Assembly: GCA_015233405.1 (NCBI GenBank)
Contig: JADFXT010000001.1
Location: forward strand, 169,386 to 233,385
Direction: 5' to 3'
From: Candidatus Omnitrophota bacterium
Lineage (GTDB): Bacteria > Omnitrophota > Gorgyraeia > Zapsychrales > Zapsychraceae
Length of the DNA: 64,000 nucleotides
Shown here: positions 1 through 64,000 of the stretch, piece by piece
Layout of the letters: each line of letters starts with the position of its first letter
How positions within the stretch are numbered: the first letter of the stretch is position 1
Position numbers and translations under genes: made by a program
The notes under the pieces: model-generated
Databases searched by the model: none
Seen by the model: the letters and a program-made list of their open reading frames with translations, nothing else
Told to the model about the DNA's origin: nothing

Positions 1-287
1 AAGTCAAAATTGTCGCTGGAGACATGAAGCAAGTGCGTGATATTTATAGTTCCATTAAGTCCATCTACGTTGATTTATCCAAGGCCCCCAACAGTTCCCT
101 CGAAGATTTCAAGAAGAAACTCTCCAAATATCCCGGCAAAGTCCCTGTTTATCTTAAAGTCAATACCAAGACCAATAAAAGCGTTGAAATTGTGGTCGGC
201 CAAGAACTTTTCGTCTCGCCTAATGAAAATTTGATGAACGAAATCAAAGATATCGTCGGAAAAGAAAGCTTGACGGTGGAGTTGTAA
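1..287 (+). CDS. dnaE: DNA polymerase III alpha subunit, C-terminal fragment (5' truncated by window edge)
   Basis: The ORF is open to the window start. The tail pattern (...YPGKVPVYLKV...VEIVVG...) resembles DnaE C-termini. Recollection only. Confidence 0.45.
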   Translation, partial: VKIVAGDMKQVRDIYSSIKSIYVDLSKAPNSSLEDFKKKLSKYPGKVPVYLKVNTKTNKSVEIVVGQELFVSPNENLMNEIKDIVGKESLTVEL

Positions 288-422
288 GGGGTTTCGCCGT
301 AGGATTAGCATGCTTTTGCGCTATCATTAGCAATTGTGCGGTCGCCATTTTCGGTTCGTGTTCAGTTGAATCGACAGATTTATCCAACGGCAGTCAGAAA
401 TCTGCCGGCTTAATTTAATCCC

Positions 423-451
423 TTGACACTGTAAACCGCTGTTGTTACTAT
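423..451 (+). promoter_or_regulatory. sigma70-like promoter (TTGACA, 17 nt spacer, TACTAT) upstream of the HU/IHF gene
   Basis: ttgaca at 423-428, 17-nt spacer, tactat at 446-451, then AGGAGG RBS at 462-467. Confidence 0.4.
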
Positions 452-475
452 AGTTGCAATCAGGAGGTAGGTTAA

Positions 476-748
476 ATGACAAAAAAAGATATTGTCCTAA
501 AGATCACGGATATGACCGGTATTAAACAGGTCGATGTCAAGAAAATCGTCCAGAAGACATTTGATGTGATCGTAGACAGCTTAATGAAGAACGAAAAGGT
601 TGAGCTCAGGAATTTTGGTGTTTTTAAGATCAAAGAACGTCGAGCCCGCTTTGGACGAAATCCCCGAACGGGAGATAGTGTTCCAGTCCCTCCAAGAAGA
701 GTGGTGGTCTTTAAGCCCGGCCTGGAAATGAAGCATAAAATCAAATAA
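476..748 (+). CDS. HU/IHF-family DNA-binding protein
   Basis: 90 aa. It carries the ...FGxFxxxxRxARxGRNPxTGxxxxxPxxxVVxFKPG... beta-arm signature of HU/IHF. Confidence 0.85.
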   Translation: MTKKDIVLKITDMTGIKQVDVKKIVQKTFDVIVDSLMKNEKVELRNFGVFKIKERRARFGRNPRTGDSVPVPPRRVVVFKPGLEMKHKIK

Positions 749-778
749 GTTCTTGAGTATTTTCCTGAAATCCTTGAA

Positions 779-814
779 AAGAGTATTGTCGAGGAGGCAT
801 TACTCTTATTTTTT
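779..814 (+). terminator. putative intrinsic terminator
   Basis: Imperfect hairpin aagagtattg/cattactctt followed by a T-run. Confidence 0.4.
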
Positions 815-848
815 GGAATAATAAAGATATATTAAGATTTATATACAT

Positions 849-2114
849 ATGACAAACAAATATTCCCTTCCCAGAGGCACCGCTGACATCCTTCCGCCGG
901 AAACTATTCTTTGGCAGAACATTGAGCAAAAGGTGCGGAAAGTCCTCGAGAATTATAATTACCGCGAAATCCGTACGCCCGTGTTCGAAGAAACAGCGCT
1001 CTTTAAACGTTCGTTAGGCCAGACCAGCGATGTCGTCAATAAGCAATTGCTGGAACTTGTTTCAACAAAAGAGGAAGGTTTTGCGCTACGGCCTGAAGGT
1101 ACGGCTTCGATCGTCCGTTCGTATATTGAAAATAGTTTAGATAAGAAAGAAAGTCTCTCTAAGCTTTATTATATTGGACCGATGTTTCGCGGTGAGCGTC
1201 CTCAAAAAGGCCGGCTTCGCCAATTTCATCAAATAGGCGTCGAGGCGATTGGACCGGATTCCACGTCGCCATATTTAGACGCGGAGGTGATTCATTTAAG
1301 TCTTTCTATTTTAAAGGCTTTGGGCTTGGGCGAAATAACGCTTAAAATCAATACGTTAGGGACGCCTCAGGATAAGGAAAATTTTTCGAAGCTTTTACGT
1401 AAACAATTAGAAGGAAATATTTCTAAACTGTGCGAAGACTGCCAGTCGCGGTTTGAACGAAATGTGTTTCGCGTGCTGGATTGTAAGAATCGAGATTGTA
1501 AAGAAGTTATCAAAGGCCTTTCGATTGGTACCAGTTATCTTTCGCCGGAAAGTTTAGCATATTATAATCAGGTCAAAGCTGCGTTAACGGCTCTTAATAT
1601 TTCTTACCAGGAATGTCCGGATCTGGTCCGCGGCCTTGATTATTATACGCATACAGTTTTTGAGATCACTTCTGCTGGATTAGGAAGCCAAGATGCCTTG
1701 GGTGCGGGTGGAAGGTATAATAATCTCGTCGAAGAATTGGGCGGATCTAAGGCGGACGCGATCGGATTTGCTTTAGGAATAGAACGGATTATTCTGGCGT
1801 TAGGAGAGAAGCTTACTGCAGAGCTGCAAACATTGGATTGTTTTCTTTTGTCCTTAAGCGACAAGTGTACGTTAAAAGCCTTTGAGACCCTTAAGAGTTT
1901 ACGAGAGGCCAACATCTCCTGCGATATGAATTATCGCTCAGCGTCCATGAAAAGTCTAATGCGCTTGGCTGATAAGTCCCGGGCGGAAAAGGTCTTGATT
2001 TTAGGCGAGGACGAGCTTCAAAAAGGTATTTTTACGGTCAAGAACATGAAGACCGGAGAACAAAGCGAAATCAAAATGGAAAATATTTATCAAGAGATCA
2101 CAAAACGCATCTAA
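849..2114 (+). CDS. hisS: histidyl-tRNA synthetase
   Basis: 421 aa. Class II HisRS motifs are present (RPEGTA, MFRxERPQKGRxRQFHQ, GGRYD/N-like GGRYNNL). Confidence 0.9.
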   Translation: MTNKYSLPRGTADILPPETILWQNIEQKVRKVLENYNYREIRTPVFEETALFKRSLGQTSDVVNKQLLELVSTKEEGFALRPEGTASIVRSYIENSLDKKESLSKLYYIGPMFRGERPQKGRLRQFHQIGVEAIGPDSTSPYLDAEVIHLSLSILKALGLGEITLKINTLGTPQDKENFSKLLRKQLEGNISKLCEDCQSRFERNVFRVLDCKNRDCKEVIKGLSIGTSYLSPESLAYYNQVKAALTALNISYQECPDLVRGLDYYTHTVFEITSAGLGSQDALGAGGRYNNLVEELGGSKADAIGFALGIERIILALGEKLTAELQTLDCFLLSLSDKCTLKAFETLKSLREANISCDMNYRSASMKSLMRLADKSRAEKVLILGEDELQKGIFTVKNMKTGEQSEIKMENIYQEITKRI

Positions 2115-2130
2115 GAAAGGTATTAGACCA

Positions 2131-3534
2131 ATGCTTCGAACACATACTTGCGGGGAATTAAGGAAAGAACAGGGAAATCAAACCGTGACCCTTTGCGGCT
2201 GGGTGGCTGCTCGTCGGGACCATGGCAAACTGATTTTTATCGATATCCGCGACCGGTATGGATTGACACAGGTTGTTTTTATTCCGTCAGTCAGCAAGGC
2301 CGCTCATGATATTGCTCAAACGTTAGGGCCGGAGTTTGTCATTAAGGTCACCGGCAAGGTTTCTATCCGGCCGCCTAAGATGGTCAATCCCGAACTTCCG
2401 ACGGGCGAAGTGGAAGTTTGTGCGGATGCGCTCGAAATTTTAAATCCGAGCCTCGTGCCGGTCTTTGAGATCGACGATAAAGTAGAAGTCTCTGAAGAAC
2501 TTCGTTTGGCGTACCGCTATTTGGATTTACGCCGGCCGAAAGTCGCAGAGGCGTTAAGAGTTCGTCATAAATTATGCGCTACCATTCGGGAATTCCTCAA
2601 TAAAGAAAATTTTATCGAGGTGGAAACGCCGGTCTTGACTAAATCCACGCCAGAAGGTGCACGGGATTTCTTGGTCCCGTCCAGGCTTAATCCGGGGACG
2701 TTTTACGCGCTGCCGCAATCACCGCAACTTTTTAAACAGATTTTGATGGTTTCCGGTTTTGACCGGTATTATCAGATCGTCAAGTGTTTCCGCGACGAGG
2801 ATTTGCGTGCGGACCGCCAACCGGAATTCACCCAGCTTGATATGGAGATGTCCTTCGTCAATGAGGAAGATATTTTTTCTTTGACGGAACGGCTGTATCA
2901 GAAGATCTTTAAAGAAGTGAAGGGCATTGATATTCCGATTCCTTTTCCCAGAATGACTCATCAGGAAGCCATGGCGAAATATAATAGTGACAAACCGGAC
3001 TTACGCAAAGACGGGCAAGAGTATGCTTTTACGTGGGTGGTCGACTTTCCGATGTTTAAATTCAACAAAGAAGAAAACCGTTGGGAAAGTGAGCATCATC
3101 CGTTTACGTCGATGAAAGAGGAAGACTTGCATTATCTTCAGACCGGCGAGTATGACAAAATTTACGCCCGTTCGTATGACCTTGTTTTAAACGGCAGTGA
3201 GCTCGGCAGCGGTTCTATTCGTATTCACAAAAAAGAAATGCAAAAGAAGGTCTTTGAGATCATCGGCCTCGACGCTGAACAGGCGCAGAATCGGTTCGGA
3301 TTTCTTCTTAAGGCTTTTGAATATGGGGCGCCGCCGCATGCTGGCGTTGCATACGGCATTGACAGATTGGTTTCCATTTTAACCGGCGCGGAGTCAATCC
3401 GCGATACGATTGCTTTCCCCAAGACGCAAAAAGGAAGCGATATGATGTCGGAAGCCCCGTCACAAGTGGATCTTAAACAACTTCAGGAATTAGGATTAAT
3501 TTTATCTACAAAAAAAGGAGGCAAAAATGCCTGA
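2131..3534 (+). CDS. aspS: aspartyl-tRNA synthetase, bacterial-type core but lacking the GAD insertion domain
   Basis: 467 aa. Contains LRTHxCGELR, FRDEDLRADRQPEFTQLD, SDKPDLR directly followed by ...VVDFPMF...HHPFT, and GAPPHAG. Confidence 0.85.
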   Translation: MLRTHTCGELRKEQGNQTVTLCGWVAARRDHGKLIFIDIRDRYGLTQVVFIPSVSKAAHDIAQTLGPEFVIKVTGKVSIRPPKMVNPELPTGEVEVCADALEILNPSLVPVFEIDDKVEVSEELRLAYRYLDLRRPKVAEALRVRHKLCATIREFLNKENFIEVETPVLTKSTPEGARDFLVPSRLNPGTFYALPQSPQLFKQILMVSGFDRYYQIVKCFRDEDLRADRQPEFTQLDMEMSFVNEEDIFSLTERLYQKIFKEVKGIDIPIPFPRMTHQEAMAKYNSDKPDLRKDGQEYAFTWVVDFPMFKFNKEENRWESEHHPFTSMKEEDLHYLQTGEYDKIYARSYDLVLNGSELGSGSIRIHKKEMQKKVFEIIGLDAEQAQNRFGFLLKAFEYGAPPHAGVAYGIDRLVSILTGAESIRDTIAFPKTQKGSDMMSEAPSQVDLKQLQELGLILSTKKGGKNA

Positions 3535-4081
3535 AAAATTCATGAAAATGGTAGGGACGATCGCAGGAATTATTCTCATCAGCGGGTGCGCGTCACGCGG
3601 CGTGACGGTGCAAAGTTATTTTGAACAAAAGCCCAGGGTTGACCAAGCCTTGTCGGAAGGGAATCAAGGGTATTTAATGGGAAGCCCATCGGCAGAGCAG
3701 ACGGAGCGTAAGGCCACTCGTGAAATTTTTGTGGTCGAGGTTTCCAAAGAAGCTACGCCTGGAGATGATGTTTATAAAGTCAAACGAGATGCGTCGACGG
3801 AAAATCAGTCAGCAGCGCCATCAGCTTCTGGAAGCTCAAATTTGACCGCGGTTGAAGCAGAGTCGCCTGTTCCTGCGATAACACCCATCGCAACCACTCC
3901 GACGCAAGTAACTTATGAGGCGTATAAAGTGGACAAGGACGACACCTTGCAAAAAATCGCCAAGAAATTTTATAATGATTACAGCAAGTGGCCTAGGATT
4001 TACGAGGCGAATAAGGCTTTGATCAAAAATCCGGACCGCATTCAGCCGGGCATTACGCTTCAGATCCCCGTCGAGAAATAA
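3527..4081 (+). CDS. LysM-domain lipoprotein
   Basis: Lipobox-like ISGC sits near the N-terminus. The C-terminus has a LysM pattern (YKVxKxDTLxKIAKKFY...I..PxxIxPGxxLxIP). Confidence 0.7.
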   Translation: MPEKFMKMVGTIAGIILISGCASRGVTVQSYFEQKPRVDQALSEGNQGYLMGSPSAEQTERKATREIFVVEVSKEATPGDDVYKVKRDASTENQSAAPSASGSSNLTAVEAESPVPAITPIATTPTQVTYEAYKVDKDDTLQKIAKKFYNDYSKWPRIYEANKALIKNPDRIQPGITLQIPVEK

Positions 4082-4124
4082 TTTTTTAGGCCTTTTTTGG
4101 CCGCAGAGGGGGAATGGAAAATCT

Positions 4125-4466
4125 ATGCAGATCATAGTTGAAACCGTAACGAATGAGGCATTAAAAGAAATGACAGCGGCGATGTTTGGGGATTTCGTCA
4201 AGGCTGTTGTTGACGTCGACAGGGAATTGTTGGCGGTGGATGCCGAACTTCACTGTGATCTAGAAGCGCTCCTTTTGGAAAACGGCTCAAAGCAGCAAAG
4301 CCTGTGGGGGATAAATATTTATCCGGAATTAAAAGGCGATCAGTATGTCGAATTTGATTCCATGATCAATATGCGCCCCGCGCAGGGCAATAGAAGCCGC
4401 GGGATTGACGACGAGAAAATACGCGAAAAGATCATCGCGATCGTCCAAAAAAGGGTCCAGCCATGA
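4125..4466 (+). CDS. conserved hypothetical protein (possibly DUF5674-like)
   Basis: 113-aa ORF with a 4-nt ATGA overlap with the next ORF. The family name is from memory only. Confidence 0.4.
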   Translation: MQIIVETVTNEALKEMTAAMFGDFVKAVVDVDRELLAVDAELHCDLEALLLENGSKQQSLWGINIYPELKGDQYVEFDSMINMRPAQGNRSRGIDDEKIREKIIAIVQKRVQP

Positions 4467-4795
4467 GCGTGCAACATAAAGAGCTTGCGGCGGGTCGTTG
4501 GAACGAGCTGCCGTTCGTCGAGCAAATGGCTAATATCGGAAGCGAAGTCGAGCGCGCCATGAATTGGCGGGTGAAACAAAATCTTCCCTACAGCCAAAGG
4601 GCGTTTGAACGCTCCTTGGAGCTTGTCGACTTGACGTTAGACCATACAAAAGAATCGGCTCGCCTTAAAGAGCTTGCTCGTGTGCGTGAGGCGCTGGTCG
4701 ATTATTTTGCCGGAGAAAATCAGTTCCAATCGACAGAAATGGCGTGGAGGAAATATTTTCTGGCGTTTACTTATGCAGCGCGGCGTGGACGATGA
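4463..4795 (+). CDS. conserved hypothetical protein, translationally coupled to the previous ORF
   Basis: 110-aa ORF with start/stop overlap. No recognised motif. Confidence 0.45.
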   Translation: MSVQHKELAAGRWNELPFVEQMANIGSEVERAMNWRVKQNLPYSQRAFERSLELVDLTLDHTKESARLKELARVREALVDYFAGENQFQSTEMAWRKYFLAFTYAARRGR

Positions 4796-4811
4796 TTGAA
4801 TAAATTTGAAT

Positions 4812-4910
4812 GTCATCCCCGCGAAAGCGGGGATCCAGGAAATGTTTTTAAGAATTCGGCTCCCATAAAAGTTTACTGCGTAACTGGATTCCCGCTTGCG
4901 CGGGAATGAC
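4812..4910. repeat. GC-rich hairpin-pair element (MITE-like), copy 1
   Basis: GTCATCCCCGCGAAAGCGGGGATCCAG (4812-4838) and its near reverse complement CTGGATTCCCGCTTGCGCGGGAATGAC (4884-4910). Each end is itself a hairpin. Confidence 0.85.
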
Positions 4911-4920
4911 AACAAGATAG

Positions 4921-5916
4921 ATGATATTGGGAAGATTAGAATTCGGAGTACAAAAACTTATGGAACGAATAATTACTTTTAGCGGAAATCAGGATTTGCA
5001 GATTCTTTTCGGTAAATACGACCAGAATCTTCGGCTCATTGAAAAAGAGCTGAATATCAAGATCATCCGCCACAATACGGGCCTTAAATGTACCGGCGAC
5101 CGGCACAACGTCGATAGGGTTTGCGAGTTGTTTGATTATCTTCAAGGGCTGGTAGCCAACGGCCTTGAGATTAAAAGCCGTGATATTGTCTATGCGTTAA
5201 AATTGGCCCACCCGGAAGAAGGGATTGATTTTAAACGGCTCGCCAAGGATAAGATCGACGTGTCCGTTAAAGGAGTTCTGGTCACGCCCAAGACCAAAGG
5301 CCAGATTGAATATGTCGACGCGATCAAGAAGCATGACATTGTTTTCGGCGTTGGCCCGGCGGGAACAGGAAAAACTTATTTGGCCATGGCCATGGCGGTC
5401 AATGCCATGAAAAAAGGGTTGGTGCGAAGAATCATTCTTACACGCCCTGCGATTGAAGCCGGAGAGAATTTAGGATTTTTGCCCGGCGACATGGTCGAGA
5501 AAGTTTCTCCCTACCTTCGGCCTTTATATGATGCTTTGTACGATATGATGGAAGGCAATAAAGTCGAGGAATATACCGAGCATGGCATTATTGAAGTTGC
5601 GCCCTTGGCATTTATGCGGGGCCGCACGCTCAATGATGCGTTTGTTATTCTGGATGAGGCGCAAAACAGCACTCCATTCCAGATGAAGATGTTCCTAACG
5701 CGATTGGGATTTGACTCCAAGACGGTCATTACCGGCGATCTGACCCAGAGTGATTTGCCTAAAGGCGTCTCTAATGGGCTTCAGCATGCCGAAAAAATTT
5801 TGCAGAATATCGAAGGGATTAAATTTCATTATATGACGGGCGAAGACGTGGTCCGCCACGAACTCGTCCAGAAAATCATTGAAGCTTATGAACACGAAGA
5901 TAAACATACAGGGTAA
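4921..5916 (+). CDS. phoH: PhoH-family ATPase (start uncertain; ATG 4960 is an alternative)
   Basis: Walker A GPAGTGKTYLAMA, and the ILTRPAVEAGExLGFLPGD-type motif is present. Confidence 0.85.
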   Translation: MILGRLEFGVQKLMERIITFSGNQDLQILFGKYDQNLRLIEKELNIKIIRHNTGLKCTGDRHNVDRVCELFDYLQGLVANGLEIKSRDIVYALKLAHPEEGIDFKRLAKDKIDVSVKGVLVTPKTKGQIEYVDAIKKHDIVFGVGPAGTGKTYLAMAMAVNAMKKGLVRRIILTRPAIEAGENLGFLPGDMVEKVSPYLRPLYDALYDMMEGNKVEEYTEHGIIEVAPLAFMRGRTLNDAFVILDEAQNSTPFQMKMFLTRLGFDSKTVITGDLTQSDLPKGVSNGLQHAEKILQNIEGIKFHYMTGEDVVRHELVQKIIEAYEHEDKHTG

Positions 5917-7333
5917 ATTCCCAGAGATCTTAAATGCGGTGGTTTCTGTGCTCGCTTTGGGCGCGGTCTCTGTCTTTTGTTATATGGCTGGGTATTCTTT
6001 GATCATTCCGGTTCTTTTGTTTGCCATCGGTGTACATTTAAATTTCTTTCAGAAAGCCAATATCCGCACCTTTCTTCTTTTGGGATTTCTTTTAGCGATC
6101 CTTCTTTTTATCACCCATGGCATTCAGGTTTATACGACGATCTCGCACTATTATATTCCCGTTGCGGCGTTCATTATGCTGACCATGCTTTTATTTAAAG
6201 ATGTGCAATTGTCTTTTGTCATGGCGTTTGTCTGTAGTGCGGTCGTCAGTCTTATTCTAAGCGGCGGATACGGGATGTTGTTTATCTTTTTTATCGGGAG
6301 TTTGACTGGTGCCTATTTTGTCCGGGAAGCTCGGACCCGCGGGCGGTTGATCACGGCAGGTTTTTTTGTCAGCGTGGTGCATCTGATTTGTTTAGTGCTT
6401 CTCACGCCCCATGAGGCTGTTCTTTCGACAAAAATATTTCTCCACCACATCGTATATCCGTTATTGGCGAATGGCTTTATCTCCATGTTTTTTGTCGCCG
6501 CTACGCTCAAGATCTTTGAGTTTCTTTTTGGCGTCGTCACCAACTATAGCCTTTTGGAATTATCCGATTTTAATCAACCGTTGTTAAAGAGGATGATCCT
6601 GGAAGCGCCGGGGACGTATCACCACAGCCTGGTCGTCAGCAACCTGGCGGAATCGGCGGCAGATGTTATTGGGGCAGATTCTCTTTTGTCCCGTGTAGGC
6701 GCTTATTATCATGATATCGGAAAAATCATGAAGCCTGAATATTTTACCGAGAACCAAGTCCGGGATGTCAACCGACACGATTTTATTGAGCCGACCATCA
6801 GCCGGCTCGTGATCTTTAATCACGTCAAAGAGGGAATTGAACTTGCCCGGAAGAATAATCTTAATCCGGTCATTATTGATTTTATCCTCCAGCATCATGG
6901 GACAAGCTTGATGCATTATTTTTATCAGCGGTCTTTGGAGGCGGCGCATAATGGGGAGGAAGTCAACGAAGAAGAGTTCCGTTATCCCGGCCCGAAGCCG
7001 CAGACGCGTGAGGCGGCGATCGTCATGCTCGCGGACTCCGCGGAAGCCGCGGTCAGGTCTTTAACCGAGGCGAGCCCGGTCAGGATCGAAGAAACTGTTA
7101 AAAAGATCATCAATAATAAATTTATCGACGGACAATTGGATGAATGCCCGTTGACCTTAAAAGAAATTGAGAAAATCTCTTCAACCTTTATCCGCATTCT
7201 AAGTGCGATGTATCATAGCCGCGTGAAGTATCCAGAAAAATCCAATGGAAGTCACAGTCCAAAATCATCAGAAAAAACTAAGTCTCAATTGCCCGCAGAT
7301 TACCAGGAACGCGACCAAGATTCTTCAGCATGA
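5879..7333 (+). CDS. 7TM-HD membrane phosphohydrolase (PgpH/YqfF family), short N-terminus
   Basis: Multiple TM helices are followed by an HD domain (HHSLVVSNLAE...YYHDIGK...HHG). It sits in the conserved phoH-yqfF-ybeY context. Confidence 0.75.
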   Translation: MKLMNTKINIQGKFPEILNAVVSVLALGAVSVFCYMAGYSLIIPVLLFAIGVHLNFFQKANIRTFLLLGFLLAILLFITHGIQVYTTISHYYIPVAAFIMLTMLLFKDVQLSFVMAFVCSAVVSLILSGGYGMLFIFFIGSLTGAYFVREARTRGRLITAGFFVSVVHLICLVLLTPHEAVLSTKIFLHHIVYPLLANGFISMFFVAATLKIFEFLFGVVTNYSLLELSDFNQPLLKRMILEAPGTYHHSLVVSNLAESAADVIGADSLLSRVGAYYHDIGKIMKPEYFTENQVRDVNRHDFIEPTISRLVIFNHVKEGIELARKNNLNPVIIDFILQHHGTSLMHYFYQRSLEAAHNGEEVNEEEFRYPGPKPQTREAAIVMLADSAEAAVRSLTEASPVRIEETVKKIINNKFIDGQLDECPLTLKEIEKISSTFIRILSAMYHSRVKYPEKSNGSHSPKSSEKTKSQLPADYQERDQDSSA

Positions 7334-7718
7334 AGAGCTTGAGCATGCCACGTTAGCTCTTGTTTTTGTGACCGGTCAGAAAATAAGGGCCCTAAACAAA
7401 AAATATCTTCATCAATCCGTGACAACCGATGTTCTGGCTTTTGAGGGCAGTGGGCCTTTGGGAAATGAAAAGCCCGGCGGAAAACGTCCGTGTCTTTATG
7501 GCGATATCATTATTTCCACCGATGCGGTCCTACAAAATAGCCGTATTTACAGGACAACGCCGTCGTATGAACTGACGCTTTATATTGCTCATGGAATTTT
7601 GCATTTGTTAGGATATGACGACCATAAGAAGATAGATATCCAAAAGATGCGCGCGAAGGAAAAAGAAGTCATGGAGTTTTTAGGTCGCGGGGTCAATTTT
7701 TTGTGTCAGGTTCAATGA
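7245..7718 (+). CDS. ybeY: rRNA maturation endoribonuclease YbeY
   Basis: The HGxLHLxGYDH zinc motif is present (HGILHLLGYDDH). Confidence 0.85.
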   Translation: MEVTVQNHQKKLSLNCPQITRNATKILQHEELEHATLALVFVTGQKIRALNKKYLHQSVTTDVLAFEGSGPLGNEKPGGKRPCLYGDIIISTDAVLQNSRIYRTTPSYELTLYIAHGILHLLGYDDHKKIDIQKMRAKEKEVMEFLGRGVNFLCQVQ

Positions 7719-7723
7719 AAAGC

Positions 7724-7880
7724 ACGAATATATAAATCCGAAATTCGAAACAAATTCTAATGGCACAATGTTTCAATAAAATAAAAAATAATTAAGAAGC
7801 AATATTCCCCAAATGTTTACTATCTGGTTTTCGGAATTTCGGGTTTGTTTCGGATTTCGTGTTTTGAGTTTCGGATTTTA
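7724..7880. repeat. AT-rich long imperfect palindrome (CGAAAT/ATTTCG family), copy 1
   Basis: Left arm AAATCCGAAATTCGAAACAAA. Right arm TTTGTTTCGGATTTCG plus further TTTCGGATTT units. Confidence 0.75.
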
Positions 7881-7900
7881 CCGAATAGACAAGCATTCAT

Positions 7901-8632
7901 ATGATCATCAAAACCGAAGCCATTGTTTTAAAAGCATTTGATTACCGTGAGACGAGCCGGATCGCGCGGTTTTTTACGAAAGATTATGGAAAGGTCTCCG
8001 GCGTTTTAAAGGGCATTCGTAAAGACCCCAAAAAATTCGGCAGTCATGTGGACAAATTTTCCGTCAATGACATTGTTTATTATCAATACCGGAACTCCGA
8101 CCTGCATTTGATCAGCCAGTGCGATTTAAAACAGTTCTTTTTCCCTATCCGGCAGGATTATAAACGCAGCCTTGCGGCCAATTATAGCCTGGAACTCGTC
8201 GACGTGATTATGCCGACGGAACAAAAGAACGTTGAGATCTATCAACTGATGCTGGATTATTTCAAGAACCTCGAAACGGTCAAGGACGTGGATAAGCTGG
8301 TCCACATTTTTCAGATCAAAGTGTTATTGGGTTCGGGTTTTCGTCCGCATATTGATTCTTGTGTCCGGTGTGAAAGAAAAGTCCATGACCATGTGCGGTT
8401 CAGTTTAAGTTTAGGCGGGTTGGTTTGCCCGAATTGTCCGACGACGGAAGCACATGTGACCGCCATTTCCCAGGGGACGATCTCTTCGATGCTTCATATT
8501 GAGCAAGGGGACTGGCCGCAGTGCCTGCGCTTGGGCTTGACCGACCTGGTCCGTAAGGAATTGAAATACCTTTTGAATAATTTTTTGGTTTATCATTTAG
8601 GAAAAAGAATTAAAACAGCGAAGTATTTATAA
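7901..8632 (+). CDS. recO: DNA repair protein RecO
   Basis: 243 aa. N-terminal OB pattern (EAIVLKxxDYxExSRI...) and a C-terminal Cys4 zinc motif (CxxC...CPxC). Confidence 0.85.
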   Translation: MIIKTEAIVLKAFDYRETSRIARFFTKDYGKVSGVLKGIRKDPKKFGSHVDKFSVNDIVYYQYRNSDLHLISQCDLKQFFFPIRQDYKRSLAANYSLELVDVIMPTEQKNVEIYQLMLDYFKNLETVKDVDKLVHIFQIKVLLGSGFRPHIDSCVRCERKVHDHVRFSLSLGGLVCPNCPTTEAHVTAISQGTISSMLHIEQGDWPQCLRLGLTDLVRKELKYLLNNFLVYHLGKRIKTAKYL

Positions 8633-8635
8633 AAC

Positions 8636-8734
8636 ACAACCGAGGACGAAACCTGCCTGCCGGCAGGCAGGTGTCCGATGGAGTGGTTGAGGCTCCCCCC
8701 GAAATCAAGGGAGTGATTGAGCATAGGCGAAACC
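8636..8734 (+). repeat. start-codon-proximal leader repeat array A (1 long unit plus 1 degenerate unit) ending ...GGCGAAACC|ATG
   Basis: ACAACCGAGGACGAAAC[CTGCCTGCCGGCAGGCAGG]TGTCCGATGGAGTGGTTGAGG, then a CTCCC...GGGAG hairpin, then TGATTGAGCATAGGCGAAACC. Confidence 0.85.
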
Positions 8735-9178
8735 ATGAAGATCGTAATTCAACGTGTGAAGGAAGCACAAGTCGAAGTGGCCGGAAAACTCGTCGGAAAA
8801 ATAACGACGGGGGCGCTGATTTTCTTGGGCGTGGCCAAAGAAGACGCACTAGCCGACGCGGATTATCTGGTCAGCAAAGTCATTAATTTGCGGATGTTCG
8901 AGGATAAAGACGGGAAGATGAACCTTTCAGGTTTGGAAGTTAACGCTGAATTTCTCGTTGTGTCCCAGTTTACGCTTTACGGCAATTGTGACAAAGGCCG
9001 TCGACCATCTTTTGATGACGCCGCAGACCCGCAAAAAGGCGAGGAATTGTACAATTATTTCGTCGATGCGCTCAAGAAACAGAATGTTAAGGTCGAGACC
9101 GGAGAATTTAGGGCGATGATGGACGTGTCGCTCATTAACGACGGCCCGGTGACGTTTATAATTGAGAGTAGGAAATAG
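8735..9178 (+). CDS. dtd: D-aminoacyl-tRNA deacylase
   Basis: MKIVIQRV... start and SQFTLYG motif. It is 147 aa from ATG 8735. The ORF-track TTG at 8717 lies inside the repeat. Confidence 0.9.
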   Translation: MKIVIQRVKEAQVEVAGKLVGKITTGALIFLGVAKEDALADADYLVSKVINLRMFEDKDGKMNLSGLEVNAEFLVVSQFTLYGNCDKGRRPSFDDAADPQKGEELYNYFVDALKKQNVKVETGEFRAMMDVSLINDGPVTFIIESRK

Positions 9179-9222
9179 AACCGTCCCCATTTTTCTACAT
9201 TTTTCAAAGAAAGGATTTTAAA

Positions 9223-9807
9223 ATGAATTACAGACTGTTTGTTTTTATTGTAGGAATAATGCTTGGATTGACAGCCACATCTCTGGTGAAGGCCGAGGAC
9301 GGCACGGTGGATGTTCTGACATTTGAGAATGGGGAAGCTAAAACTACCACAATGACTAAAGATGAAGTAAACGCAAACTATGTTCCTATTGGCCCGACAA
9401 TTCATATAGATGTTGATCAGAAAAAAGCGGAAGAAAATTTTAGTGCTGCCGAGGAGTATTTCTCAGAAGGAATAAATTTTTTAAAGAATGGGGAGTTTTC
9501 CAAAGCCTTGGATGCGTTTTTAGCGGCTGACAAGTTGCATCCAGGCGAAGCTACTATTTATAATGGCTTGGGGATGGCGTATCAAAAGACTGGCGATAAT
9601 GATCGGGCGTTACAATATTTTCAAAAAGCATTGGAAATCAAGCCGGATTCTTCAGAGTGCCTTGTTAATATTGCTTTTTACTATTACGATCTGGGCAACT
9701 GCGATTTAGCTTTGCCTTATTTTAAGAAAGCGTTGAGTTTAAATTCTCAAATGAATGGCTTAAGTCGGTATATTGATGAGTGTTCAAAAAAGATGAGTGG
9801 TCAATAG
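9223..9807 (+). CDS. secreted TPR-repeat protein
   Basis: Signal peptide plus TPR consensus (A...Y..LG.AY...G....A...F.KALE..P). Confidence 0.75.
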   Translation: MNYRLFVFIVGIMLGLTATSLVKAEDGTVDVLTFENGEAKTTTMTKDEVNANYVPIGPTIHIDVDQKKAEENFSAAEEYFSEGINFLKNGEFSKALDAFLAADKLHPGEATIYNGLGMAYQKTGDNDRALQYFQKALEIKPDSSECLVNIAFYYYDLGNCDLALPYFKKALSLNSQMNGLSRYIDECSKKMSGQ

Positions 9808-9867
9808 TTATTTAAAATGAAAAGGAAACGAAAGAGGACGGTTCTGTTTTTACAAATTCTATAAATT

Positions 9868-10668
9868 ATGATTATTGACACCCACACTCATTTAGACCAT
9901 ATCAAACACGTTGACGAGGCATTGGTGCGAGCTTATGAAGTGGGCGTCGAGGCGGTTATGGCCGTCGGGATCGATGCGGTCACATCCCGGAGGAATCTGG
10001 AATTAAGCCAACGGCAGGCGGCCAACTGGCCTAAGATTTATTTGGCGTTCGGCATGCATCCGTCTGAAGCTAATGTTGAAGAGCTGAAGGATTGCATTCT
10101 TCTGATGTCCGAGCATGTGGCGCATTTAAAAGCCGTCGGTGAGATCGGGCTCGATTTCTGGTATCCGTGGGTCAAGAAGTCCGACGTCAAGAAAGATGTC
10201 CAGCGGCAGGTTTTCCGTCGGCAACTAGAATTCGCCAAACAGCTCAATTTGCCGGTGATTGTCCATTCTCGTGGCGCGTGGGACGAATGTTATCAGATGG
10301 TAATGGACCTGGGAATTACAAAAGCCCTGTTCCATTGGTACAGCGGACCGGTTGATGTCTTAACAAAAATTTTAGACGCTGGTTTTTATATGTCGGCCAC
10401 ACCGTCGTTGGCCTACAGTCCTCAGGCGCGGGAAGCGGTTAACGTCGTGCCGCTTAACCGATTATTGGTTGAAACCGACAGTCCGGTGACTTTTAGAAGA
10501 CTTAAAGGACAGGCCGACGGTAAAGATGACTGGGAACCATTTGAAGCAGAGCCGAAGGATGTTTTTAAGGCTTTGGACTATGTCGCTGAAATAAAAAAAC
10601 AATCCCGGGAAGATGTCTTAGGGGTTGTGAATGATAACGCAAAACAATTTTTTCGTCTTACCGAATAA
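9868..10668 (+). CDS. tatD: TatD-family metal-dependent hydrolase
   Basis: IDTHTHLD start, GEIGLDF, and HSR...HWYSG motifs. Confidence 0.85.
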   Translation: MIIDTHTHLDHIKHVDEALVRAYEVGVEAVMAVGIDAVTSRRNLELSQRQAANWPKIYLAFGMHPSEANVEELKDCILLMSEHVAHLKAVGEIGLDFWYPWVKKSDVKKDVQRQVFRRQLEFAKQLNLPVIVHSRGAWDECYQMVMDLGITKALFHWYSGPVDVLTKILDAGFYMSATPSLAYSPQAREAVNVVPLNRLLVETDSPVTFRRLKGQADGKDDWEPFEAEPKDVFKALDYVAEIKKQSREDVLGVVNDNAKQFFRLTE

Positions 10669-10683
10669 AAGGAGCTTTGTTTT

Positions 10684-12732
10684 ATGAAGATAAAAAAGTT
10701 TTTTCTGGGAGTTTTGTATTTTATCATCGCCGTCGTCCTTTTAGGGGTCCTTGCTTATTTCTACATGAAGATCCCGCTTTCCGTCGAGAGGATTTTACCG
10801 AAAGGCCCGGTCGCCTATGTGAAGATCGCGGATGTTGAACATACAGCCCAGAAAATCATTACCTCATCTCCTTGGAAGACCATGCTTAATCTTAATTACG
10901 ATATCTTGATCGAGAAGAAGATCATGACTGCGGACCAAAAAGCCATGATTGAAATGATAAAGGAAAATCAGGAAAAGGTTCTTAACCATTTTCTTTTCAA
11001 AAAATTTCTTGGCAAGGAGATCACGTTCGCTTTTTATATCGACGCCTCCGATTTGGAAAGCTTGAAGAATGCAGGCCCAAAACAGAAAGCCGAGGACATT
11101 CAAAAGTTTTTTTCCAACTTGTTTGTCGTCACAAGGATCGCGCCGGAAGCACAAGTGATAGAATCGCTGGCGGCCATGTTCGCCAAACAAGTCAGCCAGG
11201 GGCAAGCGGCTCAAATAGAAGTTGTGACATATAAAGGCCATCAAATATTGATGTTCAAATCGTCGGACAAAGGCGTTGATATTGGTATCACGCGTATCAA
11301 AGATCTGCTTGTCTTAGGCCTGGGAGATAAAGCGGTCAAAGCAGCCATTGATGTTGTGAGAAATGAAAAACCGTCTTTGGCTTCCGACAGTGGTTTTACA
11401 GACATTCAGAAACATGAATTGAAACCAGCGACGATTGAAGGTTATGTGAATTTTCTTCAGATTGCCATGATCTTAAAGGACCAAATCAAGTCGCTCAAGG
11501 CCCAGGAACAAACGGCAATTGAAAATATCTTTCCGTATAAAGCGATAGGTTTGTCGGTTGTTTGGGATAATTTGCCTAAGGTAAAAATCGATATACAGAT
11601 GAGCGACAAACAGAAAACATTTTCTTCGAGCTGTGCTTTAGATAATCAAAGCATTCCATTTGTCCCCGACGGGGCTTTGGGATATGCGTGGTATGGCTGT
11701 TTGGATTTAAACGGAGCTTGGGAGATGGCTAAAAAGGACCTTCAGAAAGAAGAAGGGAACGCTTCGCCCAAAGATGCTCAGTCTTCGTCGAGAGCCAAGG
11801 CCATCGAAGAAAAAATTGGTTTTAAGATCGAACAGGACATCCTTCCGATTTTTGGCAAAGAGATCGGTGGATATTTGGCGAATATTGACGTCCAGAAAAC
11901 CATGGTTGTCCCGCAGCTTGTCTTCTTTGTGGAGATAAAGGATAAAGCGAAAAGTGAGGCCTTGATGGAAAAGCTTTTAAGCAAGACGCCTCTTCGGCCT
12001 AAGGAAGAAAATTATGCCGGCACGGCCATTCATTATATGGAACTTCCTTTTGAAAATCTGGGCCCGGCGTATTGTTATCTGGATAAATATTTATTGGTGG
12101 GAGTTAACCGGGATTTGTTAAAAAAGTCCCTTGACCTTTATGCCAAGAAGACTGGTTCGCTTATGACGCCTGCGGATTTTAAAGGCTTGGACCCTAGTTT
12201 CTCGCAGAAAAACCTCGCTGTGGTTTTTGTGCGGGTCAATCAGATCATGCTAAAGATCCAAGACGTCGTGCGATTTATCGACGGGCTATTTGATATCCAG
12301 GCGGCCAAGGTCAAAGCATTTCAGGCGGGAACCCAAAAACGGCTGGAAGAACTTCAGAATAATATTGTAAAAAATGAAGAGACCTCAAAGCGTGTGCAGA
12401 AAGATTTGGGTCCGCTTAATGATGCTATTTGGGATTTAGAAGCCAAGAATTTGGACCGCACGGCTGAGGAGCAAAAGAAGAAGGCCGTTGAGACGCAAAT
12501 CCAGGCTTTAGCCCAAGAGGTTCAGACGGACCGTAAGACCGTCGAAGAATTGAAAGTTCTTGTGACGAAGTGTAACAAGACACTTGAAACCGATGCCTCC
12601 TGGAAAATATATTTTAAGGAGTTCATCATTCCTGTCTTAAGCAGTTTCTCGACGATAAATTCGGTCGGGACAAGGCAAATTTATAACGGCAATATTTTAG
12701 AGACAACAAGTTTCTTTAAATTACAGAAATAA
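10684..12732 (+). CDS. membrane-anchored hypothetical protein with C-terminal coiled-coil
   Basis: 682-aa ORF with an N-terminal TM helix. No catalytic motif recognised. Confidence 0.55.
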   Translation: MKIKKFFLGVLYFIIAVVLLGVLAYFYMKIPLSVERILPKGPVAYVKIADVEHTAQKIITSSPWKTMLNLNYDILIEKKIMTADQKAMIEMIKENQEKVLNHFLFKKFLGKEITFAFYIDASDLESLKNAGPKQKAEDIQKFFSNLFVVTRIAPEAQVIESLAAMFAKQVSQGQAAQIEVVTYKGHQILMFKSSDKGVDIGITRIKDLLVLGLGDKAVKAAIDVVRNEKPSLASDSGFTDIQKHELKPATIEGYVNFLQIAMILKDQIKSLKAQEQTAIENIFPYKAIGLSVVWDNLPKVKIDIQMSDKQKTFSSSCALDNQSIPFVPDGALGYAWYGCLDLNGAWEMAKKDLQKEEGNASPKDAQSSSRAKAIEEKIGFKIEQDILPIFGKEIGGYLANIDVQKTMVVPQLVFFVEIKDKAKSEALMEKLLSKTPLRPKEENYAGTAIHYMELPFENLGPAYCYLDKYLLVGVNRDLLKKSLDLYAKKTGSLMTPADFKGLDPSFSQKNLAVVFVRVNQIMLKIQDVVRFIDGLFDIQAAKVKAFQAGTQKRLEELQNNIVKNEETSKRVQKDLGPLNDAIWDLEAKNLDRTAEEQKKKAVETQIQALAQEVQTDRKTVEELKVLVTKCNKTLETDASWKIYFKEFIIPVLSSFSTINSVGTRQIYNGNILETTSFFKLQK

Positions 12733-12820
12733 AGGTAGAGAAGATAAGGTGGTAGACAATCAGGAATCTTTAACATAAAATGAAGTCCATTCTCTAGAAA
12801 GAAATTTAGGAGCAGTTGCC

Positions 12821-13696
12821 ATGTTTGAAATTCTTAATAAACAAATCGTGACCCAGGACATCAAGCGGATTGATATCTATGCGCCTGATATTGCCAAAAA
12901 GGTGGAGCCGGGACAGTTTGTCCGCGTCTCTCCGGAAGAGGGCGATGAGCATATCCCTTTAAGCGTCGTCGATTGGGACAGAAAAAAAGGGACCATATCG
13001 TTCATCTTTCAGGAAATCGGGCAAACCACGGGTAAGTTGGGGTCGCTTCCTATTAATGAGCCGATCTTTTCCGTGCTCGGGCCATTGGGGTTTGCGTCTA
13101 AGATAGAGAAAAAAGGAACGGTTGTTTGTATCGCCACAGGCATCGGCACCGCGCAGATCCTTCCGATTTGCCGGGCGTATCAGAAATCAGGGAATAAAGT
13201 GATCGGGATCATTGGCGCCAAGACAAAAAAAAATTTGTTATTGGAAGCCCAGATGCGTATCGCATGTAATAAAGTTTTTATCGCCACCCAGGATGGGACG
13301 TATGAACGTAAAGGCCTGGCCACGGATGTCCTGAAGGATTTGGTCCATAAAAAAGAAGTCGATTTTGTTTATGCTATTGGCTCTATTGAGATGATGAAAG
13401 AGGTTTGTCGTCTGACCCAAGACAATAATATTCCAACACGCGTCCAGCTTAAGCCGATTATGGTGGACTGCCTGGGGATGTGCGGGTCCTGCCGTGTGAA
13501 GGTTGATAATAAAATCGTTTTTGCCTGTGTCGAAGGGCCGGAATTTGACGGGCACAAAGTCGATTTTGATGATTTTATCCGACGGATGAAAGGATTTGAG
13601 GAGTCTGTTCCATGTCCACACAAAACACAGTTCAACCAGCAGAAAAAAGAATCCGGACCTTTAATGAGGTTTCTCTCGGGTATTCTAAGCGATTAG
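12821..13696 (+). CDS. PyrK/NfnA-like FAD/NAD-binding oxidoreductase subunit with C-terminal Fe-S Cys motif
   Basis: PGQFVxV, a GxGxA nucleotide-binding loop, and CGxCRV near the C-terminus. Paired with a GltD-like subunit. Confidence 0.75.
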   Translation: MFEILNKQIVTQDIKRIDIYAPDIAKKVEPGQFVRVSPEEGDEHIPLSVVDWDRKKGTISFIFQEIGQTTGKLGSLPINEPIFSVLGPLGFASKIEKKGTVVCIATGIGTAQILPICRAYQKSGNKVIGIIGAKTKKNLLLEAQMRIACNKVFIATQDGTYERKGLATDVLKDLVHKKEVDFVYAIGSIEMMKEVCRLTQDNNIPTRVQLKPIMVDCLGMCGSCRVKVDNKIVFACVEGPEFDGHKVDFDDFIRRMKGFEESVPCPHKTQFNQQKKESGPLMRFLSGILSD

Positions 13697-14973
13697 TCTT
13701 AGAGGAAGCTCAGCGTTGTCCGCAGTGCTCGAATCCGGAGTGCATGAAAGAGCGCGGGTGCCCATTAGGGATTTTGATCCCCGGGTTTATCCGTTTCTTG
13801 CGCGAAGGTCATTTGCAACAAAGCTATCTTGAAATTTCCGAACGGAATTGTTTTCCGGCGATTTGCGGGCGCATTTGTTCAGCGCCGTGTGAAAAAGCAT
13901 GCATTCTCGCCAAGGACGGAAATCCAATCGCCATTCGCGCCCTGGAACGTTTTTCGTCGGACTTTGGGAAAACGCGGTCGAAGAAAGAACCTAAGAACCG
14001 AAACGGAAAGAAAGTGGCGATTGCTGGTGCCGGTCCTGCAGGATTGACCGCAGCCTGGCAGCTCGCTCTTAAAGGTTATCAGGTCACGGTGTTCGAGTCC
14101 ATGGACAAGCCCGGTGGTGTTTTACGCTATGGCGTTCCGGAGTTTCGTCTTCCTAAAAGGATTCTCGACGGAGAAATTAATGATATCAAGGCCTTAGGGG
14201 TGGAGATCCGGACGAATTTCCTGGTCGGGAAAACCGCAGCCATCGAGGATCTGCTTAAAGAGGGATATCAGGCGGTCCTTCTTGCGACGGGTGCGGGGAT
14301 CACAAAATTTATGGAACTCCCCGGTGCGAATTTAACCGGCGTCTATTATGGAGAAGAATTCTTGATGCGGGTCAATTTAATGAAAATGAATATTTTTTCC
14401 CAAAATATTCCGGCTTTTCCGATAGGCAAAAAGATCGCGGTCGTCGGCAGCGGCAACACGGCTTTGGATTGCGCACGTGCGGCGGTACGACTTAATCGAG
14501 AGGTCACTCTTATTTTTCGTCGGACACAAGAAGAAATGCGGGTACGCCAGGAGGATTGTGAGTACGGGAAAGAGGAAGGCGTTAAGCTCGAGCCGTTAAC
14601 GCGACCGGTGGAGGTGCTCTCTGACGCCCAAAACCGTGTGGGCGGGTTAAAATGTATCCGGATGGATTATGCGGATGTCAGCGGCGACGGCACATGGGAT
14701 TTATTGCCGGTCCCTGACTCTGAATTTGTCCTGGATGTTGATACGGTGATTCTGGCCATCGGCCATCGGCCGAATTCTTTAATCGCCAAAAGCGAATCAA
14801 AGTTGATGCTCAACGACAATGAAACCGTTTATGTGGATCCTGTCACGCGAATGACGCCTATCCCCGGGGTTTTTGCCGCCGGAAATGTCGTCACTAACGC
14901 CGGGCCTTTGGTGAGCGCCATGGCCTCTGGTATCAAAGCCGCCCAGAATATTGATAATTATTTAAAATCTTAA
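13612..14973 (+). CDS. GltD/NfnB-like NADPH-dependent oxidoreductase (glutamate synthase small-subunit family)
   Basis: N-terminal Cys clusters (CPQC...C), two GxGxxG folds (IAGAGPAGL, VVGSGNTALD), and YGVPEFRLPK. Confidence 0.8.
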   Translation: MSTQNTVQPAEKRIRTFNEVSLGYSKRLVLEEAQRCPQCSNPECMKERGCPLGILIPGFIRFLREGHLQQSYLEISERNCFPAICGRICSAPCEKACILAKDGNPIAIRALERFSSDFGKTRSKKEPKNRNGKKVAIAGAGPAGLTAAWQLALKGYQVTVFESMDKPGGVLRYGVPEFRLPKRILDGEINDIKALGVEIRTNFLVGKTAAIEDLLKEGYQAVLLATGAGITKFMELPGANLTGVYYGEEFLMRVNLMKMNIFSQNIPAFPIGKKIAVVGSGNTALDCARAAVRLNREVTLIFRRTQEEMRVRQEDCEYGKEEGVKLEPLTRPVEVLSDAQNRVGGLKCIRMDYADVSGDGTWDLLPVPDSEFVLDVDTVILAIGHRPNSLIAKSESKLMLNDNETVYVDPVTRMTPIPGVFAAGNVVTNAGPLVSAMASGIKAAQNIDNYLKS

Positions 14974-14974
14974 T

Positions 14975-15832
14975 ATGGCCAAATTATTGTCTTCCCCTCA
15001 AATCGAAAAGATCGTCGCTAAGAAAAAGAGCGGTGAAAAGATCACTATGATCGCCGCTTATGATTATCCTTTTGCCTTGTTGGCGGACAGGGCTGACGCG
15101 GATATTATTCTCGTTGGAGATTCCTTGGCCAATGTTGTTCTTGGCCTGGAGAAAACAAAAGACGTGACGATGGACGAGATGATTCATCACGCCAAGGCGG
15201 TACGACGGGCAGTTAAGGATGCGTTGGTCGTCGGTGATATGCCGTTTGAATCTTACCAGAATGACGGGAAAACAGCTGTTTTAAGCGCCCAACGATTTAT
15301 TAAAGAAGCCGGGTGCGACGCGGTCAAGATGGAATGGTCCGACCGTTGCCCCTTATTGACACGAGAAATCCGCGCCGCGGGAATCCCCGTGATGGGACAC
15401 GTTGGCTTGACGCCGCAGACCGCTGAACAATTGGGCGGACTTAAAGTTCAGGGCAAAGATGCGGATTCTGCTCGACGGATTATTCAAAACGCTCTGGAGT
15501 TGGAAGCGTTTGGGTGTTTTAGTATGGTCCTTGAATGTGTTCCTGCACCGCTCGCGAAAATGATCACTAAAAAACTGTCGATCCCGACGATTGGGATTGG
15601 TGCGGGGGTTTATTGCGATGGCCAGGTTTTGGTCCTCCACGATATTTTAGGTCTGTCCACAGGCAAGAATCCTAAATTTGTTAAACAGTATGCTCATTTA
15701 TATGACCAGGTTTTAAGCGCCATTACAAATTTCCGTGAAGATGTTCAAACCAGCCGGTTCCCGGATGCAGAGCATAGTTATTCCATGTCGCCGGAAGAAC
15801 TTCAGAAATTGACAACCCATAACGAGGATTGA
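14975..15832 (+). CDS. panB: 3-methyl-2-oxobutanoate hydroxymethyltransferase
   Basis: MITAYDYPxA, LVGDSLxxVxxG and GIGAG motifs. Confidence 0.9.
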
Positions 15833-15858
15833 CAGCTAAGAAATCAAGAGGTGTTGAT

Positions 15859-16209
15859 ATGAAAAAGTGCCCATTTTGCGCGGAAGAAATTCAGGACGAA
15901 GCCATTAAATGCCGTCACTGCGGTGAATTTTTAGACAAGAACATGCGGATCATTGCTCCGCCGCCTCAAGATGATGTTAAATGGTATTTTAAGCCGGTGA
16001 CGCTTATCACGATTTTCCTTTGCGTCGGGCCGCTCGTTCTGCCGCTGATTTGGTTTCATCCGCATTATAAGAAATCCAATAAGATCATCCTGACTATTGT
16101 TATTCTTGTTCTTTCGTTTTTTATTACGCGGATGTTTTTGACGGCTTTTAAATCGATCAAGGATTATTACAGTGTGATTCTCAACAGCGGGCAGGGAAGT
16201 CCGTTCTAA
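15859..16209 (+). CDS. zinc-ribbon membrane protein
   Basis: [11 protein letters not shown]...CRHCG zinc ribbon followed by two TM segments. ATG 15859 has an upstream AGAGG. Confidence 0.6.
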
Positions 16210-16302
16210 TTTCTCAAATCAAATTTTTTTTATTTCTTCATTTTTATTTAGGAATGTGCTATAGTAGACGAAAATTTGACATTTTTTAAGAAAGGAGCAT
16301 GT

Positions 16303-16842
16303 ATGAAAAAAATTTTATTAACAATACTCTTTGGAACGCTCTTAATTCCTTTATTATGTTTAAATAGTTCTGCTCAGGACGCTGCGAAGACAGATGAAGT
16401 GGCCGCACAGCCGGCTAATGAGGTCCAAGCCGCTCAACCTGCTGAAGCCCAGCCAGCTCAAAATCCTCAAGAAGAAGACCAATTGTTCGGGTTCGGTAAA
16501 GTTGTGCAAATTTCGGCAACAGCCATGAGCTTAACCGAATATGATTTCGAAACGGACAAAGAACAGCAAATTGATTACGTTCTTAATGACCAGACCAAAT
16601 TGGATAATATTGCAAATTTAAGCGAAATCAAAGTCGCTGATGAAGTTGGCGTTAATTATGAAGAGAAGGACGGCAAAAAGATCGCCAAGACCATTTTTAA
16701 ATATGTTGATATGGAAGAAGAAGGCACAACAGACGCCGGAGCTGCGGACACAACAGAAGCGACAACACCTGCCCCAGCTGCGGGAGAACCTGCTGCTGCT
16801 CCTGTTCAAGAGCAAACAGAACCTGCACCAGCTGCAAAATAG
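16303..16842 (+). CDS. secreted Ala/Pro/Glu-rich protein with small beta-rich core
   Basis: Signal peptide from MKKILLTILFG..., preceded by an AAGGAG RBS. Confidence 0.6.
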   Translation: MKKILLTILFGTLLIPLLCLNSSAQDAAKTDEVAAQPANEVQAAQPAEAQPAQNPQEEDQLFGFGKVVQISATAMSLTEYDFETDKEQQIDYVLNDQTKLDNIANLSEIKVADEVGVNYEEKDGKKIAKTIFKYVDMEEEGTTDAGAADTTEATTPAPAAGEPAAAPVQEQTEPAPAAK

Positions 16843-16864
16843 TTTTTTAAGATGATTTCTCGCG

Positions 16865-16899
16865 AAAGCCCACTTGAATAAAGTGGGCTTTTTGTTTTT
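16865..16899 (+). terminator. intrinsic terminator
   Basis: AAAGCCCACTT-gaata-AAGTGGGCTTT followed by a T-rich run. Confidence 0.65.
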
Positions 16900-16975
16900 A
16901 CTCGCCGATATTAAGAAAGATGCATTTTTAAAAAAAAGATAGTGTATAATATTTTTTCAAAGGAGCTAGCTAGAG

Positions 16976-17647
16976 ATGAGAATTCTTATTGTCGAGGATG
17001 AACAAAAGGTCGCGGATTTTATCAAGCGGGGTTTAAAAGAAGAAGGATATGCCGTCGATGTGGCGTATGACGGAGAGCAAGGGCATTTTCTTGCGACAAC
17101 AAATGATCATGACCTGATTATTCTCGATGTCATGCTTCCTGAAATTGACGGGATCACTTTGTGCCAGAGGCTCCGCAAAGAAAAAGTGCTCATTCCTATT
17201 TTGATGTTAACGGCCAGAGATGCGGTCTTAGATAAAGTCAAAGGGCTTGATTCGGGCGCGAATGATTATCTGACAAAGCCGTTTGCCTTTGCTGAACTGT
17301 TGGCAAGAATCCGTTCTCTGCTGCGGCATGCCGAAAACCATCAGGCGATAAATTTGCAGGTCGGGGATTTGACGCTCGATGTCGTGACCCATAAAGCGTC
17401 GAGGGCCGGACAACCAATCGAGCTTACCTTAAAGGAATATGCTTTGTTGGAATATCTGATGCGTAATGCCGGCACTATTGTCACCCGAACTATGATTTCC
17501 GAACACGTATGGGACATTCATTTTGACACCTTCACCAATGTGATTGACGTGTACATCAATTATTTACGCCGCAAGATCGACCAGGGATTTAAAAAGAAGC
17601 TTCTTCATACCGTCCGCGGCCGGGGATATATTTTAAAGGAGGGATAG
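16976..17647 (+). CDS. OmpR-family response regulator (CusR/CopR-like)
   Basis: MRILIVEDE start, receiver Asp (LDVMLP), and a winged-helix C-terminus (...TVRGRGYIL). Confidence 0.9.
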   Translation: MRILIVEDEQKVADFIKRGLKEEGYAVDVAYDGEQGHFLATTNDHDLIILDVMLPEIDGITLCQRLRKEKVLIPILMLTARDAVLDKVKGLDSGANDYLTKPFAFAELLARIRSLLRHAENHQAINLQVGDLTLDVVTHKASRAGQPIELTLKEYALLEYLMRNAGTIVTRTMISEHVWDIHFDTFTNVIDVYINYLRRKIDQGFKKKLLHTVRGRGYILKEG

Positions 17648-19119
17648 TGGTTCATTTAACGATACGCGCGCGTATTATTTTTTGGTTTGGGCTTATCATC
17701 ACGGCTATTCTTTGCGCATTTAGCGTTTTGGTTTATTTTAATTTCCAGACAGCTCTTTTGGCGAATACGGATGACTTCTTGGAATTGAAAGCGGAAGGGG
17801 TCCTGGATTATATTGACGCCTATTGGGTTGCTCAGAACCGTAAAGGGCTTGAGAACAGCAGGGAAACAGCGTCTTTTATTAAAACGAACAGCCGTAATTT
17901 TGTTAAGATCGCTCAAAATCGTGTGGGCGAAATCCCGGTCGATCCTGCCTTGACGGACATTTCCCTTAGCATTTTCTCGACGGAAGGACAGCTTCTGGCT
18001 TCTTCTGACAGTGTTGCCAAAAATAAATGGCTTTCCCCTCAAGCGCTGAAGGCTGTTTTAAAAGGAAAAAGTTTTTTTGACCCTCTCGTCGGGAATCTAT
18101 CCCGACAACCTCAAGCATCGAGACGCATTATTACGGTCCCGGTCGTGGAAGGCAACACGATTATTTGCATTTTACAATTAGCAAAGCCGTTAACGGATGC
18201 ACAAAGAACGTTAAATCAACTTAAGATTAAATTGGCGATGTTTTTACCCGTATCTATTTTATTGGTGGTTGTTGCGGCGTGGTTATTGGCCAGTCTTATT
18301 TTACATCCGCTGAAGAGTATTATTCATACCGTCCGTCATATTACGGCCGATAAATTGTCTTCCCGCGTTCCTTTATTCACGACAAAAGATGAAATCCGCG
18401 ATCTGTCCGAGACTTTTAATGATATGCTCGAGAAGCTCGAGAAGGCGTTTTTAATGCAAGAACGAATTGTCCAGGATGTTTCGCATGAACTAAGGACCCC
18501 ATTGACCATTTTAAAAGGGGAGATGGAGGTCGCGCTTAAAAAGGCGCGATCACCGGAAGAATATCAGGCAACACTCACAAGCGGACTTGAAGAGATCAAC
18601 AAGATCAATCATATGGTCGAAAACCTGCTTCTTTTGGCCCGTTTTGACAGCCATCAATCTGGGTTGGTTTTGAAAGAGATTGATTTTGAAAGTTTTGTCC
18701 AAGGGATCATCGATGACATGAGCCTTTTTGCCAAGCAGAAGAGTATTGTCATTCATACTGACTTGACCAAGGATGTTTTTATCCGTGCGGATGAGCAGCA
18801 TCTCTATCGCGCTTTAATTAATATTTTAGACAATGCCGTTAAATATACGCCCCAAGGAGGAAATATTTTTGTAACTCTGAAGAAAACTCCGGACATGACC
18901 GTGCTTGGCGTGGCGGATACGGGAATCGGCATTGACCCCAATCGCCTTCCTTTTATCTTTGACCGGTTCTACCGGGCAGATACCTCGCGTTCTAGTCGAG
19001 GATTTGGCTTGGGATTAAGTATCGCTAAAACTATTATTGATGCCCACGATGGTAAAATAGAAGTCACAAGCCTTCTGAAGCGGGGAACATCATTCCTTGT
19101 ATCTTTTCCGCTTGCCTAG
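17647..19119 (+). CDS. HAMP-domain sensor histidine kinase
   Basis: Two TM segments, a HAMP domain, H-box SHELRTPL, N-box DNAVKYT, and G-boxes DTGIGI / GFGLGLSI. Confidence 0.9.
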   Translation: MVHLTIRARIIFWFGLIITAILCAFSVLVYFNFQTALLANTDDFLELKAEGVLDYIDAYWVAQNRKGLENSRETASFIKTNSRNFVKIAQNRVGEIPVDPALTDISLSIFSTEGQLLASSDSVAKNKWLSPQALKAVLKGKSFFDPLVGNLSRQPQASRRIITVPVVEGNTIICILQLAKPLTDAQRTLNQLKIKLAMFLPVSILLVVVAAWLLASLILHPLKSIIHTVRHITADKLSSRVPLFTTKDEIRDLSETFNDMLEKLEKAFLMQERIVQDVSHELRTPLTILKGEMEVALKKARSPEEYQATLTSGLEEINKINHMVENLLLLARFDSHQSGLVLKEIDFESFVQGIIDDMSLFAKQKSIVIHTDLTKDVFIRADEQHLYRALINILDNAVKYTPQGGNIFVTLKKTPDMTVLGVADTGIGIDPNRLPFIFDRFYRADTSRSSRGFGLGLSIAKTIIDAHDGKIEVTSLLKRGTSFLVSFPLA

Positions 19120-19325
19120 AGAGATGTTTTTCTACATTAGAATTATTTAATGTTCCTTTAATCTTCTTTTAATCCTTTTTTTGTATAGTCATTATTGTTA
19201 TTTAGAAAATAAATAGCAAATTTTTAAAAGAAGAAAGGAGGCGATTTAATAATTCTTAAATAAAAAAATCCATGAGTCGAAATTAAAGGTCATCAAAATA
19301 ATATTATTTTTTTAAGGAGGGTAAC

Positions 19326-19652
19326 ATGAAGAAATTTCTAGTGATTTTAGTGGCTGCCATATTTATGGCAGGAGTGGCAAATGTTAGTTTTGCGCAAGTC
19401 AAGCATCCTAAAAAAGCAGTAGCTCCTACAGTAGAAAAAACAAAGGGAACCATTGTTTCTATCGATGCTGCCAAAAAAGAAATTGTTGTTAAAGATGCAA
19501 AATCGGGCGAATCCAAGACATTCGTGGTCGATGAAAAAGTTCTTGCTACGCTTGCGGCAGACCAGAAAGTCAAAATTACGACTAAGGTTGGAAGCAATGT
19601 TGCAGAAAGTGTTAAAGTTATGAAAGAAGAAAAAGCAATGAAAAAGAAATAA
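19326..19652 (+). CDS. small secreted protein
   Basis: Signal peptide ...VSFAQ, with a GGAGGG RBS upstream. Confidence 0.6.
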   Translation: MKKFLVILVAAIFMAGVANVSFAQVKHPKKAVAPTVEKTKGTIVSIDAAKKEIVVKDAKSGESKTFVVDEKVLATLAADQKVKITTKVGSNVAESVKVMKEEKAMKKK

Positions 19653-19678
19653 GCTGGCTATCCTTTAGGAGGAATTCC

Positions 19679-20092
19679 ATGAAGAAATTATTTGTTTTAA
19701 TGATGATGTTGGGATTTGTCAGCTCTGTTTGTTTTGCCCAACAGGCAGCAACAACTGCCCCAAAACAGGAAGCTCCTGCTCTGGAAGTTGTTAAGCCAGA
19801 AGTTCCTATCGCGCCAAAACCAGCTGTTCAGATTGAAGTTAAAACAGTTGTGGGGAAGATTGAGGCGGTGACTTTACCGGATTTTGCAAAAAAGGTAAAG
19901 GCTCAAATTGCCTTGGTTCAGGATAATGGCGAGAAAATGAATCTGATCGTCGCTGTTTCCGCGATGATGTTTGATAGCGAGGGCAAAGAAATCGGTATTG
20001 ATAAGCTAAAGAAAGACGATAAGATCGAAGTTAAATATTACGTTTCCACTTCGGGGGCTAATAAAGCCACTTCGATTAAAGTCTTAAAGTAA
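19679..20092 (+). CDS. small secreted protein
   Basis: Signal peptide ...VCFAQ, with an AGGAGG RBS upstream. Confidence 0.6.
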   Translation: MKKLFVLMMMLGFVSSVCFAQQAATTAPKQEAPALEVVKPEVPIAPKPAVQIEVKTVVGKIEAVTLPDFAKKVKAQIALVQDNGEKMNLIVAVSAMMFDSEGKEIGIDKLKKDDKIEVKYYVSTSGANKATSIKVLK

Positions 20093-20115
20093 AATTCGTC
20101 TTTTAGTGTGTTTAA

Positions 20116-20153
20116 AAAGGTGGGTATCTTTTAAAAGATGCCCACCTTTTTTT
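20116..20153 (+). terminator. intrinsic terminator
   Basis: AAAGGTGGGTATCTTTT/AAAAGATGCCCACCTTT hairpin followed by a T-run. Confidence 0.65.
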
Positions 20154-20248
20154 GTTCATTCTTCTTATGGGCCTTGCATTTCGCTGTTAATGTGATAAAA
20201 ATATACAGTTAACCGACGTTGAGTTTAGTGTTTAGTCTGTTTTTACCT

Positions 20249-20776
20249 ATGCGTAAACTTTCTCACCAGGAAATTGTGGCAAGGCAAAAAGAGCGGATGA
20301 AAATTCCGAGGGTGCCTTTGTGTGTCGTCTTGAATAATATCCGGAGCGCCCATAATGTCGGTTCGATTTTTCGGACCTGCGATGGCGCCGGGATTGAAAA
20401 AGTCTGGTTGTGTGGGATCACAGGGTATCCTCCGAACGCCCAAATCACCAAAACCGCGCTGGGAGCCGAACAACATGTCGATTGGGAATATCGAGAGGAC
20501 ATTTATAGTTTAGTCAAAGAATTGAAAGATAGAGGTTATCAGATTGTTCTTTTGGAACAAACGGAAAAAAGCGTTTTGTATCAAGATTTTAAGCCTAAAG
20601 GTCCTGTGTGCCTGGTTGTCGGCAATGAAGTTTCCGGTGTTTGTGAAACATTGACCAGCCTTTGCGATCAGGCCATTGAGATTGAGATGGATGGCGTTAA
20701 GAATTCCCTTAATGTTTCCGTGGCTTTTGGCATTGTAGCATATTATTTGCGGAATTTGATAATCAAGAGAAAGTAA
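20249..20776 (+). CDS. SpoU/TrmH-family RNA 2'-O-methyltransferase
   Basis: NxGSIxRTxxxxG motif, plus LVVGNExxGV and SLNVSVA motifs. Confidence 0.8.
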   Translation: MRKLSHQEIVARQKERMKIPRVPLCVVLNNIRSAHNVGSIFRTCDGAGIEKVWLCGITGYPPNAQITKTALGAEQHVDWEYREDIYSLVKELKDRGYQIVLLEQTEKSVLYQDFKPKGPVCLVVGNEVSGVCETLTSLCDQAIEIEMDGVKNSLNVSVAFGIVAYYLRNLIIKRK

Positions 20777-20835
20777 TACATCTTAAAAAGAAAATGTGGT
20801 AGTATAGAAACAATTTAAGAGCTGAAGGGGGCATT

Positions 20836-21108
20836 TTGAAAATAAAAAGAGTTTTACCTTTATCATTAGCTAAGATCACAGGCGTTATTGCGATGTCCTT
20901 TGGACTCATTATAGGCGTGATTATGACTTTTATGACAATTGTTGCCGGGGGTGGGAATGACCCTATGCAAAAATTTATGGGGTATATTGCCTTTATTATT
21001 GCTCCTCTTGGGTATGGGATGATCGGTTTTTTGATGGGATTGATACAATCTTGGCTTTTTAATTTAGCAGCCAAGCGGTTGGGCGGATTAGAAATCGAGA
21101 CGGAGTAA
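20836..21108 (+). CDS. small integral membrane protein (TTG start)
   Basis: 90-aa ORF with three hydrophobic segments and a GAAGGGGG sequence upstream. Confidence 0.45.
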   Translation: MKIKRVLPLSLAKITGVIAMSFGLIIGVIMTFMTIVAGGGNDPMQKFMGYIAFIIAPLGYGMIGFLMGLIQSWLFNLAAKRLGGLEIETE

Positions 21109-21488
21109 TGAACATGTCTTATAAAATATTGGTTGTTGATGATGATCCTGTCGATGTCCGTTTGATTCAGGCGATTTTAATGGCCCGTGGCTATCAGGCG
21201 ACGACAGCCGTGGATGGATGTGAGGCCCTGGCAAAGATTCGAAGCGAAAATCCTCATCTGGTGGTCTTGGATGTTATGATGCCCGAGGCCAATGGTTATG
21301 ATGTTTGTTATGAGCTTCGGTTTAATGATGAGTTCCAGAAGATCCCCATTCTTATTTTGACGCTGCGCGAACAGGAAATTGACGAAGAAATCGCGACGCG
21401 CCTTCACATGAAATATCTTCCCAAGCCCGTAGATGCCAATCTTCTTGTGGAATCCATTGAAGGTCTTTTATCCGGGACTAAAGCCTAG
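21108..21488 (+). CDS. stand-alone CheY-like receiver protein
   Basis: ILVVDDD, LDVMMP, and KP at the expected positions. No output domain. Confidence 0.85.
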   Translation: MNMSYKILVVDDDPVDVRLIQAILMARGYQATTAVDGCEALAKIRSENPHLVVLDVMMPEANGYDVCYELRFNDEFQKIPILILTLREQEIDEEIATRLHMKYLPKPVDANLLVESIEGLLSGTKA

Positions 21489-21499
21489 TTCTTACCTCT

Positions 21500-22423
21500 A
21501 TGATTGTATCCAAAAACCTTTCCAAACAATTCGGTGAGTTTGAAGCCCTTAAAAATGTCTCTTTTGAGATTGAACAAGGAGAGATCGTGGGTTTCTTAGG
21601 GCAGAATGGCGCCGGCAAGACCACGTTAATGCGGATCTTAACGGCGTATTTGCCTTCCAGTTCAGGCCAAGCCTTTGTTGGAGGGGAAGATGTTTCCTTG
21701 AATCCTTTGGCTGTTCATAAAAAGATCGGATATCTTCCGGAAACCCCTCCATTGTATCCCAATATGACCGTAAAAGCTTATTTGAGATTTGCCGCGCAGT
21801 TAAAAGATGTGGGGGTTAAATTTCAAAAAGCACAAGTGGAACACGTTTTGGAAGAATGCCGTCTTGAGGATGTTCAAAATCAAGTGATTGGGACTTTATC
21901 AAGAGGATATAAGCAGAGAGTCGGTATTGCCCAGGCGATCGTTCATGAGCCGGAGGTGATCATTTTAGATGAACCGACGAATGGGTTGGATCCTATTCAA
22001 ATCCTTCACGTCCGGGAGTTGATCCGTAAATTGGAGCATAAGCGCACCGTGATTGTCAGCACCCACATTCTTTCTGAAATTGAACAGCTTGCCAAAAGGG
22101 TCCTTATTATTAAAAAAGGGGAAATCGTGGTTGATTCTAATCTGGAGAAATTTCTGATTCCCGATGATAGAAAACAGATCTTTGTTAAAGTCAAAGGCGA
22201 GGAATTTCACATTGAGCAGGCGGTCAAAGACACCAACAGTGTAAAGCAGATCAATATTGAATTCTTAGGCGAGGATATTTATGAGCTGCACCTGGAGAAT
22301 ACCAATAATGTCGCCCATTATGGTGAACTCGTCCAGAATTTTATTAAATATGGCATTAAAGTGATCGAGATCAAAGAGAAAAAAGGGACCTTGGAAGAAG
22401 CGTTCTTAAAAATCAATAAATAA
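21500..22423 (+). CDS. ABC transporter ATP-binding protein (GldA-like)
   Basis: Walker A GQNGAGKTT, signature LSRGYKQR, and Walker B IILDEP. Confidence 0.9.
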   Translation: MIVSKNLSKQFGEFEALKNVSFEIEQGEIVGFLGQNGAGKTTLMRILTAYLPSSSGQAFVGGEDVSLNPLAVHKKIGYLPETPPLYPNMTVKAYLRFAAQLKDVGVKFQKAQVEHVLEECRLEDVQNQVIGTLSRGYKQRVGIAQAIVHEPEVIILDEPTNGLDPIQILHVRELIRKLEHKRTVIVSTHILSEIEQLAKRVLIIKKGEIVVDSNLEKFLIPDDRKQIFVKVKGEEFHIEQAVKDTNSVKQINIEFLGEDIYELHLENTNNVAHYGELVQNFIKYGIKVIEIKEKKGTLEEAFLKINK

Positions 22424-22430
22424 AAAGCCC

Positions 22431-23147
22431 ATGAAAAAGATATTTGCCATTGCCAACAAAGAGCTTTCCGGATATTTCCGGTCGCCGATAGCCTATGTCG
22501 TCTTGATCGTTGCGGTCACGGTCTTTAATGTCTTCTTTTTTATGATCATTGACGAGAATCAGGAAGCGACCTTACGCGATGTGTTTAAAGTGATGGAGTT
22601 TCTGTTTGTGTTTATTGTTCCCATCTTGACCATGAAAGTCTTTGCCGAAGAAAAGCAATTGGGGACCATGGAATTCTTGATGACGACCCCGACGACGCAT
22701 ATGCAGATCGTCCTGGGAAAATATTTAGGGACGTTGGTCTTTTTTACGCTCATCATGTGCTGGACGCTACCGTATTATGGGATTATCAAATTCTTTAGCC
22801 ATCCGGACACGATGACGATGATGACCGGCTATATCGGCATCTGGCTCGAGGGCGCCTTTTTTATCGCGGTGGGACTTATGGTCTCCTCCTGGACGCGCAG
22901 CCAAATTGTTTCGGCGATCTTGTCGTATGTTCTTTTATTCTTTCTTTATTTTGCTTCAGCGCTGGTCAAATATACGGGTGGATTCTTTCAAAGCATCATA
23001 AAATATCTTGATGTTATGGGGCACACACAAAATTTTATCGTCGGGCTTTTGTCGTCATCGGACGCGATTTATTTTATTAGCGGCATTGTGTTTTGCCTGG
23101 TGATGACACGCATCAGTATTGATACAAGGATCTGGGACAATATCTAA
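22431..23147 (+). CDS. ABC-2 type permease (GldF-like)
   Basis: Six-TM hydrophobic profile, directly after the ATPase gene. Confidence 0.75.
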   Translation: MKKIFAIANKELSGYFRSPIAYVVLIVAVTVFNVFFFMIIDENQEATLRDVFKVMEFLFVFIVPILTMKVFAEEKQLGTMEFLMTTPTTHMQIVLGKYLGTLVFFTLIMCWTLPYYGIIKFFSHPDTMTMMTGYIGIWLEGAFFIAVGLMVSSWTRSQIVSAILSYVLLFFLYFASALVKYTGGFFQSIIKYLDVMGHTQNFIVGLLSSSDAIYFISGIVFCLVMTRISIDTRIWDNI

Positions 23148-24761
23148 ATGAACGATGAACCCAAAAAATATCCGCTGTTCGTCTTATTTTTCTTAAGTCT
23201 GGCCTGCCTGCTGTATGCCTTTGGGCTTTGGTTTATTGAGCATACCCTTTATTTACGCTGTATCTTTCTTTTTGCCATCGGCGGATTTTCTTTTCTATTG
23301 ACTTTAGGCCATGCGATTTATTTAAAAGCGCCAAAATCCAAAAATTTTTATAAAAAATGTTTTTTTGCCTCAACCCTTATTGCCTTGTGGGTGGTGTGGC
23401 TTACGGCGGTCAATTTTTTAGGAAGCCGCTATGATATTCATTATGATGTGACTGCTTTTCAGCAGCACACGATGTCCGAAAATACCGTCGAGCTTCTCAA
23501 AAATTTGAAAACGAAAGTCCGCATCACGGTCCTTTATGTGGGGAGCGCACCGAAATATTTGGAAGATCTGTTAAATGGATACAAAAACGTTTCTGCCGGG
23601 CTTGTGGAATTTGAAATCATTGACCCGATCGAGAATATCGGCTACGCGGCGCGGTTTGGTAATGTCATCAGCGGCAAACAAAAGAAGGTCATTCTTGAGT
23701 CGGGAAAAGAGCGGCAGGATGTGGATTTTTCCGACCAGGACCTTGATGAAAACCTACTTAATAATGCGCTGGTGCGCGTCACGCGTTTAAAACGTACGGC
23801 TTACTTTTTGACCGGGCACAGGGAATACAATATTTTTGAAACATCTGAAACGGGTTTAAGCACTTTTGCCTCATTACTCGACGACAATAATATCAAGCCC
23901 AGACGGTTACTTTTGGATCAAAATGGGGTTATCCCCAAAGATTGTGATGTTTTGATCATTGCCGGGCCGAGATCATTTTTGTCGCCGAAGGAAGAGAAAG
24001 CAATCGAGGATTATTTGGAACAAGGCGGCGATGCCTTATTTTTAATTGAAAATACGGTTGTGACCACACCTGACAAGCCTCTGACGGAAAAAGAAAAAGA
24101 ATTAAATCCGTCGCTCAATAGCATTTTAAATCAGTGGGGAGTCAATGTCGAAAAAGATGTGGTCGTGGATTTGGCCAGCCATGCCAGCGGCGATGTGGGT
24201 TCGCCGGCGACCCGCAATTATATGACGCACCGCGCGATTGTTGGTGACTTAGATTATACGTTTTATGTCCGGCCGCGTTCGATTTCTATGACGAAAGATC
24301 GTCGGCAGTCCATTAAACTGGCGCCTTTGGTTTTAACCGCATCCGACCAGCAAAGCTGGGGAGAGACCAACCGTTATCTGAATGTCAAATATGACGCCAA
24401 AGAAGACCGTCCGGGCCCGGTGCCGATCGCTTATGTGGTCTGGGAAGCCAAGTCAGCGCTTAAAGACGGAAAAGTCAATGGGAAGGACAAGCCGTCCGAT
24501 ACCCGCATCGCTGTTTTTACCGACGCTGATTTTCTTACCAATGCGTTTATTAATCAATACAGTAACGCGCAAATGGGGCTGAATGTCGTCAATTGGCTTT
24601 CTGAGATGGATTATAAGCCGTTCGTTAAAAATAAACACGTGGAAGTTGTGCGCCTTGATTTGACCAGCAAACAAAAACGCGTCGTGGCGTTTATCCTTTT
24701 CCTCATGCCTTTGACCATTCTAATTGCCAGCCTTATTTTCTTCTTTTCCAAGAAATCCTAA
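23148..24761 (+). CDS. GldG-like ABC-transporter auxiliary protein
   Basis: N- and C-terminal TM anchors. The central region resembles the ABC_transp_aux family (…YFLTGHxE…, …LIIAGP…). Recollection only. Confidence 0.65.
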   Translation: MNDEPKKYPLFVLFFLSLACLLYAFGLWFIEHTLYLRCIFLFAIGGFSFLLTLGHAIYLKAPKSKNFYKKCFFASTLIALWVVWLTAVNFLGSRYDIHYDVTAFQQHTMSENTVELLKNLKTKVRITVLYVGSAPKYLEDLLNGYKNVSAGLVEFEIIDPIENIGYAARFGNVISGKQKKVILESGKERQDVDFSDQDLDENLLNNALVRVTRLKRTAYFLTGHREYNIFETSETGLSTFASLLDDNNIKPRRLLLDQNGVIPKDCDVLIIAGPRSFLSPKEEKAIEDYLEQGGDALFLIENTVVTTPDKPLTEKEKELNPSLNSILNQWGVNVEKDVVVDLASHASGDVGSPATRNYMTHRAIVGDLDYTFYVRPRSISMTKDRRQSIKLAPLVLTASDQQSWGETNRYLNVKYDAKEDRPGPVPIAYVVWEAKSALKDGKVNGKDKPSDTRIAVFTDADFLTNAFINQYSNAQMGLNVVNWLSEMDYKPFVKNKHVEVVRLDLTSKQKRVVAFILFLMPLTILIASLIFFFSKKS

Positions 24762-24814
24762 TTAATTAGCGAGTGATTGATTCATAATAAAACCTTCCTA
24801 ACGGTCAGAAAGAA

Positions 24815-24916
24815 ATACTAAATCCGAAATCCGAAACAAATCCGAAATCTGAAAATTTTAAACATTGAAGTTTGAATTTTTGATTTTTGTTTCGAATTTC
24901 GATATTCGAATTTTAC
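24815..24916. repeat. AT-rich long imperfect palindrome, copy 2
   Basis: AAATCCGAAATCCGAAACAAATCCGAAATC ... TTTGTTTCGAATTTCGATATTCGAATTT. Confidence 0.75.
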
Positions 24917-24997
24917 AAAGAGAGTTTTTTGGCTTTATAACATTTAATGGTATTTTTCCTATATATATTTTATACTTTATATAGAAGTTAGATTTAG

Positions 24998-25090
24998 TGA
25001 ACCGAAACGGCAAACCCATCGTAAGGTGGGGACGCAAAGTTAGAGGGTCCTGGAATAGGATAGCCTGACTACCGAAAGCGCTAGAATATT
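24998..25090 (+). promoter_or_regulatory. c-di-GMP-I (GEMM-I) riboswitch-like aptamer
   Basis: ACGGCAAACC-CAUC-GUAA-GGUG-GGGACGCAAAG... matches the conserved GGCAAACC / GNRA hairpin / GGGACGCAAAG blocks of GEMM-I, for example Vc2. Confidence 0.72.
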
Positions 25091-25093
25091 TAA

Positions 25094-25132
25094 GCCTATT
25101 CCTAATGATGCACGGGAGTAGGCGTTTTTTTT
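25094..25132 (+). terminator. riboswitch expression-platform terminator
   Basis: GCCTATTCCT (25094-25103) pairs with GGGAGTAGGC (25114-25123), followed by G and T8. CCTATTCC can alternatively pair with GGAATAGG (25052-25059). Confidence 0.6.
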
Positions 25133-25172
25133 GGGATGCTTATGAAGTAAAAGCGATATGAAGAATGTTTTT

Positions 25173-25249
25173 GTCATCCCCGCAATTTTTAGGCGGGGAT
25201 CCACAAGGGTTGAATATATGGATTCCCGACAGAGGCTTTCGGGAATGAC
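25173..25249. repeat. GC-rich hairpin-pair element, copy 2 (in the 5' leader of the giant ORF)
   Basis: GTCATCCCCGCAATTTTTAGGCGGGGATCCAC ... TGGATTCCCGACAGAGGCTTTCGGGAATGAC. Confidence 0.8.
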
Positions 25250-25304
25250 AGCAGTGAAAAAGGAATTACCAGTAGTTTTAGGACGAAAAAAGGGGGCAAT
25301 AAGG

Positions 25305-28300
25305 ATGTTTAGGGGGCAAGGCACAACAAGAAGTAACATACTAAAGACTATTAGTCTTATAGTCCTCTTTATTTTTATTCCTCAGACTTTATTCGCCCAA
25401 ATCTCTTTATCCAATCTTCCAACGCCTGGAACCATGGTCGCAACCAGTGCTTCATTTGTCCCACCGGTGTTAAAAGGGATGAAGGTCGATCTCAAGCAGC
25501 CGTTTCAATTTGATTTTATCCTCGATACCGGAAACTCCAATCTTAAAGATGATGAGCTTAAAGAAGAATCGAATAAACTTATTCGTTATTTTCTCTCGTC
25601 CTTGACCATTCCGGAAAAAGATTTATGGGTCAACTTGTCTCCGTATGAGAAAAATAGGATCATTCCCGACGAGTTTGGCACCACGGAAATGGGCCGCGAC
25701 TTATTGGCGCAGGATTATATCCTTAAACAGATAACGGCTTCGCTTATGTATCCGGAGAATGAAACCGGCAAGGCGTTTTGGCAGAAGGTTTATAAGAAAG
25801 CGTATGACCTTTATGGGACGACCGATATCCCGACGGATACATTTAATAAAGTGTGGATCGTTCCTGATAAAGCTGTTGTTTATGAGAACCCGTCACCTAA
25901 GCCTGGCGAGGCAACGGTGTTTGTGGTCGAGGCGAGGCTGAAGGTGATGTTGGAGGAGGATTATTTTGCGACATCGAATACTGTAGGGGCGGGGTTTCCC
26001 CGCCCTGAGGATAAAGGGCGCGGGAACCGCGCCCCTACGGCAATAATCAAAGAGGTCATTATTCCTATTTTGGAAAAAGAAGTCAATGAGGGCCAGAACT
26101 TCGCCCAACTACGTCAGGTGTATTATTCGCTCATTCTTGCCAAGTGGTACAAGGACAGCCTGAAGGAAAGTATTCTAAACCGTAAATATTCCGGCCAGAA
26201 AAAGGTCATGGGCGTCGACCTGGCTGGCAAAGAAGATAAACAAAAGATCTACGAGCAATATCTCGCGGCGTTTAAGAAAGGCGCATTCAATTACATCAAA
26301 GAAGAATACGATGCCAATTCCAAAACGCTGATCCCTCGTAAATATTTTTCCGGCGGGGCGAATATGGGGAAAGTTCCCTTGGCAAAGACCGGCGATTTGG
26401 CGATGACGTCTAGGAATCAAACTGGGAAATTGTTGGAGGTTGCCGGGAGGCTTATTGATCCGCAGAAGATCGTCGAGAAAGAGACTAGGGATGTCCGCGC
26501 CTTGATGACGGAAGAAGAAAAACAATATTTCCAAAAGGTTTTTCCTGCCCTCAATTTAGAAAAAGCCCTGGAAGTCCCCCCGATAGAAACGGTCCGAAAT
26601 GCTGAAGAATTGAAAAGGAAAAGGACCGATGCCAGAGCCAAAAATTGGGAGAATTATTTAAAGAACCAAAAGGATTTACGAACGGATATCTTGCTTTTAT
26701 TGGCTGATATCAAAAACGGGACGATTTTTACACAACGAGATTTTATAGACCGGTTGGCAGGTCTTAATAAGATTTTATTAACAGGCAAAGATGGCAAAAC
26801 TTTTTATCTTGCACCCACCTTGTCCTCTTTTATGTCCGTAAAAAAACTGCATGCCGATGAGTCCAATCGGCAGAACCAGACACTTTCTGAGCTCGCAGGC
26901 GAATACAGGAGCACCTCAACCAAATACGGCGCGCTCTTAGTAAAATTATTTAGAGAGATTAAAAATTTTACGGAATTAAAGAAAGATTCCAATACCCTTG
27001 ATGTCCTGAAACAGATTGCTTCGATCTATGAAATCGCCATGGAACAATTTTTATTTGTGAGCGGGAACAATTCCTTATTTATGAATATGGCAAACGGCTT
27101 ACTACGGCTTTATGGCTTCGACGGAATCGCCCATTATCAACTTGATATGAAGCTCACCGCCCGTATTTTTGGTAAATCCATTAAGAGGGATTTTATAAAG
27201 CTGGTTTTAAAGGCGAACCCACAGATGTCTTTGCCTGCCCATTGGAAATCGCAGGTATCATCTCGCAAACAAACAATGAAAGAAATTATAGAGGAAAATC
27301 AGCGTTTCGATCGTGCAATGACGGTCAAGAATGATGCGCGCCAGGATTCCACAAAATTGTACAAAAGAATTTCAAGCAGGATACCTATTGTATTACGTCG
27401 TGGTGCGGTTGCTGTTGGATTATTAGGGTTAGCTCTTTTACCTCTAAGCGATAATTTTCAGATGAGAGATCTTCCTCCTGCAAATCTTGCCAAGATTGCG
27501 CTTCAAGGCAATAAGGAAGCTTTGGATATTCTCAAAAATCTTGCGGATGATCAAGGCAATGCTTCCGCCCAAAAAGCTATAGAAACTCTTCCTATTAAAA
27601 CACTGGCGGACCTGACTGCTCAAGGGAATATAACCGCCTTTAGGATTCTCTTAAATCGGATGCGAATGAACAATCTCGTCGCACAGAATGCCTTAAAAAC
27701 TCTGCGCGTTGATTTGCTTGTTCAGCGTTTAAATAAAGGGGACCGAGACGCTTTCTTTCTTCTGCTCGATCTGGGTCAGGATGCTAATAACCTTAATGCT
27801 CAAGAAGCTTTCAACAATATTCAACCGCAGAAACTTGCTGAACTCATTTCCAGAGATGGAAATGTAGGTGCGACAGACATTCTTGAGAATCTTGCTTTAT
27901 GGAAAGATGACACTGGCATTGTGGAAATTTTAAGAACAGTTAAAGTCCAAAAGCTTGCCGAACAGGCCTATCAGGGAAAGAGGGATGCTTTTGATGTTAT
28001 CGCATATCTTTATCAAAAGTATAACAACGTTTCTGCTAAAAACGTTTTAAGTCTATTCCCCGTGCAGAGGATCGTTAAATCTGTTGTTCAGGGGAATATG
28101 GACGCCTATCTTATGTTGGAAAGTCTTAGTGCTTTTAAGAACCTCGGCACGAGAGAGATTTTAAGAAATCTTAATGTCCAACAACTCACCGAACGTGCCT
28201 ATCAGGGGAATAAAGATGCCATAAATATTCTCATCATGTTGGATAAAGACAATCAGAATCCCGCTGCCCAAAAGGCGCTCAAGGATATGGCTGTCCAACT

Positions 28301-31300
28301 TATCTCAAAAGATAAGAAGATCTTTTCCTCTCAAATAAGAAGTCTTATTCCTTATTGCGATTTAAATACCTTGATGGATTTGTTGTTGATCGATAAGTCC
28401 TCGATCAAAGATCCTGAATCTTTTCGCCCAGCTTTATATTATCAGATCGCGGATAGAATTTTATCTGAACTGCAAGCTAATCCGAATCTCGTCGGCAAAG
28501 AAGCCCAATGGGCAAAGTTTAGGAGTAATTATAAAAAAGCTATTGCTGGCATGGAAGGCATAGAACAATATTCTCCCCAAGTGATGGACATCGTCTATAA
28601 GAGCATCGATTTGATGGGGACTGAAAAATTGGCGGCTGTTAGTAAAGAAGTGGAGAATGAATTTCATGTCCCTCCGATGAGAATGCTTTTTTATAATTCT
28701 ATGCCTCGAGCGGTTACCTGGCTTGTCGATGCCTATCAAGAAGTAACCCAGGCAAGTCCGAATAATAAACTTGATTTTAATTTCTTTTATGCCACGGCGC
28801 TTGTGGAAGGTTGGCCTTTAGTTGGGCGGACCGTGATGGAGGGTGCTCAATATTTGGATGTTACAACTACTCAGCCTATGGGGTTAGACAGATTCCCGAG
28901 CGTTATGGATAAGTTGATAAAGGAAAAGAAATTACCAGGAGGAGAAAATTTTAGAAAAAGAATCAATCTTTATAATCACCGCTATCACGGAAGATATCAA
29001 TATGGACAATTTAGAGATGTGACAAGCGCCCTTGATGCTCTTGGCGCGATGATCCTGGAAGATGAGGAGTATTTCCGGCAAGAATTGACCGCAAGAGGTA
29101 TAAATCCAAGTGGTGTGAATGTAGATGCCTTTAGGGTCGGGACCTATCTTCATTTCTGTACGCCTGGGGATCTTTTTAAACAGTACTTTGAAAAATATGC
29201 TCACAACCAAGAAACCGGACGTTATGATCCTCAAGGACTTATCGGCAAAAGAGGAAAAGGTAAAGGAAAACCTGAAGGGCAAGGCGAATTCGGTAATGGT
29301 ATTTACAACGCTCAGTACCTTGGTGCCACAGCTAAGCTGCTAGATTTGTTGTTCCCTCAGATGAACGTTTTACTTAAAACGTCCACCGTCAAACCATCAG
29401 CGAAACAAGAGAATCGTCAGACGTCGCGGTTGCCTTCTTCCGTACAAAATCCAAATAAAGTTTTTTATGAAGCCATTCATAAAAGAAAAGCGGATTTAAA
29501 TGTTGCTTTAAGAAAAGTTTTTGCGGCCAGCGGAGATGTTTTGATTGGACGGTTTACCGGCGGACGGATTTTTAATGAACAAGAAAAAGCCCGCGCCGAA
29601 GCTGCGAATAAAGCGGTCAATATCATTATGGCGGAACAGGCGCATTTGACAAGCTTGTTAAATCGTGCGCTGGATCATTTTGTCGGGAGGAATACAGAGG
29701 CAATACAAAAGCAGAAAGAGGAACTATTTTTTAATAATGTGGCTCGTCTTGTTTCACAACAAAATGGCAGCGCGGACGCGGCGATGACGGTCAGATTTAT
29801 CCGGCCCATCTTGCCGATAGTTTTCTCTGGTTTAATTGCTCTTTTGTCCAATTGTTCACCCGTCTATTTGAACGAAAATCCGATCAATCCTATTCCCACA
29901 TCTGTCGGCGAGCAATCTCCGCAGGAAAGGATTAATTCTTTAGTCCAGGTTGTTCTTAATACTTCAAACACTGTAGATGAACGCGTTAAAGCGTTTGATT
30001 CTTTAAAAAGCCTAAGGGCTGTTGATGCGTTAATTCAGTTATCGATGAGCGAAAAAGCGACTGTCAGCGCACCGGCAACTTACCGGTTGGCGGATCTCAA
30101 CGACTCGACGGCATTTGACAAGGTGCTCAAGATATTTATCAATGGAAAATCGCAGGAGCGGGATAAGACAATTTTTGTTTTAAGCGTGCTTAGCGATAAT
30201 TTGGAGAGAGGACATCCCTATAAATATCTTTTTACATGCCTTCGCGATAGAAGCGATGAACTTGAAAATAAAACATTGTCAGCCCAGGACATGTATTTAG
30301 TTTACAGCAACCACGAGTTTCAACGTTTGACGAATGGGATGGAAGAGAATGATCAATTTAGTGTAGCGCGGGGAATAGAAAATATCCTTGTTCGTTTTCA
30401 TAAGAATATTAACGACCAGAATATTACACTCGCTGCTCCTGATATGGTCGAGGCGTGGCAGACCGAAGGCCATAATTTGGCGCTCGATGGGAACACACAA
30501 GTGATCGCCAGTTTTCACAAAGAGTTCGATAGCGAAAAAGTGAGTTTCGTTGAGCTCATGCGTCCATTCGGCATTATTCTTAAGGAGAATTCGCCGCAAT
30601 TCAGATTATTCTCAGGAAGCAATAATCCTTTCACGCTTTATAAGACGAGAAAAGGCCTTTGGCAAGCGATAGAGAATTCCAAAGGCCAGACATTGTTATT
30701 CTTTGAGCATCATGGCGACGGATTGCATCTCGCTTCTTCAAGTTATCCTACCTTTGGTATGGGGATGTTAAGTTATGACAAATTAGCCAGGAGTTTAAGC
30801 CAACGGGCACGGAAAACCGGAGGAGATCTTTCGAAAGTTACGATTGTTATTAATGCGTGTTATTCGTCGGATTATTCGTTGGAGACGCTCAATGCGCTCT
30901 ACGATGATATCGCTAAACTTTCTCGTGTTCTTATGAATGATAAAGAAATCACAGGTTTCCCGACGATCGTAACTTCCACCAACAGAGGCATGTCAGGTTT
31001 CTCAACGTTAATGAGCATGCAAAAAGTTTTCGCGGGGAAACAAGAAATCCATGTGTCGGATTTTTATGATATCGCACGAGAAATGGCGGGACGGCATCAA
31101 TCCATGGGATTCTTTTTAAATATCCCTCGAGAAAAATTGGAACAATTAAGAAAGAAACTTGGAGCTCCGGATAAAAATGTTAATTATAAAAGCGGCGAAC
31201 AACTGAATCCAAATTTACCGATGTTAAATGCCCAATTATCTCCTAAGACATTCAATGATATTGCTCGTCAGGTTAGTCAAACCGGCAATCCAACTTTTGC

Positions 31301-33701
31301 TGTTGTCATGCCTGGACGCTCCGATGCGGCGATGATGACGGGCGGACAAGCCAAAAAATTCCAGGAATTTTTAGATGAATTATTTCAAAGAGAGAAAGAC
31401 CCGGACAAGGAACTTCTTAAAGCGGTTGTCTCCGGAGCAAAACCCGCGGAATTGGTAGGATATCCTAATTTAAATGCCTATGCATTGAACCTTTATAAGG
31501 AAATGCATAATGCGTTCGGTCTTGATTTTGTGATATCGCAAGAAAGAAATAATATATTGATTTATAACGTCGACGCTTTGAAAAATCGTTTAGTGGCAGC
31601 ACAATATTTATTAAATGATATTAAAGGCGGTGAAACGATTTCTGAGGAAATGCTTGAGACAGACTTGCATGATTTTCTGCAATCGACCTTAGACACGTTT
31701 AAGAGTGACCCTTCCGCTTATCACAAGGTCATCGGCATAGCGGTCGGATATCCGTTATCTAAAGTTTGGGGGTTTGACCCAAATCGTAGCATCACTAGCG
31801 TCGGTCTTCCCATGGCCAGTCAATATGCAGCGGGCGTAAGCGATAAATATGGCAAGGAATTTTTAAAGTGGTTAAAAGGCGGAGCATTGGACTTTCCTAT
31901 TAATGGTAAGGAAGATATTGTTTATTTTGAAGACCAGGCTGGCCATGTTTTTGATTTAGCTGTGATGCCACAGCATTCCCGCGTCGTCGTGGAAAAGGTC
32001 ATGGATGAGCCTATCGAATTTGATTTTGGCAACACCAAAGAGTCGACGATGGCGATAAAATTCAGAATGAAGTTTATCAATAATGAAACAGGCGACACTG
32101 TTGAGGAAAAAACAGTGTATTCCCGGGAAGATAAAACGGTTGTCACTTTAGATGATCAGGGCAAAGAGCTGTCGAGACGTACGACGAGTAATGATAATCA
32201 CAAAGTCAGGGTTGAGAATATTACACCAAGAGTTGTTAACCGCGCGGAGGAATATTTAGATTCGGTTTATGAGATTTTCAAACAAATTAGAAAATTCGAC
32301 TCTCTCGCCGGTGACAAGGCGATGATGAGCAAACCTACTGTCAAGACGATGAAAGGCACTTACGGCGGAGAATGGAAGCTTACCAATACAAATACAACCG
32401 AACTTTTGCCTTTGGAGCAGCGTCAGAAAATCAAGAAGGTCGTCTGGACTTTTTCGGGACGCCGCCTTTCTCGGCCATTGTTAGCAAATGCCATGCTGAT
32501 CCCTCAAATAGAACAATTATTCCCGAATGCACAAATAAATATTTACTGCAATCCTGAACAATATTTACTTAAGGCCATGGCTTATGGAAAGCGCGTACGT
32601 ATTATTAACAAGCTCGAACGACAACACATTACGCGGGATACTTTGGTCATTAATTCTGATTTTACATTTCATGAGGGAAGGTACCCGCATTCTGCCGGTG
32701 TCCTGTCAATGGTAACTACTAATGACATTATATTTAAGAAAGGGTCTGCAATCGCAGAGTATAATTTTGAAAAAGCATATTATGATCTCAAAGATTCTAA
32801 GCAGGGCCTATATTATCGTAGGGCTGCGGATGCCTTGCGGGCGTTAGGGCTTAAGGAGATCAAAGGCGACGAGCCTGTGGTTTTTGGACCGGATCAATTT
32901 AGCGACGAGCTTAAATCGAAAATAGCGGCGATACGACAGACCTATTTTGTTGGTAAACCGAAAGAATCCCCGGTTATTTTCTTTAATGCCGCGTGGGGGT
33001 CTGGGTTATCCCGTGGCGAAAGAGATATAAAGGATTGGCAACAATTAATCGGCAATGTTTTACAGAATACCGATGCGTACATCGTTATTAATAAAGGAGA
33101 TCCTACTTGGGTGTCCAGTCAACAGGGAAAAATGCCTATGCGGTTCCAAATTGATGACTTATATCAAAATTTACGTAAATGGTATCCGAAGCAAGCTCAT
33201 CGTTTGGTTGAGATACCATCTGAAGGCTTAGGCAAAGATCTTATTCGGCTGATGGCCGTCATGTCGTTGTCGGATGCCGTCATCACCGAAAATTCCGGTG
33301 TGACGCACTTGGCTGATTTTATGAATAAACCATGCGCGTCTTTCTTGAATCCTTGGTTTCTTAAGTATATGACCAAACGTGTTGATATTTTGGATGATGA
33401 TTTGCAAAAGGCGGATTTGCAAATCAAGGATTTCTTAAAGAAACAAAATATCAATTATCAACCAGAATCCGACGCGGCGATGAGTACGACGGCGCCCGGC
33501 GGTATTGATTTTAATCCGGATCGTTTGAAGCTCGAAAAGAAAGGCGTTCACAGCGATTTTGATTTGCCGACGGACGCCGGGGATCTTGATAAAATTCAGA
33601 TCAACGGTTTGGTTCCGGTTATTTTGCACATCACGCCTGTTACTAACTTGCCGGTTCTTTTAGGCGCGAATCAGAATAATGAAACAATAAAGCCGCTCTA
33701 A
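25305..33701 (+). CDS. giant modular secreted/membrane-associated protein (about 2,798 aa from ATG 25305)
   Basis: Uninterrupted 8.4-kb ORF. ATG 25305 has AGGGGG 8-14 nt upstream and yields a signal peptide MFRGQGTTRSNILKTISLIVLFIFIPQTLFAQ. The ORF-track start at 25158 translates the repeat element. Confidence 0.85.
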   Translation: MFRGQGTTRSNILKTISLIVLFIFIPQTLFAQISLSNLPTPGTMVATSASFVPPVLKGMKVDLKQPFQFDFILDTGNSNLKDDELKEESNKLIRYFLSSLTIPEKDLWVNLSPYEKNRIIPDEFGTTEMGRDLLAQDYILKQITASLMYPENETGKAFWQKVYKKAYDLYGTTDIPTDTFNKVWIVPDKAVVYENPSPKPGEATVFVVEARLKVMLEEDYFATSNTVGAGFPRPEDKGRGNRAPTAIIKEVIIPILEKEVNEGQNFAQLRQVYYSLILAKWYKDSLKESILNRKYSGQKKVMGVDLAGKEDKQKIYEQYLAAFKKGAFNYIKEEYDANSKTLIPRKYFSGGANMGKVPLAKTGDLAMTSRNQTGKLLEVAGRLIDPQKIVEKETRDVRALMTEEEKQYFQKVFPALNLEKALEVPPIETVRNAEELKRKRTDARAKNWENYLKNQKDLRTDILLLLADIKNGTIFTQRDFIDRLAGLNKILLTGKDGKTFYLAPTLSSFMSVKKLHADESNRQNQTLSELAGEYRSTSTKYGALLVKLFREIKNFTELKKDSNTLDVLKQIASIYEIAMEQFLFVSGNNSLFMNMANGLLRLYGFDGIAHYQLDMKLTARIFGKSIKRDFIKLVLKANPQMSLPAHWKSQVSSRKQTMKEIIEENQRFDRAMTVKNDARQDSTKLYKRISSRIPIVLRRGAVAVGLLGLALLPLSDNFQMRDLPPANLAKIALQGNKEALDILKNLADDQGNASAQKAIETLPIKTLADLTAQGNITAFRILLNRMRMNNLVAQNALKTLRVDLLVQRLNKGDRDAFFLLLDLGQDANNLNAQEAFNNIQPQKLAELISRDGNVGATDILENLALWKDDTGIVEILRTVKVQKLAEQAYQGKRDAFDVIAYLYQKYNNVSAKNVLSLFPVQRIVKSVVQGNMDAYLMLESLSAFKNLGTREILRNLNVQQLTERAYQGNKDAINILIMLDKDNQNPAAQKALKDMAVQLISKDKKIFSSQIRSLIPYCDLNTLMDLLLIDKSSIKDPESFRPALYYQIADRILSELQANPNLVGKEAQWAKFRSNYKKAIAGMEGIEQYSPQVMDIVYKSIDLMGTEKLAAVSKEVENEFHVPPMRMLFYNSMPRAVTWLVDAYQEVTQASPNNKLDFNFFYATALVEGWPLVGRTVMEGAQYLDVTTTQPMGLDRFPSVMDKLIKEKKLPGGENFRKRINLYNHRYHGRYQYGQFRDVTSALDALGAMILEDEEYFRQELTARGINPSGVNVDAFRVGTYLHFCTPGDLFKQYFEKYAHNQETGRYDPQGLIGKRGKGKGKPEGQGEFGNGIYNAQYLGATAKLLDLLFPQMNVLLKTSTVKPSAKQENRQTSRLPSSVQNPNKVFYEAIHKRKADLNVALRKVFAASGDVLIGRFTGGRIFNEQEKARAEAANKAVNIIMAEQAHLTSLLNRALDHFVGRNTEAIQKQKEELFFNNVARLVSQQNGSADAAMTVRFIRPILPIVFSGLIALLSNCSPVYLNENPINPIPTSVGEQSPQERINSLVQVVLNTSNTVDERVKAFDSLKSLRAVDALIQLSMSEKATVSAPATYRLADLNDSTAFDKVLKIFINGKSQERDKTIFVLSVLSDNLERGHPYKYLFTCLRDRSDELENKTLSAQDMYLVYSNHEFQRLTNGMEENDQFSVARGIENILVRFHKNINDQNITLAAPDMVEAWQTEGHNLALDGNTQVIASFHKEFDSEKVSFVELMRPFGIILKENSPQFRLFSGSNNPFTLYKTRKGLWQAIENSKGQTLLFFEHHGDGLHLASSSYPTFGMGMLSYDKLARSLSQRARKTGGDLSKVTIVINACYSSDYSLETLNALYDDIAKLSRVLMNDKEITGFPTIVTSTNRGMSGFSTLMSMQKVFAGKQEIHVSDFYDIAREMAGRHQSMGFFLNIPREKLEQLRKKLGAPDKNVNYKSGEQLNPNLPMLNAQLSPKTFNDIARQVSQTGNPTFAVVMPGRSDAAMMTGGQAKKFQEFLDELFQREKDPDKELLKAVVSGAKPAELVGYPNLNAYALNLYKEMHNAFGLDFVISQERNNILIYNVDALKNRLVAAQYLLNDIKGGETISEEMLETDLHDFLQSTLDTFKSDPSAYHKVIGIAVGYPLSKVWGFDPNRSITSVGLPMASQYAAGVSDKYGKEFLKWLKGGALDFPINGKEDIVYFEDQAGHVFDLAVMPQHSRVVVEKVMDEPIEFDFGNTKESTMAIKFRMKFINNETGDTVEEKTVYSREDKTVVTLDDQGKELSRRTTSNDNHKVRVENITPRVVNRAEEYLDSVYEIFKQIRKFDSLAGDKAMMSKPTVKTMKGTYGGEWKLTNTNTTELLPLEQRQKIKKVVWTFSGRRLSRPLLANAMLIPQIEQLFPNAQINIYCNPEQYLLKAMAYGKRVRIINKLERQHITRDTLVINSDFTFHEGRYPHSAGVLSMVTTNDIIFKKGSAIAEYNFEKAYYDLKDSKQGLYYRRAADALRALGLKEIKGDEPVVFGPDQFSDELKSKIAAIRQTYFVGKPKESPVIFFNAAWGSGLSRGERDIKDWQQLIGNVLQNTDAYIVINKGDPTWVSSQQGKMPMRFQIDDLYQNLRKWYPKQAHRLVEIPSEGLGKDLIRLMAVMSLSDAVITENSGVTHLADFMNKPCASFLNPWFLKYMTKRVDILDDDLQKADLQIKDFLKKQNINYQPESDAAMSTTAPGGIDFNPDRLKLEKKGVHSDFDLPTDAGDLDKIQINGLVPVILHITPVTNLPVLLGANQNNETIKPL
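25983..26038. repeat. GC-rich compound palindrome embedded in-frame in the giant ORF
   Basis: GTAGGGGCGGGGTTTCCCCGCCCTGAGGATAAAGGGCGCGGGAACCGCGCCCCTAC. The outer ends GTAGGGGCG/CGCCCCTAC are reverse complements, with two inner hairpins. Confidence 0.75.
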
Positions 33702-33807
33702 GATTTTAGTAAAGGATTTCGCAGAGAATAACGTTTATGTCTGTTGCTCTTTCTAAGGGGCTGTGATATATTTTACAGTAAGGATACATCATAAAAAGGA
33801 ATTCATT

Positions 33808-34005
33808 ATGTTAAAGCGTCATTTAAAAGGTCAAAGCATTACCGAGTATGTCTTGATTTTTGCGGCTGTTTCTATCGTCATTCTAATGGCCTTGGCGCCG
33901 AAACACGGGTTTGTCACTAAAGCCATTGATAACTCTCTGAACATATCGGTTTCAGCCATAGAAAATATGGTTCAAACCGTGAAGTATAATATTGATCTTC
34001 AATGA
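33808..34005 (+). CDS. Flp/Fap-type (type IVb) pilin-like protein
   Basis: MLKRHLKG|QSITEYVLIFAAVSIV fits the Flp prepilin G/xxxxEY motif followed by a hydrophobic helix. There is an AAAAAGGA RBS 7 nt upstream. Confidence 0.55.
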   Translation: MLKRHLKGQSITEYVLIFAAVSIVILMALAPKHGFVTKAIDNSLNISVSAIENMVQTVKYNIDLQ

Positions 34006-34439
34006 GTCCATCCTTAAAAACCACCCTCGAAGAGAAAAATTTAATCAGACGATATCTTATCTGGTGTTATAAGACGACCAAGGAATCTTTAGATAGGATT
34101 GACCGTTATTATACGCAGCTTAAGGCCGATGATTTTATCCTTAAGGAATTAAAGGCCGGCCAGGATTTTAAAAAAGAAGAAAGCAATCCAGCCTATAAAA
34201 CCCTTGTCAAAGGTTTTGAAGATTATATGGCCCAGAAGAAAATAAATGTCGACCAGAAAAAATATTCAGAGTGCGATTTAAAAAACTTGCATCCGGATTA
34301 TCTATATCTTAAGAACCGTTGTTCTGCCATTCAGAACGCCATTGTTCATTTCTTGGGCAAGAAAGAATTAAAGGCCATTCAACAGCTTTATGAACAGGAA
34401 ATGACTCAGCGCATTCTTCAATCCAGAGAACATACTTAA
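34002..34439 (+). CDS. hypothetical helical protein, ATGA-coupled to the pilin-like gene
   Basis: 145-aa ORF with a 4-nt overlap. No recognised motif. Confidence 0.55.
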   Translation: MSPSLKTTLEEKNLIRRYLIWCYKTTKESLDRIDRYYTQLKADDFILKELKAGQDFKKEESNPAYKTLVKGFEDYMAQKKINVDQKKYSECDLKNLHPDYLYLKNRCSAIQNAIVHFLGKKELKAIQQLYEQEMTQRILQSREHT

Positions 34440-34476
34440 TTTTATTTTATAGAGAAATAGAGTGAAACGGGCGAGA

Positions 34477-34734
34477 TTATTTGTGACGCATATCGCGGAT
34501 TCTTTGTTTCTGGGCTTCCATCATGTTTTTACGCTGTTGTTCAATATCATCCATCATCTGCTTTTGTTGTCTGGCTTTGAGTGTAGAATCGATATTGACT
34601 TTCGGCGGTGGAGTTTTGATCAGGCTTTTGAGCCCTTTCATAGCGCCTAAGAATAGGACGCAGGCAATGATGACGCCTGAAATGATGAGGATTGGGAATT
34701 CGTTATCTGCTGCTCCGGAAGTATATTTTTTCAT
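34477..34734 (-). CDS. small single-pass membrane protein with basic/Gln-rich tail
   Basis: ORF taken from MKKYTSGAADNEFPILIISGVIIACVLFLG... The longer ORF-track start is unlikely. Confidence 0.45.
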   Translation of the reverse strand: MKKYTSGAADNEFPILIISGVIIACVLFLGAMKGLKSLIKTPPPKVNIDSTLKARQQKQMMDDIEQQRKNMMEAQKQRIRDMRHK

Positions 34735-34811
34735 AACACAGTAATTATAGAATAAAAAAAACAGTTGAGCAAATTTTTCCTTAAGAAATTTAAGAAAGAT
34801 CACATCGCAAA

Positions 34812-35465
34812 ATGTCTCGGATCATAAAGAATTTAGAAAAATATTTCCTTCTTGTTGTTTTAGGGGTCTGTTTGATGAATAGCAGGCTATTGGCACAAGA
34901 GGCTGTTTCTCCCAAGGTCCAGGATGCCAAACGTCCGACGCCAAAAGTGGAATGGGTCACGCTTCCGATAGAAGTCCCTGTCGAGCGGTATTCGGATTCG
35001 GTCGTGATTATCCCACCATCAACCAAAGCAAAAATTCGAGAGGCATTTAGAAAAGAATTTGAGGCTAAAACAGTCGAGATATTTGTTAAAGGTGAAAAAT
35101 ATAAGTCTATCAGGGAATATCGGGATAAAAATAAAGACGATGTTTCTTTTGAACCGATTGCAAAGGAACCAGATGCAGGTCAGGGAATAAAAACGGCAGA
35201 AGAGGACCTATTAAAGGGAAAACTCGCTCAAAAGCCGTCCCGTCCTCTTAAGGACATTGTGGAAGAGGAATTAGACCGGTTCAGTCCGCCAGAGCATTCT
35301 TCCCAAGCGGTGGCTAGCCAAGGAGAAGCTGGGAACCCTCAAGAGTTGGAGAACATGATGGCGTCTTATTTAGAAGAACATAAGCATGCCCGTCCAGTGG
35401 CGATTGACCCTACGAAAGTCAAGACCATTCTCATCAACTCGAAGAATCCGCAAAAGAATCCGTAG
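34812..35465 (+). CDS. secreted hypothetical protein
   Basis: Signal peptide ...SRLLAQE. No recognised domain. Confidence 0.55.
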   Translation: MSRIIKNLEKYFLLVVLGVCLMNSRLLAQEAVSPKVQDAKRPTPKVEWVTLPIEVPVERYSDSVVIIPPSTKAKIREAFRKEFEAKTVEIFVKGEKYKSIREYRDKNKDDVSFEPIAKEPDAGQGIKTAEEDLLKGKLAQKPSRPLKDIVEEELDRFSPPEHSSQAVASQGEAGNPQELENMMASYLEEHKHARPVAIDPTKVKTILINSKNPQKNP

Positions 35466-35496
35466 AAAGTTTTTTACCTTTCCCGTTTTATTAAAC

Positions 35497-35525
35497 TTGA
35501 CTATTACAAAGGGCGATAGTATAAT
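35497..35525 (+). promoter_or_regulatory. sigma70-like promoter for rpsO-pnp (TTGACT, 17 nt spacer, TATAAT)
   Basis: ttgact at 35497-35502 and tataat at 35520-35525. Confidence 0.5.
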
Positions 35526-35586
35526 GCCCACTCAATAAATAAAATAATCATTAATATCTATAAAAAGTAAATATAAGGAGGCTGCG

Positions 35587-35856
35587 TTGGTATTACTGAA
35601 AGAAAAAAAGACCGAAGTTATTGAAAACTTCAAGAGCCATGCCAAAGACACAGGATCGGCGGAAGTACAGGTGGCCCTGTTAACTCAAAAAATTGATTAT
35701 TTAACGGAACATTTTAAGGCCCATAAGAAAGATTTTCATTCTCGTCGGGGTCTTTTAATGATGATTGGGAAAAGACGTCGTCTTTTAGCTTATCTTAAGA
35801 AAAAAGATCCGAAAAAATATCAGGAAACTATCGAAAAATTGAACATTAGAAAATAA
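35587..35856 (+). CDS. rpsO: 30S ribosomal protein S15 (TTG start)
   Basis: [35 protein letters not shown] signature. AAGGAGG RBS upstream. Confidence 0.95.
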
Positions 35857-35872
35857 GGTTAGGCTAAAAAAT

Positions 35873-37975
35873 ATGAATAAAATTGAGATCCCTTTTGGCA
35901 ATAAGAATATTATTATTGAAACAGGCAAGTTGGCGAAACAGGCGAATGGGGCTGTAACGGTGACCTGCGGTGGCACGGTTGTTTTAGTGGCCGTGTGTAT
36001 GACAAAGAAACCTAAGGAAGATGCGGACTTCTTTCCTTTGATGGTTGATTATCAGGAGAAGACGTATGCTGCCGGAAAGATTCCCGGAGGATTCTTTAAA
36101 CGCGAAGGTCGTCCTACGCAGAAAGAAATTTTAACGTCCCGTTTGATTGACAGACCTGTTAGACCGCTTTTCCCTAAAGGGTTTCTTAATGACGTTTTGG
36201 TCACCGCCGTTGTATTAAGCAGCGATAACGAAAATGACCCGGATGTTTTAGCGATTTTAGGCGCTTCCGCAGCACTCCATATTTCTGATATCCCTTTTGA
36301 AGGTCCTATCGGCGCAGCCAGAGTTGTATTTCTCGACGGCAAATATATCTTAAATCCGAATTATGAAGAGAGAGAAAAGAGCGCTTTGGAATTGGTCGTG
36401 GTCGGTTTAAAAGAAGGCGTTGTGATGATTGAAGGGGAGGCGTTGGAAGTCCCTGAATCTGAAGTTGTTAACGGGCTTAATTTTGCCCAGAAAGAACTTC
36501 AGCCTTTGATTGACGCTCAAGAGACATTTAAGAAACAGTGCGGAAAAGCAAAAGTTTCAGTGGATTTAATCCAGGCGCATCCGGATTTAAAGAAGAAAGT
36601 GGAAGCACTTTGTCTGGCCAAATTGACTAAGATTTATCAGATCGCGGATAAAATGGAACGTGAAAATGCTCAAGGTGTTTTATTCGACGAGTTGGTCAGC
36701 GATATGGCTATTTTTGAATCTTACAAGGTTGGCGAGCGGGAAGTCACCAAAGGCCAGCTGAAAGAAATTTTAGACCAGATTGAATATGATGTGGTCCGGA
36801 AAATGATTTTTGAGAAACAACTCCGTGCTGATGGCCGCGGGCTTAAAGATGTCCGGAATATTTCCTGTGAAGTTAATATCCTTCCTAGGACGCATGGTTC
36901 CAGCCTTTTTACGCGCGGACAAACCCAGAGTTTGGCGGTTGTGACTTTAGGTACTAAACGCGACGAACAGATGGTCGAATCTTTAACAGGTGTTTCATAT
37001 AATAATTTTATGCTTCATTATAACTTTCCTTCGTTTAGCGTCGGAGAGGCCAAGGTCAGCCGCGGACCCGGTCGTCGAGAGATCGGCCATGGGGCGCTCG
37101 CTGCCAAAGCTTTAAAAGGTGTTTTACCGACCAAGGATGATTTTCCTTATACCATTCGCGTGGTCTCGGAAATCTTAGAATCCAACGGTTCTTCTAGTAT
37201 GGCGAGCGTTTGCGCCGGCTGTTTGAGTTTAATGGCCGCAGGTGTTCCTATTAAAAGCCCGGTTGCTGGAATTTCTATCGGATTGATCCTCGATGACAAC
37301 GGTAAGTATGCGTTGTTGACCGATATCATGGGACTTGAAGACCATTTCGGCGATATGGATTATAAGATTGCCGGTAGTAAAAAAGGCGTTACAGCGATTC
37401 AGCTTGATCTTAAGGTCAAAGGTGTGCCGCTGGATGTTTTGGCTAAAGGTATTGAACAGGCCAAAGAAGCGCGCACGATGATTTTGGATAAAATGACGGC
37501 GGTTATTGATAAGCCGAAGACTGACATTTCCGAATATGCTCCGCGTATTTTAATCATCACGATTCCTCAGGAAAAGATAGGCGAAGTGATTGGACCTGGA
37601 GGAAAGACGATTAAAAAGATCATGGAAACAACAGGCGCTGAGGCCATTGACATTGATGATGACGGTAAAGTTTTCATCTCAGCTATGGACAAAGGTGCGG
37701 CGGAAAAGGCTTTAGAATATGTTAAAGGGTTGGTGGAAGTTCCCGAAGTCGGTCGTATCTATGATGCCCTGGTCACTCGCGTGGAAAATTACGGTGCATT
37801 TTGCGAAATTCTTCCCGGGAGACAGGGATTAGTCCATATTTCCGAAGCTGCCAAGTCTTATGTTAAGGATATCAATACGGTTATCAAAGTCGGCGACAGG
37901 GTTAAAGTTAAACTCCTTGAAATTGACCAGATGAACCGCTTGAACCTTAGCATCAAGCAAGCCATAACGGAATAA
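35873..37975 (+). CDS. pnp: polynucleotide phosphorylase
   Basis: 700 aa with two RNase PH domains, a KH domain (GPGGKTIKKI) and a C-terminal S1 domain. Confidence 0.95.
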   Translation: MNKIEIPFGNKNIIIETGKLAKQANGAVTVTCGGTVVLVAVCMTKKPKEDADFFPLMVDYQEKTYAAGKIPGGFFKREGRPTQKEILTSRLIDRPVRPLFPKGFLNDVLVTAVVLSSDNENDPDVLAILGASAALHISDIPFEGPIGAARVVFLDGKYILNPNYEEREKSALELVVVGLKEGVVMIEGEALEVPESEVVNGLNFAQKELQPLIDAQETFKKQCGKAKVSVDLIQAHPDLKKKVEALCLAKLTKIYQIADKMERENAQGVLFDELVSDMAIFESYKVGEREVTKGQLKEILDQIEYDVVRKMIFEKQLRADGRGLKDVRNISCEVNILPRTHGSSLFTRGQTQSLAVVTLGTKRDEQMVESLTGVSYNNFMLHYNFPSFSVGEAKVSRGPGRREIGHGALAAKALKGVLPTKDDFPYTIRVVSEILESNGSSSMASVCAGCLSLMAAGVPIKSPVAGISIGLILDDNGKYALLTDIMGLEDHFGDMDYKIAGSKKGVTAIQLDLKVKGVPLDVLAKGIEQAKEARTMILDKMTAVIDKPKTDISEYAPRILIITIPQEKIGEVIGPGGKTIKKIMETTGAEAIDIDDDGKVFISAMDKGAAEKALEYVKGLVEVPEVGRIYDALVTRVENYGAFCEILPGRQGLVHISEAAKSYVKDINTVIKVGDRVKVKLLEIDQMNRLNLSIKQAITE

Positions 37976-38015
37976 ACCCCTCGTTTAATTCTTATTTGGA
38001 CAATACAGCTTGTCT

Positions 38016-40280
38016 ATGAAACAAGAGCATATCAGCGAGATAAAAGCGATTTCTATTCTGGTGATCGGCATTATTCTCTTAGCCAGCCTTATGTCTTTTG
38101 TTCCCGAAGACCTTGCCTGGTTTACGTCCCATCCGAATATCCATGCTAAAAATCTTATCGGCACGACCGGTGCTTATATCGGAGGTGTCCTGTTTTTTAT
38201 TTTTGGGTACAGTGCCTATACGCTGGTACTTTTAGTGCTTTTTTGGAGCTGGAACAAATTTTCTTCTCGGGAACTCGAATTCTCTTTTGCAAAATTTATC
38301 GGGCTCTTGGTCCTGATTGGCGTTGTCAGCTCTTTGTTAAGCATGATCGGCGGGCAAGAGGATATCTTTAAATTCCAGAGAGGCGGGATCCTGGGGTCTT
38401 TTATTTCGGATTTCTTGGTCCAGCGTCTGGCTCGATTAGGGGCGTATATCTTGTTATTTGCCTTCGGGACTTTGGCGTTGATTATCACCGGCGAATTTCT
38501 GGTCACTCCCATCATCCTTAATGGACTGGAAAAAGGGCGCAACTTTTTAAATGCCTTTAAAGAACGCCTTCAAAAGAAGAAATTGGCAGCAGAGTTAGCG
38601 AAACCTAAAATAGGCGCTCCGGTTTTTCCAAAGAACAAGCCGGCTGACACGAAAAAGATCGTTTCGGAAAAAGCCGCTGGCGAATCTTTAGAAGCGGAAG
38701 AAGAGATCGAAGAAGATGAAGACGCTGAACTGACCCCGAAAAAGAAAGTCGAGAAGCCTAAAATTCGCATTGCTCCTTCCGAGACCAAGAAAGATAAAGT
38801 TTCCGACGAGGAGCCGAAGATCGTCGGGGTCTATCATCTGCCTTCTTTGGATTTATTGGAAGATGCTCCCCAGGTTCCTGCGAATAAAATCCAGGACGGA
38901 TTAATGAACGGGGCAAAGCTTTTGGAAGAAACCCTATCGAACTTCGGCGTTTTGGCCAAGGTGGTCGACATTGAGCGCGGCCCGGCCATTACCCGTTATG
39001 AATTGGAACCCGCCCCCGGAGTCAAGGTCCAGAAATTCACGACTCTTCAAGATGATATTGCTTTAGCGATGAAAGCTCCGACGGTGCGCATCGTTGCTCC
39101 TATCCCCGGGAAAAATCGTATCGGGATTGAAGTCCCGAATGCGGATTCTTCGTTTGTTTTCTTAAAAGACGTTCTTTCTAGTAATGAGTTTCGCGCTGCA
39201 GGCTCAAAATTGATGTTGGCGCTCGGAAAAGATATTGCTGGCCAGCCGATGGTCGCGGATTTAGCAGAAATGCCGCATTTGTTGATCGCAGGAACGACGG
39301 GGTCAGGAAAATCTGTTTGTATTAACGGGATTATCATGTCGATTTTGTTTAACGCATCTCCGGATGAAGTGAAATTGATCATGGTCGACCCTAAGATGGT
39401 AGAGTTGGCGCAGTATAATGGAATTCCACATTTGCTTTGTCCGACGGTGACTGATCCTAAGAAAGCGTCGGCTGTTTTAAATTGGGTCGTCGGAGAGATG
39501 GAGAGTCGCTATAAAAAACTTTCTCAAGACGGATCGCGCAATATCAAGATGTACAATGAAAAAGGCAATAAAATGCCGTATATGGTTATTATTCTCGACG
39601 AGCTAGCGGATTTGATGCAGGTGTCGGCGAAATCCGTGGAAAGCGCGGTCACCCGTATTGCCCAATTGTCCCGGGCGGTGGGGATTCATCTTATTATTGC
39701 CACGCAAAGACCGTCCGTCGACGTTTTAACCGGTGTTATCAAGGCCAATTTTCCGGCAAGAATTTCGTTTAAGGTCGCCCAGAAAAATGATTCGCGGGTT
39801 GTCCTCGATATGAATGGGGCGGAAACGCTTTTAGGGCGCGGCGATATGCTTTTCATCAAGCCCGGTGATGCCAAGCCTACGCGCGGACAGGGAAATTTTG
39901 TGAAAGATAAAGAGATCAGCGAGGTGGTCCAGTTTATCCGAGACCAGCAGGAGCCTCTGTATGATGAAAGTATTATTCAGCAGCAAAAAAGCGGTGGCTT
40001 AGAAGGGTCTGATGAAAAGGATGAATATTACGATGAGGCGGTGCAGCTTGTGATTGAAACGGGGCAGGCCTCGGTCTCCATTCTTCAGCGGCGCATGCGT
40101 TTAGGCTATACGCGTGCAGCACGGTTGATTGATATGATGGAACAGCGTGGGATCGTGGGCCCGTATTGCGGCAGCAAGCCTAGAGACATTTTGGTCGACC
40201 GGGAACAATGGTTACTGGAAAATATGAATAACCAAGACAAAGGTGAAGGACCTCAAGATGATCAACAATCCTCCGAGTAA
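38016..40280 (+). CDS. ftsK: DNA translocase FtsK/SpoIIIE
   Basis: N-terminal TM segments, Walker A GTTGSGKS, Walker B ILDELADL, and a C-terminal gamma domain (SxxxLQRRxRxGYxRAARLxD). Confidence 0.9.
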   Translation: MKQEHISEIKAISILVIGIILLASLMSFVPEDLAWFTSHPNIHAKNLIGTTGAYIGGVLFFIFGYSAYTLVLLVLFWSWNKFSSRELEFSFAKFIGLLVLIGVVSSLLSMIGGQEDIFKFQRGGILGSFISDFLVQRLARLGAYILLFAFGTLALIITGEFLVTPIILNGLEKGRNFLNAFKERLQKKKLAAELAKPKIGAPVFPKNKPADTKKIVSEKAAGESLEAEEEIEEDEDAELTPKKKVEKPKIRIAPSETKKDKVSDEEPKIVGVYHLPSLDLLEDAPQVPANKIQDGLMNGAKLLEETLSNFGVLAKVVDIERGPAITRYELEPAPGVKVQKFTTLQDDIALAMKAPTVRIVAPIPGKNRIGIEVPNADSSFVFLKDVLSSNEFRAAGSKLMLALGKDIAGQPMVADLAEMPHLLIAGTTGSGKSVCINGIIMSILFNASPDEVKLIMVDPKMVELAQYNGIPHLLCPTVTDPKKASAVLNWVVGEMESRYKKLSQDGSRNIKMYNEKGNKMPYMVIILDELADLMQVSAKSVESAVTRIAQLSRAVGIHLIIATQRPSVDVLTGVIKANFPARISFKVAQKNDSRVVLDMNGAETLLGRGDMLFIKPGDAKPTRGQGNFVKDKEISEVVQFIRDQQEPLYDESIIQQQKSGGLEGSDEKDEYYDEAVQLVIETGQASVSILQRRMRLGYTRAARLIDMMEQRGIVGPYCGSKPRDILVDREQWLLENMNNQDKGEGPQDDQQSSE

Positions 40281-41124
40281 AGAAGATATTTCCCAAAGCA
40301 TCAAAGGGCTTTTATTAAAGCAGGCCCGTGAAACCAAAGGGCTTTCTTTAGAGACCGTCCATGAACAGACCAAGATTCCCGTCGACGTTCTCAAGGGAAT
40401 TGAAGATGGGTACAAAATCAGGACCGTCTCTTCTTTTTATTTGAAGGCCTTCGTCAAGATCTATGCCCAATATCTGGACGTGGATGTTCAGCAGGTCATG
40501 GAGGGATATCACAAAGAAGAACTGCCTAAATATGTTAAGGTTGACGTCGAGGATTCCACCGCCTCTCAGTGGGTTTCGCGTATCTTTACCCGAGAGCGGA
40601 AACAAAAGCTTGTCCTTGGCGCTACGATTGTTCTTGGTCTGATATTGGTTTTTAAGTTTATTTCTTTTGTTGTGCATAAAAAGAATCAGGGAAATTCCAT
40701 AAAAAGAGAATTGCCTATTGTTGAAAAGAAGGCAAAGTCAAAGAAAGAAAACAAACACAAGAAACAGGATGCTGAGGAAGATAAGTCTGCAAAGTCGGAA
40801 GAATCGTCGTCGGAAGAAAAAAACACATCACAGGCCGCTTCCTCTGAAGAAAAGAAAGTTTATAAAGATGTGACGCTGGTTGTCCGGGCTAAGGCCAAAA
40901 GTTGGTTACGAGTGAAAGCGGATGGGCAAGTTGTTTTTCAGTCCACGTTAAAGACGGGTTCATTCGAAACCTGGACGGCTAAAGACAAAATTGAGATTTC
41001 TGGTCGAAATATTAGCCAATTGGAATTTGAATTGAACGGTAAGCTTATCGGGTCCTTAGGCCGTGAAGACCGTCAGGCCAAAACGATTGTCATCACCAAA
41101 AACGGCTTGTCCGTGACGAAATAG
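40258..41124 (+). CDS. RodZ-like HTH / DUF4115 membrane protein
   Basis: N-terminal HTH (LKQARETKGLSLETVHEQTKIP), one TM segment, and a C-terminal beta domain (SWLRVKADG...). Confidence 0.65.
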   Translation: MINNPPSKEDISQSIKGLLLKQARETKGLSLETVHEQTKIPVDVLKGIEDGYKIRTVSSFYLKAFVKIYAQYLDVDVQQVMEGYHKEELPKYVKVDVEDSTASQWVSRIFTRERKQKLVLGATIVLGLILVFKFISFVVHKKNQGNSIKRELPIVEKKAKSKKENKHKKQDAEEDKSAKSEESSSEEKNTSQAASSEEKKVYKDVTLVVRAKAKSWLRVKADGQVVFQSTLKTGSFETWTAKDKIEISGRNISQLEFELNGKLIGSLGREDRQAKTIVITKNGLSVTK

Positions 41125-41129
41125 TCCCC

Positions 41130-42428
41130 ATGGGCTCTCTCAAGAAATCCTCTCATCGTAAAGTTTTTTCCAAACAAAAAATTCGTGTTATCAATCTGGG
41201 ATGCGCCAGGAATTTGGCGGATGCCGGAACTCTCGCCGGAATCTTAAAAAAAAGAGGACATAGGCTTGTGGATTCTGACAAGTCAGATGCAGTGATTTTA
41301 AATACCTGTTGCTTTATCGAGGACGCCAAGAAAGAGACCATCGACGCTATCTTAGATCTATTGGAGCTAAAAAATAAAGGGCATATTAAACGGTTGGTTG
41401 TTGCTGGCTGCTTTCCTGAGCGTTATCGCTCAGAGATCCTCAAAGAATTCAAAGGGGTTGATGCTTATATCGGCGCTATAAAGCTTACAGAGGATTCTTT
41501 TTCCCGTCAGATTCCCTTAACTCCGTCTCACTTTGCGTATCTTAAAATTTGCGAAAGTTGTTATAATCTGTGCCGCTTTTGTATAATTCCTTCGATTAAG
41601 GGAAAGTTTATATCAAGGACCGAAGATTCTATTCTCGACGAGGTTAAAAGGCTTGATGCCCAAGGCGTGAAAGAACTTAATATTATCGGCCAAGACATTA
41701 CGGCTTATGGAATGGATCTGTATCAGGAGAAAAGGCTCGCGAAGCTTTTAAAGAAAATTTGTTCGGCGTCTAAGAATATCCGGTGGATACGACTTTTGTA
41801 TACCTTCCCGGCGCATGTGACAGATGAGCTGATTGACGTGATCGCCCAGGAACCTAAAATTTGCAAATATATTGATATTCCTTTGCAGCATATTCATGAT
41901 ACAATCCTTACCCAGATGAACCGGCGGACCACCAAGAAAGAAACGGTTCAACTGATCAAGGATATCAGGAATAAAATCCCTCAGGCTCGGTTACGTACGA
42001 CGTTTATCGTCGGGCTTCCGGGTGAGACAGAAGAAATTTTTGAAGACCTGGTCGCTTTTGTCAAAGAGATGCGGTTTGAAAAACTCGGCGTGTTTAAATA
42101 TTCCCGGGAAGAAGGAACGCCGGCTTATGACATGCCCGGCCAAGTTGATGAAGCCGTTAAAGAAGAGCGGTATAACCGGCTGATGAAAGTCCAGCAGGCG
42201 ATTTCAGAGGATATCCAGAGGCAATTCGTCGGAAAAACCCTTGATGTCTTGATCGATGAAAAATTGAAAGAGGAAAAGAACGACTATTTGGGCCGCACGC
42301 CATATGACGCGCCGGATGTCGACGGAGTGGTGTATGTGCATGCCAAGAAGAAATTAAAACCCGGGGACATTGTGAAAGTCAGGATCACAGATTCCCTCGA
42401 ATATGATCTAGCCGGAGAGACCTTATGA
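41130..42428 (+). CDS. rimO: ribosomal protein S12 methylthiotransferase RimO
   Basis: N-terminal UPF0004 Cys residues, radical-SAM motif CxxxCxFC (CYNLCRFC), and a C-terminal TRAM domain. Confidence 0.85.
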   Translation: MGSLKKSSHRKVFSKQKIRVINLGCARNLADAGTLAGILKKRGHRLVDSDKSDAVILNTCCFIEDAKKETIDAILDLLELKNKGHIKRLVVAGCFPERYRSEILKEFKGVDAYIGAIKLTEDSFSRQIPLTPSHFAYLKICESCYNLCRFCIIPSIKGKFISRTEDSILDEVKRLDAQGVKELNIIGQDITAYGMDLYQEKRLAKLLKKICSASKNIRWIRLLYTFPAHVTDELIDVIAQEPKICKYIDIPLQHIHDTILTQMNRRTTKKETVQLIKDIRNKIPQARLRTTFIVGLPGETEEIFEDLVAFVKEMRFEKLGVFKYSREEGTPAYDMPGQVDEAVKEERYNRLMKVQQAISEDIQRQFVGKTLDVLIDEKLKEEKNDYLGRTPYDAPDVDGVVYVHAKKKLKPGDIVKVRITDSLEYDLAGETL

Positions 42429-42997
42429 AGCTTCCTAATTATTTGACCTTGTCGAGGATCGTTTTAACTTTTATTTTTGCCGCTTTGATTTATCAGCCGC
42501 AATTTTATTTAAAAGTCTTGGCGCTGGTCATTTTCATCATGGCGTCATTCACGGATTTCTTAGACGGTTATTTTGCTAAAAAAATGAATTTGTGCTCCAA
42601 TTTTGGGAAGATCATGGACCCGATTGCAGATAAGTTCTTGATGCTGACCGCATTTTTTATTTTTGCTCAAATGGCGATTATCCCGGCTTCGATGTTTATC
42701 GTGATCTTTTTCCGCGAGATGCTGATCACGGGCTTAAGGCTTGTTGCCGTCGGAAGAGGAAAAGTTTTGGCGGCAGAAAAGTTAGGCAAATACAAAACGG
42801 TCGTCCAAATGGTCGCGGTTTATATGATTTTGTTTTTCATTTTATTAAAAGAATCTCCGCTAACGGCTTGGAAAACAAAAACAGCGTTGTTTTATTGGGA
42901 AATGAGCATTTATGGCGTGATGCTGGTCGCCATATTTTTAACGCTGGTCTCCGGGATCTCATATCTGTCCGGCAACAAGGAATATTATGACCGATAA
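42425..42997 (+). CDS. pgsA: CDP-diacylglycerol-glycerol-3-phosphate 3-phosphatidyltransferase
   Basis: CDP-alcohol phosphatidyltransferase motif DFLDGYxAxxxxxxxxxGxxxDPxADK. Confidence 0.85.
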   Translation: MKLPNYLTLSRIVLTFIFAALIYQPQFYLKVLALVIFIMASFTDFLDGYFAKKMNLCSNFGKIMDPIADKFLMLTAFFIFAQMAIIPASMFIVIFFREMLITGLRLVAVGRGKVLAAEKLGKYKTVVQMVAVYMILFFILLKESPLTAWKTKTALFYWEMSIYGVMLVAIFLTLVSGISYLSGNKEYYDR

Positions 42998-43442
42998 AAC
43001 CGTTAAATTATTATCCACATTTTTTTATGTCGGCTATTGCCCGGTAGCTCCGGGAAGTTTGGCCAGCTTGGCGGGAACATTGATTTATGTTTTCATCCAT
43101 GGCCAGCCATTGGTTCATGTTTTTCTTTTTATCCTTGTGACATGGATAGGGTTTGCGGTGAGCGGTAAAATGGAGGAGCTCGTGAAGGAGAAAGACCCGT
43201 CTTGCGTTGTTATCGACGAAGTCTCAGGGATTTTGTTGTCGTTCTTCTTATTGCCGATTAATCCTGCGACGGTGTTTACTACATTTTTTCTTTTCCGTGC
43301 GTTTGACATGTTTAAGATCTATCCCGGGAATCGGTTTGAAGCGATGGGCGGGGGCTTTGGGATCATGATGGACGACATTTCCGCCGGGGTCTATACCAAC
43401 ATCATCATGCAAATCGCCGTCCACCTCATTGGTATAAAGTAG
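42987..43442 (+). CDS. pgpA: phosphatidylglycerophosphatase A
   Basis: GxxPxAPGSxASL, xxDExxG and FRxFDxxK motifs. Confidence 0.8.
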   Translation: MTDKTVKLLSTFFYVGYCPVAPGSLASLAGTLIYVFIHGQPLVHVFLFILVTWIGFAVSGKMEELVKEKDPSCVVIDEVSGILLSFFLLPINPATVFTTFFLFRAFDMFKIYPGNRFEAMGGGFGIMMDDISAGVYTNIIMQIAVHLIGIK

Positions 43443-43473
43443 TTTCTTTGAACGTTGTTTAATCAAAAGATCA

Positions 43474-43848
43474 ATGAATCACCTCAGAAAAATTTTATTG
43501 ATGGGTGCGGGTTTTCTATCCGTGGTTTTAGGTATTATCGGCGCGGTCATGCCTGTAATGCCATCCATTCCTTTTTTTATCATTGCCTCGATTTGCTTCT
43601 CGAAAAGCTCCAAAAAATTCCACGATCTTTTATTAAACAATAAATGGGTCGGCCCCCATATTAAGCGCTATCATGAAAATAACGGAATAAAATTAGAAAT
43701 GAAGGTTCTGTTTATCTTTTTTCAGTGGGCGGGCATAGTATGTACGTCCATACTGTTCGTCCACAACATTTTGGGCAGGATTCTGATGCTTATCATCGCG
43801 ATAGGCGCCACTATTTATGTTTTATCTCTCAAGACCGCCCAAAAATAA
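43474..43848 (+). CDS. DUF454/YbaN-family inner-membrane protein
   Basis: LGIIGAVMPVMPSIPFFIIASICFSKSS pattern is typical of YbaN. Confidence 0.7.
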   Translation: MNHLRKILLMGAGFLSVVLGIIGAVMPVMPSIPFFIIASICFSKSSKKFHDLLLNNKWVGPHIKRYHENNGIKLEMKVLFIFFQWAGIVCTSILFVHNILGRILMLIIAIGATIYVLSLKTAQK

Positions 43849-43914
43849 TAGAAGGATCATGGGTGGGGTGAAAGGGTGGGAGATTAATACAGAAAAATGG
43901 AAAAAGAGGCGTTG

Positions 43915-43943
43915 TTGACAATACGTACGCAATATGGTACGCT
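43915..43943 (+). promoter_or_regulatory. promoter (TTGACA, 17 nt spacer, TACGCT) with two GTAC cores 12 bp apart (candidate YefM-YoeB operator)
   Basis: ttgaca at 43915-43920. GTAC at 43925-43928 and 43937-43940. Confidence 0.45.
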
Positions 43944-43962
43944 TTAGGTGGAGGGAATAAAG

Positions 43963-44205
43963 ATGACTTCAATCACAGTAACTCAGGCAAGAGCCAAATT
44001 ATATCAGTTGTTGGATAGCACGGCCCAATCTCATGAACCTATTCAGATTACTGGTAAAAGAAACAACGCTGTTTTGATTTCTGAAGAAGATTGGAAGGCG
44101 ATCCAGGAAACCCTTTATTTGCTTTCTATTCCCGGGATGAAGAAGTCCATTCGTTTGGGGCTAAATACACCCGTTTCCAAATGTGATAAGGTTCTTAAAT
44201 GGTAA
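43963..44205 (+). CDS. yefM: Phd/YefM-family antitoxin
   Basis: The sequence ...TVTQARAKLYQLLD...EPIQITGKRNNAVLISEEDWKAIQETLYLL is typical of YefM. Confidence 0.85.
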   Translation: MTSITVTQARAKLYQLLDSTAQSHEPIQITGKRNNAVLISEEDWKAIQETLYLLSIPGMKKSIRLGLNTPVSKCDKVLKW

Positions 44206-44465
44206 CTTGGACGCTTGTTTATACAAAACAGGCCCAAAAAGATGCCCACAAGATTTCTGAAGCAGGGCTTCGCCCTAAAGTTCAAGAACTCTTGGAAGTC
44301 CTCCATAAAAATCCTTTCCAAAATCCACCATCTTTTGAAAAACTTGTTGGCGATTTGGATGGTGCATATTCACGCCGCATCAATATTCAGCACCGGCTTG
44401 TTTATCAGGTTCTTAAAGAATCGCACACGGTGAAAATCCTTCGGATGTGGACGCATTACGAATGA
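44199..44465 (+). CDS. yoeB: Txe/YoeB-family toxin (ribosome-dependent mRNA interferase)
   Basis: ...YSRRINIQHRLVYQV...ILRMWTHYE C-terminus. Overlaps the yefM stop. Confidence 0.85.
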   Translation: MVTWTLVYTKQAQKDAHKISEAGLRPKVQELLEVLHKNPFQNPPSFEKLVGDLDGAYSRRINIQHRLVYQVLKESHTVKILRMWTHYE

Positions 44466-44468
44466 TTG

Positions 44469-45035
44469 TTATTGTAATGCGATCTTCTCGATAATTTCAT
44501 AAATCGGTCCGCTAGAGGTGAGCGTGCTTTTGTATAAGATGACATGATTCATTTCTTCAGCGGCGGGTTGCTTGAGGGAATAGCTTGAAATCGTCTCTAT
44601 TAGCTTCGAGAGATTTTTATCCGACTTAATCCTGCCAAGAGTAACATGAGGGCTAAATGCGCGGGTTTCTTTAGGAAATCCAATCTTTTCAAAAGCTTCT
44701 TCAATAGATAGCGCCAACTGTGTGAGTCCGGCGTCTTCTTTTAATCCCACCCAAACAATTCTTGGATGAATTTTTTCCGGGAAAGTCCCGAGCGTCGTCC
44801 ATTCGAGCGGAATCGCTCTGGTATTTTGTAAAACCTCTTGGAGCGTTTTGACGATAACAGGGATCTGATCTCTCGACGTGTCGCCTAAGAATTTTAATGT
44901 TAAATGGGCATTTTTTGGTTTGACCCATGTGACGGGACAGGCGGATTTTTTAAGGTGATTTTCAATTCCTTCAATAAATTCATGGCTTTCGGCGCTTAAC
45001 GGAAGAGCTAAGAAAATTCGAATAAAAGGGGTCAT
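44469..45035 (-). CDS. thpR: RNA 2',3'-cyclic phosphodiesterase (2H family, ThpR/LigT)
   Basis: Two HxTx motifs (HLTLKFLG, HVTLGR). Start taken at MTPFIRIFLAL. Confidence 0.8.
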   Translation of the reverse strand: MTPFIRIFLALPLSAESHEFIEGIENHLKKSACPVTWVKPKNAHLTLKFLGDTSRDQIPVIVKTLQEVLQNTRAIPLEWTTLGTFPEKIHPRIVWVGLKEDAGLTQLALSIEEAFEKIGFPKETRAFSPHVTLGRIKSDKNLSKLIETISSYSLKQPAAEEMNHVILYKSTLTSSGPIYEIIEKIALQ

Positions 45036-45037
45036 TG

Positions 45038-45541
45038 TTAGGAAAGATACCTTAAAAGTAATTTTAGCGCTTGGGTCGTGGTTTGCGTCTTGACTTGAAG
45101 TCGACTGCCTTTGAAATGACATTTTAGGCAAACAACTTTGGTTTTTGTGCTTAAGGCAATAAATACCAACCCAACGGGTTTTGTTTTTGTCCCACCGGTT
45201 GGGCCAGCGATGCCGGTAATGCCAATACCAAAATCTGTTTTAAACAACTTACGGACATTTTTCGCCATCAAGCTCGCCACATCACGGCTTACGGCGCCAT
45301 GTTTTTCAAGCAGCTTTTTAGGCACATTTAAGAGCTTTGTTTTGGATTCATAGCTGTAAGTCACCAGCGCTGCCATTAGGAAAGAGGAACTGCCGGAAAT
45401 ATTGGTCAGCCGGTGGGATAATAGACCGCCCGAGCAGGATTCGGCAATGGCTAATGTCTTTTTCTGATGGATGAGGCAATGGGCAACGATCTCTTCTAAT
45501 TGCATGGGACACATTATAGGCAGGGACAAAGACCTTGACAA
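45038..45541 (-). CDS. pncC: CinA C-terminal domain protein / nicotinamide-nucleotide amidase PncC
   Basis: AESCSGGLL...TGIAGPTGG...KPVGLVF motifs. Confidence 0.85.
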   Translation of the reverse strand: MSRSLSLPIMCPMQLEEIVAHCLIHQKKTLAIAESCSGGLLSHRLTNISGSSSFLMAALVTYSYESKTKLLNVPKKLLEKHGAVSRDVASLMAKNVRKLFKTDFGIGITGIAGPTGGTKTKPVGLVFIALSTKTKVVCLKCHFKGSRLQVKTQTTTQALKLLLRYLS

Positions 45542-45649
45542 GCATTAATATTTCACCTATATTACCCCAGACTTTAGATATTATTAATATTATTTATATT
45601 AACCGAAACGCACACCTGGTGCGTGAATGGAAATAAAGAGAGGGATGGC

Positions 45650-46849
45650 ATGTTTAATACTATTGAACAGGTCCTTGAGGATTTAAAACAAGGGAAAATG
45701 ATCGTTGTGATGGATGATGAAGGCCGGGAAAATGAAGGCGATATCTTATGTCCGGCAGAGTTTATCACGGCAGATAAGATCAATTTTATGGCCAAAGAAG
45801 CGCGGGGCTTAGTTTGCATTCCTATGAGCGAAGAGCGCCTCAATGAGCTCGACCTTCACCCGATGAAGGTGCATATTAGCCACCGGCATCAGAAGTGTGA
45901 CACGGGTTGGGCTATTTCCGTGGACGCATCACATGGTGTGACGACCGGTATTTCAGCGGCGGATAGAGCGCATACCGTTAAAGTCCTTATTGATCCCAAA
46001 TCCAAACCGTCAGACTTAATTACCCCAGGACATTTGTTCCCTTTACGCGCTGTTCAGGGCGGGGTATTGGTTCGCGCCGGGCATACGGAAGCTTCCGTCG
46101 ATCTGATGAAAATCGCAGGGCTTTATCCGGCCGGGGTTATTTGTGAGATCATGAATGAAGATGGGACCATGGCTAGGACAAAAGACTTGATCGCATTTTC
46201 TAAAAAACATAATTTAAGGATCTGCACGATTGATAGCCTGATTGAATATTTAAGGACAAAGCAAAAGCTCGTCGAGCGTTTGGTCGATACGAAGCTGCCT
46301 ACGCCTTACGGGGAATTTACCATGATCGCCTATCGTTCCAAGATCGACGGCTTTGTGCATGTTGCCTTGACGTTCGGGGACATTAACAAAGAAGAGCCTG
46401 TGTTGGTGCGGGTCCAGTCGGAATGTTTAACGGGTGATGTGTTTGGATCTTTGCGATGCGATTGCCGCGACCAGTTGACGGCGGCTTTGGAAACGATCAG
46501 CAAAAATGGGTCCGGTGTTTTGATTTATATGCGCCAGGAAGGCCGGGGGATTGGGCTGGTCAATAAATTAAAAGCCTACAATCTGCAGGATGAAGGGCTT
46601 GATACCGTCGAGGCCAATGAGGCGTTGGGATTTGCCGCGGACTTAAGGCATTACGGCTTGGGCGCTCAGATCCTCGTTGATTTAGATATTAGAAAGATCC
46701 GTTTGCTGACGAATAATCCGCGAAAGATCGTCGGATTAGATGGATATGGACTCTCTGTGGTGGAACGTGTTCCGCTTCAGGTTCCGCACAATGAGATCAA
46801 TGAAAAATATTTGAAGGCCAAAAAAGAAAAATTAGGACATTGGTTATGA
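45650..46849 (+). CDS. ribBA: bifunctional 3,4-dihydroxy-2-butanone-4-phosphate synthase / GTP cyclohydrolase II
   Basis: [18 protein letters not shown], and [14 protein letters not shown] motifs. Start at [12 protein letters not shown]. Confidence 0.9.
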
Positions 46850-47355
46850 TGCTGGGTTTGTCGACGAAAAAAGCCGGTGTTATTTTAGAAGGCAATAGTA
46901 AAGATAAAGCCAAAGGCAGCCGGATTGCTATTGTGGTGTCTAAATTCCATGAATTTGTGACCCAGCGGCTTTTGGACGCGGCTTTAGAGGAATTGACAGC
47001 CTGCGGAGTAAAGAAAAACGATATTGTCGTAGCGTGGGTCCCAGGTGCGTTTGAAATTCCGCTCGTGGCCCAGACGCTTGTCGCTAAAAAAAACATTGAT
47101 GGCGTTATCTGTTTAGGCGCGGTTGTCCGGGGAGAAACGAAGCATTATGACCTCGTCGCGGAGAATGCGGCGCGGGGCATTGCCCAGGTTTCTTTAGCGA
47201 GCGGCAAGCCGGTCATTTTTGAAGTTTTGGCGACGGACACCATGGAATTGGCCTACAAGCGTTCAGAGGAAAAAGGAATTAATAAAGGGCGCGACGCCGC
47301 ACATGCAGTGTTGGAAATGCTGGATTTGTTGAGCCAGACGGATAAAATTAAGTAA
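46840..47355 (+). CDS. ribH: 6,7-dimethyl-8-ribityllumazine synthase
   Basis: [13 protein letters not shown]...WVPGAFEIP...G.VIRGET.HYD pattern. Confidence 0.9.
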
Positions 47356-47357
47356 GA

Positions 47358-47475
47358 ATCCTAAATCCGAATATCGAAATACGAAACAAATTTTAAAATT
47401 TTAAGAATCAAAAAGCCTTTCGAATTTCGGATTTGAATTTATTGTTTAGAATTTTGATATTCGGATTTCAATTTT
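47358..47475. repeat. AT-rich long imperfect palindrome, copy 3
   Basis: AAATCCGAATATCGAAATACGAAACAAA ... TTCGAATTTCGGATTTG ... GATATTCGGATTTC. It shares a central AAGAATCAAAAA block with copy 4. Confidence 0.75.
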
Positions 47476-47478
47476 TTA

Positions 47479-47593
47479 TTGAGCAACAATAAGCCACGAC
47501 CGACCACGAAACGTGCGAGGAAGTGGTTGAACGATCAAGAAAACACGACCGAGCACGAAACGTGCGAGGAAGTGGTTGAGCAACGGCGAAACC
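47479..47593 (+). repeat. start-codon-proximal leader repeat array B (2 short units plus terminal GAGCAACGGCGAAACC|ATG)
   Basis: Two units of 48-49 nt: ...CACGACCGA(C/G)CACGAAACGTGCGAGGAAGTGGTTGA... Confidence 0.85.
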
Positions 47594-48034
47594 ATGCGTA
47601 AACGAACCGAATCACGAGAAGCTGCTTTGAAAGTCCTTTACCAGGCGGAAATCACCCGCCGGGAAATCAGCGTTGCCTCTGAAAATTTTTGGGCCGACCG
47701 TGAGGATATTGATGATACCGTCCTGAAATTTTGCGAGCGTATCACTTCTGGCGTTCAAAAGCATTTTCAAGAGATCGACGACAAGATCGTCCATTATGCT
47801 GCCAATTGGCAATTGAAGCGTATGGCGGTGATTGACCGCAACATTTTAAGAATCGGCGTATTTGAAATGCTTTTCACCTCCGATGTTCCCCCGAAGGTTT
47901 GTATCAATGAAGCCGTGGAACTGGCAAAGAAATATGGCGACCTTGATTCCAGCAAGTTCGTCAATGGCATCCTGGATAAAATCCATAAAGTTGAAATCCT
48001 TTCCAAAGATAAAGACCATGAGCCAGTGGGCTGA
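47594..48034 (+). CDS. nusB: transcription antitermination factor NusB
   Basis: MRKRTESREAALKVLYQ... It is 146 aa from ATG 47594, with a DRNILRIGVFE motif. Confidence 0.9.
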   Translation: MRKRTESREAALKVLYQAEITRREISVASENFWADREDIDDTVLKFCERITSGVQKHFQEIDDKIVHYAANWQLKRMAVIDRNILRIGVFEMLFTSDVPPKVCINEAVELAKKYGDLDSSKFVNGILDKIHKVEILSKDKDHEPVG

Positions 48035-48857
48035 TCTTCACATCCATACCACTTTCTCCGATAGCACATTGTCTCCCCTAGATGTCGTTAAAGATGCGTA
48101 CAAAAATGGCGTCGATTGTATCGGCATCACGGATCACGATACTGTGGCGGGCATTCTTCCGACGATCAATGAGGCCAAGAAATATAATATTGAGGTTGTT
48201 CCGGCCATTGAACTTTCGTCGGAATTAAACGGCCGGGATATCCATGTCTTAGGATATTATTTTGATTACCATAACGCAGCCTTTGTCAATCAGCTTTCCA
48301 GTATGCAAAATACGCGCGTCGAACGGATGGACAAAATGATCGGGAAATTGCATGACCTTTTCGGGATTAATAATATTTCCCTTAAAGAAGTTTGTGCTTT
48401 GGCGGGGACAAAATCCGTCGGAAGGCCTCATTTAGCGACGAAATTGATTGAGAAAGGCTGGGTGTCCGATATTCCCACGGCTTTTAATAAATTTATCGGC
48501 GAGCGGGCCCCGGCGTATGTTCCTAAATTTAAGCAAACCCCTCAGGAAGCGGTTCAGTTCATTCACAAGGCCGGCGGAGCGGCCGTATTGGCGCATCCGG
48601 TCATCACGCAGATCGATGAGCTCATTCCCCAATTGGTGGCCTCCGGGCTCGACGGACTTGAGGTCTATTACCCAAATGTTTCCGGTAATATTACTCGATT
48701 CTATGAGGGTATGGCCCAGAAACATGATCTTGTTATGACGGGCGGCTCAGATGCCCACGGTACAGCCAAGGTTTATGAATATATCGGCATGGTGAAAGTT
48801 TCTTATGCGCGGGTTGAAGAATTAAAGAAACGGGCTGAGAGGTATAAAAAAATTTAA
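48018..48857 (+). CDS. PHP-domain phosphoesterase (TrpH/YciV-like)
   Basis: ADLHIHTTFSD, ITDHD and GGSDAHG motifs. The ORF-track start at 47862 overlaps nusB out of frame. Confidence 0.8.
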   Translation: MSQWADLHIHTTFSDSTLSPLDVVKDAYKNGVDCIGITDHDTVAGILPTINEAKKYNIEVVPAIELSSELNGRDIHVLGYYFDYHNAAFVNQLSSMQNTRVERMDKMIGKLHDLFGINNISLKEVCALAGTKSVGRPHLATKLIEKGWVSDIPTAFNKFIGERAPAYVPKFKQTPQEAVQFIHKAGGAAVLAHPVITQIDELIPQLVASGLDGLEVYYPNVSGNITRFYEGMAQKHDLVMTGGSDAHGTAKVYEYIGMVKVSYARVEELKKRAERYKKI

Positions 48858-48988
48858 ATTCGAAATACGAAAAACGAAATAAATTTTAAATTTCCAAGAA
48901 TCAAAAAATCTTTTGAATTGTTTCGCTTTTCGATATTCGGGTTTCGAATTTGTTTCGGATTTCGTGTTTAGAGTTTCGAGTTTCAAAA
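48856..48988. repeat. AT-rich long imperfect palindrome, copy 4
   Basis: AAATTCGAAATACGAAAAACGAAAT ... TTTCGATATTCGGGTTTCGAATTTGTTTCGGATTTCG. Confidence 0.75.
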
Positions 48989-48993
48989 ATTAT

Positions 48994-50082
48994 ATGACTG
49001 ATGAATTTTACATGAAGCGGGCGATTCGATTGGCCCAAAAGGGAAGAGGCGAAACATCCCCTAACCCGATGGTCGGCGCTGTGGTCGTCAAAGGCGGTAA
49101 AATTATTGCTGAAGGCTGGCACAAAAAATATGGCCAAGCCCACGCCGAAGTGAACGCTTTTAATAACGCGAAGGTCTCTTTAAAAGGCGCAACGCTTTTC
49201 GTCAACCTCGAGCCTTGTCATCATTTTGGGCAAACTCCGCCGTGTGTAGATGCGGTTATAAAATCCGGGATCAAAAAGGTGGTCATCGCCATGAAAGATC
49301 CGAATCCGTTAACGAACGGCAAATCCATTACTAAGATGAAGAGCTCCGGCATAGTTGTTAAAGTCGGGGTTTTAAAAGATGAAGCGGAAAAGCTTAACGA
49401 GGCTTTTGTTAAAATGAAGAAAAGGAACATGCCTTTTGTCATCGGGAAAATTGCCCAAACTTTGGATGGTAAAATTGCTACGCAAAGCGGATCGTCTAAA
49501 TGGATAACGTCAGAGGCGACAAGATTTCTCGCCCGAAAATTAAGAGCGGAGTTCGACGCGATCTTAGTCGGAATCAATACCGTCCTTAAAGATGACCCGT
49601 CGCTTAATGCGGATGGAAAAATTCGGGGGCTTAAGAAGATTGTGTTGGATTCCCGATTGAAAATATCTTTAAGCGCTCGATTATTTCAAGGATGTCTTTT
49701 AAGCGATTGTATTATTGCAACGACACAAAAAGCGTCTCAGCAGAAGATCAAACAATTTCGGAATAAAGGCGTTACCGTCATTGTCTGCCCGGAAAAACAG
49801 CAGAAAGTTGACCTTAAATGGTTGTTCAAAGAACTTGCCAAGCAAAAGATTATGAGTATTCTAATAGAAGGCGGCGCCAAAGTTTTGGGAAGCGCGTTGG
49901 CTGAGGAGCTGGTGGATAAGCTTCATGTTTATATCGCTCCAAAGCTCGTCGGGGACCAGAACGCTTTATCATCTGTCGACGGCCTAAAAATCACAGATAT
50001 TTCCAAAGCTCTTAAGTTAAAAAATATGGAAGTTCAGCGGATGGGTGAGGATATTTTTGTGTCGGGATATCTTAAGAAGTAG
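48994..50082 (+). CDS. ribD: bifunctional riboflavin biosynthesis deaminase/reductase RibD
   Basis: NPMVGAVVV, HAEVNA and PCxHxGxTPPC deaminase motifs, plus a reductase C-terminus. The ORF-track start at 48913 translates the repeat. Confidence 0.9.
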   Translation: MTDEFYMKRAIRLAQKGRGETSPNPMVGAVVVKGGKIIAEGWHKKYGQAHAEVNAFNNAKVSLKGATLFVNLEPCHHFGQTPPCVDAVIKSGIKKVVIAMKDPNPLTNGKSITKMKSSGIVVKVGVLKDEAEKLNEAFVKMKKRNMPFVIGKIAQTLDGKIATQSGSSKWITSEATRFLARKLRAEFDAILVGINTVLKDDPSLNADGKIRGLKKIVLDSRLKISLSARLFQGCLLSDCIIATTQKASQQKIKQFRNKGVTVIVCPEKQQKVDLKWLFKELAKQKIMSILIEGGAKVLGSALAEELVDKLHVYIAPKLVGDQNALSSVDGLKITDISKALKLKNMEVQRMGEDIFVSGYLKK

Positions 50083-50086
50083 CTTC

Positions 50087-50114
50087 TGTCATTCCCGCCT
50101 TCGCGGGGATGACA
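50087..50114. repeat. solo GC-rich hairpin (same family as the hairpin-pair elements)
   Basis: TGTCATTCCCGCCTTCGCGGGGATGACA. Confidence 0.75.
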
Positions 50115-50152
50115 AACACAGGCATAATAAGAAAATAGAAGAGGTATGAATT

Positions 50153-50779
50153 ATGTTCTCAGGCATTATTGAAGAAACCGGTATCGTGGAAGAAATTGAA
50201 AAGAAGCCAAATCTTTGCGTTTTAAAGGTAAGAGCCAAAAAAGTTTTAAAAGACGCCAAGCTGGGATCCAGCATCGCTGTCGACGGGGTTTGTTTGACCG
50301 TGACCGCTATCAAGAAAGATATTTTGTCCTTTGATATCATGCTCGAAACGATGAAGAAAACGACACTGGGTTCCGTAAAGCCGAAGACGCATGTCAATCT
50401 GGAGCGGTCCTTAAAGATGAGCGACCGGATCTGCGGGCATTTTGTCTCAGGCCATGTGGATGCTATGCAATCCGTCACCAAGATCATTACGGGCGAGAAT
50501 TATACGGAATTGCGGATAAGCCTGACAAAAGAACTTCATAAATATGTGGTGCCTAAAGGCTCTGTTGCGCTCGACGGCGTGAGTTTGACCGTCGGAGATG
50601 TGAGACAGAAAGATTTCTCAGTATATTTGATTCCATTCACGCTTCAAGTGACGAATTTAGGCTATAAAAAAGAAGGTAGTCCGATCAATATTGAGACCGA
50701 TATTTTGGCGAAATATTTATTCGCCCAGTCTCGGGATAAAAGTTCTAATCCGTATTCGTTTAAGAAAGACAATAATTGA
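50153..50779 (+). CDS. ribE: riboflavin synthase
   Basis: MFSGIIEETG start and duplicated ...SIAVDGVCLTV / ...SVALDGVSLTV lumazine-binding repeats. Confidence 0.9.
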   Translation: MFSGIIEETGIVEEIEKKPNLCVLKVRAKKVLKDAKLGSSIAVDGVCLTVTAIKKDILSFDIMLETMKKTTLGSVKPKTHVNLERSLKMSDRICGHFVSGHVDAMQSVTKIITGENYTELRISLTKELHKYVVPKGSVALDGVSLTVGDVRQKDFSVYLIPFTLQVTNLGYKKEGSPINIETDILAKYLFAQSRDKSSNPYSFKKDNN

Positions 50780-50783
50780 GCTT

Positions 50784-51024
50784 TCACTACGACCGAGCAC
50801 GTAACCTGACTGCCGTCAGGCAGGTGTGTTAGGAAGTGGTTGAGTAACAAAGAAACTACGACCGAGCACGTAACCTGACTGTTGTCAGGTAGGTGTGTGA
50901 GGAAGTGGTCAAGCAACAAGAAACCACGACCGAGGACGTAATGTCCGAGGAAGTGGTCAAGCAACAAGAAACCACGACCGAGGACGTAATGTCCGAGGAA
51001 GTGGTCGAGCCAACAGGCGAGACC
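50784..51024 (+). repeat. start-codon-proximal leader repeat array C (2 long plus 2 short units, terminal ...GGCGAGACC|ATG)
   Basis: The long units carry the nested hairpin CCTGACTGCCGTCAGGCAGG. The two 48-nt short units are identical (CAAGCAACAAGAAACCACGACCGAGGACGTAATGTCCGAGGAAGTGGT). Confidence 0.9.
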
Positions 51025-52263
51025 ATGAAAAAACGCGTTGTCATCACCGGTGCAGGGATCATTGCCAGTAACGGAAAGGGCAAGGAAGAGTTTTGGCAAA
51101 ATCTTCAAGACGGCAAGACCGGCTATCGGCCCATTACGTTATTTGAGACCGGGGATTTTCTGGTCAATATGGCGGGTGAGATCACGGATTTTGACGCCTC
51201 GCTTTACGTCGGGAAAAAGGGTTTAAGGCTTTTAGACCGAAGCACCCGGCTTCTTATTTCTGCCGCGCATTTAGCCATTGCAGATAGCCAATTACAGATA
51301 ACGGATGATAATACCGACGATGTCGGCGTTTCCGTGGGAACGACCTTCGGCAGCTTAAAGAGTATCAGCGATTTTGACGAGGTGACGCTGCGCGAAGGCC
51401 CGCGGTATACCAATCCCGCACTTTTCCCCAATACGGTCATCAATTCTCCGGCCAGCCAGGTGTCCATTTGGAACAATATCCAGGGATTTAATACGACGAT
51501 TTCGACGGGATTCACCTCCAGCATTGATGCGATGAGCTATGCATATGATTTTTTACAGATGGAACGCGTTAAGGTGGTTTATACCGGAAGCGTTGAGGAG
51601 CTTTGCCGTCAGACGTACGACGGATTTCATTCACTACAATTTTTATCCGGCTCGAAGCAAGGCGAGGCGTTCGTCAATTGCCCGTTCGATAAACGGCGTA
51701 ACGGGATAACGCTCGGTGAAGGTGCGGGCTTGATTTCTATGGAAGATCATGCGCATGCCGTCGAGAGAAAAGCACCTGTTCTCGCTGAAGTCCTTGGGTT
51801 TGGTTACAGCTTTGACCCGTTTCGTATTCACAAATATAATCCCCGCGGCACAGGGTTAAAAGAGTCGCTTCGGCAGGCCTTAGAGAACGCTCAATTGGAA
51901 TTAAAGGACATCGATTATATTTGCGCTAATGCCAATTCCACGCAAGCTGCGGATAGAATTGAAACGCAGGCGATCAAAGAAGTTTTTGGCGAATGGGCGT
52001 ATAAAATTCCAGTCAGTTCGATCAAATCCATGACCGGGGAATGTTTTAGCGTCTCGGGGACTTTTGCCGTGATCGCGTCTTTAGGCGCGTTGGCTAAAGA
52101 TTTCATTCCTCCGACGGTGAATTATAAAGAAAAAGACCCGGAGTGTGATTTGGATTACGTTCCTAACGTTGCCAGAAAGGCGCGGCTCAATAATATTTTG
52201 ATCATCACCTTCGGCCCGAATGGCAGTAATAGTTGCATGGTGATTGGAAGGTATCGGGGATAG
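51025..52263 (+). CDS. beta-ketoacyl-ACP synthase II-like protein lacking the Cys-His-His catalytic triad
   Basis: It is 412 aa from ATG 51025 and collinear with FabF as I recall it. Positions matching FabF C163/H303/H340 read F163 (51511-51513), N302 (51928-51930) and E339 (52039-52041). Confidence 0.8.
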   Translation: MKKRVVITGAGIIASNGKGKEEFWQNLQDGKTGYRPITLFETGDFLVNMAGEITDFDASLYVGKKGLRLLDRSTRLLISAAHLAIADSQLQITDDNTDDVGVSVGTTFGSLKSISDFDEVTLREGPRYTNPALFPNTVINSPASQVSIWNNIQGFNTTISTGFTSSIDAMSYAYDFLQMERVKVVYTGSVEELCRQTYDGFHSLQFLSGSKQGEAFVNCPFDKRRNGITLGEGAGLISMEDHAHAVERKAPVLAEVLGFGYSFDPFRIHKYNPRGTGLKESLRQALENAQLELKDIDYICANANSTQAADRIETQAIKEVFGEWAYKIPVSSIKSMTGECFSVSGTFAVIASLGALAKDFIPPTVNYKEKDPECDLDYVPNVARKARLNNILIITFGPNGSNSCMVIGRYRG

Positions 52264-52274
52264 CTCATTTTGTT

Positions 52275-52373
52275 GTCATCCCCGCGAAAGCGGGGATCCA
52301 GGATACGGGGTAAGTTTCAACAGGAATCAAAAGCTTAAAACATTAACTGGATTCCCGCTTACGCGGGAATGAC
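52275..52373. repeat. GC-rich hairpin-pair element, copy 3
   Basis: GTCATCCCCGCGAAAGCGGGGATCCAG ... CTGGATTCCCGCTTACGCGGGAATGAC. It is 99 bp, the same length as copy 1. Confidence 0.85.
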
Positions 52374-52399
52374 AGAAAAGAATAAAAGAGGAATATTTT

Positions 52400-53146
52400 A
52401 TGAATCTAAAAGGAAAAGTTGCCATTGTGACCGGCGGTGGACGAGGAATTGGCCGGGCCATTGTCTTAAAATTGGCAAGCTTGGGCTGTAACGTGGCGTT
52501 TAATTATGTGAAAAATAAAGAAGCAGCCGCCTCGTTAGAAAAAGAAGTCCAAAAGCTCGGCGTGAAATGCCAGTCCCGTTCGGTAGATATTAAAGATTTT
52601 GCCAAGGTCAAAGAGTGGGTGGATTTTATTAAGGAAGAATTCGGCGGACTGGATATCCTGGTCAATAATGCGGGAATCATCGTCGATAAAGCGCTCATGT
52701 TGATGTCCGAAGAAGATTGGAATTCGGTGATTGATACGAATTTAAACGGCATGTTTAACGCCTCGCGCGCCGTTATCGTCACATTTTTAAAACAGAAAAG
52801 CGGGCACGTGATTAATATTTCGTCGGTGAGCGGCCTGATCGGGCTGCCTCGTCAGACCAATTATTCGGCGAGCAAGGGCGCCATGAATGCCTTTACGAAA
52901 TCTTTGGCCAAAGAAGTTGCTGCGTACGGAATTAAAGTTAATGCGATTGCCCCGGGATTTATTGAAACGGAAATGTTGAGCGAATTTAGCGACGAGCAAA
53001 AACAGAAAATTTTAGACATGATCCCGCTGGGCCGGATGGGTTCGGTTCATGATGTCACGGGGTGTGTGGAATTTTTATTGTCCGACGCCGCGCAATACAT
53101 TACAGGACAAATTATTCAGATTGATGGTGGATTAGCGATAAGATAA
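52400..53146 (+). CDS. fabG: 3-oxoacyl-ACP reductase
   Basis: TGGGRGIG, NNAG and S...YSASK motifs are intact. Confidence 0.85.
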   Translation: MNLKGKVAIVTGGGRGIGRAIVLKLASLGCNVAFNYVKNKEAAASLEKEVQKLGVKCQSRSVDIKDFAKVKEWVDFIKEEFGGLDILVNNAGIIVDKALMLMSEEDWNSVIDTNLNGMFNASRAVIVTFLKQKSGHVINISSVSGLIGLPRQTNYSASKGAMNAFTKSLAKEVAAYGIKVNAIAPGFIETEMLSEFSDEQKQKILDMIPLGRMGSVHDVTGCVEFLLSDAAQYITGQIIQIDGGLAIR

Positions 53147-53157
53147 TTAAGAAATGA

Positions 53158-53280
53158 AAGAGGGGTTTCCCCTCCCCCCTTAAAAATTGTGGGGAGGGCG
53201 TAGGGAGGGGGGCGATTTAAAAAGATATTTCATCGATTCACCCCCACCTGCACCTCCCCCATCGAAAAGGGGGAGGGAAA
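53158..53280. repeat. G-tract/C-tract palindromic element with a G-quadruplex-type run
   Basis: GAGGGGTTTCCCCTCCCCCC ... GGGGAGGGCGTAGGGAGGGGGG ... CCTCCCCCATCGAAAAGGGGGAGG. Confidence 0.65.
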
Positions 53281-53336
53281 ACTAATGGATTGCGATTTAA
53301 AGTTTTGACAGTATATAAAAAAAGAAAGGACTTGCT

Positions 53337-53771
53337 ATGCAATTAGACGTTCGAGAAATCCAAAAAATTCTTCCGCACCGTTTTCCATTTTTGATGATCG
53401 ATAAGGTCGTCGAGTGTGAGCCGAACCAAAAGCTTGTCGCGATCAAGAATGTTTCGGTCAATGAGCATTTCTTCGTCGGGCATTTTCCGGATGAGAAGGT
53501 CATGCCGGGCGTTTTGATCGTGGAGGCCATGGCGCAGGCTGGGTGCATTTATTTTTATTACAGCAAGAATATGCAAGGCAAGAACCTCATTTATTATCTC
53601 GCCAAAGTCACGGCCAAATTCATCGCACCCGTAGTCCCTGGTGACCAGCTAAAAATTGAGGTGACGACCATCAAAATGCTTCCCAAAGCAGGATTCCTCG
53701 AAACCAAGGCCTTTGTCGGCGATAAGCTCGTTGCCGAGGCGGAAATTGGGTTTGGAATTAAAGAGGTGTAA
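53337..53771 (+). CDS. fabZ: 3-hydroxyacyl-ACP dehydratase FabZ
   Basis: LPHRFPFLMIDKV and HFxxxPVMPGVLIVEAMAQ motifs. Confidence 0.9.
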   Translation: MQLDVREIQKILPHRFPFLMIDKVVECEPNQKLVAIKNVSVNEHFFVGHFPDEKVMPGVLIVEAMAQAGCIYFYYSKNMQGKNLIYYLAKVTAKFIAPVVPGDQLKIEVTTIKMLPKAGFLETKAFVGDKLVAEAEIGFGIKEV

Positions 53772-54005
53772 GGTCTTATTGCGTCGCTAAGAAAGATTTT
53801 TTTCCGTTTCCGCCCATTGACGAAATAAAGTGTTGATGGTAAACTACCTTCCTTAATTATTGTTAACTTCGATTTTTTTGGGGAGTAGCGGCAGCGACTC
53901 CGACCGAGCGAGAGCAAGGGAGGAGAAGTCCTGAGCGAGCAAAGCGAGTCGAAGGATTGGCGTTCGCGAAGCCCGAGTTCGAAACTAACATGATTTGATA
54001 TTTTC

Positions 54006-54080
54006 CGGGGAGTAGCGCAGTTGGCTTAGCGCGCAACGTTCGGGACGTTGAGGTCGCGGGTTCAACCCCCGCCTCCCCGA
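54006..54080 (+). tRNA. tRNA-Pro (anticodon CGG), CCA not encoded
   Basis: Cloverleaf read by eye: acceptor CGGGGAG/CTCCCCG, D arm GCGC...GCGC, anticodon arm CAACG-TTCGGGA-CGTTG, and T arm GCGGG-TTCAACC-CCCGC. Confidence 0.85.
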
Positions 54081-54113
54081 TAAATTTTAGTTCTTTAAAG
54101 AAGGAGCCCACAG

Positions 54114-54511
54114 ATGACAGACGGCAATTCTTCCCTTGACCCTAATCTTCCACGGGTTGAGCTGAATTTAAGCCAGGAACGCAATTGGGCGATGTTTTGT
54201 CATTTAAGCGCGTTGACCTGCTTTATCGGCATCCCCTTCGGGAACATTTTTGCCCCGCTTATTATTTGGTTCGTGAAACGAAGAGGCATGTCTCTCGTCG
54301 ACAGAGAAGGCCGGAAGGCCTTGAATTTTCAGATATCCATGACGATCTATGCGCTCATTGCCGCTATTCTTTGTTTCTTCCTGGTCGGATTTCTACTGAT
54401 CATCCCGCTGATCGTTGCGGACATCATCATTACGATCGTTGCCGCTGTTAAGACAAAAAAGGCCAAGGATTTCGAATATCCTTTTGCGATCAGATTCTTT
54501 AAGCCTCTACA

Positions 54512-54515
<4 letters not shown>
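54114..54515 (+). CDS. DUF4870-like membrane protein
   Basis: ERNWAMFCHLSAL...PLIIW pattern plus TM segments. The family name is from memory. Confidence 0.6.
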
Positions 54516-57306
<2,791 letters not shown>

Positions 57307-57486
57307 CCATGCCCGAGGAGGACTGAGGACGAAACCTGACTGCCGTCAGGCAGGTGTCCGAAGAAGTGGTTGAACAATGAAGAAAACACGACTGAGGACG
57401 AAAGGTCTGAAGAAGTGGTTGAACAGCAACAGAACCCATGCCCGAGGACGAAATGTCCGAGGAAATGGTTGAGCAACGGCGAAACC
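57307..57486 (+). repeat. start-codon-proximal leader repeat array D (1 long plus 2 short units, terminal GAGCAACGGCGAAACC|ATG)
   Basis: CCATGCCCGAGGAGGACTGAGGACGAAAC[CTGACTGCCGTCAGGCAGG]TGTCCGAAGAAGTGGTTGAAC..., followed by two shorter units. Confidence 0.9.
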
Positions 57487-58374
57487 ATGGAACATTTTAT
57501 CGAAGAGTTCATTAATTATCTAGGCGTCGAGCGAGGACTGTCGGATAATACGCTTTTAGCGTACCGTCGAGACCTGGAGAAATACGTCCAGCATCTTAAG
57601 AAGGCGGACGTCCTGGATATTGATCAGGTCAAGAAAGAACAGATCACGCAATTTATGTTCGCCGAGAAAGAATCAGGGCTGTCCGCGAATTCGATCTCTC
57701 GTTCTTTAGCTGCGATAAAAATGTTTCACCGTTTTTTGGTCCGCGAAAGGCTAGCTAAGGAAGACCCGACGAACTTAGTTGATACTCCGAAATTGTGGAA
57801 ACGGGTGCCAGAGGTCTTGTCCTCTTCTGAGATCGAGGCCATGATCCAGGCGTCCAAAGGACGGGGCGCCCAAGCCGTTCGGGACAATGCTGTTTTGGAA
57901 TTGCTTTACGCGACGGGAATGCGTGTTTCTGAACTTGTAAATTTAAAGCTTGAGAATGTCAATCTTGAGGTCGGATATGTGCGCTGCGTCGGAAAAGGAC
58001 GTAAAGAACGTCTGGTGCCAATGGGCCGTAGGGCTAAAGAGGCGGTGTCCAAATATTGCGAGTCTGTCCGGAAAAAACAGGCCAAAGACAATTTCATTCC
58101 GTTTTTATTTTTAAGCCGGTTGGGCAAAAAGATCAGCCGCCAAAGTATTTGGAAGATCGTGAAGCTTTACGCCCAGAAAGCCAAAGTCAAAAGGGAGATC
58201 AAACCGCACACTTTACGACATAGTTTTGCTACGCACTTATTGGAGCATGGTGCGGATTTGCGTTCTGTGCAAGAGATGCTCGGGCATTCGGATATTTCGA
58301 CGACACAAATTTATACACATGTTGATAAAGAACGCTTAAAAAGTATTCATCAGCAATTTCATCCGAGAGGCTAA
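57487..58374 (+). CDS. xerD: tyrosine recombinase XerD/XerC
   Basis: It is 295 aa from ATG 57487. It has FxxYLxVERGLSxNTLxAYRRDL at the N-terminus and a C-terminal R...HxLRH...Y catalytic set. Confidence 0.85.
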   Translation: MEHFIEEFINYLGVERGLSDNTLLAYRRDLEKYVQHLKKADVLDIDQVKKEQITQFMFAEKESGLSANSISRSLAAIKMFHRFLVRERLAKEDPTNLVDTPKLWKRVPEVLSSSEIEAMIQASKGRGAQAVRDNAVLELLYATGMRVSELVNLKLENVNLEVGYVRCVGKGRKERLVPMGRRAKEAVSKYCESVRKKQAKDNFIPFLFLSRLGKKISRQSIWKIVKLYAQKAKVKREIKPHTLRHSFATHLLEHGADLRSVQEMLGHSDISTTQIYTHVDKERLKSIHQQFHPRG

Positions 58375-58381
58375 TAAGGCT

Positions 58382-58483
58382 GTCATTCCCACAAAAGTGG
58401 GAATCCAGTAAATTTTTTTAAGATTTTGGTTCATTGTTTGCGTTTAACCCATTATTCTGGATCCCCGCTTTCGCGGGGATGAC
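58382..58483. repeat. GC-rich hairpin-pair element, copy 4
   Basis: GTCATTCCCACAAAAGTGGGAATCCAG ... CTGGATCCCCGCTTTCGCGGGGATGAC. Confidence 0.85.
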
Positions 58484-58504
58484 AAAGGTAGGGAAGGGGA
58501 TTTC

Positions 58505-59821
58505 ATGGAAGATCATCTGTCAAAATTGGACAAAAGGCTTTTATCCGCGGCCCGTCGAGCCGGGGCGTTAGCGGATAAGCGCGGCGTTCGTCTTTATCTA
58601 GTCGGTGGCATTGTTCGGGATATTCTTTTAAAGAAGCAAAGCCTTGATTTGGATATGGTTGCTGAGCCCATAATTTTTCCTTCGTCTAAAGGGCGAAACC
58701 CTGGGCCTGTCCCGTCCATAGGCGGGACTGGCACATGGGTCGAGGCGGATGCCATGAAATTTGCTAAAGAGTTGTCCACTATTTTGAAGGCGCGGCTGGT
58801 CGTTTATCCGCAGTTTAAAACGGCTAGTTTGTCTTTATCCAATGGTGTTCGTGTGGATTGTGCCACCGCACGAAAGGAGACCTATCCTGTTTCTGGCGCT
58901 TTGCCGGTGGTTGAGCCGGGTTCTTTAAAAGAAGACCTTTTCCGTCGGGATTTTACCATCAATGCTTTGGCGGTATCTTTAAATAAGAACTCTTTCGGGC
59001 AATTGATTGACGAGTATGGTGGGTTTAGAGACCTAAAGTCGCGGACAATCCGTATTCTTCACGACAAAAGTTTCCTTGATGATCCGACGAGAATTTTACG
59101 CGCGGTACGTTTTGAGCAGCGGTTTGCGTTTTCTATTGAACCGAAGACAATAGGCTTATTAGAACGCGCCTTAAAGCAAGAATGTTTTTGTTCTGTGACG
59201 GCTCCGCGGCTTTTTGCAGAGTTTAAGAAAATATTAAAAGAAAAAGATCCGGTGAAATGTTTTACAAGGCTCAATCAACTTAATGCCATGGAGTTCTTGG
59301 CGGGCGCTAAACAGATAAATCTAGAGGTTTTTCGGCGCCTTAATCGTCGGGACTTCTCGCAGGATTCATCCGCCTGGCTTATTTATTGTATGGCTTTAAT
59401 GGAAAGTATTTCTCCGCCCAAAAAAGAGCAGGTCTTAAATAAATTTCCGTTTACGCGGGAAGAAAAACAAAGCCTTTCCCAAGCCGGCAGGCTTAAGACG
59501 GTCTGGGCGGCGCTTCAAAAAAAAGATTTAACGAAATCCGGGGTTTATGCTATTCTGAAGCCTTTCTCTTTGGATGTTGTGTTATACTTTTTAGCAAGAG
59601 CGCAAGAGCCGATGGTTAGGGCGCGCATTAAAAGATTTTTAGAAAAAGATTCCAAGGTCGCCGTTTGTTTGACGGGCCATGATCTCAAGAATTTAGGGGT
59701 TGTCGTCGGGAAAGATATCGGTCTGGTCTTAAATGAGCTTCTTTATCGGAAAATAGACAAGGGTTATAAAACAAAAGCCCAGGAACGGCAATGGGTCAAA
59801 AAATATCTTAAGGCTCTTTGA
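58505..59821 (+). CDS. cca: CCA-adding enzyme / poly(A) polymerase-family tRNA nucleotidyltransferase
   Basis: LVGGxVRDxLL...DLDxV head-domain motifs and RDFTINA. It carries an about 25-aa insert after DLDMV. Confidence 0.8.
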   Translation: MEDHLSKLDKRLLSAARRAGALADKRGVRLYLVGGIVRDILLKKQSLDLDMVAEPIIFPSSKGRNPGPVPSIGGTGTWVEADAMKFAKELSTILKARLVVYPQFKTASLSLSNGVRVDCATARKETYPVSGALPVVEPGSLKEDLFRRDFTINALAVSLNKNSFGQLIDEYGGFRDLKSRTIRILHDKSFLDDPTRILRAVRFEQRFAFSIEPKTIGLLERALKQECFCSVTAPRLFAEFKKILKEKDPVKCFTRLNQLNAMEFLAGAKQINLEVFRRLNRRDFSQDSSAWLIYCMALMESISPPKKEQVLNKFPFTREEKQSLSQAGRLKTVWAALQKKDLTKSGVYAILKPFSLDVVLYFLARAQEPMVRARIKRFLEKDSKVAVCLTGHDLKNLGVVVGKDIGLVLNELLYRKIDKGYKTKAQERQWVKKYLKAL

Positions 59822-59832
59822 AGGAGGACAGC

Positions 59833-60195
59833 ATGGGACGTATTGATCGAGTCAATGAGCAGGTGAAGCGGGAAATCAGCCTTATCTTACAGCGGGAGCT
59901 TCAGGACCCGCGGCTGGAATTTGTGACGATCACCTCCGCCGATGTCAGCGCGGACCTGCGGAATGCAAAAATTTATTATAGCGCGATCTTCAATATGCGT
60001 TCTTTAGAGGACATCCAGAATGGATTTAATTCCGCAAGAGGGATGATCCGTAAACTTTTAGGGCAGAGAATGCAAATGCGTTATACGCCGGAATTGATCT
60101 TCGAGTTTGACAGTTCCATTGAACACAGTGCCAGAATCGACGAGGTCTTAAAGGAGATCCATGAAGAACATCCTGAAAATTATCCAGACGCTTAA
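59833..60195 (+). CDS. rbfA: ribosome-binding factor A
   Basis: RxxRVxEQxKREIS...DPR..FVTIT pattern. AAGGAGG RBS at 59821-59827. Confidence 0.9.
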   Translation: MGRIDRVNEQVKREISLILQRELQDPRLEFVTITSADVSADLRNAKIYYSAIFNMRSLEDIQNGFNSARGMIRKLLGQRMQMRYTPELIFEFDSSIEHSARIDEVLKEIHEEHPENYPDA

Positions 60196-61126
60196 AAAGA
60201 ACAAAACTTTTTTGGTGACCACGCACGTCAATCCGGATGCCGACGGGTTGTGTTCTCAGCTCGCCGTGGCCCATTACATCCGTTCGCTGGGTGGAAAAAA
60301 AGTGTATCTCATCAACGAGGAGTCAGCTCCGAAACGTTTTGATTTCATTAAGGGGATCACCCAGATCAAGTCGGTCACCGAGGTCAAGAACCTCCATTAT
60401 GACGTCGCGCTTGTCCTTGATTGCGGAGAATTGTCCCGCATCGGCAAAGTGAAGTCCGTGTTTGATAAGAATAAGCCGGTCATCAATATCGACCATCACA
60501 TTACCAACAACCGCTTCGGCCAAATCAATTGGGTAGACGACCAAGCATCCTCGACCACGGAAATGATTTTTTTGTTATTGGAAGAAGCCCGAAGCGTTAT
60601 CACCAAAGATATCGCCCTTTATCTGTATGCAGGGATGATGACCGACACGGGGTCTTTCCGGTTTGAGAATACGACCAGCCGTACGCATGAGATCATCGCC
60701 AGGCTGATGTATTTTGATATTCCTGTCGTCGAGCTTTATAAAAAGTTTTATGAAGACATCCCGTCGCAGGATCTAAAAATGTTGACGAAGATCCTCAATA
60801 AGTTCGACCTTTTGTTTGACGGGCAGGTCGTGTGTATGGTTTTAGGCAAAGCTATTCTCTCGAAAGTATCCGCCGATTTTGATTTGCGCGAAGCCATCTT
60901 TAAATTTTTGCGCAATATGAAGGGGGCAAAAATTTTTGTTATCTTCACGGAAGTTTCTTCGCAGAAGACCAGAGTTAATTTTCGTTCTGTTGCCACGGTC
61001 GATGTCTCGGCCTTAGCTGGGCATTTCGGCGGCGGCGGGCATAAGCAAGCCAGCGGCTGCACCATCAATAAACCCATTCGCCAGGCCAAGGCGTTGGTCT
61101 TAAATTATCTGAAGAAGGCCTTGTGA
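60161..61126 (+). CDS. DHH/DHHA1 phosphoesterase (NrnA-like)
   Basis: HxNPDADGL, DHH (NIDHHITN) and GGGGH motifs. Confidence 0.8.
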   Translation: MKNILKIIQTLKKNKTFLVTTHVNPDADGLCSQLAVAHYIRSLGGKKVYLINEESAPKRFDFIKGITQIKSVTEVKNLHYDVALVLDCGELSRIGKVKSVFDKNKPVINIDHHITNNRFGQINWVDDQASSTTEMIFLLLEEARSVITKDIALYLYAGMMTDTGSFRFENTTSRTHEIIARLMYFDIPVVELYKKFYEDIPSQDLKMLTKILNKFDLLFDGQVVCMVLGKAILSKVSADFDLREAIFKFLRNMKGAKIFVIFTEVSSQKTRVNFRSVATVDVSALAGHFGGGGHKQASGCTINKPIRQAKALVLNYLKKAL

Positions 61127-61788
61127 TGGACGGCATCATCGTCATCAATAAGCCGCAAGGATTCACCTCTCACGACGTGGTTGCAAAGGTCCGTAAGAAA
61201 TTAAATTTCAAGAAAATCGGGCATGCCGGGACCTTAGACCCTCTTGCGACTGGGGTTCTTGTGCTTCTCCTCGGGAAATCCACAAAACTTTTTGATGCCT
61301 TCGTTGGTTATGATAAGGCGTATAAGGCAACATTGATCTTAGGCACGACGACGGATTCCGCAGACACGCAAGGGCATATTCTTAAAACGTTGCCCTATGA
61401 GTCCATCACCGTCGACCAGATCAATGCAGCTTTCAAGAAATTTCAAGGCGCGCTTCAGCAATTGCCTCCGATGGTCTCGGCTGTCAAACATAAGGGCAAA
61501 AAGCTTTATGAACTTGCACGCAAAGGCCTAAAGGTCGAGCGACAGCCACGGGACATCATCATCCATCGGCTTTCTATCGACGAGATTCAGATCCCCAAGG
61601 TCAAATTTTCTTTGGATTGTTCGAAGGGGACATATGTTCGTCAACTCGCGGAGGATATTGGAGAGGCCTTAGGATGCGGAGCGTGCATCTGCCAAATTGA
61701 GCGAACGAAAGTCGGGCCGTTTAGTCTCGAACAGGCCGTTACCCTCGAGGAGTTTAATGAAAGTCATATTCGGCATTGGCAAGGTTAA
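61123..61788 (+). CDS. truB: tRNA pseudouridine(55) synthase
   Basis: GHAGTLDPLATG catalytic motif. Confidence 0.9.
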   Translation: MMDGIIVINKPQGFTSHDVVAKVRKKLNFKKIGHAGTLDPLATGVLVLLLGKSTKLFDAFVGYDKAYKATLILGTTTDSADTQGHILKTLPYESITVDQINAAFKKFQGALQQLPPMVSAVKHKGKKLYELARKGLKVERQPRDIIIHRLSIDEIQIPKVKFSLDCSKGTYVRQLAEDIGEALGCGACICQIERTKVGPFSLEQAVTLEEFNESHIRHWQG

Positions 61789-62692
61789 GACCCATTTCCC
61801 CAAAGCTGTCTTAGCTATTGGTGTTTTTGACGGCGTCCATCTTGGGCACCAGGCCTTGATCAAAAAAGTTGTTCAAAAGGCCAAAGAGATCCAGGGCGAA
61901 GCAATCGTCTTGACGTTTTATCCTCATCCGGTTTCTGTTCTTCATCCCGAAGCAAATTTAAAATTGCTAACTCCCATTCAGTATCGGTTAAAACTCCTTG
62001 AGGCCTTAGGCGTCAATACGTGCATTGTGGTCCATTTTACCAAAAGGTTTGCCGCCTTAAGCCCGGAACGTTTTATCAAGCGTTACCTGCTTAAACATAT
62101 GAACCTGTCCGATATTTTTGTCGGCGGGGATTTTCGTTTCGGCCATGACCGCGAAGGGACTCTGGATTATTTTAAGAAAGAAGGGGATATTTTTCATTTT
62201 CACGTCCACGGGATCGGCGTTATTCCGGTGGATCGAAACCATCATAGTAAGATCAGCAGCTCGACGATCCGTCAACATATTCTCTCCGGGCAGATTGAGA
62301 AAGCCTCCAAACTTTTAGGACGAAATGTTTCGCTGGTCGGCCGTGTTCAAAAAGGCGACGGGTTAGGCAAGAAGCTTGGATTCCCGACGGTAAATTTATA
62401 TCCTAAGGAAGAGATCTGTCCTCCATTCGGGGTTTATGCCGCGTCCGTCGAAATAGCAGGGAAGATTCACGACGGGATGGTGTATATCGGCCGACGTCCG
62501 TCGATAAGAAAAGTCCAGCACCGCGTTGTCGTCGAAGCGAACATCTTTGATTTTAACCAAACTATTTACGGTCAAGAGATCGTTATCCATTTTATGAAAA
62601 AGATCCGTGGAGAGAAAAAGTTCACCTCGCCAGAGGCGCTGATCCAGCAGATCCGCAAAGATAAATCGCAGATTAGGAGCTTTTTGCGTTAG
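61757..62692 (+). CDS. ribF: bifunctional riboflavin kinase / FMN adenylyltransferase
   Basis: AIGVFDGVHLGHQ, then a C-terminal kinase region (GFPTVN...E..IFDF). Start taken at MKVIFGIG. Confidence 0.9.
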   Translation: MKVIFGIGKVKTHFPKAVLAIGVFDGVHLGHQALIKKVVQKAKEIQGEAIVLTFYPHPVSVLHPEANLKLLTPIQYRLKLLEALGVNTCIVVHFTKRFAALSPERFIKRYLLKHMNLSDIFVGGDFRFGHDREGTLDYFKKEGDIFHFHVHGIGVIPVDRNHHSKISSSTIRQHILSGQIEKASKLLGRNVSLVGRVQKGDGLGKKLGFPTVNLYPKEEICPPFGVYAASVEIAGKIHDGMVYIGRRPSIRKVQHRVVVEANIFDFNQTIYGQEIVIHFMKKIRGEKKFTSPEALIQQIRKDKSQIRSFLR

Positions 62693-62718
62693 TCCGTTTT
62701 TAAATGCGTCATTTCATA

Positions 62719-62752
62719 AGGCCGTCCTTTTTTAAAAGGGACGGCTTTTTCA
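62719..62752 (+). terminator. intrinsic terminator
   Basis: GCCGTCC...GGGACGGC hairpin followed by T5. Confidence 0.55.
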
Positions 62753-62816
62753 TTTCCCGCCGGTATTTCTCCAAGTGGAGTATCCTGCATACTTATTTAA
62801 TAATAAAAGGAAAATA

Positions 62817-62845
62817 TTGACATTCCCACAGGTTGTTTATATACT
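62817..62845 (+). promoter_or_regulatory. sigma70-like promoter of the mraZ (dcw) operon (TTGACA, 17 nt spacer, TATACT)
   Basis: ttgaca at 62817-62822 and tatact at 62840-62845. Confidence 0.5.
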
Positions 62846-62855
62846 GTGAACAAAG

Positions 62856-62880
62856 GTGGGGCAAAGTGGAGTAAAGTGGA
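62856..62880 (+). promoter_or_regulatory. three direct GTGGR repeats with 5-nt spacers (candidate MraZ operator)
   Basis: GTGGGgcaaaGTGGAgtaaaGTGGA, immediately downstream of the -10 element. Confidence 0.5.
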
Positions 62881-62950
62881 TTTCCACTCTTTTTGGCCTC
62901 ACACTCTTTTATTTTTAAATATTTCTATTAGTTTCTTACTTATCAAAAAT

Positions 62951-63388
62951 ATGTTTTACGGAGAATATCAACATAATATCGACAATAAGGGCCGATTGAT
63001 CTTGCCTTCTCGGGTGCGCGAGGTCTGTAAAGAAGCCGGCATTGAACGGTTCTTTCTGACGCAGGGTTTGGATAAATGTATCTTTATGTTTTCCGAGAGC
63101 GAGTGGAAGGCCCATGAGCAAAAGTTCAAATCCATGCCGTTTACAAAACAGCAGAATCGAAGTTTTAATCGTATGTTTTTTTCACGGGCGGTCGATATTG
63201 TTCCGGACAAACAGGGACGTTTTATTATCCCACAATTCTTGAAAGATTATGCCGTGATAGAACGGGAAGTGATCATTATCGGCGTTTCCAATCGAATGGA
63301 AATTTGGGACCGGAAAAAATGGCAGGAATTTTATAGTAATTCTAGCGGTTCGTTTGAAGAAATCGCTGAAAATATTTTGAATATTTAA
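62951..63388 (+). CDS. mraZ: transcriptional regulator MraZ
   Basis: MFYGEYQHNIDNKGRLILP start and a second DxxGRFxIP repeat. It is 145 aa. Confidence 0.9.
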   Translation: MFYGEYQHNIDNKGRLILPSRVREVCKEAGIERFFLTQGLDKCIFMFSESEWKAHEQKFKSMPFTKQQNRSFNRMFFSRAVDIVPDKQGRFIIPQFLKDYAVIEREVIIIGVSNRMEIWDRKKWQEFYSNSSGSFEEIAENILNI

Positions 63389-63440
63389 ATTTGGTTTTTA
63401 GTTTCTAAACCTTCTCATTTCCAGGAAAAAACAAAATCGT

Positions 63441-64000
63441 ATGTTTGCGCAGACTCTCTTAGAAGAGCTAGAGGCGGACTGTGATATGAAAGAGACCGAA
63501 TCCATCCATATCCCTGTCATGAGTCAGGCTGTCCTCGAATATTTGAACCCCAAGGACAGAGATATCGTCGTTGACGGTACGTTAGGCTTAGGCGGCCATG
63601 CGAAAGAATTCTTAAAGCGTATCGGCCCGGCCGGACGGTTGATTGGCCTGGACCGGGACAGCACATCGTTAGCGTTGGCGAAGCAGAATCTCGACGAGTT
63701 TCTACATCAATGCCATTTCGTCCATGAGAACTTTAAAAATATTGACCGGGTCTTGAAAGACCTGAACATCAAAGAAGTCGATTGTATTTTATTCGATCTA
63801 GGGATCTCGAGCTTTCAGCTGGATAATCCGCAAAGAGGCTTTAGCCTACAGCAGGACGGCCCGCTCGATATGCGCATGAGCCAGGAAAATCAGATCTCGG
63901 CTTTTGATCTGGTCAATTCCTTGTCGGAAAAAGAGATCGATGCGATCATTCATGATTTTGGAGAGGACCGTTGGCACTATCGCATCGCCCATCAGATCGT
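63441..64000 (+). CDS. rsmH: 16S rRNA (cytosine1402-N4)-methyltransferase RsmH, 3' truncated by window edge (ATG 63486 is an alternative start)
   Basis: My own translation gives ...HIPVM...DGTLGLGGHA...GLDRD...DLGISSFQLD.... Confidence 0.85.
   Translation, partial: MFAQTLLEELEADCDMKETESIHIPVMSQAVLEYLNPKDRDIVVDGTLGLGGHAKEFLKRIGPAGRLIGLDRDSTSLALAKQNLDEFLHQCHFVHENFKNIDRVLKDLNIKEVDCILFDLGISSFQLDNPQRGFSLQQDGPLDMRMSQENQISAFDLVNSLSEKEIDAIIHDFGEDRWHYRIAHQI

Follow-up and report, generated by a model that had tools for sequence, protein, structure and literature searches.

A non-catalytic FabF paralogue related to anammox amxFabFmut is encoded next to FabG and FabZ in Omnitrophota

The locus, its genes and its repeats

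The window analysed here is a 64,000-nucleotide stretch of a contig from Candidatus Omnitrophota bacterium (JADFXT010000001.1). It carries a gene for a ketosynthase (KS)-like protein, followed by genes for a FabG-type ketoreductase and a FabZ-type dehydratase (Table 1). The KS-like open reading frame is intact and its ATG at 51025 agrees with the start of 412-residue homologues; a longer in-frame ORF (GTG 50893) and the 452-residue NCBI model both cross tandem repeats. Both the N- and the C-terminal KS domains of Pfam are present in the protein, which public annotation names beta-ketoacyl-ACP synthase (NCBI) or 3-oxoacyl-ACP synthase II (JGI). When scored against the TIGR03150 equivalog model, the protein reaches 355 bits and thus fails the curated cutoff of 493.75; it stays below every FabF cutoff of NCBIfam and likewise misses those of each of the 19 remaining KS models.

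Table 1. Features of the KS-like locus in window coordinates
Feature	Position	Strand	Details
Riboflavin block (ribBA, ribH, nusB, PHP-domain gene, ribD, ribE)	45623..50779	+	Pfam; directly upstream of KS-like gene
Tandem repeat arrays, 69-bp unit x2.3 and 48-bp unit x2.4	50786..51015	.	TRF and repeat finder; between ribE and KS-like gene
KS-like gene	51025..52263	+	412 aa; non-catalytic FabF paralogue (KS-beta / chain-length-factor-like subunit)
Helix-loop-helix 'lid', residues 105-148	51337..51468	+	F134 and V138 correspond to tunnel-lining F135 and V139 of amxFabFmut
F163 codon (TTC)	51511..51513	+	replaces catalytic Cys (MAFFT alignment)
N302 codon (AAT)	51928..51930	+	replaces first catalytic His (MAFFT alignment)
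K334 codon	52024-52026	+	structural Lys, retained
E339 codon (GAA)	52039..52041	+	replaces second catalytic His (MAFFT alignment)
REP-like hairpin pair	52279..52369 (52279-52296, 52352-52369)	.	KS-fabG spacer; read from sequence
FabG-type ketoreductase	52400..53146	+	TIGR01830, 300.6 bits vs cutoff 297.75
G/C-rich inverted repeat	53165..53282 (arms 53165-53181, 53266-53282)	.	fabG-fabZ spacer; repeat finder and sequence
FabZ-type dehydratase, probably amxFabZ-like	53337..53771	+	passes both FabZ models; catalytic His and Glu kept
tRNA-Pro (CGG)	54006..54080	+	ARAGORN; downstream of fabZ, where relatives have the active KS gene

The riboflavin block anchors loci of the window type, its gene order being conserved in L001, L002, L083, L084, L085, L140, L166 and L196. 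In L001 and L083 ribE overlaps the KS-like gene and the spacer is absent; the arrays that fill it in the window are in frame with the downstream KS-like ORF and constitute a lineage-specific insertion. An earlier note, made from the sequence alone, had drawn attention to different repeats in the spacers around the KS-like gene, fabG and fabZ. These repeats are real, but they are not specific to the genes they flank, as the REP-like hairpin occurs in six copies in the window (0.1 expected) and an array related to the upstream one lies at 57356-57477, before xerC. For the same reason we rejected the idea that the upstream repeats form a gene-specific leader. Being dispersed in the genome and absent from the orthologous loci compared, the intergenic repeats are uninformative about the KS-like protein.

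An inactive ketosynthase fold of the amxFabFmut type

To map the active site, we used a MAFFT alignment of the KS-like protein with E. coli FabF, both chains of PDB 9s5h and the 120 best homologues. All three catalytic residues of FabF are replaced, the structural Lys is retained (Table 1) and the gate Phe of FabF corresponds to P398. The register is identical, and free of gaps at the catalytic sites, when the protein is aligned by HMMER with B. subtilis FabF or the 9s5h chains. The positions read off by eye in the earlier note were thus reproduced exactly in an end-to-end alignment, and three independent alignments agree on the register. Given this agreement and scores under all curated FabF cutoffs, it is next to impossible that a normal FabF was misread through a register error. 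Among the 120 best homologues, Phe, Glu and Lys are found at the respective positions in 120/120 and Asn in 114/120, so that the substitutions represent fixed features of the family rather than sequencing errors or chance. Across a broader set of 74 stand-alone inactive representatives, the Cys position is most often occupied by Phe (29/74) and the second-His position is Glu in 56; this Glu, as well as Asn at the first-His position, is also found in amxFabFmut, the inactive partner in the anammox FabF pair. With Phe-Asn-Glu in place of Cys-His-His the protein is unable to condense, and metabolic reconstructions of Omnitrophota are wrong where it is counted as FabF.

The fold, on the other hand, is predicted to be complete. 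The AF2 model (pLDDT 93.1) is a confident thiolase-type KS fold, and Foldseek superimposes it on B. subtilis FabF (4ls5/4ls8) with a TM score of 0.96 and an rmsd of 1.9. Between lineages the protein is 65-76% identical, compared with 51-62% for ribH, nusB, ribE, ligA and truB of the same loci, a degree of conservation that indicates strong purifying selection. The term pseudoenzyme, put forward in the earlier note, is therefore apt for a non-catalytic protein but misleading as regards decay.

The helix-loop-helix 'lid' is the least confident part of the model and deserves separate consideration. Compared with the KS-betas of L135 and L108, which are encoded beside an active KS, it is 77-82% identical, whereas the remaining protein is 57-58% identical; the corresponding values for amxFabFmut are 64% and 47%. 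The tunnel-lining Phe and Val of amxFabFmut are kept (F134 and V138). In the amxFabFmut complex their counterparts, F135 and V139, line the acyl tunnel; in the amxFabFmut homodimer crystal the region is disordered (10.64898/2026.05.19.726425).

Among solved structures, the best match is B. fulgida amxFabFmut (9s5h_C, E-value 3e-126, 424.5 bits, 49% identity). Scores are 273 bits for the best true FabF (B. subtilis), 271 bits for 9s5h_B and 129 bits for 1tqy_B. In a neighbor-joining tree the protein falls inside a clade of inactive KS proteins, which the tree resolves poorly (bootstraps within the clade are below 50), and we do not claim a specific sister relationship to amxFabFmut. Judged by its sequence, the KS-like protein is a member of the amxFabFmut-type family of inactive helper subunits. 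Homology thus supports the proposal, already made in the earlier note, of a non-condensing KS fold akin to a chain-length factor (CLF) or KS-beta partner.

amxFabFmut (KustE3606 / Broful02170; 9s5h chain C) is likewise FabF-derived and shares 49% identity with the KS-like protein over the full length. Both proteins have the two His residues replaced by Asn and Glu, both retain the Lys, and both genes lie next to a gene for a FabZ that is, or in the window probably is, of the amx type. They differ at the Cys position, which is Val or Thr in amxFabFmut and Phe in the KS-like protein. Moreover, unlike its anammox relative, the KS-like gene has neither an amxFabF2-type KS nor amxACP next to it and is surrounded by housekeeping genes, in a phylum other than that of the anammox bacteria. 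Of the markers of anammox 'Cluster I' (a putative ladderane cluster), amxACP, the B12 radical SAM enzyme and the phytoene-dehydrogenase homologue, none is in the window; only the FabZ and inactive-KS components are common to both. Biochemistry and structure have established that amxFabFmut pairs with the active amxFabF2 in a heterodimer of the KS/CLF kind, amxFabFhet, in which the ACP contacts the inactive subunit over ~300 square angstroms (bioRxiv preprint 10.64898/2026.05.19.726425). In vitro, this heterodimer performed only malonyl-ACP decarboxylation and acetoacetyl-ACP formation, and amxFabFmut alone had no activity with malonyl- or hexanoyl-ACP (10.64898/2026.05.19.726425). In crystals, amxFabFmut of S. 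brodae is a homodimer (10.64898/2026.05.19.726425), which makes a stand-alone dimer physically possible. A preference for C6-C8 has been published for the anammox FabF pair together with FabZ.

Kuste2805, another inactive FabB/F paralogue, from K. stuttgartiensis (Rattray et al. 2009, PMC2649909, Table 2), offers a parallel in its residues. As compared by those given in that table, its F163/N298/N300/K328/E333 match F163/N302/N304/K334/E339 of the KS-like protein, but Kuste2805 keeps the gate Phe where the KS-like protein has Pro, and its gene, unlike the KS-like gene, is clustered with acpS and a gene for a B12 radical SAM enzyme. Canonical FabF has the same fold and length as the KS-like protein, is 33-36% identical to it and has in common with it an Asp/Glu/Lys structural network; it possesses Cys-His-His and the gate Phe, neither of which is found in the KS-like protein. 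The CLFs of type II PKS systems (actinorhodin 1tqy_B, ishigamide Iga12, aryl-polyene ApeC) are likewise Cys-less KS-fold subunits, which heterodimerise with an active KS and shape the acyl tunnel. The KS-like protein is only distantly related to them, has Phe163 instead of Gln at the Cys position and lacks an adjacent KS-alpha. The earlier note was right in setting this Phe apart from the Gln of CLFs: as far as sequence comparison can tell, the KS-like protein belongs to a KS-beta lineage that arose from FabF independently of the CLFs of aromatic and other type II PKSs.

Reductase, dehydratase and the missing ketosynthase

The neighbouring FabG and FabZ, taken to be intact in the earlier note, are so by motif and by profile: the N...S...YxxxK motif was read in the FabG sequence, and the model matches and catalytic residues are those of Table 1. 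FabG is 55-60% identical to FabGs of the complete modules described below versus 42-50% to those of canonical Omnitrophota fab clusters. The five best matches of FabZ among solved structures are all entries identified as amxFabZ (PMC10139942). Canonical FabZ has two basic ACP-docking residues at positions 96 and 115, both of which are missing in the window FabZ, where Ile and Leu are non-basic as in amxFabZ; residue 69 is a Cys, compared with Ile in amxFabZ and Gly in canonical FabZ. Sequence relationships thus identify the two enzymes as the dedicated reductase and dehydratase of the module rather than plain housekeeping copies.

In relatives at 44-63% identity, the usual module consists of five genes, encoding the inactive KS, FabG, ACP, FabZ and an active KS. 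Among the matches listed, 22 of 37 such loci encode, within 6 kb, a ketosynthase of the amxFabF2 clade with its CHHKF residues intact, and most of the remaining 15 are shortened contigs; counts from the metagenome scan are samples among the matches listed, not censuses. Complete modules were found on metagenome contigs L135, L108, L195, L090, L116, L122, L173, L176 and L006. Their KS-betas are 48-60% identical to the KS-like protein and the FabG and FabZ encoded there are orthologues of the window enzymes, but they encode an intact KS-alpha and, in most cases, a dedicated ACP, both of which the window lineage lacks. In all five complete-module loci checked, the KS-alpha gene overlaps fabZ by 4-11 nt. 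Of the relatives whose KS-beta gene has an active KS gene beside it, L135 and L108 are the nearest, and their F-N-E-K-P signature is identical to that of the window protein. The inactive KS/FabZ pair is widespread in Omnitrophota, and complete modules are present on many non-anammox metagenome contigs.

The absence of a partner KS, acpP, fabD and fabH from the window, pointed out in the earlier note, was borne out by tblastn, which detected no other KS, ACP, FabD or FabH, and by an ACP profile run on all six frames of the window, which detected no ACP. No KS remnant was found by tblastn either, and an ACP or KS-alpha pseudogene hidden in the spacers was accordingly rejected. In the window, no active KS or ACP is encoded for 51 kb upstream and 11.7 kb downstream of the KS-like gene. 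Nor is either encoded at the 11 other window-type Omnitrophota loci listed, three of which (L001, L083 and L085) were covered for 10 kb on each side, so that all 12 such loci lack both. L084 lacks FabG as well, leaving the KS-like protein and FabZ as the conserved core of the locus. KS and CLF genes are normally adjacent and often translationally coupled.

We also looked for a partner elsewhere. Omnitrophota genomes contain canonical fabH-fabD-fabG-acpP-fabF clusters at other positions, so that possible partners exist in the phylum. Among 120 matches to an Omnitrophota FabF profile, no FabF on the same contig as the KS-like gene was established. Using amxFabF2 as a query for the partner KS yielded anammox proteins only, at identities of at least 64%, and a GTDB genome scan yielded at least 600 rows, crowded with canonical FabFs picked up by the generic motif DP[DE]CDLDY. 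A further candidate for a relocated partner, the KS of Omnitrophica locus L023 (KS-ACP-B12 radical SAM), was rejected, as it is equidistant (~45%) from FabF and from the KS-alpha clade. Tetranucleotide frequencies of the complete module L122 and of L001, from the same metagenome, correlate with r = 0.87, which is no better than for unrelated loci.

Possible roles of the inactive subunit

The explanation that we favour, if by a modest degree of confidence, is that the protein is a non-catalytic KS-beta, which partners in trans with a ketosynthase whose gene lies elsewhere and which limits chain length. The KS-like gene would be transcribed together with the family's own FabG and the probably amx-type FabZ, and its product would heterodimerise with a relocated KS-alpha or with the housekeeping FabF. 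The lid, with F134 and V138, would then complete and narrow the acyl tunnel of the partner and limit product length, while FabG and FabZ would process the intermediates of a side branch of type II fatty-acid synthesis. We infer the heterodimerisation in the Omnitrophota host and the partner's identity, as well as chain length and end product; the latter two are transferred by analogy from the anammox complex, which would place the limit at short to medium chains, around C6-C8. This pairing is supported by the F-N-E-K-P signature, which is the same as in the partnered KS-betas of L135 and L108, and by the lid, which is 77-82% identical to theirs. The CLF-like role established for amxFabFmut, the KS-alpha gene that usually adjoins the KS-beta gene in relatives, the conservation and fold of the protein and the module origin of FabG and FabZ speak for it too. 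Support also comes from gene fusions: among the 150 best 50%-cluster representatives there are 50 two-domain proteins, and 49 of them combine an active KS domain with a domain devoid of Cys-His-His. What counts against pairing is the lack of a KS or ACP at the 12 window-type loci, considering that KS/CLF genes are normally neighbours, as well as the homodimer seen in the amxFabFmut crystal and the narrow range of in vitro activities of the anammox heterodimer.

Another explanation is that the KS-beta has been orphaned and, after the loss of KS-alpha and ACP, kept as a homodimer for another, non-catalytic job, such as holding and presenting acyl-ACP intermediates to FabZ and FabG, or sensing acyl-ACP. 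We regard this as possible though rather doubtful. It is consistent with the KS-free surroundings at 12/12 loci, with a conserved core reduced in L084 to the KS-like protein and FabZ, and with both the homodimer crystal and the ACP contact of the inactive subunit known from anammox bacteria (10.64898/2026.05.19.726425). However, no other part of the protein is as well conserved as the segment that lines the tunnel of the partner, and this segment is near-identical in partnered relatives, which is hard to account for if there is no partner tunnel, all the more so as this segment is disordered in the homodimer (10.64898/2026.05.19.726425). Either way, the orphan arrangement is a natural experiment on whether such a subunit can work with a distant partner, or without any.

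A new enzymatic activity, with the F/N/E/K pocket catalysing a different reaction of an ACP substrate (decarboxylation, hydrolysis or isomerisation), seems unlikely. In the 120 homologues E339 and K334 never vary and N302 seldom does, and new substrates have been proposed for such paralogues (Rattray et al. 2009, PMC2649909), but the nucleophile has given way to a bulky Phe, the xxEK pattern also occurs in the silent second domain of many KS-KS fusions, and amxFabFmut by itself was inactive on malonyl- and hexanoyl-ACP (10.64898/2026.05.19.726425). Still harder to defend is the view that the gene is a FabF duplicate in decay or a relic without function, which we consider highly improbable: although all three catalytic residues are gone and repeat insertions flank the gene in the window genome, the ORF is intact, identity across lineages (65-76%) exceeds that of neighbouring essential genes, the substitutions are invariant across 120 homologues, the fold is predicted with confidence and synteny is conserved.

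Returning to the role in chain-length control, the spread of the inactive KS in Omnitrophota and the occurrence of complete modules outside anammox bacteria make the inactive FabF paralogue look like a general chain-length device in side branches of type II fatty-acid synthesis. A hint about the product comes from gene neighbourhoods. L135 and L202, the two closest relatives with upstream sequence, and the more distant L176 lie directly behind genes for dihydrolipoyl dehydrogenase, LipB and a free-standing lipoyl-domain protein, a linkage that hints at octanoyl-ACP supply. Speculatively, and we give this only a small chance, the trio in the window could be the remnant of a self-contained short-chain (C8) fatty-acid synthase giving octanoyl-ACP for protein lipoylation, with the orphan subunit capping the housekeeping FabF at C8. 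If so, mitochondrial FAS would have a counterpart in bacteria, and the anammox 'ladderane' FabF pair would exemplify a general device for chain-length control rather than a ladderane-specific one. Octanoyl-ACP supply would agree with the C6-C8 preference published for that pair with FabZ.

Catalytic positions and conservation of the ketosynthase-like protein

The ketosynthase (KS)-like protein (P0001, MBF0521642.1) scores below all curated NCBIfam ketosynthase cutoffs (TIGR03150 fabF, 355 bits versus a cutoff of 493.75). A multiple alignment with E. coli FabF, both chains of PDB entry 9s5h and 120 homologues shows that none of the three catalytic residues remains: Phe stands at the position of the catalytic Cys, and Asn and Glu stand at those of the two His. 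The structural Lys is retained (K334) and the position of the gate Phe is occupied by P398. The register is identical in HMMER alignments to FabFs of solved structure. The residues and codon positions read from the sequence in the earlier note are exact, no alignment places a Cys and two His at the active site, and an alignment error behind the apparent loss of the triad is refuted. The AlphaFold2 model (60 sequences; pLDDT 93.1, pTM 0.94) superposes on B. subtilis FabF with a TM score of 0.96, residues 101-140 being its lowest-confidence part.

The best 120 database matches include the window's own protein; the remaining ones are 65-76% identical, with all named sources being Candidatus Omnitrophota or Omnitrophica. 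Phe, Glu and Lys of the catalytic site are present in 120/120 and Asn in 114/120. Against its counterparts at five orthologous loci, the KS-like protein of the window shows 65-76% identity, compared with 45-65% for ribH, nusB, ribE, ligA, rbfA and truB. These conservation data contradict the reading of the gene as a relic; it encodes a maintained protein.

Features of the window and of related loci (positions without a locus handle are those of the window)
Feature	Location	Strand	Remark
KS-like gene	51025-52263	+	412 aa; both Pfam ketosynthase domains
F163, catalytic Cys position	codon 51511	+	alignment
N302, first catalytic His position	codon 51928	+	alignment
E339, second catalytic His position	codon 52039	+	alignment
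Tandem array upstream of KS-like gene			69-bp unit x2.3 and 48-bp unit x2.4
REP-like palindromic element TCCCCGCGAAAGCGGGGA	4816-4833, 4889-4906, 50092-50109, 52279-52296, 52352-52369, 58462-58479		dispersed
Tandem array before xerC	57356-57477		50-bp unit x2.5; related to array before KS-like gene
PHP-domain gene	47862-48857	+	between nusB and ribD
tRNA-Pro and DUF4870 gene	54006-54515		between fabZ and acylphosphatase gene
Giant ORF	25158-33701	+	2847 aa; zero Pfam matches
Sizeable ORFs	10684-12732, 34002-35465, 56791-57306	+	no Pfam family
Lipoylation-gene neighbourhoods	L135:105-7194; L176:1751-7888; L202:1-1921
Modules followed by thioester reductase	L108:695-6039; L116:5395-10747; L122:2266-6957; L006:4568-5830
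Genes inserted in L006 module	L006:1167-1640 and 2892-3317		PDDEXK_3; second similar-looking
Separate lipid cluster	L023:2911-13192		Omnitrophica bacterium GWA2_41_15

Related ketosynthase pairs and complete modules

The top match of the KS-like protein among all PDB sequences is chain C of 9s5h (E-value 3e-126, 424 bits, 49% identity), ahead of the best true FabF (273 bits), chain B of 9s5h (271 bits) and the actinorhodin chain-length factor (129 bits). A literature search found no paper citing this PDB code, but its chains match the proteins of a preprint by Granatino et al. (May 2026; 10.64898/2026.05.19.726425), and chain B used as a query retrieves Brocadiales FabF2 proteins at 95% identity. 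According to that preprint, the inactive anammox ketosynthase amxFabFmut and the active amxFabF2 co-purify as a heterodimer; each is inactive alone, and only the pair decarboxylates malonyl-ACP and forms acetoacetyl-ACP. The lid motif is disordered in the crystal of the amxFabFmut homodimer (10.64898/2026.05.19.726425). The tunnel-lining Phe and Val of amxFabFmut are both kept in the window protein, as F134 and V138. Inactive FabB/F paralogues of K. stuttgartiensis were listed already in 2009, among them Kuste2805 (F163/N298/N300/K328/E333), which shares its pattern with the window protein (Rattray et al. 2009), and a 2023 catalogue of KS-CLF pairs names Candidatus Omnitrophica as one of 14 phyla carrying them. 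The earlier proposal of a non-condensing KS fold resembling a chain-length factor or KS-beta partner is thus supported, with the anammox inactive subunit as the closest characterised relative.

The 150 best 50%-cluster representatives (P0241-P0390) include 74 stand-alone KS without the Cys-His-His triad; the Cys position is most often taken by Phe (29/74), and Glu occupies the second His position in 56. About a third are two-domain proteins of ~800 aa, and 49/50 of these combine an active with an inactive KS domain, providing Rosetta-stone evidence for pairing.

Scanning JGI metagenomes for PFDKRRNG, a motif of the family, gave at least 120 loci. Among the matches listed, relatives at 44-63% identity usually lie in a module of FabG, KS-beta (the inactive subunit), ACP, FabZ and KS-alpha, its active partner (e.g. 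L090, L108, L114, L116, L122, L135, L138, L173, L176, L195); a KS lies within 6 kb in 22/37 of these loci, most others being contigs that end on the relevant side. The signature of KS-alpha at the Cys, two His, Lys and gate Phe positions (CHHKF) is intact in the 11 modules aligned. These KS-alphas are 53-64% identical to each other and ~40% to FabF, and overlap FabZ by 4-11 nt in five loci; a neighbour-joining tree groups amxFabF2 with those of two non-anammox modules (L006, L007; 84% bootstrap). The nearest KS-betas with a module (L135, L108) are 60% identical to the window protein and have its F-N-E-K-P signature. The lid (residues 105-148) is conserved, with 77-82% identity to these two proteins versus 57-58% in the remainder.

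A second subfamily of pairs (L089, L107, L117, L121, L133, L141, L177) has the order ACP, KS-alpha, inactive KS; its KS-alpha is 44-60% identical to amxFabF2, and its inactive KS just 36-40% to the window protein. The L006 module, from a MAG labelled Nitrospirae (0.1-micrometre groundwater fraction), has at least one PD-(D/E)XK gene inserted between its KS-beta, ACP, FabZ and KS-alpha genes.

Locus of the orphan gene, and its proposed partner and role

The window is a housekeeping region of an Omnitrophota MAG, with the gene order ... pgsA, pgpA, ... ribBA, ribH, nusB, PHP-domain gene, ribD, ribE, KS-like gene, fabG, fabZ, tRNA-Pro, DUF4870, acylphosphatase, ligA, xerC ... ribF, mraZ. The genes ribBA to fabZ are found as a block in independent assemblies as well (L001, L002, L083, L084, L085, L003, L140, L166, L196), without fabG in L084, and some of these loci show overlaps of a few bases between ribE, the KS-like gene and fabG. 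The PHP-domain gene is kept in the riboflavin operon of L001 and L083-L085; tRNA-Pro and the DUF4870 membrane protein are absent between fabZ and the acylphosphatase gene in L001 and L083. The Pfam-less ORF behind ligA is syntenic in these two loci.

As the earlier note had it, the window holds no other KS, ACP, FabD or FabH by tblastn; a profile of 83 ACPs run over all six frames likewise found no ACP there, and no KS remnant was found 3' of fabZ. Among the matches listed, none of the 12 window-type loci (at least 64% identity) has a KS nearby. The orphan arrangement is unusual and conserved across the lineage.

The five best matches of the window FabZ among solved structures are the five entries of the anammox dehydratase amxFabZ (identities confirmed in PMC10139942), which is set apart from canonical FabZ by a tunnel Ile69 and by positions 96 and 115, where basic ACP-docking residues have been lost. 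In the window FabZ and its orthologues positions 96 and 115 are non-basic, position 69 is Cys, and the catalytic His and Glu are retained. Identity of the window FabG is 55-60% to FabGs encoded next to relatives of the KS-like gene, and just 42-50% to those of canonical Omnitrophota fabH-fabD-fabG-acpP-fabF clusters. Judging from sequence, both neighbours appear to be part of the same system as the KS-like protein.

Taken together, the data support a FabF-derived chain-length-factor-like subunit of a recently characterised kind. We suggest that it would act as a non-catalytic KS-beta pairing in trans with an active KS whose gene lies elsewhere, that its lid would narrow the partner's tunnel and so limit chain length, and that the presumably co-transcribed FabG and amx-type FabZ may function in this branch too. 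Omnitrophota do have canonical FabF clusters, at loci other than the window. A structural or acyl-ACP-binding role without any partner is favoured by the consistent lack of a KS nearby, but disfavoured by the strong conservation of the lid, a feature meaningful only if it faces the tunnel of a partner. A new catalytic activity is likewise disfavoured, since amxFabFmut alone is inactive and a bulky Phe sits where the nucleophile was.

Repeats and gene neighbourhoods of relatives

As had been noted, the tandem array before the KS-like gene is real, and so are the two hairpins between that gene and fabG and the inverted repeat between fabG and fabZ; the hairpin and a related array occur elsewhere in the window as well. 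The repeats around the KS-like gene are dispersed elements of this genome, because the hairpin, a REP-like element, has six copies in the window (0.1 expected; twice as a pair 73 nt apart), a related array precedes xerC, and the spacers are absent from orthologous loci. Both tandem arrays share the reading frame of the ORF that follows and artificially lengthen gene models: that before xerC overlaps its predicted start, and the NCBI model of the KS-like gene is 40 residues too long.

In relatives, the genes next to the module vary. Dihydrolipoyl dehydrogenase (TIGR01350) and LipB octanoyltransferase (TIGR00214), both scoring above cutoff, are encoded together with a stand-alone lipoyl domain directly upstream of KS-beta and its complete module in L135, L176 and L202, suggesting a dedicated supply of octanoyl-ACP for lipoylation. 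A thioester reductase follows the module in L108, L116, L122 and L006 (in the last, the reductase only), accompanied in the first three by a CrtI-family or amine-oxidase-type flavoprotein and, 3' of the module, a 7TM histidine kinase (Pfam-confirmed for L108); a nitroreductase is found in L108 and, by sequence similarity, in L116. It is reminiscent of parts of the anammox cluster, but the contigs are non-anammox. Methyltransferases lie upstream in L195, L186 and L182, and an acyl-ACP-reductase-like protein is present in L173, L138, L122 and L200. The module thus looks like a portable unit for chain building, feeding different tailoring steps; the window has none of these neighbouring genes.

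The separate lipid cluster of L023 encodes an MFS-acyltransferase fusion, a hydrolase, an acyl-AMP ligase, an active KS, an ACP and a B12-binding radical SAM enzyme; its KS falls outside both the canonical FabF group and the KS-alpha clade.
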